Assembly: GCF_003334385.1 (NCBI RefSeq)
Contig: NZ_QOWN01000015.1
Strand: one strand, 5' to 3'
DNA from: Escherichia coli
Lineage (GTDB): Bacteria; Pseudomonadota; Gammaproteobacteria; Enterobacterales; Enterobacteriaceae
Length of the DNA stretch: 64,000 nucleotides
Each line of letters opens with the position of its first letter. Within the stretch, counting starts at the first letter, position 1. Made by a program: the position numbers and the translations under genes. Below the pieces are notes generated by a model. It was not told the origin of the DNA and made no database searches. It saw nothing but the letters and a program-made list of their open reading frames with translations. Below are positions 1 through 64,000 of the stretch, piece after piece.

Positions 1-96
1 TTATCGTGAGAGTAATTCATCGGCACGTTAAATCATATCAGGCGTAATACCACAACCCTTAAGTTAGCGCTTATGGGCCTGCGCCCCACATCTGAA

Positions 97-2379
97 TCAG
101 AAATGCATATTGGCTGTGAGCAAGAAGGTTCTTGGCTCGCCCGGGTGATAACGGTAGCCGCTCTTGTTGATTGAGGCGACGTAATCGGTATCAAACAGGT
201 TGTAAACGTTTAGCTGGAAGTCGAGATTGCGATTAACTCGATACCCCAGTTTGGCATCGGCGACCCAGTAACCTTCGGTAAACGCTGGCGTTCCCACCGC
301 GCCGTCTGAACCTTTATGCATACTGCCGATATAGCGTGCGCCCGCGCCAACAGAGATATCGTCGGTTGCCTGATATTGGCTCCATAAGGTGAAGGCGTGC
401 TCCGGGGTATACGGCAGCGATGAGGAACCATCCTGGGCAACATCTTTGCCGTTTTTGATGGTTGCTTTTTGCTGGGTATAGCCGCCAATCACCTGCCACG
501 CGGGAGTGATATTCCCGGCCACGGATATCTCATAGCCTTCGACGCGTTTCTTACCGTATTGCGAGTAAGTTCCGTCATCATTTTGCTCAACTTCATTTTC
601 GATATCAGTGCGGAACAGCGCGGCGGTGAGCAACAGACGTTTATCCAGAACCTGCCATTTGGTGCCAATCTCGCTGGTGTTGGCTTTTTGCGGTTTAAAA
701 TCGGTGCGGTTGGCACTGTTACCGCTGCCAGACTGCGCAAGGGCGAAGTTGTTGCCGCCCGGAGGCTGCTGGGAAACGGCATAGTTAATATAGACATTGC
801 CGTTTTCCGTCAGGTGATACAGCGCCCCGGCTTTCCAGTTCATCAGATTGCCCGACTTGGCGGTGTCGACGGTGGTGACCGGAGAACCTTTTGCCACACC
901 AGTTGGGCAGGTGATGGCACCGCGTCCGCTGCCGCCGCAGGCGGTGGCACTGTCATATTCAGTATGATAATTATCCAGACGGATCCCGCCGTTCAGCTCA
1001 AAATCACGGGTGATTTGCAGCGTATCAAAGGCGTAAATTGCGAAGGTATCCGTCTGACCATTGGCGTTTGCGCCGTTGCGCGTCAGGCCGCCGGGATGAA
1101 TGCTGCTGTCAGGATGATAAATATTTACCGCGGGTAACGTCACCGGATTAACGCCGTAGTTAGTCTGCGTTTCACGGGTAAATTCCACGCCGGTACTGAC
1201 ATCATGACCGATAGAACCGGTATAGAACGTCGAGGTCAGGTTGGTCTGGTTGGTGAGAATTTTATTACTCACATCTTTGGTATTCGCCGTGCGTGACCAG
1301 GTCCAGCTATTCACATCGCTGGTGGGCTGAGTAATATTCGACGCCCCGCCCATAATCGCCGTCATCAGGTAATCCTGCTTTACGCGCGACCAACGGGTAG
1401 TATTGCGAATGGTGGTGTTATCGTTGATGTCGTGCTCAAAACGCATGGTGGCGGTGTCGGTGGTCGAATCGTCGTAATCGGAATCCGTGCCGTAAAAGTT
1501 ATGAGTATCAACTTTTCCGGAATGATTCAGGGCCGCCGTTCCCGCAGATGGGGCAGAATAGCCCGGCAAACCGATGGTCGGAATGCCGCCGTCTGGCGTG
1601 TTGTGCTGGGTGACATGCAGATAATTAAGATACAAACGATTCGCTGTACCAAGGCCAAAAGCGACAGAAGGGGCGACGCCGTAACGCTCATTTTTGACTT
1701 TGTCGCGTCCGGCATCGTGCGTTTTTTCGCCCATTACATTCAGGCGCACCGCGGTGGTATCACCAATGACCTGATTGACGTCCAGCGTGCCGCGGCGGAA
1801 CCAGGCGCTGCCAATACTGGCGGAGGCGTCAATGCCGGAATCATTGCGCGGCTGCTTGCTGATCATATTGATCGAGCCTGTCGGTGCGCTGCGCCCGTAG
1901 TCGGTGCCGGACGGCCCTTTAATCACTTCGACCTGCTCGGTATTGAAGGTGTCGCGCGAGACGCTGCCGATATCGCGAATGCCATCAATATAAATACTGT
2001 TAGAGGTATCGGCACCACGCATATAAATGGCGTCGCCAGTGGTGGAGTTACCGTTCTCACCCGCAAAAAACGCACCCACGCCGGGGACGTTTTTGAGCGC
2101 GTCGGTAAGGTTGGTTGCGCCCTGATCTTTAATCACTTGTTCAGAAATTACCGTCATCGTGCGGGTAGTATCCGCTACCGGACGCGAGAATTTCGGATCG
2201 GCAGATTGTTGTGGCGCATAAAGCGAAGGCGTTGATGCTTCGACAACCAGCGTGTCATCCGCGTTAGTTTGCCCTTCGGCGGCGAGTGCCTGAGCCACAG
2301 GCGTGATGCCAATACAAAGACCGGCAAAGAACGTGAGCGAATGAAATTGTCTGGCAGGGAAATTGCGATTGTTTTCCAT
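97..2379 (-). CDS. fiu: TonB-dependent outer-membrane catecholate siderophore receptor Fiu
   Basis: 760-aa ORF with signal peptide, TonB-box/plug region and C-terminal aromatic residue typical of TonB-dependent receptors; candidate Fur box upstream; recognised as E. coli Fiu. Confidence 0.93.
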   Translation of the reverse strand: MENNRNFPARQFHSLTFFAGLCIGITPVAQALAAEGQTNADDTLVVEASTPSLYAPQQSADPKFSRPVADTTRTMTVISEQVIKDQGATNLTDALKNVPGVGAFFAGENGNSTTGDAIYMRGADTSNSIYIDGIRDIGSVSRDTFNTEQVEVIKGPSGTDYGRSAPTGSINMISKQPRNDSGIDASASIGSAWFRRGTLDVNQVIGDTTAVRLNVMGEKTHDAGRDKVKNERYGVAPSVAFGLGTANRLYLNYLHVTQHNTPDGGIPTIGLPGYSAPSAGTAALNHSGKVDTHNFYGTDSDYDDSTTDTATMRFEHDINDNTTIRNTTRWSRVKQDYLMTAIMGGASNITQPTSDVNSWTWSRTANTKDVSNKILTNQTNLTSTFYTGSIGHDVSTGVEFTRETQTNYGVNPVTLPAVNIYHPDSSIHPGGLTRNGANANGQTDTFAIYAFDTLQITRDFELNGGIRLDNYHTEYDSATACGGSGRGAITCPTGVAKGSPVTTVDTAKSGNLMNWKAGALYHLTENGNVYINYAVSQQPPGGNNFALAQSGSGNSANRTDFKPQKANTSEIGTKWQVLDKRLLLTAALFRTDIENEVEQNDDGTYSQYGKKRVEGYEISVAGNITPAWQVIGGYTQQKATIKNGKDVAQDGSSSLPYTPEHAFTLWSQYQATDDISVGAGARYIGSMHKGSDGAVGTPAFTEGYWVADAKLGYRVNRNLDFQLNVYNLFDTDYVASINKSGYRYHPGEPRTFLLTANMHF

Positions 2380-2483
2380 TTTGCAGGTGACTTTTTCTTA
2401 TATGTTGAAATTTTCACTGCCACGAGAAAGCCTCTCTGCGGATGCGATGCCACTGTTAATCCCGTGATAGTGCTCGTGAAAGT

Positions 2484-2508
2484 GATAATAATTTTGATAA
2501 GCATTATC
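2484..2508. promoter_or_regulatory. Candidate Fur box in fiu promoter region (GATAATAATTTTGATAAGCATTATC)
   Basis: Three hexamers resembling the GATAAT repeat model of the Fur box, about 105-130 nt upstream of the fiu start codon; fiu is an iron-regulated receptor gene. Confidence 0.55.
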
Positions 2509-2643
2509 ACTTGGAGCGATTTTCTATCACCCATTGCGCGAAAAAGAAATACATTTATTTACATTGAGTTCATATTTGATGTTTTTTGATTACAAAACAG
2601 ACGAAAACTGCATCCAGAGGCGAATGCAGTTACGTTGGTGGGG

Positions 2644-2904
2644 TTATTTGTAGATGGTTGCAGTACCGAACATCTGGTCATTTCCGCCTGCGGAATTAAT
2701 GACATAACCTTTCGCGCCTTGTTCGCGCGCTTTTTCTGCCAGTTTATCCTCCAGATCGCTTAGGTTTGATGCGCCAGTTGCCGAAACGGTACCGGCGGGC
2801 CGTAGCTGACCGCTGTCCAGGTTACTCATCGGTTGCGCGGCATAAGCCGTGAGAGAGATTCCGCTCAGGACGGTGGCAATCAGTAGTGTGAGGCACTTTT
2901 TCAT
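2644..2904 (-). CDS. mcbA: Small periplasmic protein McbA (YbiM), 86 aa
   Basis: ORF track gives a 134-aa ORF; internal Met start MKKCLTLLIATVLSG with signal peptide matches the known 86-aa product. Confidence 0.75.
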   Translation of the reverse strand: MKKCLTLLIATVLSGISLTAYAAQPMSNLDSGQLRPAGTVSATGASNLSDLEDKLAEKAREQGAKGYVINSAGGNDQMFGTATIYK

Positions 2905-3179
2905 AATGACATCCTCATAAATACAACGGGTAGTGCCTGATAAGTGTAGGTCGCCTGCGCGATGCAAATGACGCAAAAAATTGACAGAGATGTGCTTATT
3001 TTTTGAACGATATATTTTTACAAAATAAGACAAATCAATGACATGCATAATGCTGATTTTTATGATGAATTGCCATAAACCATAGCCATGTTAAGGTTTT
3101 GGGGAATGATAAACGCAGCCAGATATTTACCCTGTCGCGTTATGCGGGTATCTTACGCCGCTGCTTAAAGGAGAATGCT

Positions 3180-4106
3180 ATGTCCGCCCAGAAACCGGGG
3201 TTGCATCCGCGCAACCGTCATCACAGCCGCTACGATCTCGCCACGCTTTGTCAGGTCAATCCTGAACTCAGGCAATTCCTCACGCTTACACCCGCCGGGG
3301 AGCAAAGCGTAGACTTTGCCAATCCGCTGGCGGTGAAGGCGCTCAATAAGGCGTTGCTGGCCCATTTTTACGCCGTAGCGAACTGGGATATCCCCGACGG
3401 TTTTCTCTGCCCACCAGTACCGGGCCGGGCGGATTATATTCATCACCTTGCCGATTTACTGGCAGAAGCAAGCGGAACAATTCCAGCGAATGCCAGCATT
3501 CTGGATATCGGCGTTGGTGCGAACTGTATTTATCCGCTGATTGGCGTACATGAATATGGCTGGCGTTTTACCGGTAGTGAAACCAGCAGCCAGGCGTTAA
3601 GCAGTGCGCAGGCGATTATCAGTTCTAATCCGGGGCTTAACCGCGCCATTCGTCTGCGTCGGCAAAAAGAGAGTGGGGCGATTTTTAACGGCATCATCCA
3701 TAAAAACGAGCAATACGACGCGACCTTGTGTAACCCGCCATTCCACGATTCCGCCGCTGCGGCACGGGCAGGTAGTGAGCGTAAACGCCGTAACCTGGGG
3801 CTGAACAAAGACGATGCACTGAACTTTGGCGGCCAGCAACAGGAGTTGTGGTGTGAAGGCGGTGAAGTCACCTTTATCAAAAAGATGATTGAAGAGAGCA
3901 AAGGCTTCGCGAAGCAGGTGATGTGGTTTACATCACTGGTATCTCGTGGTGAAAACTTACCGCCGTTGTATCGTGCCCTGACGGACGTGGGCGCGGTGAA
4001 GGTGGTTAAAAAAGAGATGGCCCAGGGGCAAAAGCAGAGTCGCTTTATTGCCTGGACCTTTATGAACGACGAGCAGCGCCGCCGTTTTGTCAATCGCCAG
4101 CGTTAA
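3180..4106 (+). CDS. rlmF: 23S rRNA m6A1618 methyltransferase RlmF
   Basis: 308-aa product starting [15 protein letters not shown] within ORF 3099..4106; SAM-dependent methyltransferase motifs ([16 protein letters not shown]). Confidence 0.88.
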
Positions 4107-6328
4107 AGCGTTGGTTCCCCCGGCGGTAACGGTTCAGCCGGGGTCGCGCCCGGAGCAGGCAGCACCTGATAAGTCTGCACTGGCGCGCGAACGCCCGCCA
4201 GGTCGAAATGTTTTTTCACCTGGCTGTCGAGGGCAAAGCGTACCGTCCACTGTTTGAGTGGCAGCGTGGTGAACGAAACACGCAGTGTAAACGCGGTATT
4301 GCTTAAGCCGACAATCCCGGCAAAATTCGGTTCACCAATAATCAGCCCGCGAATTTCTTCGTTTTCCATTAATTCCGCTACCGCATCTTTCAGTGCCTGA
4401 TTGGCTTTATCAGCATCTTCATGGCGATCAACATCATAATTTGCCACCACCGAACCAATGCCGCGGACAAAGTTAGCAAAGGTGGTTATCGAAGACCACG
4501 GAATGATGTGATACGCCCCGGTATCCTGTCGTACGCCCACGGAGCGAATCGACATCCGTTCCACTGTGCCGGTCAACGGCCCGATAGTCACCAAATCTCC
4601 AGTGTTCATGCCGTTTTCAAACTGAATAAATACCCCGGTGATAATATCTTTCACCAGCGTTTGCGAACCAAACGAGATAGCCAGACCTAATGCCCCGGCA
4701 CCTGCCAGCAATGGCGCGATATTGACGCCGATTTCCGACAACACAATCATGATGGTGATGGTACTGATAATCACCGCCAGCGCGTTACGAAACAGCGTAA
4801 GCAGGGTACGCGTGCGGGCGCTGGGTAGCGGGCGGCCATGAATATCCGAAGCCAGCCGGTTTTCGATCAAACTGGCGAGCACCGTCCAGCCAACCGCCGA
4901 GAAGAAAAGAATGAGTGCGATACGGATCAGGATATCTACGGTTTTCTGCCCCGCGCCGTTTTGCAGCCAGTTCCAGAAATCGAACAATCCCCATGCGCTC
5001 AACAGCAACATTACCGCCACGCAGACTGTCAGAATACGCGCCGTTTTCAGCGCCGCCGACAGCCAGCCATTCAACCGTTTTTGCAGCTCCGGATAGTTAC
5101 GCTGAGTATGTGGCGAGAGAGTGATGGTTTTCGCCAGCCAGCGGGAAAACATACCGGAAACAAACGCTGCGATACCAATAATCGCCAGGCTGCGCACCGT
5201 TGCACCCATCATAAATTTCAGGCTGTTGCCCGGATCGAACAACGAAAAGAAAAACAGCCCGATAAAATAGGCGCTTGCCAGCCAGTGCCACACCAGCGCA
5301 AAGGCGCGGATAAACAGGCTGAAAAAGGCCAGCGAATGCTCCGCGAAGTTGAGCAAATGCTGGGTAATCTCTTTTTTATTACGAAAGATCAGGTACAACG
5401 CCCAGACGGTCATGCACAGCATAATGATGACGTTCGCCAGCGCACCTATCTGTACATTCACCTGATTAGAGATAATCGGCACGGCCACAATCAGGCCATA
5501 ACCTATCAAACTGCTTAACCAGCTCAGGCGACGACTCCAGTAACGGGCGCTCTCGTCCTGAATCGTGAACGGGCGCAGCTCCGCCACGTTTGGGCAAAAA
5601 ATCAGGCGTAGTACGGCTTTGAAAAATTCAATGAGGGCAAAGGCGTTGAGAAACAAACTTTGTTGGAAAGCGATGGTGCGACTGCCTGCATTCAGGTTGT
5701 CGCTTAATACCTGGCCGACAAATAATGTCAGGGCCAGTAACAGCAGGTCGATAATAAACGCCCCGATAATCATCGCCGGAAGCTGCAACCAGTTGCTGCG
5801 CTCACGATTTTTTTGCCGCGCCCACTGACCCATTTTGCGATACAGCGGCAGTGCGCACAGGCGAATCAGCCAGTAAAAACCAAACACTAATACCGCTAAC
5901 ATTGAAAAATGGGTCAGCGCATTGCTGAAGGTTTGTGGATTAAACGGCTTATGCGGGGAGCCGGTGATATTGCGATAAAGTTGCCCGAAGCGGGCGGAAA
6001 GGGCTTCACCATAATGGCGGCTGACTTCGGTGACCTTTTGCAGCACGGTTTGCTCTTCGACCAGCGTCGGCGGCACTATTTTTGGTACCGGTTCAGCAGG
6101 GGGCGTAGCGGCAACGGTGCGCAACTGGTCGATCAACTCTTTACGCGAGGTGTCATTATCCAGCACATCCGCCAGTGCGCCATAGGCCGCTTTTTTTTGT
6201 TCGATATCCGGTTCCGGGGCCGGTTCAGTCGTTGAGTCCGTTGTCGTTGTGGTTGTAACGCCGGGTATGGATACCGCGTGGGCAGGTGCGCCCAGCAGGC
6301 AGAAGAGGATGAACAGGATCCACCGCAT
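4103..6328 (-). CDS. ybiO: MscS-family mechanosensitive channel YbiO
   Basis: ORF 4103..6355; start chosen at [18 protein letters not shown] (signal-like N-terminus); multiple TM segments and MscS-like C-terminal domain; stop codon overlaps rlmF stop. Confidence 0.85.
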
Positions 6329-6477
6329 GACTCCTCCAGTGAGAAAATAGAGCAAAAGATAAGTATAGATGCTGGAGGAGGGGCGATTTTAAATGAGAGG
6401 AATCTGGTGTGCCTCCCTTTCGGGTGAAAGGGAGGAAGGGATATTAAGCAGGTTGCTGACAACGTGCGGGCTTTTTT

Positions 6478-6577
6478 GCCGGATGCGGCGTGAACGCCTT
6501 ATCCGTCCTACAAGTTCATGCAATTTTAATAAGTTGCCAGATATCCTGTAGGCCTGATAAGCGTAGCGCATCAGGCA
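6478..6577. repeat. REP/BIME cluster (two inverted REP units) between glnQ and ybiO
   Basis: GCCGGATGCGGCGTGAACGCCTTATCCGTCCTACA and TGTAGGCCTGATAAGCGTAGCGCATCAGGCA, canonical E. coli REP sequences in inverted orientation. Confidence 0.8.
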
Positions 6578-6587
6578 ATGTGTCTTA

Positions 6588-7310
6588 TTAAGAGACGTGC
6601 TGCAAAAATTCCTGCAAGCGCTGGCTCGGCGGGTTCTTGATCAACACCTGCGGATTGCCATCTTCCGCAATCCGGCCTTTGTCGATAAAGATCAGCCGCG
6701 AAGCTACTTTCTCGGCAAAACCGATTTCGTGGGTCACGATCACCATCGTCATCCCTTCTTCAGCCAGATCCTGCATAACCTTCAGCACTTCATGGCGCAG
6801 TTCCGGGTCAAGAGCGGAAGTCGGTTCATCAAACAGCATCATTTTCGGCTTCACCGCCAGCGCGCGGGCAATCGCCACACGCTGCTGTTGACCACCAGAA
6901 AGTTCGGAAGGGTAGTGATGTGCACGTTCTGCCAGACCGACTTTCGCCAGCAGCTCACGTGCCAGTTTTTCCGCCTCTTCTTTGTTCGCGCCACGCACGC
7001 GTAGCGGGCCAAACATGACGTTTTCCAGCGCTGTCAGATGCGGGAAGAGGTAAAACTGCTGGAACACCATACCTGCTTCCTGGCGAATCAGGCGCTCGTC
7101 AACTTTCGGATCGTTAACCTTCAGGCCATCGACAATCAGATCGCCGGAGGTGATTTCTTCCAGTTTGTTGATGCAGCGCAGCAGGGTCGATTTACCGGAA
7201 CCGGACGGCCCGATAATCACCACGACTTCGCCCTGGGCAATGTTCAAATCGATATTGTGCAGCACCTGGGTTGGGCCAAAGTGCTTGGAGACGTTTTTAA
7301 ATTCAATCAC
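6588..7310 (-). CDS. glnQ: Glutamine ABC transporter ATP-binding protein GlnQ
   Basis: 240-aa ORF with Walker A (GPSGSGKST), ABC signature (LSGGQQQR) and Walker B ([10 protein letters not shown]). Confidence 0.95.
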
Positions 7311-7966
7311 AGGATTTTCATCCTTCTTTCCAGACGACGCAGAATAAAGCTCAGCACCAGGGTAATAATCAGATAGAACACCGCCACGGCGCTCCAGATC
7401 TCAAGGGCGCGGAAGTTACCGGCAATAATTTCTTGCCCCTGACGGGTCAGTTCCGCCACGCCGATCACAATAAACAGCGAGGTGTCTTTAATGCTGATGA
7501 TCCACTGGTTACCCAGCGGCGGCAGCATACGACGCAGTGCCAGCGGTAAAATGACGTAGCGAATGGTTTCCCAACGTGAAAGACCGAGCGCCAGTCCTGC
7601 TTCACGAAAACCTTTGTGGATAGACAGCACCGCACCACGCGTGATTTCCGCAATATACGCGCCGGAGTTGATCATGATGGTGACCACCGCCGCAGTAAAT
7701 GGGTCGATGCGTAAGTCGTTAAACGCCATCGGCAGGGCGAAATAAATAAACATCACCTGGACGACGATAGGTGTGCCGCGGATCACTTCAATAAAGACCA
7801 GCGCGACGTGGTTGGCTATCCAACCTCCGAAGGTGCGTGCAAAACCTGCCAGCAATCCGATTACCAGACCGCCTGCCAGACCGAGGACCGAAATCCACAG
7901 GGTCATTTTGGCACCTTCAATCAGAAGCGGAATGGCAGGCCAGATGGCACTCCAGTCAAACTGCAT
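7307..7966 (-). CDS. glnP: Glutamine ABC transporter permease GlnP
   Basis: 219-aa polar amino-acid permease; 4-nt overlap with glnQ start. Confidence 0.95.
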
Positions 7967-8016
7967 ATGTTGTTCCTGTTACCGTGGTGTAAATAATCAA
8001 ATTCAGGGTAATTAAT

Positions 8017-8078
8017 GGCCCCGGAGCGGGTTTGCGCCCCTCACCCTAATCCTCTCCCCATAGGGGAGAGGGAACTGC
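8017..8078. repeat. GC-rich palindromic element inside the glnH-glnP intergenic region (resembles the E. coli Box C repeat family)
   Basis: GGCCCCGGAGCGGGTTTGCGCCCCTCACCCTAATCCTCTCCCCATAGGGGAGAGGGAACTGCC with 9-bp stem CCTCTCCCC/GGGGAGAGG; family assignment is from memory of the consensus. Confidence 0.45.
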
Positions 8079-8104
8079 CAGTGCGTTTTACAGGTGTAGC
8101 GTTA

Positions 8105-8866
<762 letters not shown>

Positions 8867-8905
8867 CTATCCACGGGACGATCCCCTGCGTGACATTCAC
8901 ATATA

Positions 8906-8921
8906 TGAAAAAATCGTGCCA
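8906..8921 (-). promoter_or_regulatory. Candidate sigma54 promoter (glnHp2-like): TGGCACG-N4-TTTCA on minus strand
   Basis: Minus-strand TGGCACGATTTTTTCA about 55-70 nt upstream of glnH ATG; -24 element perfect, -12 element imperfect (TC instead of GC). Confidence 0.5.
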
Positions 8922-8994
8922 GTTTTGCAACTCCTTGATTTTTCGAGATGCGGCAAAAACGTGATGCACGATTTATAGGGCAATACCCTGAAGA

Positions 8995-9025
8995 TGCACC
9001 ATTCTGGGGCACCAATCTGGTGCGC
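8995..9025. promoter_or_regulatory. Candidate NtrC binding sites upstream of glnH (TGCACCATTCTGGGGCACCAATCTGGTGCGC)
   Basis: Dyad GCACCA-N3-TGGTGC at 9009..9023 matches the NtrC consensus TGCACCA-N3-TGGTGCA; second overlapping half-site pair just upstream. Confidence 0.55.
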
Positions 9026-9183
9026 TAAAATTGTGCACTCAACACAGTGATTATTTAGCGTAAAACCTGATGAAAAAACAATCTTTATGTAACGATTGTG
9101 TGATGATGTGGATACAAAAAATTTACTTAATCAGCTGGAGATAGCAGATGGATGCACTAAATAAGTGCGTTGAGGTGGGCTGC

Positions 9184-9216
9184 AAAACAAAACGGCCTCC
9201 TGTCAGGAAGCCGCTT
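9184..9216 (-). terminator. Rho-independent terminator downstream of dps
   Basis: Minus-strand GC-rich imperfect hairpin (CGGCTTCCTGACAGGAGGCCG) followed by UUUUGUUUUG. Confidence 0.6.
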
Positions 9217-9254
9217 TTATCGGGTACTAAAGTTCTGCACCATCAGCGATGGAT

Positions 9255-9902
<648 letters not shown>

Positions 9903-10018
9903 TTAGATATATTGATAAGAACAATTCTTATTTATCTGCTCGCCAGGAATTTTCGGAATAAATATGCTTTTGCATAATTCGATATATAAAGACGGTGTAG
10001 AGGAAAAGTAGCGAGAAA

Positions 10019-10048
10019 TTCTGCATGGTTATGCATAACCATGCAGAA
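10019..10048 (-). terminator. Perfect 30-bp palindromic hairpin immediately 3' of rhtA (likely rhtA terminator)
   Basis: TTCTGCATGGTTA-TGCA-TAACCATGCAGAA: 13-bp perfect stem, 4-nt palindromic loop, 9 nt downstream of the rhtA stop; moderately U-rich tail on minus strand. Confidence 0.5.
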
Positions 10049-10056
10049 ATGTAAAT

Positions 10057-10944
10057 TTAATTAATGTCTAATTCTTTTATTTTGCTCTCTTTGCGTACTG
10101 TCAGCGTAGACCCCATTGAAGCGGCGATGATAGCGCCGAGCGCCAGTAGCTGTATGGGTGTCAGTGTTTCTCCGAGGAAAATCATCCCGGAAACGGCAGC
10201 CAGCGCCGGTTCCATGCTCATCAGCGTACCAAATGTCCGTGTTGGCAAACGGGTGAGGGCAATCATTTCCAGCGAATAAGGCAGAGCGGTCGAGAGAATA
10301 GCGACAGCCAGACCCAATGGAATAACCGACCAGTGCCAGAGTGCTTCACCAGCCTGAAGCGCTCCAATTGGCACGAAAATTAACGCTGCAATCAACGAAC
10401 CAATTGCCACCGTCGCAGGGCCATGTTCCGCTCCTGCGCGTTGCCCACTTAAAATGTAAATAGCCCAACAAGCCCCGGCCCCCAGTGCCAGCGCACAGCC
10501 GGTTAAATCGACATGGGAAACGTCTTGCCCCAGCGGTAGCAGGAACCACAGACCAAGAACCGCTAGCACAACCCAGACGAAATCTACCGGGCGACGAGAA
10601 GAGAACAGCGCCACCGCCAGTGGTCCGGTGAACTCCAGCGCCACCGCAATACCCAGCGGTACTGTCTGAATAGAAAGATAAAAAAGATAATTCATCCCAC
10701 CCAGCGAAACGCCGTAAAACAACAGCGGTAACCGTTGCTCTTTGGCAAAGCGCAGTCGCCATGGCTTAAAGAACGCGATGAGGATCAGCGTTCCTAATGC
10801 CAGACGCAGCGCAGTGACACCCGGTGCGCCCACCAGAGGAAAAAGTGACTTAGCTAACGAGGCTCCACCCTGAATAGACGCCATGGCAACGAGCAATATG
10901 ACTATTGGTAACCAGACCGGCATTTTACGTAATGAACCAGGCAT
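10057..10944 (-). CDS. rhtA: Threonine/homoserine exporter RhtA (DMT family)
   Basis: 295-aa product starting MPGSLRKMPVWLPIV within ORF 10057..10956; 10-TM EamA-like protein. Confidence 0.9.
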   Translation of the reverse strand: MPGSLRKMPVWLPIVILLVAMASIQGGASLAKSLFPLVGAPGVTALRLALGTLILIAFFKPWRLRFAKEQRLPLLFYGVSLGGMNYLFYLSIQTVPLGIAVALEFTGPLAVALFSSRRPVDFVWVVLAVLGLWFLLPLGQDVSHVDLTGCALALGAGACWAIYILSGQRAGAEHGPATVAIGSLIAALIFVPIGALQAGEALWHWSVIPLGLAVAILSTALPYSLEMIALTRLPTRTFGTLMSMEPALAAVSGMIFLGETLTPIQLLALGAIIAASMGSTLTVRKESKIKELDIN

Positions 10945-11296
10945 CCTTTCTCCCACAAATATCTAGACTTAAGTAAAGCGTGGAGTGTACTGGATATACC
11001 CAATGCTGGTTGAGCATTTGTTGAAAAAATTTTCCCCCGTTTTGACTAAAATGCGCCAGGATTGATGGAATCATTAGTCTGGTGATTAGGAATAATCTGG
11101 ATGAATGACAGGGAAAACATGCGTAATACTTACGCAGTTCTCTGAAAAAGTGATTTAAATTTAGATGGATAGCGGTGTATGGAAACGTTCTGTTACATGA
11201 AATGGCCCGTTAGACATCACAAATCGCGAAGAGTTTCCCATTAATTTTTGATATATTTAAAACTTAGGACTTATTTGAATCACATTTGAGGTGGTT

Positions 11297-11812
11297 ATGA
11301 AAAAAATTGCATGTCTTTCAGCACTGGCCGCAGTTCTGGCTTTCACCGCAGGTACTTCCGTAGCTGCGACTTCTACTGTAACTGGCGGTTACGCACAGAG
11401 CGACGCTCAGGGCCAAATGAACAAAATGGGCGGTTTCAACCTGAAATACCGCTATGAAGAAGACAACAGCCCGCTGGGTGTGATCGGTTCTTTCACTTAC
11501 ACCGAGAAAAGCCGTACTGCAAGCTCTGGTGACTACAACAAAAACCAGTACTACGGCATCACTGCTGGTCCGGCTTACCGCATTAACGACTGGGCAAGCA
11601 TCTACGGTGTAGTGGGTGTGGGTTATGGTAAATTCCAGACCACTGAATACCCGACCTACAAACACGACACCAGCGACTACGGTTTCTCCTACGGTGCGGG
11701 TCTGCAGTTCAACCCGATGGAAAACGTTGCTCTGGACTTCTCTTACGAGCAGAGCCGTATTCGTAGCGTTGACGTAGGCACCTGGATTGCCGGTGTTGGT
11801 TACCGCTTCTAA
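11297..11812 (+). CDS. ompX: Outer membrane protein X
   Basis: 171-aa product MKKIACLSALAAVLAFTAGTSVA...; 8-strand beta-barrel family, C-terminal YRF. Confidence 0.95.
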   Translation: MKKIACLSALAAVLAFTAGTSVAATSTVTGGYAQSDAQGQMNKMGGFNLKYRYEEDNSPLGVIGSFTYTEKSRTASSGDYNKNQYYGITAGPAYRINDWASIYGVVGVGYGKFQTTEYPTYKHDTSDYGFSYGAGLQFNPMENVALDFSYEQSRIRSVDVGTWIAGVGYRF

Positions 11813-11825
11813 TCACTTTGGTGAT

Positions 11826-11866
11826 ATAAAAAATCCGCCTCTCGGGGCGGATTTTTGTTTTTAAGG
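11826..11866. terminator. Bidirectional rho-independent terminator between ompX and opgE
   Basis: AAAAAATCCGCCTCTCGGGGCGGATTTTTGTTTTT: GC stem with A-run upstream and T-run downstream; T-run overlaps opgE stop codon. Confidence 0.75.
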
Positions 11867-13444
11867 TTTCGGGTCGAAAATATCGGTTCCGAGATGGTTG
11901 TAATCCACCTTCTGTAACTGGAAGTTGGTGATGTATATCGGCCCGGCTTTCTTCTCAGATATAAACGGGTATTTGATGTTAATTTCCTTCGCTTTAATCC
12001 CCGTCCACTGGGAGAAAAAGCCTAAGAAGTCATTGGCTGAGCGGCGGGCTTTAATCACACGATGCGCTTTATCGTCGCTGGAAATGACCATAAAAGGCAC
12101 CTGGAAATTTTGCTGATATTTATCATCATGGGCAAGGTATTGCACGTCTTTACCGCGCTCTTTAAAGGCCAGACCGTGGTCAGAAAAGTAAACCAGCGAG
12201 AAGCTGCTGCCGCTGTTGCGTAACTGATCGTACAGCTTGCGCAGTAAATCGTCCGTTTGCGTCATGGTATAGAGATAGCACGACGTTTCTTTCGATTGCA
12301 CAAAGGTTTCGTATTTTCCTTGTGTCCTGTCGCAGGCCTGCGGATGTGAGCCCATCAGATGTAGAACAATCAGCTGCGGTTGCGAGTGCTCTTGCGCCAG
12401 CACTTGAGCGGTCATATCCAGTAACGCTTCGTCTTTGGTGTTTTTATCTGCTTCAAAATTACCTTCTTTCAGGAAGTACACTTCATCTGCTCGTTTGGCG
12501 ATGCTGGCGATAGCGGTATCGTATTCGCCGATTTGACCCTGGTTGGAAAACCACCAGGTCTGGAAGCCCGCGCGATTTGCCAGGGTGACAAAGTTATCCT
12601 GAAACTGTGGTTTGCCATCGACAACGCGATTGAGCGTTAAGCCAAGCGATTTCTGCGTGGAGCCACTGGCGGCAATGTAGTCAGCAAATATCAAACCGTT
12701 AACGCTGCTGGCAAACGGGGTATTGTCCCAGTGACCGCCAAAGGCACCGAGGGCATCGCGACGCGCGCTTTCACCGATCACCACCACATAGGTCTGATAC
12801 TTCGGCTTAACGGCAGTGACCGTCCAGGTATCTTTCATTCCGGAAAGTTTTGCCATCCGTTCTTGCTCTTCAATCACCTCGTTATTATTGACGATGACAT
12901 CCTTAGCAAAACGAAATACCGGATAGCCAGTATCTTTCAGTTTAAATACGCCACCCCAGGCCAGGTTTTGCACGGGAGCAACAAAAAATGTCGCCACACT
13001 GAATACCAGACACAGGCTGTCGAAGGTATTCCAGCGCGCTTTTTCATTCTCTTTTTTTCGCCTGATTGCTATTACGCCGAGCGCAAAAATAAATAAGCCG
13101 ACCAGGTAGCTGTACCACGGAAAAATCGTCAGGATTTCGGTCGACTCTTCCATATTGGTGGAGTGCAATGCCAGCAATGTATTGAAATTAGGCGCGCCGT
13201 AGGCCTGAGCAAAAGGGAAATAACAAGCCGCCACCAGCGAACTGACACCGACCAGAACTTTTTGTACGCGAGGCAATGTTCGCCATAGCAAAAGCAAAAT
13301 AGCCGTAAACGCAGCGGTGTAGAGCAAACTGAAGGGGTAACCTAAGCCGAGGTTAATTAATAGCGACTGTAAAAAGTAGAACGCAGTCCACGGGCTAAAT
13401 ACCCGGCTACGGGTAACAAGCGATTCTTTGAGGGTTAAATTCAT
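11861..13444 (-). CDS. opgE: Phosphoethanolamine transferase for osmoregulated periplasmic glucans OpgE (YbiP)
   Basis: 527-aa ORF with N-terminal TM domain and sulfatase/alkaline-phosphatase-like C-terminal domain. Confidence 0.88.
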   Translation of the reverse strand: MNLTLKESLVTRSRVFSPWTAFYFLQSLLINLGLGYPFSLLYTAAFTAILLLLWRTLPRVQKVLVGVSSLVAACYFPFAQAYGAPNFNTLLALHSTNMEESTEILTIFPWYSYLVGLFIFALGVIAIRRKKENEKARWNTFDSLCLVFSVATFFVAPVQNLAWGGVFKLKDTGYPVFRFAKDVIVNNNEVIEEQERMAKLSGMKDTWTVTAVKPKYQTYVVVIGESARRDALGAFGGHWDNTPFASSVNGLIFADYIAASGSTQKSLGLTLNRVVDGKPQFQDNFVTLANRAGFQTWWFSNQGQIGEYDTAIASIAKRADEVYFLKEGNFEADKNTKDEALLDMTAQVLAQEHSQPQLIVLHLMGSHPQACDRTQGKYETFVQSKETSCYLYTMTQTDDLLRKLYDQLRNSGSSFSLVYFSDHGLAFKERGKDVQYLAHDDKYQQNFQVPFMVISSDDKAHRVIKARRSANDFLGFFSQWTGIKAKEINIKYPFISEKKAGPIYITNFQLQKVDYNHLGTDIFDPKP

Positions 13445-13715
13445 ATGCCACTATCGTAACAAACGCCATGTGCTTACCCTGGCGTCAAGGGTCAATACCT
13501 GCAAGAGTGCGTGAAGAGTGGAAAGGGGTCCGCATCCGCGAGCCGCAATATACGCAGGGCTGCAAGAAGATAGAGCGAGCCGCCGTTCAGGTCAACTACT
13601 GACGAACAAATCTTTTGCGAAGGGGATTGCAAATCCGACAAAAAGTGGGGTTTTTCAGACCAAAACGCGTTATGCCTGCATGAAAGCAGGAGTGAAGCGG
13701 CGTACCGCGACGCCG

Positions 13716-13844
13716 CTATTTATCGGAAGGTTTATCTTGCTGCGGTTTGTTGTTGACCATATCGCACAACATAGAGAGCAGCATTAACCGTACTTTAAAG
13801 GGAGAATGACTAAACACGCGCATACACCTCTTGAACTCATTCAT
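13716..13844 (-). CDS. mntS: Small protein MntS (42 aa; lies within the RybA transcript)
   Basis: Not in ORF track (below size cutoff). Minus-strand translation from ATG at 13844 gives MNEFKRCMRVFSHSPFKVRLMLLSMLCDMVNNKPQQDKPSDK*, which I recognise as MntS. Confidence 0.85.
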   Translation of the reverse strand: MNEFKRCMRVFSHSPFKVRLMLLSMLCDMVNNKPQQDKPSDK

Positions 13845-13902
13845 AAGACCTCCTGACTTGCTAATCCCGTCGATCCTTGAGGGATGATTGCATTACATAC
13901 AG

Positions 13903-13920
13903 ATATAGCACAGGCTATAT
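13903..13920. promoter_or_regulatory. Candidate MntR operator upstream of mntS (ATATAGCACAGGCTATAT)
   Basis: Perfect inverted repeat ATAGC-N4-GCTAT, the core of the MntR box; a second partial copy TATATAGCTATTGCTAA follows at about 13921..13937. Confidence 0.55.
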
Positions 13921-14029
13921 TATATAGCTATTGCTAAAACGTTAATTTTTTGTACCTTCGCAACTCTGGTTTACAATGTGCGCACGAAATGAGAACGCTA
14001 TGTATGCGTCACCATAATGAGGAAGCACA

Positions 14030-14497
14030 ATGAGTCGTCGCGCAGGTACGCCAACAGCAAAAAAAGTGACGCAGTTAGTGAACGTGGAAGAGCACGTTGA
14101 AGGGTTCCGCCAGGTCAGAGAGGCGCATCGGCGCGAGCTTATTGATGATTACGTTGAGCTGATTTCTGACTTGATCAGGGAAGTGGGGGAAGCTCGTCAG
14201 GTGGACATGGCTGCTCGTCTGGGAGTTTCGCAACCGACGGTGGCTAAAATGCTTAAGCGGCTGGCAACCATGGGGCTGATTGAAATGATCCCCTGGCGTG
14301 GCGTGTTTTTAACGGCAGAAGGAGAGAAGCTGGCGCAGGAAAGCCGCGAGCGACATCAGATAGTCGAAAATTTCTTGTTGGTGTTGGGCGTCAGTCCGGA
14401 AATCGCCCGTCGCGACGCGGAAGGCATGGAGCACCATGTTAGTGAAGAGACGCTCGACGCTTTTCGTTTGTTTACCCAGAAACACGGTGCCAAATGA
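14030..14497 (+). CDS. mntR: Manganese-responsive transcriptional regulator MntR (DtxR family)
   Basis: 155-aa ORF with HTH and DtxR-like metal-binding region. Confidence 0.95.
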
Positions 14498-15612
14498 GCC
14501 TGCCTTTTTTACGCACGCTGCAAGGCGATCGTTTTTTTCAGTTATTAATTCTTGTTGGTATCGGATTAAGCTTTTTCGTGCCCTTTGCACCGAAATCCTG
14601 GCCTGCTGCTATCGACTGGCACACCATCATCACCTTAAGCGGCCTGATGCTGCTGACCAAAGGTGTGGAGTTAAGCGGTTATTTTGATGTGCTGGGGCGC
14701 AAAATGGTGCGCCGCTTTGCTACGGAGCGTCGGCTGGCGATGTTTATGGTGCTGGCGGCGGCGCTGCTTTCTACCTTTCTGACCAACGATGTCGCGCTGT
14801 TTATTGTTGTTCCGCTGACTATCACGCTAAAAAGACTGTGTGAGATCCCGGTTAATCGGCTGATTATTTTTGAGGCGCTGGCAGTCAACGCTGGTTCGCT
14901 ACTGACGCCAATTGGCAACCCGCAAAATATTCTTATCTGGGGACGTTCTGGTCTTTCGTTTGCCGGATTTATTGCCCAAATGGCACCGCTGGCTGGCGCA
15001 ATGATGCTGACGCTCCTGCTCCTGTGCTGGTGTTGTTTCCCTGGAAAGGCGATGCAATACCATACGGGGGTGCAAACACCGGAGTGGAAACCGCGGCTGG
15101 TGTGGAGTTGTCTGGGGCTGTATATCGTCTTTCTGACGGCGCTGGAGTTCAAACAAGAGCTGTGGGGACTGGTGATTGTGGCGGCAGGCTTTGCGCTGCT
15201 GGCACGTCGCGTGGTGCTCAGTGTGGACTGGACGCTGCTGCTGGTGTTTATGGCGATGTTTATCGACGTCCATTTACTGACCCAGCTTCCAGCGTTGCAA
15301 GGCGTGTTGGGTAACGTGAGTCATCTATCTGAACCCGGGTTATGGTTAACGGCAATCGGTTTATCGCAGGTGATCAGTAACGTGCCGAGTACCATATTGT
15401 TGCTGAACTATGTGCCGCCGTCTTTATTACTGGTATGGGCGGTAAACGTAGGTGGCTTTGGGTTATTACCCGGATCGCTGGCAAATTTGATTGCGCTACG
15501 TATGGCGAACGATCGCCGCATCTGGTGGCGTTTCCATCTCTATTCAATACCGATGCTGTTGTGGGCGGCGTTGGTGGGATATGTTTTGTTAGTTATACTC
15601 CCGGCCAACTAG
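14494..15612 (+). CDS. ybiR: Putative ion transporter YbiR (ArsB/NhaD permease superfamily)
   Basis: 372-aa polytopic membrane protein; start ATG overlaps mntR stop (ATGA). Confidence 0.88.
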
Positions 15613-15622
15613 GGTCTGGCAA

Positions 15623-15656
15623 ATAAAAAAGGCGGATTATGAGTCCGCCTTTTGCT
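15623..15656. terminator. Bidirectional rho-independent terminator between ybiR and ldtB
   Basis: AAATAAAAAAGGCGGATTATGAGTCCGCCTTTTGCTTT: stem AGGCGGA/TCCGCCT with flanking A-run and T-run. Confidence 0.75.
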
Positions 15657-15670
15657 TTAAGTTTTGAAGA

Positions 15671-16591
15671 TTAATTCAGACGAACCGGCATCCCGGAGCG
15701 GTTTTTAATCGCTTCATCAAGAACAACCTGGTCAACATCTGGCTGACCGGTCACTGTCTGCACGCTCTTCGTCAGGGTAATTGGCACAATTTCCTGACCT
15801 TCAAACTGGGCTTCGGTGGTAGACAGCGGGTTATGGACTTCAATATAACGGCTGCCGTCTGGCTCGGTGGTCGCTTTTACCGGCTCATCAATAAACTGTA
15901 CGCGGGTACCGACCGGTACTTTCTCGAACAGGAATTTGATGTCTTCGTTACGCAGACGCACACAACCATGACTTACACGCAGGCCGATACCGAAGTTGGC
16001 GTTGGTGCCATGGATAGCATACAGGCGACCGATATAGAGTGCATACAGCCCCATCGGGTTATCCGGACCTGCCGGAACGACAGCCGGAAGCGGTTCGCCC
16101 GCAGCGCGGTACTCTGCGTGCATTTTGGCGGTCGGCGTCCAGGTCGGGCCTGCTTTTTTACGCTCAACTTTGGTGGTCCAGTTGATAGGCGTATCTTTGC
16201 CTAACTGACCAATGCCGATCGGCAGCACGATAACGGTGTTGGTCCCTTTCGGATAGTAATAAAGACGCATCTCAGCACTGTTAATGACGATGCCTTCATG
16301 AACGGTATCCGGCAGGATCAGCTGCTGCGGAATGTTCAGTACAGTACCGCCTTTCGGCAGGAAGGTATCCACACCCGGGTTCGCTTCCATCATATTGGAA
16401 AGCCCCATCTGGTACTCGGCGGCAAAATACTCCAGCGGCTGAGTGTTACCTTCAGGAATGGTGATCACCTGATTCTGACCAACCAGGCGACTCCCGTCGG
16501 TTGGCAGAGGATAAGTTACCGCAGAGGCGGTACTGCAAAAGCCGACAACAGCGAAGGCCGCTGCGAATAATGTTTTCAATTTCATATTCAT
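15671..16591 (-). CDS. ldtB: L,D-transpeptidase LdtB (YbiS), links Braun lipoprotein to peptidoglycan
   Basis: 306-aa ORF with signal peptide and YkuD domain containing catalytic HGC motif (SHGCVR). Confidence 0.9.
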
Positions 16592-16688
16592 GTTAAGCGA
16601 GATTTTGTGCCTGGCAGGCCATTGGGTTGAGAATATTAGAGTATTGGAAGCGCATTATAAGTTCATTCCAGCTCACAGTGAAATCAGA

Positions 16689-16704
16689 TGTGTACGAAAT
16701 CACA
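16689..16704. promoter_or_regulatory. CRP-like palindrome TGTGTACGAAATCACA in ldtB/ybiT divergent region
   Basis: Matches TGTGA-N6-TCACA with one mismatch; by-eye motif call only. Confidence 0.3.
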
Positions 16705-16809
16705 TTTTTTGCCTTTGGCTTGAGTGTAGACCTTAAGCGAGGAGCAGGATCTTCTTTCAGACTTATGGCATAATGCGCGGTTTGTCATATCTCTTTTCAG
16801 GATACGCCT

Positions 16810-18402
16810 GTGTTAGTTTCCAGTAACGTCACCATGCAGTTCGGCAGTAAGCCGTTGTTTGAAAACATTTCCGTCAAATTTGGCGGCGGCAACCGTTACG
16901 GCCTGATTGGCGCGAACGGTAGTGGTAAATCCACCTTTATGAAGATCCTCGGCGGCGACCTTGAGCCGACGCTGGGTAACGTTTCCCTCGATCCCAACGA
17001 GCGCATTGGTAAACTGCGTCAGGATCAGTTTGCCTTTGAAGAGTTCACTGTGCTGGATACGGTGATCATGGGGCATAAAGAGTTGTGGGAAGTGAAGCAG
17101 GAGCGCGACCGCATCTATGCTTTGCCGGAAATGAGTGAAGAAGACGGCTATAAAGTGGCCGATCTGGAAGTTAAATACGGCGAAATGGACGGTTACTCTG
17201 CGGAAGCTCGCGCCGGTGAACTGTTGCTTGGCGTGGGAATTCCAGTGGAACAGCACTACGGCCCGATGAGTGAAGTTGCTCCTGGCTGGAAGCTGCGTGT
17301 GCTTCTGGCGCAGGCGCTGTTTGCTGATCCGGATATTCTCCTGCTCGACGAACCGACCAACAACCTCGACATCGACACCATTCGCTGGCTGGAACAGGTG
17401 CTGAACGAGCGTGACAGCACCATGATCATCATCTCGCACGACCGTCACTTCCTTAACATGGTCTGTACCCACATGGCGGATCTGGATTACGGCGAGCTGC
17501 GCGTTTATCCGGGTAACTACGATGAGTACATGACGGCGGCGACCCAGGCGCGTGAACGTCTGCTGGCCGATAACGCCAAGAAGAAAGCGCAGATTGCTGA
17601 GTTGCAATCTTTCGTTAGCCGCTTTAGCGCCAACGCCTCGAAATCTCGCCAGGCAACTTCGCGCGCGCGCCAGATTGATAAAATCAAACTGGAAGAGGTG
17701 AAAGCCTCCAGCCGTCAGAACCCGTTCATCCGTTTTGAACAGGATAAGAAACTGTTCCGTAACGCGCTGGAAGTGGAAGGTCTGACCAAAGGGTTTGATA
17801 ACGGTCCGCTGTTTAAAAATCTCAACCTGCTGCTGGAAGTGGGTGAAAAACTGGCGGTACTGGGTACCAACGGCGTCGGTAAATCAACGCTGCTGAAAAC
17901 GCTGGTGGGCGATCTGCAACCGGACAGCGGCACCGTAAAATGGTCTGAGAACGCGCGCATTGGTTACTATGCTCAGGACCACGAATATGAGTTTGAAAAT
18001 GATCTGACCGTGTTCGAATGGATGAGCCAGTGGAAGCAGGAAGGCGATGACGAGCAGGCGGTACGCAGTATTCTCGGTCGTTTGCTGTTCAGCCAGGACG
18101 ACATCAAAAAGCCAGCTAAAGTGCTTTCCGGTGGGGAAAAAGGGCGGATGCTGTTTGGTAAGTTAATGATGCAGAAGCCGAACATTCTGATCATGGACGA
18201 ACCGACCAACCACCTGGATATGGAATCCATTGAGTCGCTGAACATGGCACTGGAACTGTATCAGGGCACGCTGATCTTTGTTTCACACGACCGTGAGTTC
18301 GTAAGCTCCCTGGCGACCCGCATTCTGGAAATCACCCCGGAACGCGTGATCGACTTTAGCGGTAATTACGAAGATTACCTGCGTAGTAAAGGGATCGAGT
18401 AA
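16810..18402 (+). CDS. ybiT: ABC-F family ATPase YbiT (two ABC cassettes, no TM domain)
   Basis: 530-aa ORF, GTG start; two Walker A motifs ([18 protein letters not shown]) and two ABC signatures (LSGGE). Confidence 0.9.
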
Positions 18403-18411
18403 GTGATTATC

Positions 18412-18438
18412 CGTCACCCCGATACTGTCGGGGTGACG
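18412..18438 (+). terminator. Stem-loop just 3' of ybiT (CGTCACCCCGATACTGTCGGGGTGACG)
   Basis: 11-bp stem, 10 nt after the ybiT stop; no clear U-tract, so terminator function is uncertain. Confidence 0.35.
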
Positions 18439-18462
18439 GCGGCTGATGACAAATGCAAAATA

Positions 18463-18560
18463 GCCTGATGCGCTACGCTTATCAGGCCTACGCAGTACCT
18501 GCAATATATTGAATCTGCAGGACTTTGTAGGCCGGATAAGGCGTTAACGCCGCATCAGGC
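18463..18560. repeat. REP/BIME cluster (two inverted REP units) downstream of ybiT
   Basis: GCCTGATGCGCTACGCTTATCAGGCCTAC and TGTAGGCCGGATAAGGCGTTAACGCCGCATCAGGC. Confidence 0.8.
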
Positions 18561-18642
18561 ATTAACAAAGCGCATTTGTCAGCAATCTGAGTAACGTCGA
18601 ATCGATTTTCTTAATCCCACATCAATTCACTTCCATTAATTC

Positions 18643-19908
18643 TCAAACATCCATGCCCAACGCTCGCTTACCGTGAATGTTGAGGTCGGCAAGCGTAAAG
18701 CGTCCTTCCCAGTTTGTTTCATAGTCCTCGCGCGGGAAGTCGCCCGGCGATGCGCCTTTTTCCAGTGCGGCCTTCACCTTGTGCGCGTAGGCAAGATTTT
18801 TCTCGCACATCGGTGCCGCAGGAATGTACATCACGTTGCCCCAACCTTGTTGATTTTCAACGGGGGCAACGGAATGGATGACGTCGCAGTGCCACCAGAC
18901 GGAGTCTCCGGCTTCGAGTTTTGGAATGCTGGTTAACGCCTCAATCAACAGTGGATGTCATTGCTCTGATACCGGCAATACTCTTCCGGGCGCTACGCCG
19001 CACAGTTCATCCTCCGGCACATCATCAAGCAGCGGACGTAACAGTACGTACGCCATAGCTTCAGGAATGGGCACGACGTGCAGCAGCCCCTGACCAGGCA
19101 GCATATCAGAGAGCGCTGTCCAGCCCTGGAATGTCCGAAACACGGAACATTTGGTGGTGTTGTCCACCGTGTACTCTTCAACTTCCGTACGATGTGCCGC
19201 ATGCCAGGGATCATATTGCGCCAGATTGCCATTAAAGACGTTGGCGAAAACGCGCTGATACGCTGGAAGCAGCCAGCGTTCCAGTGCCCCGGAGTCGGTA
19301 TGCGCTCCAAGACCTTTGGAGGTCGTTCCGGGCGGACGGCGGCGGATACGGTCAGGGTAGATGACGCTCACATCCGGGTTAAACCATTGCTTTCCATCAC
19401 TTTCAAATGTCCACAGACGATTGAGAAACGACTGCGCATTCGCCATTTCTTCACTCTGGCGGGCCTGCATTTGCGCCTGCGACCAGTAGATGGGGTAAAT
19501 CTCGGGACGTGAAGCGCTGAGCGTCCCGAAGAAATTATCGCCGGGGCCTTTGTAGACCTCGTCAAAGCGGTTGCGGTCCAGATAGTCCAGCATCGACTGA
19601 TCCCAGCCTAGCGCTTGTTCGCGGGGGAAATGGCCTTTTATCACCGCACAACCGCGACGTTTAATCTGTTCGCGCTGCTCTGCAGTAACATGACCTGCTT
19701 TGATATCGGCATAAGACAGCACCGGCCAGACGGCATCGCCCTGTGCTTTGAGTGCGTTGATTTCAGCCACTCGCGTGGCAATGTCATCGCTTAGCTGATT
19801 AAAGATCTGCTGGACGTCGCCAAGCTGCGCCCGCAGCGCGTGCTTCATCTGACGGATAGCTGCTTTGTGATCGGCAGGCAATGTGTCGCTGGTAAAAGTA
19901 GAAGCCAT
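18643..19908 (-). pseudogene. ybiU: ybiU (DUF1479 family protein) interrupted by an in-frame TGA at 18958..18960
   Basis: ORFs 18958..19914 (318 aa) and 18643..18948 (101 aa) are in the same frame; read-through gives ...PVSEQ*HPLLIEALTSIP... and a 421-codon ORF from MASTFTSD, the length I recall for intact YbiU. Confidence 0.7.
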
Positions 19909-19923
19909 AACCACCTCTCATTA

Positions 19924-19937
19924 ACTTTCATTCGAAA
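19924..19937 (-). promoter_or_regulatory. Copy A of exact 14-bp motif TTTCGAATGAAAGT (minus-strand reading), 15 nt upstream of ybiU ATG
   Basis: Plus strand reads ACTTTCATTCGAAA; identical 14-mer also at 20946..20959 and 24394..24407. Confidence 0.5.
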
Positions 19938-20014
19938 CCATTCTGATTTGCATGTGACAATATAAGTTATAAATAAGTTAATGCAAGTTTAATGATTTGA
20001 TGTGATGTACAGGA

Positions 20015-20050
20015 TGTAAAAAGAAGGGAAAACCGGAGCGCACGGCTCCG
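20015..20050 (-). terminator. Rho-independent terminator downstream of ybiV
   Basis: Hairpin CCGGAGC-GCACG-GCTCCGG just 3' of ybiV stop, followed on minus strand by UUUCCCUUCUUUUU. Confidence 0.6.
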
Positions 20051-20059
20051 GTAGAGAGG

Positions 20060-20875
20060 TCAGCTGTTAAAAGGGGATGTGTTATCCAGCACCGCCTGAA
20101 TCACATTCAGCGCGCCTTCATGATTATTATCATCGGTAGCGTAACGGGCGATTTGTTTAATGTTTTCCGCAGCATTGCCCATCGCAAAGGAATAACGCGC
20201 CATTTTCAGCATCTCCGCATCGTTACCGCTGTCGCCAATCGCTACCACATTTTGCGGTGACAGATCCCAGCGTTTCAGTAACCGCGAAATACCGTTTGCT
20301 TTATGTAGACCGGGAATAATCAGGTCGATAAAGCCAAAACCACTGGTAACGGGTTTCATAATGCCATCGAGCGCTACGTGCAGTTTGTCGATCACTAACG
20401 GGATTTGTTCATCCGGCAGGTTGAGCGAAAACTTGAACAGTACGTCGTCAATCTCCTGATAATCTTTTACAGGTTTCAGGCGATGGTAGTGTTTTGCCAT
20501 CAGTGCGACAAATGCTTCGGGGGCATTTTCGCTGACATATGCACTTTGCAGACCGCAGGCGACAAAATTGAGTTGCTTATCTTTTAGCAACTCGCCAATA
20601 ACAATCCGCGATTCATGTCGGGTCAGTTCGCCGTGGAACAACTGCTTGCCATGTTCGTAAACCAGTGCGCCGTTTTCCGCGACAAAAGAGATCTCATCCT
20701 TTAGCTCAGGAAAGAATGAAATAAGCTGGTAATACTGATTACCGCTGGCAACAACGAACTTAATGCCGCGCTTTTTCAGTTCCTGATATTGCGCCATAAA
20801 ACGTGGTTGGTTGTACGTTTTGGCGTCGTTAAGAAAAGTACCGTCCATGTCTGTGACGATAACTTTTACGCTCAT
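20060..20875 (-). CDS. ybiV: HAD-superfamily (Cof-type) sugar phosphatase YbiV
   Basis: 271-aa ORF with HAD motif I DMDGTF and C-terminal GDSGND. Confidence 0.9.
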
Positions 20876-20945
20876 AGGTGTGCTCCTGGCTCGAAAATGA
20901 AACCGTAACAGTGTAATAACAATGTGACGCAGAGCACAAATTATA

Positions 20946-20959
20946 TTTCGAATGAAAGT
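20946..20959 (+). promoter_or_regulatory. Copy B of exact 14-bp motif TTTCGAATGAAAGT, 70 nt upstream of ybiV ATG
   Basis: Exact match to copies A and C; lies between ybiW stop and ybiV start. Confidence 0.5.
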
Positions 20960-21020
20960 AAGGATGAAATTGATGATGTGAATGATTTAGCCCGGCGACG
21001 ACGCCGCCGGGCCGAGGAGA

Positions 21021-23453
21021 TTACAGCATATGTTCAGTACGGGCGATGATATCGTCCTGAGCGTCTGGAGAGAGCGCGGTGAAGAACGCGGAATAGCCCG
21101 CGACACGCACTACCAGATCGCGATACTGATCGGGATGTTTTTTCGCATCCAGCAGCGTTTCGCGGGAAACGATGTTGTACTGAATATGCCAGCCTTTATG
21201 CACTTCAAAGAAGGTACGCAGCAGGATCATCAGTTTCTGCTTGTCAGATTCGTTCTCCAGCGTTGCCGGATTCAGTTTCTGGTTGAGCAACACGCCGCCG
21301 AGAATCGCTGCCGTAGGCAGTTTACCCACTGAGCCAATGACCGCAGTAGGGCCAAGATGGTCAGTACCGGAGGCCGGGCTTGCGCCTTCTGCCAGCGGGG
21401 TGTGGGCTTTACGCCCGTCCGGTGTTGCCATAGTCTGCGCGCCAAACGGTACGTTAGCGGAGATTGATGACGTACCCGCGTAATAGTTGCCGCCAACCGG
21501 ACCACGACCGTAGCGCGGATTATGGTACTGTTTCAGTTCGTCGATATAGGTCTGATAAGCGCGAGCCAGCAGCGTATCGACAGTATCATCGTCGTTGCCG
21601 TACTTCGGCGCACCGTTAATCAGCCGCTGACGCAGCTGCTCGTGAGTCAGGCCGTCGAAGTCATCTGCCAGTGCGGCAGCAAGCTGTTGCTGACCAATCG
21701 CACCTTGTTCAAACACCAGTTTCTTCACTGCCGCCAGGCTGTTGCCGAGGTTGGCAATGCCGACCTGCAGGCCAGAAACCCAGTCATATTTCGCGCCGCC
21801 TTGCTTGATACTTTTCGCTCGCTCAATACAGTCATCCACCAGCGCCGAGCAGAGAATATCGTGCACGTTCTCTTCCAGCATGGTGTCGACGACATATTCG
21901 ATTTCGATTGATTTGCGGGTGTAGTAACGGATTTGCGTATCCCACGCGTCCATCACTTCATCGAAGTTGTTGAAGTTACCTGCCGACAACGCTTTTTCTT
22001 GTGGCAGGAACACTTTGCCGCTGGTGGCATCATGCCCGCCTTCCAGCGCCGCCAGCATCACGCGGGCGAAGTTGATAAAGCTCATGCCGGTACAGCGATA
22101 GCCCCATTTGCCACCGACGGCGGTTTCTATACAACCAATCGCTGCGTAGTCATAAGCGTCCTGCGGTTCAATACCGAGTTTAATAAATTCCGGGATCACG
22201 ATTTCGTCGTTGTTGAACGCCGGCATCCCGAAGCCGCAACGGATCACCTGTACGCAGGCGTCGAGGAAATCGTTGCTCATTCCTGCATGGTAACGCACGC
22301 TGAGGTTAGGCTGAGTGGAACGCAGGCGACCGCAGGATTCGAGGATCGCGTAAGAGAGTGGATTCACCGCGTCCATTGGTTGACCATCAACCAGATTTTG
22401 CCCGCCAATAGTGACGTTCTGATACAGCGGACTTCCCGCAGAGGCTTTTGAGTGTGAGCCGGAGCGGATCTTGTTCACTTCCAGCAGTTTCAGCCAGCAG
22501 CTATGCAGCATCTCGATGGCGTGTTCGCGATCCAGCGTCTGGTTGAGTTCAACGTCGCGGCGATAGTACGGGTAGAGATACTGGTCCATACGACCAAACG
22601 ATACTGAGTGACCGTTAGATTCGATCTGCAAAATCAACTGGATGAAGTAACACAGTTGCAGCGCCTGCCAGAAAGTCTGCGGCGGCTGGTGGGCGATAAG
22701 ATCGCAGTTTTCTGCCATCGCCAGCAGTTCATCGCGACGGCTTTCGCGGGTTTCGGTCGCGGCCATTTCACGCGCCAGGGCAGCGAAACGTTCAATGTGT
22801 TCACTGACTGCCACCAGCACGATATCAATCGCTTTCAGGAATTGCTCACCGTGTAAATCTTCCAGCACCGTCAGGTTGATGCGCGAGCGACGTTCCGCTA
22901 CTTTCTCGCGCAGACCATCAAGCCCTTTTTCCAGCAGCAGCGGGAAATTCACCGCCAGGTGCGCATCGCCGGAGGTCATATTGCCTTCCGCTTTAATGAT
23001 TCCGGTCGCCAGCAGACCTTTTTGCTCATCGGTAAACATGCCGTAGCAGCGATCCTGTACGGTCTGACCGCGCCACCACGGGCACACTTCATGCAGAACG
23101 CGTTTGTTCTCTTCGCTCACCGCAAAGCCAGCACCGGGACGATCTGCCAGATCATCAATCTCTTTTTCGATCCACGAGACAGTATATTCCGGGAAGATCG
23201 GCGCGGCGCGAACTTCGCTTGCCTGGTTGCCAATGATCAACTCATCGTGTTTGATCCAGATGGTGCGATTCGCCAGGTGATGCGCCAGTGCCAGCGCGCG
23301 ACGTACCGGGATCGGCTTATCGAGATGTTGTTGATACATCTCGGTATAGTGCTGCGCGCGCTCGGTACAGACTGGCGGTTTCACAATATGCACCAGCGCA
23401 TTTTTGTGCGCTTTAATGCGGTCGCTGAGCGTGTCCAGTTTCAGTGTGGTCAT
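21021..23453 (-). CDS. ybiW: Glycyl-radical enzyme YbiW (PFL-like fold; active-site loop GCIE of the eliminase type)
   Basis: 810-aa ORF; C-terminal glycyl radical motif RVAGYSA; single catalytic Cys followed by Glu (AAIGCIETAVGG) rather than adjacent Cys-Cys. Confidence 0.9.
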   Translation of the reverse strand: MTTLKLDTLSDRIKAHKNALVHIVKPPVCTERAQHYTEMYQQHLDKPIPVRRALALAHHLANRTIWIKHDELIIGNQASEVRAAPIFPEYTVSWIEKEIDDLADRPGAGFAVSEENKRVLHEVCPWWRGQTVQDRCYGMFTDEQKGLLATGIIKAEGNMTSGDAHLAVNFPLLLEKGLDGLREKVAERRSRINLTVLEDLHGEQFLKAIDIVLVAVSEHIERFAALAREMAATETRESRRDELLAMAENCDLIAHQPPQTFWQALQLCYFIQLILQIESNGHSVSFGRMDQYLYPYYRRDVELNQTLDREHAIEMLHSCWLKLLEVNKIRSGSHSKASAGSPLYQNVTIGGQNLVDGQPMDAVNPLSYAILESCGRLRSTQPNLSVRYHAGMSNDFLDACVQVIRCGFGMPAFNNDEIVIPEFIKLGIEPQDAYDYAAIGCIETAVGGKWGYRCTGMSFINFARVMLAALEGGHDATSGKVFLPQEKALSAGNFNNFDEVMDAWDTQIRYYTRKSIEIEYVVDTMLEENVHDILCSALVDDCIERAKSIKQGGAKYDWVSGLQVGIANLGNSLAAVKKLVFEQGAIGQQQLAAALADDFDGLTHEQLRQRLINGAPKYGNDDDTVDTLLARAYQTYIDELKQYHNPRYGRGPVGGNYYAGTSSISANVPFGAQTMATPDGRKAHTPLAEGASPASGTDHLGPTAVIGSVGKLPTAAILGGVLLNQKLNPATLENESDKQKLMILLRTFFEVHKGWHIQYNIVSRETLLDAKKHPDQYRDLVVRVAGYSAFFTALSPDAQDDIIARTEHML

Positions 23454-23458
23454 GGTTG

Positions 23459-24358
23459 TTATCCTCGTAAGGTCGCGGTTAACCCTTTCTGGCAGGCATA
23501 CTGCTGGGCAAAGTCGAGCAGTTCTGGCGCATCAAGCGGTTTTTCCGGGGCGTCATAGGGCAGATTAAGTAAGTGATATTTGTTGATGCCCAGCGTGTGG
23601 TAGGGCAGAAAATGAATTTCGCCAACGTGCAGCTCGTCGGCGGCAAAATCGGTAATGGCTTTTACAGAGGTTTCGTCGGCATTAAAGCCCTGAATCAGCG
23701 GCACGCGGATAATGATTTTTTTGCCCGCTGCGGCGAGTTTTTTCAGGTTATCCAGCACTCTGGCGGCGTTACCGTCGGTCCACTGTTTAAACGGCGCGTC
23801 GGCAACGTGTTTTAAATCGGCAAGAAACAGATCGATATAGGGCAGAGAAGGGGCGATATATTTCCACGGCACATGCAGACAGGTTTCTACCGCAGTATGA
23901 ATGCCTGCCTCGTGGCTGGCTTGCAGTAGCGCCATCGCCATTTCCGGCTGCATAAAGGGCTCACCACCCGAAAGCGTTAAACCGCCGCCGCTGCGATCGT
24001 AAAACGGTTTATCGCGCAGAACGGTCGTCATGATCTCCTCAACGCTTTTCACTTCACCACACACGGTTAATGCCTGTGTCGGACAGCAGTCGGTTAACGC
24101 CGTCAGATGCTCCGGGGTTAACTTTTCCCGATGAATAAGCAAACCATTCAGCGCGCGCTCAATCACTTCCGGCGCGGCCTTAGCGCACAGCTCGCAGCCT
24201 TCCAGACACAGTCGTGCGTCATACAGCAGATCCTGCGTGCGGGCGCGGCTTTCCGGGTTCTGACACCAGCGGCAGCCCAGCGAACAGCCTTTAAGAAATA
24301 CGACCGTGCGGATACCGGGGCCATCATGGGTCGAGTAGCGCTGAATATTGAAAATCAT
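23459..24358 (-). CDS. ybiY: Glycyl-radical enzyme activating enzyme YbiY (radical SAM)
   Basis: Start chosen at [36 protein letters not shown] (CX3CX2C radical-SAM motif) within ORF 23459..24385; additional Cys-rich ferredoxin-like insert. Confidence 0.85.
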
Positions 24359-24393
24359 AGTTGCCTCTCTATTTCGTTCAAGCATTAAAATAC

Positions 24394-24407
24394 TTTCGAA
24401 TGAAAGT
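24394..24407 (+). promoter_or_regulatory. Copy C of exact 14-bp motif TTTCGAATGAAAGT in ybiY/fsaA divergent region
   Basis: 35 nt upstream of ybiY ATG and 81 nt upstream of fsaA ATG; flanked by 6-bp inverted repeat arms ACTTTC/GAAAGT. Confidence 0.5.
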
Positions 24408-24411
24408 TAGA

Positions 24412-24425
24412 TTGATGTGCGTCAA
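24412..24425. promoter_or_regulatory. FNR-like box TTGATGTGCGTCAA upstream of ybiY
   Basis: Matches FNR consensus TTGAT-N4-ATCAA with one mismatch; centred about 60 nt upstream of ybiY ATG. Confidence 0.45.
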
Positions 24426-24488
24426 CTGTTCAGAGAGTTTTCCCGTGATAGTCTACATTCAGACAAAAAGTACATTTTGAGGATGGTT

Positions 24489-25151
24489 ATGGAACTGTAT
24501 CTGGATACTTCAGACGTTGTTGCGGTGAAGGCGCTGTCACGTATTTTTCCGCTGGCGGGTGTGACCACTAACCCAAGCATTATCGCCGCGGGTAAAAAAC
24601 CGCTGGATGTTGTGCTTCCGCAACTTCATGAAGCGATGGGCGGTCAGGGGCGTCTGTTTGCCCAGGTAATGGCTACCACTGCCGAAGGGATGGTTAATGA
24701 CGCGCTTAAGCTGCGTTCTATTATTGCGGATATCGTGGTGAAAGTTCCGGTGACCGCCGAGGGGCTGGCAGCTATTAAGATGTTAAAAGCGGAAGGGATT
24801 CCGACGCTGGGAACCGCGGTATATGGCGCAGCACAAGGGCTGCTGTCGGCGCTGGCAGGTGCGGAATATGTTGCGCCTTACGTTAATCGTATTGATGCTC
24901 AGGGCGGTAGCGGCATTCAGACTGTGACCGACTTACACCAGTTATTGAAAATGCATGCGCCGCAGGCGAAAGTGCTGGCAGCGAGTTTCAAAACCCCGCG
25001 TCAGGCGCTGGACTGCTTACTGGCAGGATGTGAATCAATTACTCTGCCACTGGATGTGGCACAACAGATGATTAGCTATCCGGCGGTTGATGCCGCTGTG
25101 GCGAAGTTTGAGCAGGACTGGCAGGGAGCGTTTGGCAGAACGTCGATTTAA
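24489..25151 (+). CDS. fsaA: Fructose-6-phosphate aldolase 1 (transaldolase-like)
   Basis: 220-aa product [31 protein letters not shown]... inside ORF 24417..25151. Confidence 0.9.
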
Positions 25152-25226
25152 CCGGACGTTCTGCATCCTCATAAATTGCTGATGACGTGGCGGAGTGCCG
25201 CGTCTTATCAGGCCTGGAGGTGGCAA

Positions 25227-25976
25227 TTACTGCCCACACACCTCACACCCCGGATTACGCATCAGTTTCATTTCGCGAAACTGACAGGTCATCGCATCGT
25301 ACATGACGATTTTCCCGCTGGCCGGTTTGCCATAACCTGCCAGCATTTTGATCGCTTCCATTGCCTGCAACGAACCAATTACGCCGATCAACGGTGCCAT
25401 TACGCCTGCTTCCACGCAGGTTAATGCATTTTCACCAAACAAACGGCTAAGGCAGCGATAGCACGGTTCACCGTCCTGATAAGTAAAGACGGTGATTTGA
25501 CCTTCCATACGAATTGCCGCGCCGGAAACCAGCGGTACCTTCGCGGCAAAACAGCCTGCGTTCAGTTGATTACGTACCGCAACGTTATCCGTACAGTCGA
25601 GCACCAGATCGTGTTCAGCAATCAATGCTGCAAGTTCTGCGTCATCCAGCAGTGCATTGACTGGCGTAATCGCGATATGTGGGTTGATCCGCGTCAGGGC
25701 GTCACGGGCGGATTCCACCTTCGGTTGCCCGACCGTGGCATCACTGTGCAGTGTCTGGCGTTGCAGATTCGAGAGCGAAACCGTGTCGAAGTCGAGCAGC
25801 GTCAGGTTACCGACACCGGCGCTTGCCAGATACTGCGAGGCTGCACAGCCGAGGCCGCCCAGGCCCACTATCAGCACGCGAGAATCTTTCAGCGCCTCCT
25901 GGCCGTCAAAATCAAAGCCGCGCAGAATGATTTGCCGGTTGTAGCGCAGCATCTCCTGATCGCTGAGTTCCGCCAT
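25227..25976 (-). CDS. moeB: Molybdopterin-synthase adenylyltransferase MoeB
   Basis: 249-aa ThiF/MoeB family ORF with GLGGLG nucleotide-binding motif and C-terminal CXXC pairs. Confidence 0.95.
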   Translation of the reverse strand: MAELSDQEMLRYNRQIILRGFDFDGQEALKDSRVLIVGLGGLGCAASQYLASAGVGNLTLLDFDTVSLSNLQRQTLHSDATVGQPKVESARDALTRINPHIAITPVNALLDDAELAALIAEHDLVLDCTDNVAVRNQLNAGCFAAKVPLVSGAAIRMEGQITVFTYQDGEPCYRCLSRLFGENALTCVEAGVMAPLIGVIGSLQAMEAIKMLAGYGKPASGKIVMYDAMTCQFREMKLMRNPGCEVCGQ

Positions 25977-27211
25977 TACAGGCCTCCGAACAACGCGTTA
26001 AACGGTTCTACTTCCACCCATTCGCCCACTTCCACATTGCCGCGATCGCGTTCCAGCACGATAAAGCAGTTGCCGAGGCTAAAGGAGCTAAATATATGTG
26101 AACCCTGATGTCCGGTGGTCGTCACTTCCAGTTCGCCATCGGCGTTGCGTTGCAGCACGCCGCGCTGGAAATCAAGACGTCCTGGCGTTTTTTTCAGGCG
26201 GGACGCTGTGCGTACGCGCTGGCGCGCGGGCAGGCCGCTGGCGGTGTTACCGCTTAGTTTTGCCAGCAAAGGCTGTACCAGTTGATAGAAGGTCAGCGTC
26301 GCTGAAACCGGGTTGCCCGGCAGGCCGCAGAACCAGCTATTGCTGAGTTTACCGAACGCGAACGGTTTACCTGGTTTAATCGCCAGCTTCCAGAAGGCGA
26401 TCTCCCCCAGCTCTTCAAGAATCGTTTTGGTGTAATCCGCCTCACCCACTGAAACACCGCCGGAACTGATCACCACATCCGCCTGGCTGTCGGCTTCAAT
26501 AAATGCGGCGCGCAGGGCATGGGGATCGTCGCGGATAATCCCTAAGTTAATTACCTCGCATCCCAACTGTTCTAACATCAGGTGTACGGCGAGACGGTTG
26601 GTATCGTAGATTTGGCCGTCGCCCAGCGGCTGACCGGGCAACTGGAGTTCATCACCGGTAGAAAAAAGCGCTACACGCACTTTACGAATCACCGGAACTT
26701 CGGCAATCCCCAGTGAAGCAATTACTGGCAGCTCTGCGGTAGTCAGGCGAGTTCCCGCCGGGAAAACAACCGCACCTGCAGAGATATCTTCACCGCGACG
26801 GCGAATATTTTGCCCGCTACGCACTTCAGCAGTAAAACGCACGCCATTGTCCATTTGTTCAGTCTGCTCCTGCATCACCACCGCTTCGCAGCCTTCCGGC
26901 ACCGGCGCACCGGTCATAATACGAATGCAGGTACCCGCAGGCCATTCACCATGGTATGGCTGACCGGCAAAGGATTTACCGGCAACGGGCAGCGGTTGCC
27001 CGGAGGCAATATCGGCTAAACGCACCGCGTAGCCGTCCATTGCGGAGTTATCAAACCCCGGAACATCAAGCGGCGAAACGACATCGCTCGCCAGAATACG
27101 ACCAAAACACTGTACCAGTGGCAGCGTTTCCTGGGCGGTCAGTGGGGTGACGCGAGAAAGCATCTCATTAAGCGCGGTGTCGAGCGACATCAATCCGGTG
27201 GTAAATTCCAT
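25976..27211 (-). CDS. moeA: Molybdopterin molybdenumtransferase MoeA
   Basis: 411-aa MoeA family ORF; 1-nt overlap with moeB. Confidence 0.95.
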
Positions 27212-27333
27212 GAAAACACTCCTGCGGAGGCAAAATCGAATTTGCCTATTATGTCAGAAAAACGCCACAGACTGTATGCCACCTCGGGCGTAGCGCTGGG
27301 TCCTGCCTTTACATGCCATATCCATCTTTCTAT

Positions 27334-27360
27334 ATTCAAAAATTGAATGAGTAATTCATA
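27334..27360. promoter_or_regulatory. Overlapping palindromes ATTCAAAAATTGAAT / TGAATGAGTAATTCA in moeA/iaaA divergent region
   Basis: Perfect 6-bp inverted repeats ATTCAA/TTGAAT (3-nt spacer) overlapping TGAAT/ATTCA (5-nt spacer), about 55-80 nt upstream of iaaA ATG; no regulator assigned. Confidence 0.3.
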
Positions 27361-27414
27361 AAAATTCTGATATTTATAGCAAAAGTGGCGAACCACCCTT
27401 AATGGACGAATACT

Positions 27415-28380
27415 ATGGGCAAAGCAGTCATTGCAATTCATGGTGGCGCAGGTGCAATTAGCCGCGCGCAGATGAGTCTGCAACAGGAATTACGCTACAT
27501 CGAGGCGTTGTCTGCCATTGTTGAAACCGGGCAGAAAATGCTGGAAGCGGGCGAAAGTGCGCTGGATGTGGTGACGGAAGCGGTGCGTCTGCTGGAAGAG
27601 TGTCCACTGTTTAACGCCGGAATTGGCGCTGTCTTTACGCGTGATGAAACCCATGAACTGGACGCCTGTGTGATGGATGGTAACACCCTGAAAGCCGGTG
27701 CGGTGGCGGGCGTTAGTCATCTGCGTAATCCGGTTCTTGCCGCCCGGCTGGTGATGGAGCAAAGCCCGCATGTGATGATGATTGGCGAAGGGGCAGAAAA
27801 TTTTGCGTTTGCTCGTGGCATGGAGCGCGTCTCGCCGGAGATTTTCTCCACGCCTTTGCGTTATGAACAACTACTGGCAGCGCGCAAGGAAGGGGCAACC
27901 GTCCTCGACCATAGCGGTGCGCCACTGGATGAAAAACAGAAAATGGGCACCGTGGGGGCCGTGGCGTTGGATTTAGACGGCAATTTGGCGGCAGCCACGT
28001 CCACAGGCGGAATGACCAATAAATTACCCGGACGAGTTGGCGATAGTCCCTTAGTGGGTGCCGGATGCTACGCCAATAACGCCAGTGTGGCGGTTTCTTG
28101 TACCGGCACGGGCGAAGTCTTCATCCGCGCGCTGGCGGCATATGACATCGCCGCGTTAATGGATTACGGCGGATTAAGTCTCGCGGAAGCCTGCGAGCGG
28201 GTAGTAATGGAAAAACTCCCTGCGCTTGGCGGTAGCGGTGGCTTAATCGCTATCGACCATGAAGGGAATGTCGCGCTACCGTTTAACACCGAAGGAATGT
28301 ATCGCGCCTGGGGCTACGCAGGCGATACGCCAACCACCGGTATCTACCGTGAAAAAGGGGACACCGTTGCCACACAGTGA
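27415..28380 (+). CDS. iaaA: Isoaspartyl dipeptidase / L-asparaginase-like Ntn hydrolase IaaA
   Basis: 321-aa ORF with GAVALD...GTVGAV autoproteolytic Thr region of plant-type asparaginases. Confidence 0.9.
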
Positions 28381-30238
28381 TGAACTTGATGCCGGTAATG
28401 TGCTGGCGGTTGAAAATCTGAATATTGCCTTTATGCAGGACCAGCAGAAAATAGCTGCGGTCCGCAATCTCTCTTTTAGTCTGCAACGCGGTGAGACGCT
28501 GGCAATTGTTGGCGAATCCGGCTCCGGTAAGTCAGTGACTGCGTTGGCATTGATGCGCCTGTTGGAACAGGCGGGCGGTTTAGTACAGTGCGATAAAATG
28601 CTGTTGCAGCGGCGCAGTCGCGAAGTGATTGAACTTAGCGAGCAGAACGCTGCACAAATGCGCCATGTTCGCGGTGCGGATATGGCGATGATATTTCAGG
28701 AGCCGATGACATCGCTGAACCCGGTATTTACTGTGGGTGAACAGATTGCCGAATCAATTCGTCTGCATCAGAACGCCAGTCGTGAAGAAGCGATGGTCGA
28801 GGCGAAGCGGATGCTGGATCAGGTACGCATTCCTGAGGCACAAACCATTCTTTCACGTTATCCGCATCAACTCTCTGGCGGGATGCGCCAGCGAGTGATG
28901 ATTGCGATGGCGCTGTCATGCCGCCCGGCGGTGCTGATTGCCGATGAGCCAACCACCGCGCTGGATGTCACTATTCAGGCGCAGATCCTGCAATTAATCA
29001 AAGTATTGCAAAAAGAGATGTCGATGGGCGTTATCTTTATCACTCACGATATGGGCGTGGTGGCAGAGATTGCCGATCGGGTACTGGTGATGTATCAGGG
29101 CGAGGCGGTGGAAACGGGTACCGTCGAACAGATTTTTCATGCACCGCAACATCCTTACACCCGTGCGCTGTTAGCTGCTGTTCCGCAACTTGGTGCGATG
29201 AAAGGGTTAGATTATCCCCGACGTTTCCCGTTGATATCGCTTGAACATCCAGCGAAACAGGCCCCCCCCATCGAGCAGAAAACGGTGGTGGATGGCGAAC
29301 CTGTTTTACGAGTGCGTAATCTTGTCACCCGTTTCCCTTTGCGCAGCGGTTTGTTGAATCGCGTAACGCGGGAAGTGCATGCCGTTGAGAAAGTCAGTTT
29401 TGATCTCTGGCCTGGCGAAACGCTATCGCTGGTGGGCGAGTCTGGCAGCGGTAAATCCACTACCGGGCGGGCGTTGCTGCGCCTGGTCGAATCGCAGGGC
29501 GGCGAAATTATCTTTAACGGTCAGCGAATCGATACCTTGTCACCCGGCAAACTTCAGGCATTACGCCGGGATATTCAGTTTATTTTTCAGGACCCTTACG
29601 CTTCGCTGGACCCACGTCAGACCATCGGTGATTCGATTATCGAACCGCTGCGTGTACACGGTTTATTGCCAGGTAAAGACGCGGCTGCACGCGTTGCGTG
29701 GTTGCTGGAGCGCGTGGGCCTGTTACCTGAACATGCCTGGCGTTACCCGCATGAGTTTTCCGGCGGTCAGCGCCAGCGCATCTGCATTGCTCGCGCGTTG
29801 GCATTGAATCCAAAAGTGATCATTGCCGACGAAGCCGTTTCGGCGCTGGATGTTTCTATTCGCGGGCAGATTATCAACTTGTTGCTCGATCTCCAGCGTG
29901 ATTTCGGCATTGCGTATCTGTTTATCTCCCACGATATGGCGGTGGTAGAGCGGATTAGTCATCGTGTGGCGGTGATGTATCTCGGGCAAATTGTTGAAAT
30001 TGGTCCACGGCGCGCGGTCTTCGAAAACCCGCAGCATCCTTATACGCGTAAATTACTGGCGGCAGTTCCGGTCGCTGAACCGTCCCGACAACGACCGCAG
30101 CGTGTACTGCTGTCGGACGATCTTCCCAGCAATATTCATCTGCGTGGCGAAGAGGTGGCAGCCGTCTCGTTGCAATGCGTCGGGCCGGGGCATTACGTCG
30201 CACAACCACAATCAGAATACGCATTCATGCGTAGATAA
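28367..30238 (+). CDS. gsiA: Glutathione ABC importer ATP-binding protein GsiA (two fused ABC domains)
   Basis: Start assigned to TTG at 28367 (product begins MPHSDELD, 623 aa) within ORF 28259..30238; two Walker A and two LSGG signatures; overlaps iaaA 3' end by 14 nt. Confidence 0.82.
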
Positions 30239-30257
30239 CATTCAGGCGGAGAATAAA

Positions 30258-31796
30258 ATGGCAAGAGCTGTACACCGTAGTGGGTTAGTGGCGCTGGGCA
30301 TTGCGACAGCGTTGATGGCATCTTGTGCATTCGCTGCCAAAGATGTGGTGGTGGCGGTAGGATCGAATTTCACCACGCTCGATCCGTATGACGCAAATGA
30401 CACGTTATCTCAGGCCGTAGCGAAATCGTTTTACCAGGGGCTGTTCGGTCTGGATAAAGAGATGAAACTGAAAAACGTGCTGGCGGAGAGTTATACCGTT
30501 TCCGATGACGGCATTACTTACACCGTGAAATTGCGGGAAGGCATTAAATTCCAGGATGGCACCGATTTCAACGCCGCGGCGGTGAAAGCGAATCTGGACC
30601 GGGCCAGCGATCCGGCGAATCATCTTAAACGCTATAACCTGTATAAGAATATTGCTAAAACGGAAGCGATCGATCCGACAACGGTAAAGATTACCCTCAA
30701 ACAGCCGTTCTCAGCGTTTATTAATATTCTTGCCCATCCGGCGACCGCGATGATTTCACCGGCAGCGCTGGAAAAATATGGCAAGGAGATTGGTTTTTAT
30801 CCGGTGGGAACCGGACCGTATGAACTGGATACCTGGAATCAGACCGATTTTGTGAAGGTGAAAAAATTCGCGGGTTACTGGCAGCCAGGATTGCCCAAAC
30901 TGGACAGCATAACCTGGCGTCCGGTGGCGGATAACAACACCCGCGCGGCAATGCTGCAAACCGGTGAAGCGCAGTTTGCTTTCCCCATTCCTTACGAGCA
31001 GGCCACACTGCTGGAGAAAAACAAAAATATCGAGTTGATGGCCAGTCCGTCAATTATGCAGCGTTATATCAGTATGAACGTGACGCAAAAGCCGTTCGAT
31101 AACCCGAAGGTCCGTGAGGCGCTGAATTACGCCATTAACCGTCCGGCGCTGGTGAAAGTTGCCTTTGCGGGCTATGCAACGCCAGCTACTGGTGTGGTAC
31201 CGCCAAGTATCGCCTACGCGCAAAGTTATAAACCGTGGCCTTACGATCCAGTGAAAGCGCGCGAATTACTGAAAGAGGCGGGATATCCCAATGGTTTCAG
31301 TACCACGCTGTGGTCGTCACATAACCACAGCACCGCGCAGAAAGTGCTGCAATTTACCCAGCAGCAGTTAGCGCAGGTCGGGATTAAAGCCCAGGTGACT
31401 GCGATGGATGCCGGACAGCGGGCGGCAGAAGTTGAAGGTAAAGGGCAAAAAGAGAGCGGCGTGCGGATGTTCTACACTGGCTGGTCGGCTTCAACCGGCG
31501 AAGCGGACTGGGCACTATCGCCGCTGTTTGCCTCGCAGAACTGGCCACCGACGCTGTTTAATACCGCGTTTTACAGCAATAAACAGGTGGATGACTTCCT
31601 GGCTCAGGCACTGAAAACTAATGATCCGGCGGAAAAGACCCGCTTATATAAGGCGGCGCAGGATATCATCTGGCAAGAATCGCCGTGGATCCCGCTGGTG
31701 GTAGAAAAACTGGTGTCGGCACACAGTAAAAACCTGACCGGTTTTTGGATCATGCCAGACACCGGCTTCAGCTTTGAAGACGCGGATTTGCAATAA
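30258..31796 (+). CDS. gsiB: Glutathione-binding periplasmic protein GsiB
   Basis: 512-aa product [26 protein letters not shown]... (signal peptide) inside ORF 29991..31796; peptide/nickel SBP family. Confidence 0.9.
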
Positions 31797-31813
31797 GCAA
31801 CGCAGGGAGTGGA

Positions 31814-32734
31814 ATGCTTAATTACGTTATCAAACGCTTACTGGGGTTGATTCCGACGCTGTTTATCGTCTCGGTGCTGGTGTTTTTATTTGTCCATATG
31901 CTGCCCGGCGATCCGGCGCGATTGATTGCCGGGCCCGAAGCTGATGCGCAGGTTATAGAACTGGTGCGTCAGCAGCTGGGGTTGGATCAGCCGCTGTATC
32001 ACCAGTTCTGGCACTATATCAGCAATGCTGTGCAGGGGGATTTTGGCCTGTCGATGGTGTCGCGTCGTCCGGTTGCCGATGAGATTGCCAGCCGCTTTAT
32101 GCCAACGCTGTGGCTGACCATAACCAGTATGGTCTGGGCGGTTATATTTGGTATGGCGGCGGGAATTATCGCCGCCGTCTGGCGTAACCGTTGGCCGGAT
32201 CGATTGAGTATGACCATTGCGGTGTCGGGGATCTCGTTTCCGGCATTTGCTCTGGGGATGCTTTTAATTCAGGTATTCTCCGTTGAACTGGGCTGGCTGC
32301 CTACCGTGGGAGCAGACAGTTGGCAGCACTACATTTTACCCTCCCTGACGCTCGGCGCGGCAGTGGCCGCCGTGATGGCGCGCTTTACCCGCGCGTCGTT
32401 TGTCGATGTTTTAAGCGAAGATTATATGCGTACCGCGAGGGCGAAAGGGGTGAGCGAAACCTGGGTTGTCCTCAAACACGGGCTACGTAACGCGATGATC
32501 CCGGTAGTGACCATGATGGGCTTACAGTTTGGCTTTTTGCTCGGTGGTTCCATCGTTGTGGAGAAAGTTTTCAACTGGCCGGGACTTGGACGCTTACTCG
32601 TTGACTCCGTAGAAATGCGTGATTACCCGGTGATTCAGGCGGAAATTCTGCTTTTCTCGCTGGAATTTATTCTTATCAACTTAGTGGTGGATGTGCTTTA
32701 CGCCGCCATTAACCCGGCTATCAGGTACAAGTAA
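31814..32734 (+). CDS. gsiC: Glutathione ABC importer permease GsiC
   Basis: 306-aa DppB/OppB-type permease. Confidence 0.9.
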
Positions 32735-32736
32735 GG

Positions 32737-33648
32737 ATGCGACTATTTAACTGGCGACGTCAGGCGGTGTTAAACGCCATGCCACTGGTCAAACCTGACC
32801 AGGTACGTACACCGTGGCATGAATTCTGGCGACGATTTCGCCGTCAGCATATGGCGATGACCGCCGCATTATTCGTTATTTTATTGATTGTGGTGGCCAT
32901 TTTTGCACGCTGGATCGCTCCCTATGACGCCGAAAATTATTTTGATTATGACAATCTGAATAACGGACCTTCTTTGCAGCACTGGTTTGGCGTCGATTCA
33001 CTGGGGCGTGACATTTTCAGCCGTGTCCTGGTTGGTGCGCAAATCTCGCTGGCGGCGGGCGTGTTTGCCGTGTTTATCGGTGCGGCGATCGGGACGTTGC
33101 TGGGCTTGCTCGCTGGATATTATGAAGGCTGGTGGGATCGGCTGATCATGCGCATTTGCGATGTGCTGTTTGCCTTCCCGGGTATTTTACTGGCGATCGC
33201 TGTTGTTGCGGTGTTGGGAAGCGGCATTGCTAACGTGATTATTGCAGTCGCCATTTTTTCCATCCCCGCGTTTGCCCGCCTGGTGCGCGGCAACACGCTG
33301 GTGTTGAAACAGCAAACCTTTATTGAGTCAGCACGCAGTATTGGTGCCAGCGATATGACCGTTTTGTTGCGTCATATCCTGCCTGGGACCGTCTCTTCTA
33401 TCGTGGTGTTTTTCACCATGCGCATTGGTACCTCGATTATCTCTGCCGCCAGCCTCTCATTTCTCGGCCTCGGTGCGCAGCCGCCGACACCAGAGTGGGG
33501 AGCAATGCTCAATGAGGCTCGAGCGGATATGGTTATCGCGCCGCATGTCGCTGTTTTTCCGGCCCTGGCTATTTTTCTGACCGTACTGGCGTTCAATTTG
33601 TTGGGCGATGGTTTACGCGATGCGCTGGATCCGAAAATTAAAGGATAG
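32737..33648 (+). CDS. gsiD: Glutathione ABC importer permease GsiD
   Basis: 303-aa DppC/OppC-type permease. Confidence 0.9.
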
Positions 33649-33825
33649 TTACGTTTGAATATTGCTTGAAAGGGTAATCACCTCACAGGAAATTATTGCC
33701 CTAAGCAAGTGTTGTAACTTTCTGCTGATTTTGTAGAATCGGGTAATTTGGTTAAAAAGCCGCAGCAAGGGACAATTTTTGCAGCGGCACAGCGTTCAGA
33801 TAGTTATTTTGTTAAATGTATTAAC

Positions 33826-36174
33826 ATGCTGAGTTTATACGAAAAGATAAAGATAAGGCTGATAATTTTATTTTTATTGGCAGCACTGTCATTTATTGGT
33901 CTTTTTTTCATCATTAACTATCAACTGGTATCGGAGCGCGCGGTAAAACGTGCCGATAGCCGCTTTGAACTTATTCAGAAAAACGTTGGCTATTTCTTTA
34001 AAGATATTGAACGTTCGGCCCTGACATTAAAGGACTCACTGTATTTATTAAAAAATACAGAGGAGATTCAACGCGCCGTGATTCTTAAAATGGAAATGAT
34101 GCCATTTTTAGACTCGGTGGGACTGGTACTTGATGATAATAAATATTATCTTTTTTCGCGGAGGGCGAATGATAAAATCGTTGTTTATCATCAGGAACAA
34201 GTAAATGGACCGCTTGTCGACGAGTCAGGGCGGGTTATTTTTGCCGATTTTAACCCATCGAAACGACCGTGGTCGGTGGCTTCAGATGACTCTAACAACA
34301 GCTGGAATCCGGCATACAATTGCTTTGATCGTCCGGGTAAAAAATGTATCTCTTTTACGCTACACATCAACGGCAAAGATCACGATTTGTTAGCGGTGGA
34401 TAAAATTCATGTCGATTTAAACTGGCGATATCTGAACGAGTATCTTGATCAAATCAGCGCTAATGATGAAGTTCTATTTTTGAAACAAGGCCATGAGATC
34501 ATTGCCAAGAATCAACTCGCTCGTGAAAAACTGATTATTTATAATAGCGAAGGTAATTATAATATTATTGATTCTGTCGATACTGAATATATCGAAAAAA
34601 CATCAGCGGTGCCAAACAACGCATTATTCGAAATCTATTTTTATTATCCTGGCGGTAATTTATTGAACGCATCAGATAAACTTTTTTATCTGCCGTTTGC
34701 GTTCATTATTATCGTATTGCTGGTGGTTTATTTAATGACCACTCGTGTGTTCCGTCGGCAATTTTCTGAAATGACAGAGCTGGTTAATACGCTGGCGTTT
34801 TTGCCTGACTCAACGGATCAAATCGAGGCTCTGAAAATTCGTGAAGGCGATGCGAAAGAGATTATCAGCATCAAAAATTCGATCGCGGAAATGAAAGATG
34901 CCGAAATTGAACGGTCAAATAAATTGCTCTCACTGATCTCTTACGATCAGGAAAGTGGTTTTATTAAAAATATGGCGATTATTGAGTCTAACAATAATCA
35001 GTATCTGGCTGTGGGGATCATCAAACTGTGTGGTCTGGAAGCCGTGGAAGCGGTGTTTGGTGTTGATGAGCGCAATAAAATCGTCAGGAAATTGTCTCAG
35101 CGAATTGCCGAGAAATATGCGCAATGCTGCGATATCGTGACATTCAATGCCGATCTCTATTTACTTCTGTGTCGGGAAAATGTACAGACATTTACCCGTA
35201 AAATAGCGATGGTAAACGATTTTGACAGCAGCTTTGGCTACCGCAATCTGCGCATCCATAAGTCTGCCATTTGTGAACCTTTGCAGGGGGAAAACGCCTG
35301 GAGTTACGCAGAAAAACTGAAACTGGCGATTTCCAGTATCCGTGACCATATGTTCTCAGAGTTTATTTTCTGTGATGACGCGAAACTCAACGAAATAGAA
35401 GAGAATATCTGGATTGCGCGTAATATTCGCCATGCAATGGAAATTGGCGAACTATTCCTCGTCTATCAACCGATCGTTGATATTAACACCCGCGCCATTC
35501 TGGGCGCGGAGGCGTTGTGCCGTTGGGTGTCTGCGGAGCGGGGGATCATTTCACCGCTGAAGTTCATTACCATTGCTGAAGATATCGGGTTTATCAATGA
35601 GCTGGGTTATCAGATTATTAAAACGGCAATGGGTGAATTCAGACATTTTAGTCAGCGTGCGTCGCTGAAGGATGATTTCTTACTGCATATTAATGTTTCG
35701 CCCTGGCAGTTAAACGAACCACACTTTCATGAGCGTTTTACCACCATCATGAAAGAAAATGGCCTGAAGGCGAACAGCCTCTGTGTTGAGATCACTGAAA
35801 CCGTGATCGAGCGAATTAATGAACATTTTTATCTCAATATTGAACAACTGCGTAAACAAGGGGTACGGATATCGATTGATGACTTTGGCACCGGTTTGTC
35901 AAACCTGAAACGTTTTTATGAAATTAATCCAGACAGCATAAAGGTGGACTCGCAATTCACCGGCGATATTTTCGGTACTGCGGGAAAAATTGTGCGCATT
36001 ATTTTCGACCTGGCACGCTATAACCGGATCCCGGTGATTGCGGAAGGCGTAGAGAGCGAAGACGTTGCGCGCGAATTAATCAAATTAGGATGTGTTCAGG
36101 CTCAGGGGTATCTGTACCAGAAACCCATGCCATTCTCCGCCTGGGATAAAAGTGGAAAATTAGTAAAAGAGTAG
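33826..36174 (+). CDS. pdeI: c-di-GMP phosphodiesterase PdeI (YliE): periplasmic sensor domain plus EAL domain
   Basis: 782-aa product from [12 protein letters not shown] inside ORF 33748..36174; two TM segments; EAL motif (GAEALCRW) and downstream DDFGTG; AT-rich by eye. Confidence 0.8.
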
Positions 36175-36181
36175 TTTACGT

Positions 36182-37510
36182 ATGTCCAGAATCAATAAGT
36201 TCGTACTTACAGTCAGTCTGCTGATTTTTATCATGATTTCAGCAGTTGCCTGCGGGATCTACACTCAAATGGTAAAGGAACGGGTGTATAGCCTGAAACA
36301 GTCCGTTATTGATACTGCTTTTGCGGTGGCAAATATTGCTGAATATCGGCGTAGCGTGGCAATTGATCTTATCAACACGCTAAATCCCACGGAGGAACAG
36401 CTGTTGGTTGGTTTGCGCACAGCTTACGCCGACTCGGTTTCCCCCTCTTATTTGTACGATGTCGGTCCTTATCTGATTTCCAGTGACGAATGTATTCAGG
36501 TAAAGGAGTTCGAGAAAAATTATTGTGCAGATATTATGCAGGTTGTGAAGTATCGACATGTCAAAAATACAGGGTTTATCTCTTTTGACGGTAAAACCTT
36601 CGTCTATTACCTCTATCCGGTAACTCACAATCGTAGTCTGATATTTTTGCTTGGTCTGGAGCGTTTTTCTTTACTGTCAAAATCGCTGGCGATGGACAGC
36701 GAGAACCTGATGTTCTCTCTATTTAAGAACGGTAAACCGGTGACCGGTGATGAATATAATGCTAAAAACGCCATCTTCACCGTTTCGGAAGCGATGGAGC
36801 ACTTCGCCTATTTGCCGACCGGATTGTATGTATTTGCGTATAAAAAAGATGTTTATTTGCGGGTTTGTACATTGATTATTTTCTTTGCCGCATTGGTGGC
36901 AGTGATATCGGGTGCCAGTTGCCTCTATCTGGTACGCAGAGTGATTAATCGTGGTATTGTGGAGAAAGAAGCCATCATTAATAACCATTTTGAACGCGTA
37001 CTGGATGGCGGGCTTTTCTTTTCGGCTGCCGATGTCAAAAAACTCTACAGTATGTATAACTCGGCGTTCCTGGACGACCTGACCAAAGCAATGGGCAGAA
37101 AATCCTTTGACGAAGATTTAAAAGCGCTGCCGGAAAAAGGCGGTTATTTGTGCCTGTTTGACGTCGATAAATTCAAAAACATTAACGACACCTTCGGTCA
37201 TTTGCTGGGCGATGAAGTGTTGATGAAAGTGGTGAAAATCCTTAAATCACAGATCCCGGTAGATAAAGGTAAAGTCTACCGCTTCGGCGGTGACGAATTT
37301 GCGGTGATTTATACGGGTGGAACGCTGGAAGAGTTGCTATCGATTCTAAAAGAAATCGTTCATTTCCAGGTGGGAAGCATTAATTTAAGTACCAGTATCG
37401 GTGTAGCACATTCAAATGAATGTCCTACCGTCGAACGCTTGAAAATGCTGGCGGATGAGCGGCTGTATAAGAGTAAGAAAAACGGCAGGGCACAGATTAG
37501 CTGGCAGTAA
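36182..37510 (+). CDS. dgcI: Diguanylate cyclase DgcI (YliF), membrane-anchored GGDEF protein
   Basis: 442-aa ORF with TM segments and GGDEF motif (RFGGDEFAV). Confidence 0.85.
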
Positions 37511-37520
37511 TCATTATTCG

Positions 37521-37548
37521 CAGGCCGGACAAATGATTTTGCCCGGCC
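37521..37548. terminator. Stem-loop between convergent dgcI and rimO (CAGGCCGG...CCCGGCCTG)
   Basis: 8-bp GC-rich stem with 13-nt loop, flanked by A/T-rich sequence; weak terminator call. Confidence 0.4.
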
Positions 37549-37556
37549 TGAATTAA

Positions 37557-38882
37557 TTAAACCCGGCTACCCCACAAATCGTACTCATCGGCGTGCTCGA
37601 CTTTCACACGCAGGATATCACCCGGCTTAACGTTGGTTTCACCATTGAGATAAACCGCGCCGTCGATTTCCGGTGCATCTGCCATGCTGCGACCAATCGC
37701 GCCTTCTTCGTCCACTTCGTCGATAATCACCAGAATTTCACGGCCCACTTTCTCTTGCAGGCGCTCGGCGGAAATCTGCTGCTGCAGCTGCATGAAACGG
37801 TTCCAGCGTTCTTCTTTAACTTCTTCCGGAACCTGGTCAGGCAGGGCATTGGCGTCTGCACCTTCAACCGGGCTGTATTTAAAGCAGCCAACGCGATCCA
37901 GACGCGCTTCTTTCAGGAAGTCGAGTAGCATCTGGAAATCTTCTTCTGTCTCGCCAGGGAAGCCGACAATAAAGGTTGAGCGTAGGGTCAGTTCCGGGCA
38001 GATTTCGCGCCACTGTTTGATGCGCGCCAGTTGGCGATCTACAGAACCCGGACGCTTCATCAGTTTGAGAATGCGCGGGCTGGCGTGCTGCAACGGAATG
38101 TCCAGATACGGCAGGATTTTGCCTTCTGCCATCAGTGGGATGACGTCGTCCACATGCGGATAAGGGTAAACGTAGTGCAGACGTGTCCAGATCCCCAGTT
38201 TCGATAACTGTTCGCACAGGCTGACCATGCTGGTTTTTACCGGCTCGCCGTTGTGGAAGCCAGTACGATGTTTAACATCAACGCCATAGGCGGAAGTATC
38301 CTGCGAGATCACCAGAATCTCTTTAACGCCCGCATCTACCAGACGTTTCGCTTCACTTAACACTTCGCCAATCGGACGGCTCACCAGGTCGCCGCGCATA
38401 GACGGAATAATGCAGAAGGTGCAGCGGTGATTACAGCCTTCAGAAATTTTCAGATAGGCATAATGACGCGGCGTCAGTTTCACACCTTGTTCTGGCACCA
38501 GGCTCAGGAATGGGTTGTGTTTCGGTTTTGGCACGTAGTGATGAACGTGCTCCAGAACCTGCTCATAGCTATGAGGCCCGGTGATTTCCAGCACTTTCGG
38601 GTGGACTTCGCGGATCTGATCTTCTTTTGCCCCCAGACAACCGGTCACAATAACCTTGCCGTTTTCATTCAACGCTTCACCAATGGCTTCCAGTGATTCT
38701 TGTACCGCGCTGTCAATAAAGCCGCAGGTGTTGACGATCACCATGTCCGCATCGTCATAGCTCGGTACCACGTCATAACCTTCAGTGCGGAGTTCGGTGA
38801 GAATACGCTCTGAATCAACAAGGTTTTTCGGACAGCCAAGGGAAACAAAGCCGATTTTCGGCTGGGGAGTTACTTTGCTCAT
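37557..38882 (-). CDS. rimO: Ribosomal protein S12 methylthiotransferase RimO
   Basis: 441-aa ORF; MTTase N-terminal Cys triad, radical [11 protein letters not shown] motif, TRAM domain. Confidence 0.95.
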
Positions 38883-39094
38883 AGCTTAAAAAATATTCAG
38901 TTACAGGAAAGGTCAGGGCAGGGATTCTACAGAGTTCTGGATAAAATTTGTATCGCAATCTCATTCGCTGGCGGAGGCGAAGGAAATGTAAATTTTGTTA
39001 ATTCGGCGTGAAGAATTGATCCTGGACAGCATTTTGCTCAAAAAATAGCCATACTATTTAATTGCAACAAGGCAGGGAAGAGGAGGATCGAAGT

Positions 39095-39478
39095 ATGTTC
39101 GTTGACAGACAGCGAATCGATCTGCTGAACCGGTTGATCGACGCACGCGTTGACCTCGCCGCATACGTGCAACTGAGGAAGGCAAAAGGATACATGTCCG
39201 TCAGCGAAAGCAATCATCTACGAGATAACTTTTTTAAACTGAATCGCGAACTGCACGATAAATCGCTGCGGTTGAATCTTCATCTGGATCAGGAAGAGTG
39301 GAGTGCTCTTCATCATGCTGAAGAAGCATTAGCGACAGCCGCAGTATGTTTGATGAGTGGGCACCATGATTGCCCGACTGTTATTACCGTCAACGCCGAT
39401 AAGCTTGAAAATTGTCTGATGAGCTTAACGCTGAGTATCCAGAGCCTGCAGAAGCACGCCATGCTTGAGAAGGCCTGA
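39095..39478 (+). CDS. bssR: Biofilm regulator BssR (YliH)
   Basis: 127-aa product from MFVDRQRIDLLNRLIDARVDL inside ORF 39062..39478. Confidence 0.85.
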   Translation: MFVDRQRIDLLNRLIDARVDLAAYVQLRKAKGYMSVSESNHLRDNFFKLNRELHDKSLRLNLHLDQEEWSALHHAEEALATAAVCLMSGHHDCPTVITVNADKLENCLMSLTLSIQSLQKHAMLEKA

Positions 39479-39483
39479 AAACT

Positions 39484-39515
39484 AAGGGGGAGAAAGCGTC
39501 TCCCCCTTCATGTTT
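39484..39515 (+). terminator. Rho-independent terminator after bssR
   Basis: GGGGGAGA-AAGCG-TCTCCCCC hairpin followed by TTCATGTTTAAGTTTTTG. Confidence 0.65.
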
Positions 39516-39588
39516 AAGTTTTTGTAAAAATGAATTTGTTATCTCCTCCACTGACTACGCTTTAAGCCAGAGTCAATCCGGAGGCGTT

Positions 39589-40704
39589 ATGCATCGACAA
39601 TCCTTTTTCCTTGTGCCCCTTATTTGTCTTTCTTCCGCTCTCTGGGCGGCTCCTGCAACGGTAAATGTCGAAGTACTGCAAGACAAACTCGACCATCCCT
39701 GGGCACTGGCCTTTTTACCCGATAATCACGGTATGTTAATCACTCTGCGCGGCGGCGAGTTGCGTCACTGGCAAGCAGGAAAAGGATTATCTGCGCCGCT
39801 TTCCGGAGTTCCGGACGTTTGGGCGCACGGGCAGGGCGGCCTGCTGGACGTGGTTTTAGCGCCTGATTTTGCTCAGTCTCGCCGCATCTGGTTAAGTTAT
39901 TCCGAAGTTGGCGATGATGGCAAAGCCGGAACTGCTGTGGGTTATGGCCGCTTAAGTGATGATCTCTCAAAAGTGACCGACTTCCGCACCGTCTTTCGCC
40001 AGATGCCAAAACTGTCTACCGGCAACCATTTTGGCGGGCGGCTGGTATTCGACGGTAAAGGTTATCTTTTTATTGCTCTGGGCGAAAACAATCAGCGCCC
40101 GACGGCGCAGGATCTGGATAAATTACAGGGCAAACTGGTGCGTCTGACCGACCAGGGCGAAATCCCGGATGATAATCCTTTTATAAAGGAATCCGGTGCG
40201 CGCGCCGAGATCTGGTCTTATGGCATTCGTAATCCGCAAGGAATGGCGATGAATCCGTGGAGTAATGCACTGTGGCTGAATGAACATGGCCCGCGCGGTG
40301 GTGATGAAATTAATATCCCGCAAAAAGGCAAAAACTACGGCTGGCCGCTGGCAACCTGGGGAATCAACTATTCAGGCTTTAAGATACCGGAAGCGAAAGG
40401 GGAGATCGTCGCCGGGACCGAGCAACCTGTTTTTTACTGGAAAGATTCGCCCGCTGTGAGCGGCATGGCCTTCTATAACAGCGATAAATTCCCCCAGTGG
40501 CAGCAAAAATTATTTATTGGCGCGCTGAAAGATAAAGATGTCATTGTGATGAGCGTCAACGGCGACAAAGTGACAGAAGATGGCCGTATTTTAACGGACA
40601 GAGGGCAGCGAATTCGTGATGTTCGCACTGGACCCGACGGTTATTTATACGTTCTCACCGACGAGTCCAGTGGGGAATTACTTAAAGTTAGCCCACGCAA
40701 TTAG
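39589..40704 (+). CDS. yliI: Soluble aldose sugar dehydrogenase YliI (PQQ-dependent beta-propeller)
   Basis: 371-aa ORF with signal peptide; glucose/sorbosone dehydrogenase family. Confidence 0.9.
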
Positions 40705-41327
40705 CTAACGGGAATCATCACCACTTTGCGCACTGCGGGGCGTTCAGTGAGTTGCTGATACCAGCGTTGCAGATTTGGACGCGGTGTCCAGGTCAGGCCA
40801 ACGTTAAACAAATTGTAGATGAACGGTGCGATAGCGATATCGCCCACACCAAACTCGTCGCCAGAGAACCATTTTACTTTTGCCAGTTCCGCATCGAGCA
40901 GGGCAAACAGGGCGTCGCACTCTTTGCAACTGGCATCAATGGCGGCCTGATCGCGCTCTTCCGGTGGTGTTCTGACTAATCCCATCAGGATCCCGCGATG
41001 AGCATTACTGAGCGTCTGGTTTGCCCAGTCCATCCATTTTTCCGCTTCCGCACGACGTGCCGGTGAGTCGATCCACAGGCGTTTTTGCCCGTACTGTGCC
41101 GCCAGATAGCGGACAATGGCGTTTGATTCCCAAAGAATGAGATCACTTTCGTCGTCACGCAACAACGGCACCAGCCCGTTAGGGTTCATCGCCAGAAAAT
41201 CAGCATCGTGATTTATCCCAAACTCACGGCCCGCGAGAATTTGCTCATAAGGTAGTTCCAGTTCTTCGAGCGTCAGCAATACTTTTTTTACGTTAGTTGA
41301 ATTATTCCGACCCCACAGCGTAATCAT
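40701..41327 (-). CDS. gstB: Glutathione S-transferase GstB (YliJ)
   Basis: 208-aa product from [15 protein letters not shown] inside ORF 40701..41333; stop codon overlaps yliI stop. Confidence 0.85.
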
Positions 41328-41573
41328 ACTCACCCCTTTTCCGACAGGCAGCCACAGGCTGAACAGGACTCCGATGGTGAAGTAAAGTTAACTTTTAAGC
41401 AACAGCTGGCAAAAAAATGACACCAGAAGCAGCGAAGCGGCAGGATATTGCATAAACTTTAAAAACTTTACCAACTTACGGTTTCTTTAAGTTTGTGTGT
41501 GCGTTATTAATCACCAAACTTATCATACGGCGATATAACGTATTTTTTTTGAATGGATACTCGGGTGGCATTT

Positions 41574-42776
41574 ATGACGCAATACTCCTCTCTCCTTCGT
41601 GGTCTTGCAGCGGGTTCTGCATTTTTATTCCTTTTTGCCCCAACGGCATTCGCGGCGGAACAAACCGTTGAAGCGCCGAGCGTGGATGCGCGTGCATGGA
41701 TTTTAATGGATTACGCCAGCGGTAAAGTGCTGGCAGAAGGCAATGCGGATGAGAAACTGGATCCCGCGAGCCTGACTAAAATCATGACCAGCTATGTGGT
41801 TGGGCAGGCGCTTAAGGCCGATAAGATTAAACTCACCGATATGGTGACGGTCGGTAAAGATGCCTGGGCGACGGGAAATCCGGCACTGCGTGGTTCATCG
41901 GTAATGTTCCTCAAACCGGGCGATCAGGTTTCGGTGGCAGACTTGAACAAAGGTGTGATTATCCAGTCCGGTAATGACGCCTGTATTGCGCTGGCTGATT
42001 ACGTTGCCGGGAGCCAGGAGTCATTTATTGGTCTGATGAATGGTTATGCCAAAAAACTGGGTCTGACCAACACTACCTTCCAGACGGTGCACGGCCTGGA
42101 TGCGCCGGGGCAGTTCAGCACCGCGCGCGATATGGCATTGCTGGGTAAAGCATTGATCCACGATGTGCCGGAAGAGTACGCCATTCATAAAGAGAAAGAG
42201 TTCACCTTCAACAAAATTCGTCAGCCTAACCGTAACCGTCTGCTGTGGAGCAGCAATCTGAATGTTGATGGCATGAAGACAGGAACCACGGCAGGCGCGG
42301 GATATAATCTGGTTGCTTCGGCTACCCAGGGCGATATGCGTTTAATCTCCGTAGTGTTGGGGGCGAAAACCGACCGTATCCGTTTTAATGAGTCTGAGAA
42401 ATTATTGACCTGGGGTTTCCGCTTCTTTGAAACCGTGACGCCAATTAAACCTGATGCCACCTTTGTGACTCAGCGCGTCTGGTTTGGTGATAAGAGCGAA
42501 GTGAATCTCGGGGCAGGTGAAGCGGGCTCAGTGACCATACCGCGTGGGCAGCTGAAAAACCTGAAAGCGAGTTATACGTTAACGGAACCGCAGCTTACCG
42601 CACCGCTGAAAAAAGGTCAGGTTGTCGGGACCATTGATTTCCAGCTTAACGGTAAATCCATTGAGCAGCGTCCGCTGATCGTGATGGAAAATGTGGAAGA
42701 GGGCGGATTCTTTGGTCGGGTGTGGGATTTCGTGATGATGAAATTCCATCAGTGGTTCGGCAGCTGGTTCTCTTAA
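41574..42776 (+). CDS. dacC: D-alanyl-D-alanine carboxypeptidase DacC (PBP6)
   Basis: 400-aa product from [27 protein letters not shown] inside ORF 41553..42776; SxxK (ASLTK), SGN and KTG motifs. Confidence 0.9.
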
Positions 42777-42786
42777 TCTTCTGATA

Positions 42787-42815
42787 ACCGGATGGCGCGA
42801 AACGTCATCCGGTTA
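42787..42815. terminator. Stem-loop between convergent dacC and deoR (AACCGGATG...CATCCGGTT)
   Basis: 9-bp perfect stem with 11-nt loop; T-rich on plus strand downstream. Confidence 0.45.
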
Positions 42816-42822
42816 TACGTCA

Positions 42823-43581
42823 TTAATACATCAACTTAATGCGCTGCGTCTGCGCGTACTTCACATACTCATCTTCCGGGCAACAATCGCTCACCACAAT
42901 ATCAAAGCGTTTCAGGTCACCCATGCGCGCCGGACGCACCTTGCCAAATTTACTGTGGTCGACAACCAGCACATGCTTTTGCGCCATCGACATGGCCCAG
43001 TGTTTTACCGGCAACTCTTCAAGATTAAAACAGGTAGCGCCTTTACTGACATGCACGCCCGCCGCAGAATAAAAAGCGATATCCGGGCAAAAATTATTCA
43101 GCGTTTGCTGAAAATCGATGGGTTTGAAAATGGCGTTGCTGGCGTGAAATTCACCACCGCAAAGAAACGCGCGGCAATGGGGTTTCTCTTTCAGCGCCAG
43201 AAAGGTATTTAGCGAATAACAAACGGCGGTAAAAGGGATTTCATTATCAATCGCTTCAATAATCCACGGCGTGGTGGTGCCACAGTCAAAAAAGAGGGTC
43301 TGATCGGGTTCTACCAGCGTCGCAGCCAGTTTTGCCGCCCGGCGTTTTTCTTCCACCAGGCGGGATTTTTGATCGCTTAACAGGTAATGGCTGGCACTGC
43401 GCGGTTCCAGAACAATATAGCCGCCGAGCAAAACGACGGGCGCACTGTGGTTGTTCAGATCGCGACGAATCGTCATCTCCGAAACCCCAAGCAGGGCGGC
43501 GGCGTCTTTAAGATGTAACTTATCGCTGCGTTTTAATTCTTGCAGCAGCTGCCCGATACGCTCTTCGCGACGTGTTTCCAT
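42823..43581 (-). CDS. deoR: Deoxyribose operon repressor DeoR
   Basis: 252-aa DeoR-family HTH regulator (METRREERIGQLLQELKRSDKLHLKDAAALLGVSEMTIRRDL). Confidence 0.95.
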   Translation of the reverse strand: METRREERIGQLLQELKRSDKLHLKDAAALLGVSEMTIRRDLNNHSAPVVLLGGYIVLEPRSASHYLLSDQKSRLVEEKRRAAKLAATLVEPDQTLFFDCGTTTPWIIEAIDNEIPFTAVCYSLNTFLALKEKPHCRAFLCGGEFHASNAIFKPIDFQQTLNNFCPDIAFYSAAGVHVSKGATCFNLEELPVKHWAMSMAQKHVLVVDHSKFGKVRPARMGDLKRFDIVVSDCCPEDEYVKYAQTQRIKLMY

Positions 43582-43638
43582 AATCCCTCTGAATAGTTAT
43601 TGAAGCGAGCCGCTCAATACTACACTTTTTAGCAGAGA

Positions 43639-54630: not shown

Positions 54631-55743
54631 ATGACCGCCTTAAATAAAAAATGGCTATCGGGTCTGGTTGCGGGTGCTCTGATGGCCGTCTCTGTCGGCA
54701 CGCTCGCGGCTGAACAAAAAACACTCCACATTTATAACTGGTCTGATTATATCGCCCCGGACACGGTGGCCAATTTTGAAAAAGAAACCGGTATTAAAGT
54801 CGTCTACGATGTTTTCGACTCTAACGAAGTACTGGAAGGCAAATTAATGGCCGGGAGTACCGGCTTTGATCTGGTGGTTCCATCTGCCAGCTTTCTGGAG
54901 CGCCAGTTGACTGCGGGAGTTTTCCAGCCGCTGGACAAAAGCAAATTGCCGGAGTGGAAGAATCTCGACCCGGAACTGCTGAAGCTGGTCGCCAAACACG
55001 ATCCCGACAATAAATTTGCTATGCCCTATATGTGGGCGACGACCGGGATTGGCTATAACGTTGATAAAGTTAAAGCGGTGCTGGGCGAAAACGCGCCCGT
55101 CGATAGCTGGGACTTGATCCTCAAACCTGAAAATCTGGAAAAACTGAAAAGCTGCGGTGTCTCTTTCCTGGATGCGCCAGAAGAAGTTTTTGCTACCGTG
55201 TTGAATTATCTCGGCAAAGATCCCAACAGCACTAAAGCGGATGATTACACCGGACCGGCAACAGATCTGCTGTTAAAGCTGCGCCCGAACATTCGTTATT
55301 TCCATTCATCTCAATACATTAACGACCTGGCAAACGGCGATATTTGCGTCGCTATCGGCTGGGCAGGTGATGTCTGGCAGGCGTCAAACCGCGCGAAGGA
55401 AGCGAAGAATGGCGTGAATGTCTCGTTCTCGATTCCAAAAGAAGGGGCGATGGCGTTCTTTGATGTATTCGCCATGCCTGCGGATGCCAAAAACAAAGAC
55501 GAAGCCTATCAGTTCCTGAATTACCTGCTGCGCCCGGATGTAGTAGCGCATATTTCCGACCATGTGTTCTATGCCAACGCCAATAAAGCAGCCACGCCGC
55601 TGGTGAGTGCGGAAGTCCGTGAGAACCCAGGTATTTATCCGCCTGCGGATGTTCGTGCGAAGCTGTTCACTCTGAAAGTGCAGGATCCGAAAATCGACCG
55701 TGTGCGCACCCGCGCGTGGACCAAAGTGAAGAGCGGAAAATAA
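54631..55743 (+). CDS. potF: Putrescine-binding periplasmic protein PotF
   Basis: 370-aa product from MTALNKKWLSGLVAGALMAVSVGTLA (signal peptide) inside ORF 54481..55743. Confidence 0.9.
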   Translation: MTALNKKWLSGLVAGALMAVSVGTLAAEQKTLHIYNWSDYIAPDTVANFEKETGIKVVYDVFDSNEVLEGKLMAGSTGFDLVVPSASFLERQLTAGVFQPLDKSKLPEWKNLDPELLKLVAKHDPDNKFAMPYMWATTGIGYNVDKVKAVLGENAPVDSWDLILKPENLEKLKSCGVSFLDAPEEVFATVLNYLGKDPNSTKADDYTGPATDLLLKLRPNIRYFHSSQYINDLANGDICVAIGWAGDVWQASNRAKEAKNGVNVSFSIPKEGAMAFFDVFAMPADAKNKDEAYQFLNYLLRPDVVAHISDHVFYANANKAATPLVSAEVRENPGIYPPADVRAKLFTLKVQDPKIDRVRTRAWTKVKSGK

Positions 55744-55837
55744 TCCGCAGTCGTAGATGCCGGAGGGGCGCACCACACCCGCCGGCAATTCGCACCATTA
55801 TGGTGCGCTTGCACACATTCAATGCCGGAGAGCAGCC

Positions 55838-56971
55838 GTGAATGACGCTATCCCTCGCCCGCAGGCGAAAACCCGTAAGGCGCTGACGCCGCTATTAGAA
55901 ATCCGCAACCTGACCAAATCCTACGATGGTCAACATGCGGTGGATGATGTCAGCCTGACCATCTACAAAGGTGAAATCTTCGCGCTGCTGGGCGCATCCG
56001 GCTGTGGCAAGTCCACGCTGCTGCGTATGCTGGCAGGTTTCGAACAACCTTCTGCCGGACAGATAATGCTTGATGGCGTCGATTTGTCACAGGTTCCGCC
56101 TTACCTGCGCCCCATCAATATGATGTTTCAGTCTTACGCGCTGTTTCCGCATATGACCGTGGAACAGAACATCGCTTTTGGCCTGAAACAGGACAAACTA
56201 CCGAAAGCGGAAATTGCCAGCCGGGTCAATGAGATGCTCGGCCTGGTGCATATGCAGGAGTTCGCCAAACGCAAACCGCATCAGCTTTCCGGTGGTCAGC
56301 GACAACGTGTGGCCCTGGCCCGAAGCCTTGCGAAGCGCCCGAAACTATTACTGCTCGATGAGCCGATGGGCGCGCTGGATAAAAAGCTGCGTGACCGGAT
56401 GCAGCTTGAAGTGGTGGATATTCTGGAGCGCGTCGGTGTGACTTGTGTGATGGTCACCCACGATCAGGAAGAGGCGATGACCATGGCGGGGCGCATCGCC
56501 ATTATGAATCGTGGGAAATTTGTCCAGATTGGCGAACCGGAAGAGATCTACGAGCATCCGACTACCCGCTATAGCGCCGAATTTATTGGCTCGGTAAACG
56601 TCTTTGAAGGCGTACTCAAAGAGCGTCAGGAAGATGGCCTGGTGCTTGATTCGCCGGGGCTGGTGCATCCACTGAAAGTCGACGCGGATGCCTCGGTGGT
56701 CGATAACGTGCCGGTACATGTGGCGCTGCGCCCGGAAAAAATCATGCTTTGCGAAGAGCCGCCCGCCAATGGTTGTAACTTCGCGGTGGGGGAGGTGATA
56801 CACATTGCCTATCTCGGCGATCTTTCGGTGTATCACGTTCGTCTGAAAAGTGGGCAGATGATTAGCGCCCAGCTACAAAACGCCCATCGTCATCGTAAAG
56901 GGTTACCGACCTGGGGCGACGAAGTGCGTTTGTGCTGGGAAGTGGACAGCTGTGTGGTGCTGACGGTTTAA
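55838..56971 (+). CDS. potG: Putrescine ABC transporter ATP-binding protein PotG
   Basis: GTG start giving MNDAIPRPQAKTRK... (377 aa) inside ORF 55757..56971; Walker A GASGCGKST, signature LSGGQRQR. Confidence 0.85.
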   Translation: MNDAIPRPQAKTRKALTPLLEIRNLTKSYDGQHAVDDVSLTIYKGEIFALLGASGCGKSTLLRMLAGFEQPSAGQIMLDGVDLSQVPPYLRPINMMFQSYALFPHMTVEQNIAFGLKQDKLPKAEIASRVNEMLGLVHMQEFAKRKPHQLSGGQRQRVALARSLAKRPKLLLLDEPMGALDKKLRDRMQLEVVDILERVGVTCVMVTHDQEEAMTMAGRIAIMNRGKFVQIGEPEEIYEHPTTRYSAEFIGSVNVFEGVLKERQEDGLVLDSPGLVHPLKVDADASVVDNVPVHVALRPEKIMLCEEPPANGCNFAVGEVIHIAYLGDLSVYHVRLKSGQMISAQLQNAHRHRKGLPTWGDEVRLCWEVDSCVVLTV

Positions 56972-56980
56972 GGAGCAAAG

Positions 56981-57934
56981 ATGAGTACACTTGAACCTGC
57001 TGCCCAGTCGAAACCGCCGGGCGGATTTAAGCTGTGGTTGTCGCAGCTGCAAATGAAGCATGGGCGCAAACTGGTCATTGCGTTGCCATATATCTGGTTG
57101 ATCTTGCTGTTTCTGCTGCCATTTCTGATTGTCTTTAAAATAAGCCTGGCGGAGATGGCGCGCGCTATTCCACCTTATACCGAACTGATGGAGTGGGCTG
57201 ACGGGCAACTGTCCATCACTCTTAATCTCGGTAATTTTCTGCAACTGACCGACGATCCGCTCTATTTCGATGCTTATCTCCAGTCGCTACAGGTGGCTGC
57301 GATTTCGACATTTTGCTGTTTACTGATCGGCTATCCGCTGGCGTGGGCGGTGGCGCACAGTAAGCCTTCGACCCGTAATATTTTATTACTACTGGTGATC
57401 CTGCCGTCGTGGACCTCGTTTCTGATCCGCGTTTATGCCTGGATGGGAATATTAAAAAACAACGGTGTGCTGAATAATTTTCTGCTGTGGCTGGGGGTTA
57501 TCGATCAACCGCTGACCATTCTGCATACCAATCTGGCCGTTTATATCGGCATTGTTTACGCTTACGTGCCGTTTATGGTACTGCCGATTTATACCGCGTT
57601 GATTCGTATTGATTATTCGCTGGTGGAAGCAGCGCTGGATCTCGGTGCACGACCGCTGAAAACGTTCTTTACTGTGATCGTGCCGCTGACTAAAGGTGGG
57701 ATTATTGCCGGATCGATGCTGGTGTTTATCCCGGCTGTGGGCGAGTTTGTGATCCCGGAACTGCTCGGTGGCCCGGACAGCATCATGATCGGGCGCGTGC
57801 TATGGCAAGAGTTTTTCAATAACCGCGACTGGCCGGTGGCCTCGGCGGTAGCGATCATCATGTTGCTGCTGCTAATTGTGCCGATAATGTGGTTCCACAA
57901 ACACCAGCAAAAAAGCGTGGGAGAACACGGATGA
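56981..57934 (+). CDS. potH: Putrescine ABC transporter permease PotH
   Basis: 317-aa permease ORF. Confidence 0.9.
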   Translation: MSTLEPAAQSKPPGGFKLWLSQLQMKHGRKLVIALPYIWLILLFLLPFLIVFKISLAEMARAIPPYTELMEWADGQLSITLNLGNFLQLTDDPLYFDAYLQSLQVAAISTFCCLLIGYPLAWAVAHSKPSTRNILLLLVILPSWTSFLIRVYAWMGILKNNGVLNNFLLWLGVIDQPLTILHTNLAVYIGIVYAYVPFMVLPIYTALIRIDYSLVEAALDLGARPLKTFFTVIVPLTKGGIIAGSMLVFIPAVGEFVIPELLGGPDSIMIGRVLWQEFFNNRDWPVASAVAIIMLLLLIVPIMWFHKHQQKSVGEHG

Positions 57935-58776
57935 ATAATTTACCGGTAGTTCGTTCGCCCTGGCGGATTGTGATTTTGCTGCTGGGCTTTACCTTTCTCT
58001 ACGCGCCAATGCTGATGCTGGTTATCTATTCGTTTAACAGCTCGAAGCTGGTGACGGTGTGGGCCGGCTGGTCAACGCGCTGGTATGGTGAGTTATTGCG
58101 CGATGACGCGATGATGAGTGCGGTTGGTTTAAGTCTGACAATTGCGGCCTGTGCGGCGACGGCGGCGGCGATCCTCGGAACTATTGCGGCGGTGGTGCTG
58201 GTGCGCTTTGGCAGGTTTCGCGGATCAAATGGCTTTGCCTTTATGATCACCGCGCCGCTGGTAATGCCAGATGTCATCACGGGCTTGTCGCTGTTGTTAT
58301 TATTCGTCGCGCTTGCTCATGCCATTGGCTGGCCTGCGGACCGCGGTATGCTCACCATCTGGCTGGCGCATGTCACTTTTTGTACGGCTTATGTGGCGGT
58401 CGTTATTTCTTCAAGATTGCGGGAACTGGATCGCTCGATAGAAGAAGCAGCGATGGATCTCGGTGCGACGCCGCTGAAAGTGTTTTTCGTCATTACGCTA
58501 CCGATGATCATGCCCGCGATCATTTCTGGCTGGTTACTGGCTTTTACTTTGTCGCTTGATGATCTGGTGATCGCCAGCTTTGTTTCCGGGCCGGGAGCCA
58601 CCACGTTACCGATGCTGGTCTTTTCCAGCGTGCGGATGGGGGTGAATCCGGAAATCAACGCCCTGGCAACATTGATCCTCGGCGCGGTCGGAATTGTCGG
58701 ATTTATCGCCTGGTATCTGATGGCTCGCGCAGAAAAACAGCGGATACGCGACATCCAGCGTGCAAGACGTGGCTGA
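57931..58776 (+). CDS. potI: Putrescine ABC transporter permease PotI
   Basis: 281-aa product from MNNLPVVRSPWRIV inside ORF 57889..58776; ATGA overlap with potH stop. Confidence 0.9.
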   Translation: MNNLPVVRSPWRIVILLLGFTFLYAPMLMLVIYSFNSSKLVTVWAGWSTRWYGELLRDDAMMSAVGLSLTIAACAATAAAILGTIAAVVLVRFGRFRGSNGFAFMITAPLVMPDVITGLSLLLLFVALAHAIGWPADRGMLTIWLAHVTFCTAYVAVVISSRLRELDRSIEEAAMDLGATPLKVFFVITLPMIMPAIISGWLLAFTLSLDDLVIASFVSGPGATTLPMLVFSSVRMGVNPEINALATLILGAVGIVGFIAWYLMARAEKQRIRDIQRARRG

Positions 58777-58835
58777 AGACACTAAAATTTGCCAACCTGG
58801 CTACATAATGCCGCGCATGTCGCGGCATTGTTTTC

Positions 58836-59324
58836 ATGGAAGACGAAACGTTGGGATTTTTTAAGAAAACATCTTCATCTCATGCTCGCCTGAATGTGCC
58901 TGCGCTGGTGCAGGTGGCGGCGCTCGCCATTATTATGATCCGTGGCCTCGACGTGCTGATGATTTTCAATACGCTGGGCGTGCGCGGTATTGGCGAGTTC
59001 ATTCATCGCAGCGTACAAACCTGGAGTTTAACGCTGGTCTTTTTAAGCAGTCTGGTGCTGGTTTTCATTGAGATCTGGTGTGCGTTTTCACTGGTGAAAG
59101 GGCGTCGCTGGGCGCGCTGGCTATATCTGCTGACACAAATCACCGCCGCAAGTTACTTGTGGGCGGCTTCGCTGGGGTACGGTTATCCGGAGCTGTTCAG
59201 CATTCCCGGTGAATCAAAACGTGAAATCTTCCATAGCCTGATGCTGCAGAAGCTGCCGGATATGCTCATCCTGATGCTGCTGTTCGTTCCCTCGACCAGT
59301 CGGCGGTTCTTCCAGTTGCAATAA
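58836..59324 (+). CDS. ybjO: Inner membrane protein YbjO
   Basis: 162-aa hydrophobic ORF. Confidence 0.75.
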   Translation: MEDETLGFFKKTSSSHARLNVPALVQVAALAIIMIRGLDVLMIFNTLGVRGIGEFIHRSVQTWSLTLVFLSSLVLVFIEIWCAFSLVKGRRWARWLYLLTQITAASYLWAASLGYGYPELFSIPGESKREIFHSLMLQKLPDMLILMLLFVPSTSRRFFQLQ

Positions 59325-59364
59325 TGTGTATAATCGTCGCCCCTGATGATGTGAAGGTCAATGT

Positions 59365-60492
59365 ATGCAGTGCGCACTTTACGACGCGGGTCGCTGTCGT
59401 TCCTGTCAGTGGATAATGCAGCCGATTCCAGAGCAACTCTCCGCTAAAACCGCCGATCTTAAAAATCTGCTCGCCGACTTTCCGGTTGAGGAATGGTGCG
59501 CGCCGGTGTCAGGCCCGGAACAAGGGTTTCGTAATAAAGCCAAAATGGTGGTGAGTGGTAGCGTTGAAAAACCACTGCTCGGTATGCTGCATCGCGATGG
59601 CACACCAGAAGACCTTTGTGACTGCCCGCTTTATCCTGCCTCATTTGCGCCCGTTTTTGCGGCGCTAAAACCGTTTATCGCCCGAGCGGGGTTAACGCCC
59701 TACAACGTGGCGCGTAAGCGTGGCGAACTGAAATACATTCTGCTGACTGAAAGCCAGAGTGATGGAGGCATGATGCTGCGCTTTGTACTGCGTTCTGATA
59801 CCAAGCTGGCGCAACTGCGTAAGGCGCTGCCGTGGTTACACGAACAACTACCGCAGCTGAAAGTTATTACCGTCAATATTCAGCCGGTACATATGGCGAT
59901 TATGGAAGGGGAGACGGAGATCTACCTGACCGAACAACAGGCACTGGCGGAGCGTTTTAATGACGTACCGCTGTGGATCCGTCCGCAAAGTTTCTTCCAG
60001 ACTAATCCGGCGGTCGCCAGCCAGTTGTACGCCACCGCGCGCGACTGGGTACGACAGCTGCCGGTTAAACATATGTGGGATCTGTTCTGCGGTGTGGGGG
60101 GCTTTGGTTTACACTGCGCGACGCCTGACATGCAGTTAACCGGGATCGAAATTGCATCAGAGGCCATTGCCTGTGCAAAGCAGTCAGCCGCTGAACTGGG
60201 CTTAACGCGTTTGCAATTTCAGGCGCTGGACTCCACTCAGTTTGCCACCGCTCAGGGGGATGTGCCGGAGCTGGTGCTGGTTAACCCGCCGCGCCGCGGC
60301 ATTGGTAAACCGCTGTGTGATTATCTCTCAACGATGGCACCGCGTTTTATCATCTACTCCAGCTGTAACGCCCAAACTATGGCGAAAGATATCCGCGAAC
60401 TGCCTGGGTTTCGTATTGAACGGGTGCAGCTTTTCGATATGTTCCCGCATACCGCGCACTATGAAGTGCTGACGCTGCTGGTGAAGCAATAA
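59365..60492 (+). CDS. rlmC: 23S rRNA m5U747 methyltransferase RlmC (RumB)
   Basis: 375-aa ORF with N-terminal Cys cluster ([14 protein letters not shown]) and SAM-MTase motifs ([10 protein letters not shown]). Confidence 0.9.
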
Positions 60493-60494
60493 AA

Positions 60495-60512
60495 AAGCCG
60501 CATGTGCGGCTT
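60495..60512. terminator. Hairpin AAGCCGCATGTGCGGCTT at rlmC 3' end; A-run upstream gives a U-tail on the minus strand
   Basis: 7-bp stem with 4-nt loop immediately after rlmC stop; near-identical copy at 60665..60682 on the other side of the REP cluster. Confidence 0.5.
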
Positions 60513-60542
60513 CAGATTGCTGACAAAGTGCGCGTTGTTTAT

Positions 60543-60641
<99 letters not shown>

Positions 60642-60690
60642 ATTTTACCTTTGTCATCAGTCTCAAGCCGCGGTTGCGGCTTTCTGAATC

Positions 60691-61422
60691 TTACTGTGGG
60701 AACCACTGGTCACTGATTTTTTGATAAGTACCGTCAGCTTTAATTGCTGCCAGCGCGTTATTCAGTTTTTCCAGCAGGGCTTTGTTATCCGGACGTACAG
60801 CGATGCCCAGGCCGGTGCCAAAATATTGCGGATCGGTCACTTTCTCAGTAGCAACACCAAGTTGTGGATTGGTTTTCAGCCATTCGTTTACCACCGCTGT
60901 GTCACCAAATACCCCATCAATACGACCATTTTTCAGATCGATAAAGGCATTCTGATAACTGTCATAAGAGACAGTTTTCACTTCCGGGTGCTGATCCTGA
61001 ATATATTTCTGGTGCGTAGTACCGTTTTCCATCCCAATACGTTTGCCTTTCAGATCGGCAAACGTTTTGTAGGTATCTTTTTTGGCAATCACGACGGCTG
61101 AGTTTTCATAGTAGGGCGTGGTAAACGATACCTGTTTGCTACGCTCCGGGGTGATATCCATACCGGAGATTACGGCGTCATATTTTCTGAATTTCAGGGA
61201 CGGGATCAGGCTGTCGAACGCGTGATTAGTAAAAGTACATTCTGCCTGCATTTGTTTGCACAAGGCTTTTGCCAGATCGATATCAAAGCCGACAATCTCA
61301 TTATTAGCACCTATAGATTCAAAGGGTGGATAGGTGGCTGAAACGCCAAAATTGATTTTCTCTGCGGCAGAAGCACCGAAAGTAAAGGAAGCAAGTAAAG
61401 CGGCAAGAACTAACTTTTTCAT
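60691..61422 (-). CDS. artJ: Arginine-binding periplasmic protein ArtJ
   Basis: 243-aa product from MKKLVLAALLASFTFGASA inside ORF 60691..61473; paralog of ArtI. Confidence 0.9.
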   Translation of the reverse strand: MKKLVLAALLASFTFGASAAEKINFGVSATYPPFESIGANNEIVGFDIDLAKALCKQMQAECTFTNHAFDSLIPSLKFRKYDAVISGMDITPERSKQVSFTTPYYENSAVVIAKKDTYKTFADLKGKRIGMENGTTHQKYIQDQHPEVKTVSYDSYQNAFIDLKNGRIDGVFGDTAVVNEWLKTNPQLGVATEKVTDPQYFGTGLGIAVRPDNKALLEKLNNALAAIKADGTYQKISDQWFPQ

Positions 61423-61486
61423 GATGGAACTCCCGTCTGTCAATCTTATGATTTTTGGCCGTGTCTGCGGCATGGGATAACAATGC

Positions 61487-61504
61487 CATCAAGTGAATTT
61501 ATAT
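61487..61504. promoter_or_regulatory. Candidate ARG box (ArgR operator) upstream of artJ (AGTGAATTTATATGCAAT)
   Basis: Fits TnTGAATwwwwATTCAnw with one mismatch in the right half-site; about 65-80 nt upstream of artJ ATG. Confidence 0.35.
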
Positions 61505-61529
61505 GCAATAAACATGATTAAATAATTTA

Positions 61530-61571
61530 AATGAAATAAAAAAGACGGACAACTTAGTGGGTTGTCCGTCT
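61530..61571 (-). terminator. Rho-independent terminator of the artPIQM operon
   Basis: AGACGGACAAC-TTAGTGG-GTTGTCCGTCT hairpin; minus-strand tail UUUUUAUUUCAUUU. Confidence 0.7.
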
Positions 61572-61594
61572 TCATTATAAGAATTTATGCACTA

Positions 61595-61683
61595 TGTAGG
61601 CCGGATAAGGCGTCCCCGCCGCATCCGGCACAGGCACCGTGCTGATGTCTGATGCGACGCTGGCGCGTCTTATCAGACCTACA
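61595..61683. repeat. REP/BIME cluster (two REP units) between artM and artJ
   Basis: TGTAGGCCGGATAAGGCGTCCCCGCCGCATCCGGCA and GATGCGACGCTGGCGCGTCTTATCAGACCTACA. Confidence 0.8.
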
Positions 61684-61712
61684 AAACCCCCCGGCGAATG
61701 TACGCAGCCACA

Positions 61713-62381
61713 TTAATTTCGCCGTTCGAATGCCAGCGCTTTGCGCTCGATCAGACGCATCATCAGCGTCAGCAGGCCGTTAACGACCAGGTAAATAATC
61801 CCTGCCGCACCGAACACCATTACATCGTAGGTGCGTCCGTACAACAACTGGCTGTATCCCATCACTTCCATCAGCGTAATGGTGTATGCCAGAGAGGTAC
61901 TTTTGAATACCAGCACCACTTCGTTGGAATAAGAAGAGAGCGAGCGTTTAAAGGCATACGGCAGCAGGATCGCCAGCGTATCTTTTTTGCTCATTCCCAG
62001 GGCGCTACAGGACTGCCACTGACCTTCCGGGATCGCACGAATTGCACCGTAAAACAGCTGCGTGGTATACGCCGCACTATTCAGCGACAACGCAATCAGC
62101 GCACATAACCACGGTTCTGACAACAAATGCCACAGTGCCGGATACTCCTGCAAAGTCGGAAACTGGCCCGGCCCGTAATAAATCAGGAAGATCTGCACCA
62201 GCAGCGGCGTACCGGTAAACAGCGTGATATAACCCCGCACCAGCCACACCAGCACCGGCGTTTTCAGCGTCAGGATGATGGTAAAAATCAATGCCAGAAT
62301 CAGTGCCACAATCAGCGAGGCAACGGTTAGCGTCAGGCTGGTGTGTAGCCCTTTCATCAGTTCGGGTAAATACTCAAACAT
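61713..62381 (-). CDS. artM: Arginine ABC transporter permease ArtM
   Basis: 222-aa polar amino-acid permease. Confidence 0.95.
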   Translation of the reverse strand: MFEYLPELMKGLHTSLTLTVASLIVALILALIFTIILTLKTPVLVWLVRGYITLFTGTPLLVQIFLIYYGPGQFPTLQEYPALWHLLSEPWLCALIALSLNSAAYTTQLFYGAIRAIPEGQWQSCSALGMSKKDTLAILLPYAFKRSLSSYSNEVVLVFKSTSLAYTITLMEVMGYSQLLYGRTYDVMVFGAAGIIYLVVNGLLTLMMRLIERKALAFERRN

Positions 62382-63097
62382 TAGCTGGGCCTCCGCTCAA
62401 AACGTGTCGCGCGCAGGTCAATGCGTTTGAGAATGTACTGACTGAGCAGGGTGATCACCAGGTAAATCGCCGCCGCCACAATGTACCAGGTAAATGGTTC
62501 CTGGGTACGAGTAGCGATGCTTTTTGTTTGCAGCATTAAATCATTCACACTAATCAAACTGACCAGCGCGGTATCTTTCAGCAGCACCAGCCACTGGTTA
62601 CCGAGGCCAGGCAGCGCATGACGCCACATCTGCGGCATCACCAGACGGAAAAAGATAGCCGATTTCGACAGCCCCAGCGCCTGACCAGACTCCCACTGAC
62701 CCACCGGCACCGCTTTCAACGCGCCCCGAAGCGTTTGCGAGGCATAGGCGGCATACAGCAGTGACAGAGCGATGACACCACAAAGGAACGGGCTAACGTC
62801 GAAGTCCTCAATGTCCATCTGCACTGGGATCTGCACGAACCCAAGATTGATAGTGAAGCCATCCGAAAGCGTCAGCAGCAGCTGCGAGGAGCCAAAATAG
62901 ATAAACAGCACCACCAGAATTTCTGGCAGGCCACGCAGAATGGTTACCAGCGCTGAACCTGCCCACGCGACAGGACGCCATTTTGCCGACTCCCATACCG
63001 CAAAGAACATCGCCAGCGCCAGCCCGACAATCAATGCACAAACGGCAAGGCCGACGGTCATCCCGGCGGCGCTTGCTAAAGGAAAAAATTCATTCAT
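62381..63097 (-). CDS. artQ: Arginine ABC transporter permease ArtQ
   Basis: 238-aa polar amino-acid permease; 1-nt overlap with artM. Confidence 0.95.
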
Positions 63098-63103
63098 CAG
63101 GAA

Positions 63104-63835
63104 TTACTTCTGGAACCATTTGTTGTAGATGGTTTCGTAAGTGCCATCTTTCTTCACTTTTTCCAGCGCAGTGTTGAGTTTCTGCTGCAGCTCAGTGTTG
63201 CCCTGACGTACCGCGATGCCGAGGCCAGTGCCGAAGTAATCTTTATCGGTCACTTTGTCGCCCACCGCCGCCAGTTTCGGGTTATCTTTCAGCCACTCAG
63301 TGACCACTGCGGTGTCACCGAAGACGCCGTCGATACGCCCGTTTTGCAGATCCAGTTTTGCGTTCTGGTAGCTGTCATACGGAACGGTAGTGATTTCCGG
63401 GTGCTTATCCATAATGAATTTCTGGTGTGTCGTCCCGTTCTGTACGCCGACTTTTTTGCCTTTCAGCTGATCAACACTGGTGTATTTGCCTTGCTGACCC
63501 ACAAACAGGGCAGAGTTGTCATAGTACGGGGTGGTAAACAGCACCTGCTTTTCACGCTCCGGAGTGATATCCATGCCCGCCATCACGGCTTCTACGCGAC
63601 GGAATTTCAGGCTTGGGATCAGGCTGTCAAACGCCTGGTTAGAGAAAGTGCAGGTTGCATCAATCTCTTTACACAGCGCTTGTGCCAGGTCGACGTCAAA
63701 ACCAACGATCTGGTTGTTTGCATCAATCGATTCAAACGGAGGATAGGAGGCTTCGGTAGCAAAACGAATGGTTTCGGCAGCTGTGGCGGAAAGACTAAAA
63801 CCTGCAATTAACGCGGCAATCAGAACTTTTTTCAT
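63104..63835 (-). CDS. artI: Arginine-binding periplasmic protein ArtI
   Basis: 243-aa ORF with signal peptide MKKVLIAALIAGFSLSATA. Confidence 0.95.
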   Translation of the reverse strand: MKKVLIAALIAGFSLSATAAETIRFATEASYPPFESIDANNQIVGFDVDLAQALCKEIDATCTFSNQAFDSLIPSLKFRRVEAVMAGMDITPEREKQVLFTTPYYDNSALFVGQQGKYTSVDQLKGKKVGVQNGTTHQKFIMDKHPEITTVPYDSYQNAKLDLQNGRIDGVFGDTAVVTEWLKDNPKLAAVGDKVTDKDYFGTGLGIAVRQGNTELQQKLNTALEKVKKDGTYETIYNKWFQK

Positions 63836-63852
63836 TGTTGTTATCCCGAATC

Positions 63853-64000
63853 TTAGTGAGAGAGATAGTTTTTAAATGCTTCGGTTTGCGGCTCGGTAAA
63901 GCAGCTCGCGTCGCCTTGTTCTACGATATGACCATTTTCCATATACACCACTCGGCTGGCGGTTTTACGCGCCACTTCAACTTCGTGGGTGACGATCACC
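63853..64000 (-). CDS. artP: Arginine ABC transporter ATP-binding protein ArtP (3' portion only; gene continues beyond window end)
   Basis: Minus-strand frame ending ...[15 protein letters not shown] with stop at 63853..63855; truncated by window boundary. Confidence 0.85.

Follow-up and report, generated by a model that had tools for sequence, protein, structure and literature searches.

The pdeI-dgcI pair of Escherichia coli as a probable H-NS/StpA-silenced foreign islet encoding a c-di-GMP sensor cassette

Xenogeneically silenced islets of E. coli and Salmonella are AT-rich with respect to their host, are inserted in a lineage-restricted manner, show strong de-repression with sharp borders in hns stpA mutants and are expressed more at 37 °C. 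The pdeI-dgcI gene pair shares these features and differs from such islets in having only two genes, in being old, fixed throughout the genus and under purifying selection, and in lacking integrase, tRNA or repeat scars. The closest described relatives of the pair are YliE/YliF cassettes found on plasmids and on an island, which have the same two-gene order, domain architecture, catalytic residues and periplasmic cysteine pairs, and which are likewise restricted to Escherichia, except for one Salmonella plasmid; the plasmid homologues were already reported in a 2025 preprint (bioRxiv 10.1101/2025.05.09.653004). IS elements, a relaxase or an integrase border these cassettes, and bcsA-bcsB is often adjacent, while the chromosomal pair has none of these neighbors; the GC content of the cassettes is 33-35%, against 42-44% for the chromosomal pair.

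The two products also resemble several families of signaling proteins. dCache domains, which are found in KinD, CqsR, Mlp37, Tlp3, PctA-C and a CdgH-type DGC of Aeromonas caviae, share with the PdeI and DgcI sensors the predicted fold and a cytoplasmic output, but the latter match no Pfam dCache model and each has an invariant cysteine pair. The disulfide-regulated PDEs with a CSS domain (PdeC type) combine, as PdeI does, membrane anchoring, an EAL domain and a periplasmic domain with a conserved cysteine pair; PdeI differs from them by its dCache-like fold and an extra degenerate GGDEF domain, and has no CSS-motif domain match in Pfam. In the PdeR/DgcM trigger pair and in LapD-like receptors a degenerate GGDEF domain, which controls the EAL domain or a partner protein, is located upstream of the EAL domain, as in PdeI. 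Further similarities are that PdeI has a dedicated partner cyclase and that its output is altered by a point mutation in the degenerate domain, G412S; unlike in LapD, the EAL domain is predicted to be active. PdeI-DgcI also differs in that the partner is encoded together with PdeI in one operon and that each protein is a sensor anchored in the membrane.

The pair is likely a foreign islet of about 3.9 kb, silenced by H-NS/StpA, which encodes a two-gene c-di-GMP sensor cassette and would act as a signal-controlled switch when expressed. It belongs to a textbook class of features and is ordinary biology, mostly in the public record already, and it leaves the current understanding of E. coli c-di-GMP signaling and xenogeneic silencing unchanged. 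The window is the whole 64-kb stretch of E. coli DNA that was analyzed, whose positions 33000-38000 are 100% identical to the E. coli K-12 MG1655 record NZ_CP032667.1. The features of the locus are the following:

33649-33825, + strand: gsiD-pdeI spacer, left end of the inserted segment (empty-site alignment; GC drop)
33712-33739, + strand: candidate pdeI promoter, TTGTAA, 16 nt, TAGAAT (putative; consensus scan)
33826-36174, + strand: pdeI (yliE, b0833), 782 aa (annotation, Pfam, hydropathy; GC 0.416)
33922-34680, + strand: PdeI periplasmic sensor, aa 33-285 (Pfam CHASE9 at aa 35-150)
34936-35400, + strand: PdeI internal GGDEF-like domain, aa 371-525 (family alignment)
35419-36126, + strand: PdeI EAL domain, aa 532-767 (PF00563, E = 2e-69)
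36182-37510, + strand: dgcI (yliF, b0834), 442 aa (annotation, Pfam; GC 0.435)
36257-36868, + strand: DgcI periplasmic sensor, aa 26-229 (Pfam GAPES2, E = 2e-143)
37064-37492, + strand: DgcI GGDEF domain, aa 295-437 (PF00990, E = 1.6e-24)
37521-37550, no strand assigned: GC-rich hairpin with 13-nt arms and a 4-nt loop, an inverted repeat between the convergent dgcI and rimO

The dgcI gene starts 7 nt past the pdeI stop, and the annotated ends of the pair coincide with the coordinates of the earlier note. The earlier note on this DNA had judged the two genes by eye to be much more AT-rich than their flanks, and the calculation bears this out: the GC content of 33826-37510 is 0.4225, against 0.5145 in the remainder of the window. 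When a 3685-nt frame is slid along the whole window (mean 0.509, sd 0.025), the minimum, 0.419, is reached at 33601, so the lowest-GC 3.7-kb stretch is the pdeI-dgcI region. With the other 56 complete genes of the window as reference (mean 0.519, sd 0.031), the z-scores are -3.3 for pdeI and -2.7 for dgcI, and only the 42-codon mntS has a lower GC content. In 500-nt windows the dip starts within the gsiD-pdeI spacer, where centered windows go down to 0.41-0.38, and it is deepest (0.37-0.40) at the PdeI sensor region, the most AT-rich part of the pair.

Codons ending in A or T, to which the note had pointed, are part of this signal but an incomplete description of it, since all three codon positions are affected: pdeI, dgcI and the other genes of the window have GC3 of 0.451, 0.497 and 0.575, GC1 of 0.49, 0.485 and 0.584, and GC2 of 0.307, 0.323 and 0.398, respectively. 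The amino-acid composition of both products is therefore shifted too. The proposed codon-adaptation calculation gave Sharp-Li CAI values of 0.275 (pdeI) and 0.29 (dgcI), ordinary among the weakly expressed genes of the window; the index does not separate the pair from these genes and was rejected as evidence on origin.

The borders of the islet are seen by comparison with empty sites. Homology to the empty sites of Salmonella and Citrobacter ends at the gsiD stop codon (33646-33648). On the other side, the gsiD-rimO spacers of empty sites hold GC-rich palindromes comparable to the hairpin at 37521-37550, which is probably a bidirectional terminator inherited from the original gsiD/rimO junction and would thus mark the right edge of the insertion. 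Direct or inverted terminal repeats are lacking at the islet borders, the islet matches no Rfam family, and no integrase, transposase, tRNA target or IS scars are found at the chromosomal locus.

The phylogenetic distribution, which the note had proposed to check, is confined to Escherichia at this one site, with sister genera empty. At least 5388 of 5426 complete E. coli genomes carry the pair, and E. fergusonii and E. albertii share the order gsiD-pdeI-dgcI-rimO. Full-length relatives of PdeI are limited to E. coli, E. marmotae (92% identity), E. albertii (88%) and E. fergusonii (69%), and the next matches are generic EAL proteins of about 30% identity. An exhaustive phmmer search with PdeI residues 1-521 against 1.84 billion representatives returned 54 matches, almost all of them Escherichia fragments, and profile searches with both sensor modules found only Escherichia and Shigella proteins. 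None of the 59 non-Escherichia Enterobacterales loci that hold gsiD and rimO has the pair, and tblastn (E <= 1e-5) detects no pdeI or dgcI relics in the gsiD/rimO spacers of other genera. The stop codons of gsiD and rimO are less than 300 bp apart in 37 of 63 loci, and the junction is variable, with other cargo of at least 1 kb in 14 non-Escherichia loci. One exhaustive search and three word-indexed ones turned up no donor outside Escherichia, and the case for a foreign origin is built on the distribution and composition of the pair and on the mobility of its relatives.

These relatives are distant two-gene cassettes with 30-41% identity to the chromosomal pair and 33-35% GC. They are present on 78 PLSDB plasmids (77 from Escherichia, one from Salmonella), often next to bcsA-bcsB, and distant cassettes are also found beside a TraI_2 relaxase, a UvrD-type helicase and an integrase at tRNA-Phe. 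The family consists of four deep lineages, across which the pairwise identities of PdeI-like and DgcI-like proteins are correlated with r = 0.993.

Amelioration of the chromosomal copy is partial and decreases from GC3 through GC1 to GC2. Mobile and chromosomal copies have GC3 of 0.26-0.31 and 0.37-0.50 and GC1 of 0.37-0.45 and 0.46-0.50, respectively, while GC2 is 0.31-0.33 in both. On the E. coli lineage, synonymous changes in the pair comprise 59 AT-to-GC and 19 GC-to-AT, against 154 and 134 in the flanks (Fisher p = 4e-4), with the outgroup being saturated and more AT-rich, which inflates AT-to-GC calls; the E. albertii lineage has only a weak trend (51 versus 34). E. fergusonii was rejected as an ordinary close outgroup, the entire gsiA-ybjH block being saturated. 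Both genes are under purifying selection, with dN/dS against E. albertii of 0.059 for pdeI and 0.046 for dgcI.

In the preferred reading, the cassette would have come from a very AT-rich gene pool, like that of its present mobile relatives of about 33-35% GC, and would have been inserted between the convergent gsiD and rimO in an ancestor of the genus Escherichia. Since then purifying selection has maintained it, and its composition is drifting toward that of the host, the drift being fastest at third codon positions and absent at second positions. The old horizontal acquisition that the note had suggested from composition is supported by the restriction to Escherichia, the single site that is empty in sister genera, the mobile family and the partial amelioration. 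The locus thereby illustrates the life history of a small foreign module, an AT-rich cassette captured once, fixed in the genus, silenced and slowly ameliorated, and still functional.

Two other origins were weighed. The pair could be native and vertically inherited, its AT-richness reflecting the amino-acid make-up of membrane sensors together with relaxed codon selection. The low GC2 (0.31-0.32) does imply that part of the GC deficit is due to amino-acid composition, the CAI resembles that of other weakly expressed genes, and the locus is free of mobility scars. This origin is nevertheless very improbable: the pair is missing from the 59 non-Escherichia syntenic sites, other genera are empty in three protein searches, the other membrane-protein and weakly expressed genes of the window have normal GC, GC on the E. 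coli lineage is rising and not decaying, and relatives are carried by plasmids and an island. Alternatively, the pair could be ancestral to Enterobacteriaceae and lost many times, with Escherichia as the sole survivor, and turnover at the site is indeed common, as the 14 non-Escherichia loci with other cargo of at least 1 kb indicate. Such a history is very improbable, for it needs many independent clean deletions, leaving a spacer of 40-120 bp in 37 loci of more than 20 genera, it finds no remnant or homologue outside Escherichia in the searches, apart from the one Salmonella plasmid, and it leaves the 42% GC unexplained.

The AT-rich composition that the cassette has kept would make it a target of H-NS/StpA, which would silence it from its own putative promoter. 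According to RNA-seq of an hns stpA mutant, pdeI is de-repressed about 113-fold and dgcI about 51-fold (log2 fold change of wild type relative to hns stpA, -6.82 for b0833 and -5.68 for b0834), while the flanks are unchanged (gsiD +0.47, rimO -0.29) (PMC4288151 supplement). These data support the H-NS silencing that the note had thought probable: H-NS/StpA keep the pair almost silent, presumably by direct H-NS binding, though the effect of the double mutation might conceivably be indirect. Published expression data also show higher levels of the pair at 37 °C than at 23 °C. The cassette would then be almost unexpressed under standard culture conditions and would be switched on at 37 °C or once silencing is relieved. 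Since pdeI is de-repressed in hns stpA and gsiD is not, a promoter of its own is implied for pdeI. The candidate at 33712-33739 is located within a block conserved among three species, E. coli, E. albertii and E. fergusonii, and GATTTTGTAGAATC is invariant in all of them despite the saturation of synonymous sites in E. fergusonii. Promoter-like sites in the islet as a whole number 9, versus 9.5 expected by shuffling, with no excess beyond composition.

PdeI is built, in this order, by a first transmembrane helix (TM1), the periplasmic sensor, TM2, a linker, a degenerate GGDEF-like domain and the EAL domain, and DgcI by TM1, the periplasmic sensor, TM2 and the GGDEF domain. The large periplasmic regions noted earlier in both proteins have about 250 aa in PdeI, where hydropathy places them between two TM segments, and about 200 aa in DgcI, also between two TM segments. 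In the family alignment Trp160, Cys166 and Cys174 of the PdeI sensor and Cys104 and Cys115 of the DgcI sensor are invariant. AF2 models of the sensors, built on five-sequence alignments, have pLDDT of 81 (PdeI) and 80 (DgcI). Foldseek matches the PdeI sensor to dCache ligand-binding domains, with E down to 8.5e-07 among solved domains and 4.8e-09 to an integrative model of the Bacillus subtilis chemoreceptors MCPB-MCPC, and the best matches of the DgcI sensor are the sensor domains of KinD and CqsR; the probability is 1.0 for many dCache domains, with TM to target of 0.55-0.72. Both sensors are thus predicted by modeling to have the dCache fold, a long stalk helix and two PAS-like modules between the TM helices. 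Neither is matched by the Pfam models dCache_1/2/3, and CHASE9 and GAPES2 are the only matches. The idea that the sensors are duplicates with the same ligand lacks support at the sequence level, as comparing the profiles of the two modules gave no relationship (probability 0.6%).

The EAL catalytic and metal-binding set of PdeI is complete (ExLxR, N, ExxE, DD, K, E, Q). Glu562, Leu564, Arg566, Asn623, Glu655, Glu658, Asp685, Asp686, Lys706, Glu740, Glu743 and Gln760 are invariant in the four deep lineages, whose mutual identity is only 30-38%, and a published motif table agrees. The internal domain has no Pfam GGDEF match, none of the lineages keeps GGDEF at the motif position (NADLY, SPYKY, SDKIF or NKNKY instead), and Gly412, which the published G412S allele alters, falls within this domain. 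In DgcI the RxGGDEF motif is intact: Arg367, Gly369 to Phe373 and the metal-binding Asp327 and Asp329 are invariant. The RxxD inhibitory site, which is common in GGDEF domains and does not define them, was not found upstream of it, also in agreement with the published table. DgcI would synthesize c-di-GMP, and PdeI would degrade it, with an EAL activity gated by the sensor and the degenerate GGDEF domain. When expressed, the two proteins would most likely work together as a single signal-controlled switch acting on the c-di-GMP pool.

Overexpression of PdeI blocks the c-di-GMP-dependent phage N4, as that of six other PDEs does, in keeping with PDE activity in vivo, and motile suppressors of a pdeH mutant include pdeI alleles. 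According to an eLife paper, overexpressed PdeI lifts c-di-GMP about 11-fold; the paper also reports that the level of PdeI-BFP correlates with c-di-GMP and that G412S abolished the effect (PMC11651652). The 11-fold rise is unexplained by a simple model in which PdeI is the PDE of the pair. PdeI could instead raise net c-di-GMP, either making it itself or stimulating DgcI or a different cyclase, an idea put forward on the basis of single-cell data and suggested by these three observations, and the co-divergence of the two proteins would suit a physical partnership. A net increase through PdeI is nonetheless clearly unlikely, considering that cyclase activity is implausible for a domain lacking the GGDEF motif in four lineages and any Pfam GGDEF match, that the EAL catalytic set is invariant, and that both the N4 resistance and the motile suppressor alleles stand against it. 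A more elaborate proposal, which is tentative and rather unlikely, is that PdeI and DgcI form an obligate co-evolving two-sensor switch, a portable controller of transferred cellulose synthases whose chromosomal copy was orphaned when bcs was lost; the two proteins might even assemble in the membrane, the inactive GGDEF domain of PdeI pairing with the GGDEF domain of DgcI. If this were true, the effect on c-di-GMP would be set by DgcI together with the state of the sensors and of their conserved periplasmic disulfides, and the conflicting reports of lowered and raised c-di-GMP upon PdeI overexpression would be reconciled.

The note had also suggested a function linked to thiol or biofilm physiology from the neighboring gsi genes and bssR. 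The evidence does not favor this link: gsiD and rimO are adjacent in most related genera and the pair was dropped between them, the hns stpA data show no co-regulation of the pair with gsiD, and the mobile cassettes adjoin cellulose synthase genes, not thiol genes. As the neighborhood is an accident of insertion, the glutathione and bssR neighbors are uninformative about function, which corrects a case of guilt by association. A thiol or redox angle persists solely through the invariant periplasmic cysteine pairs of the two sensors, which are a separate line of evidence.

The pdeI-dgcI pair, which encodes a predicted c-di-GMP phosphodiesterase (PdeI) and a predicted diguanylate cyclase (DgcI), is an ordinary and largely documented case of a foreign islet that is ameliorating under H-NS silencing. 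The window comes from E. coli K-12, with 100% identity to MG1655 over bases 33000-38000, and the two genes, separated by 7 nt, are flanked by gsiD and the convergent rimO. Their annotated positions are:

33826-36174: pdeI (yliE, b0833)
36182-37510: dgcI (yliF, b0834)

GC content is 42.25% over the pair and 51.45% in the remainder of the window. The pair forms the lowest-GC 3.7-kb stretch of the 64 kb (sliding mean 0.509, sd 0.025, minimum 0.419), and the dip is at its deepest across the sensor region of pdeI. The genes, with GC of 0.416 (pdeI) and 0.435 (dgcI), lie 3.3 and 2.7 sd under the 56 other window genes, among which only the 42-codon mntS is lower, so the AT-richness against the flanks that the earlier note had seen by eye is real. 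GC is depressed at codon positions 1, 2 and 3, so that amino-acid composition is shifted besides synonymous usage; the earlier emphasis on codons ending in A or T was correct but incomplete. Of the two measures then proposed, GC is anomalous and CAI is unremarkable. Other 1-kb windows below 44% GC are just 9001-10100 (glnH-dps region, 0.429-0.435) and 60601-61600, which covers artJ and its upstream region (0.438; artJ gene 0.448).

The phylogenetic distribution confines the pair to Escherichia. Among 5.8 billion clusters searched with a word index, full-length PdeI is limited to E. coli, E. marmotae (92%), E. albertii (88%) and E. fergusonii (69%), and matches below the E. fergusonii level are generic EAL only, at about 30% identity. 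An exhaustive phmmer search of 1.84 billion representatives with the non-EAL part of PdeI (aa 1-521) gives 54 matches, nearly all fragments of Escherichia PdeI, and sensor-module profiles of both proteins match sequences from Escherichia and Shigella alone. The locus is present in at least 5388 of 5426 complete E. coli genomes, and the gsiD-pdeI-dgcI-rimO order is common to E. fergusonii and E. albertii. In a GsiD-anchored sample of 80 Enterobacterales loci, one genome per species, tblastn finds the pair in E. albertii only among the fetched loci, and in 0 of the 59 non-Escherichia loci with both gsiD and rimO. iaaA, between moeA and gsiA, is present in E. coli and E. albertii and not in E. 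fergusonii (L005 4346-4559).

In 37 of 63 loci, less than 300 bp separates the stop codons of gsiD and rimO. E. coli homology to the empty sites runs up to the gsiD stop codon and no further, and on the right side a GC-rich hairpin (37521-37550) ahead of the rimO stop resembles palindromes in empty-site spacers. No integrase, tRNA, repeats or Rfam element was found within the chromosomal islet. The junction (33649-37556) holds unrelated cargo of 2-8 kb in 14 non-Escherichia lineages (loci L013, L016, L019, L022, L024, L030, L034, L036, L047, L055, L058, L065, L073 and L081), which makes it a recurrent insertion point; several cargoes are AT-rich against their flanks, and examples are LysR plus an MFS transporter (Phytobacter, Kosakonia) and a chemoreceptor-like gene (Pantoea). 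A HEAT-repeat gene of about 230 aa adjoins rimO in E. albertii (L006 13672-14385), where it sits between dgcI and rimO and overlaps the dgcI end, and in Superficieibacter and a Pseudocitrobacter MAG (L034 11941-12630; L047 14057-14731); the proteins share 43-52% identity and leave no trace in E. coli K-12.

The PdeI sensor part has just two true distant relatives, the proteins P0038 (30%) and P0049 (25%) from mobile cassettes, whose genes are each directly followed by a GAPES2-GGDEF gene. In an E. coli-like genome, one cassette is located at the tRNA-Phe/speC site, next to a phage-type integrase, a TraI_2 relaxase and a UvrD-type helicase, and the other is found on large E. coli plasmids amid IS elements. 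By tblastn, PdeI-like genes occur on 78 PLSDB plasmids (77 Escherichia, one Salmonella), with IncHI1B or IncFII replicons in the inspected cases, and the plasmid cassette often adjoins bcsA-bcsB. Such plasmid-borne relatives are already reported in a 2025 preprint, as Escherichia-restricted YliE/YliF homologues (28-41% identity) on bcs plasmids (bioRxiv 10.1101/2025.05.09.653004). The present analysis adds that the cassettes form four deep lineages, in which PdeI-like and DgcI-like pairwise identities correlate with r = 0.993, so the two genes have always travelled and diverged together. The plasmid PdeI-like protein of pTB402 (L090 8634-10982) has a tandem (INS)n repeat of about 9 units within the CHASE9 region, which is missing from all other lineages.

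Base composition of mobile and chromosomal copies
Mobile: GC 0.325-0.352; GC3 0.26-0.31; GC1 0.37-0.45; GC2 0.31-0.33
Chromosomal: GC 0.39-0.435; GC3 0.37-0.50; GC1 0.46-0.50; GC2 0.31-0.33

If the mobile copies stand in for the cassette as it arrived, and the mean of the local genes is the end point, the E. coli pair would have covered about 60% of the distance at GC3, about 45% at GC1 and none at GC2, values that depend on this choice of stand-in. The Lawrence-Ochman amelioration model predicts the same position order (third > first > second). Synonymous differences between E. coli and E. albertii, polarised with E. fergusonii, give 59 AT-to-GC against 19 GC-to-AT changes for the pair in the E. 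coli lineage and 154 against 134 for the flanks (Fisher p = 4e-4), an excess that is probably inflated by the saturation and higher AT content of the outgroup; in the E. albertii lineage there is a trend only (51 against 34). Escherichia-only distribution, empty gsiD/rimO sites, mobile relatives and partial amelioration together uphold the foreign origin that base composition had suggested.

Values of dN/dS against E. albertii (pdeI 0.059, dgcI 0.046) are near those of neighbouring genes, with the region's highest dN in pdeI, and both genes are maintained, with no decay. IS1A breaks pdeI near the start of the EAL domain in E. coli LD27-1 (L094 3164-3861; equivalent near window 35600), and the same match pattern indicates interruption in at least three further strains (H1-H4), so pdeI is occasionally inactivated in nature; the insertion fits published reports that H-NS-bound DNA attracts transposition. 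The E. fergusonii block from gsiA to ybjH (L005 4559-22286; window ~28367-46077) is synonymously saturated against E. coli (dS 1.0-2.7), while adjoining fsa, moeB and moeA have dS of 0.25-0.44. Its GC3 is lower, GsiABCD is no closer to E. coli (p = 0.136) than the Citrobacter and Salmonella proteins are (0.11-0.13), and RimO groups normally; the block has the look of an introgression or of an ancient, divergent haplotype, with pdeI-dgcI still aboard.

The H-NS silencing proposed earlier is borne out by a supplementary edgeR table comparing wild type with hns stpA (PMC4288151; negative values, lower in wild type). The log2FC is -6.82 for b0833 (p 4e-51) and -5.68 for b0834 (p 1e-70), with +0.47 for gsiD and -0.29 for rimO, so de-repression, about 113-fold for pdeI and 51-fold for dgcI, is restricted to the AT-rich block and implies a promoter of its own. 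The candidate promoter, at 33712-33739 (TTGTAA, 16 nt, TAGAAT), lies within a block that is conserved across the three Escherichia species. On this reading H-NS would occupy the pair directly. In CFT073 both genes are more strongly expressed at 37 C than at 23 C, as fits H-NS-type thermoregulation. bssR (b0836, 39095-39478) responds the other way in the hns stpA data (log2FC +3.78), with expression about 14-fold lower in the mutant.

As the earlier note had it, both proteins have large periplasmic sensor regions. PdeI consists of TM1, a periplasmic domain of about 250 aa, TM2, a linker, a GGDEF-like domain, which Pfam does not recognize, and an EAL domain (E = 2e-69), with CHASE9 at aa 35-150; DgcI consists of TM1, a GAPES2 domain of about 200 aa, TM2 and a GGDEF domain. 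AlphaFold models of the N-terminal parts (pLDDT 81 and 80; alignments of five sequences each) resemble ligand-binding domains of the dCache type, among them those of KinD, CqsR, Mlp37 and Tlp3; no sequence relationship was detected between the two sensors. In each sensor a pair of periplasmic Cys residues is invariant (PdeI C166/C174; DgcI C104/C115). The EAL catalytic set is invariant among lineages with mere 30-38% identity, and the GGDEF motif is absent from the internal domain of PdeI in every lineage aligned. DgcI retains RxGGDEF and the metal-binding Asp residues and lacks the RxxD site.

Published evidence on the net effect of PdeI is in conflict. PdeI overexpression blocks the c-di-GMP-dependent phage N4, like other PDEs, and activating pdeI alleles appear in a pdeH mutant, whereas an eLife study gives an 11-fold rise of c-di-GMP on PdeI overexpression (PMC11651652). 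Judged by its motifs, PdeI cannot be a cyclase, and the rise, if real, must be indirect, with DgcI as the obvious candidate partner. Most probably, the cyclase and the phosphodiesterase would each be gated by a periplasmic small-molecule sensor of its own, possibly also by redox state, and would be expressed jointly only upon relief of H-NS silencing. Because the pair is inserted between the ancestrally adjacent gsiD and rimO, the gsi and bssR neighbours are functionally uninformative, and the thiol or biofilm role once read from them is not sustained; the mobile copies, with their bcsA-bcsB neighbours, point to cellulose synthase as the natural client.

Elsewhere in the window, ybiU has an in-frame stop at codon 318 (SEQ*HPLL; 18955-18957, minus strand), but the MG1655 record, which is otherwise identical, annotates an intact gene. 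The 101 nt around it are identical in 0 of 5426 complete E. coli genomes (best 99.0%), and the stop is a private mutation or an error in the source sequence. The ybiO-glnQ spacer, between 6328 and 6588, differs by 1 bp in length from NZ_CP032667.1, and the upstream genes are offset by one base.
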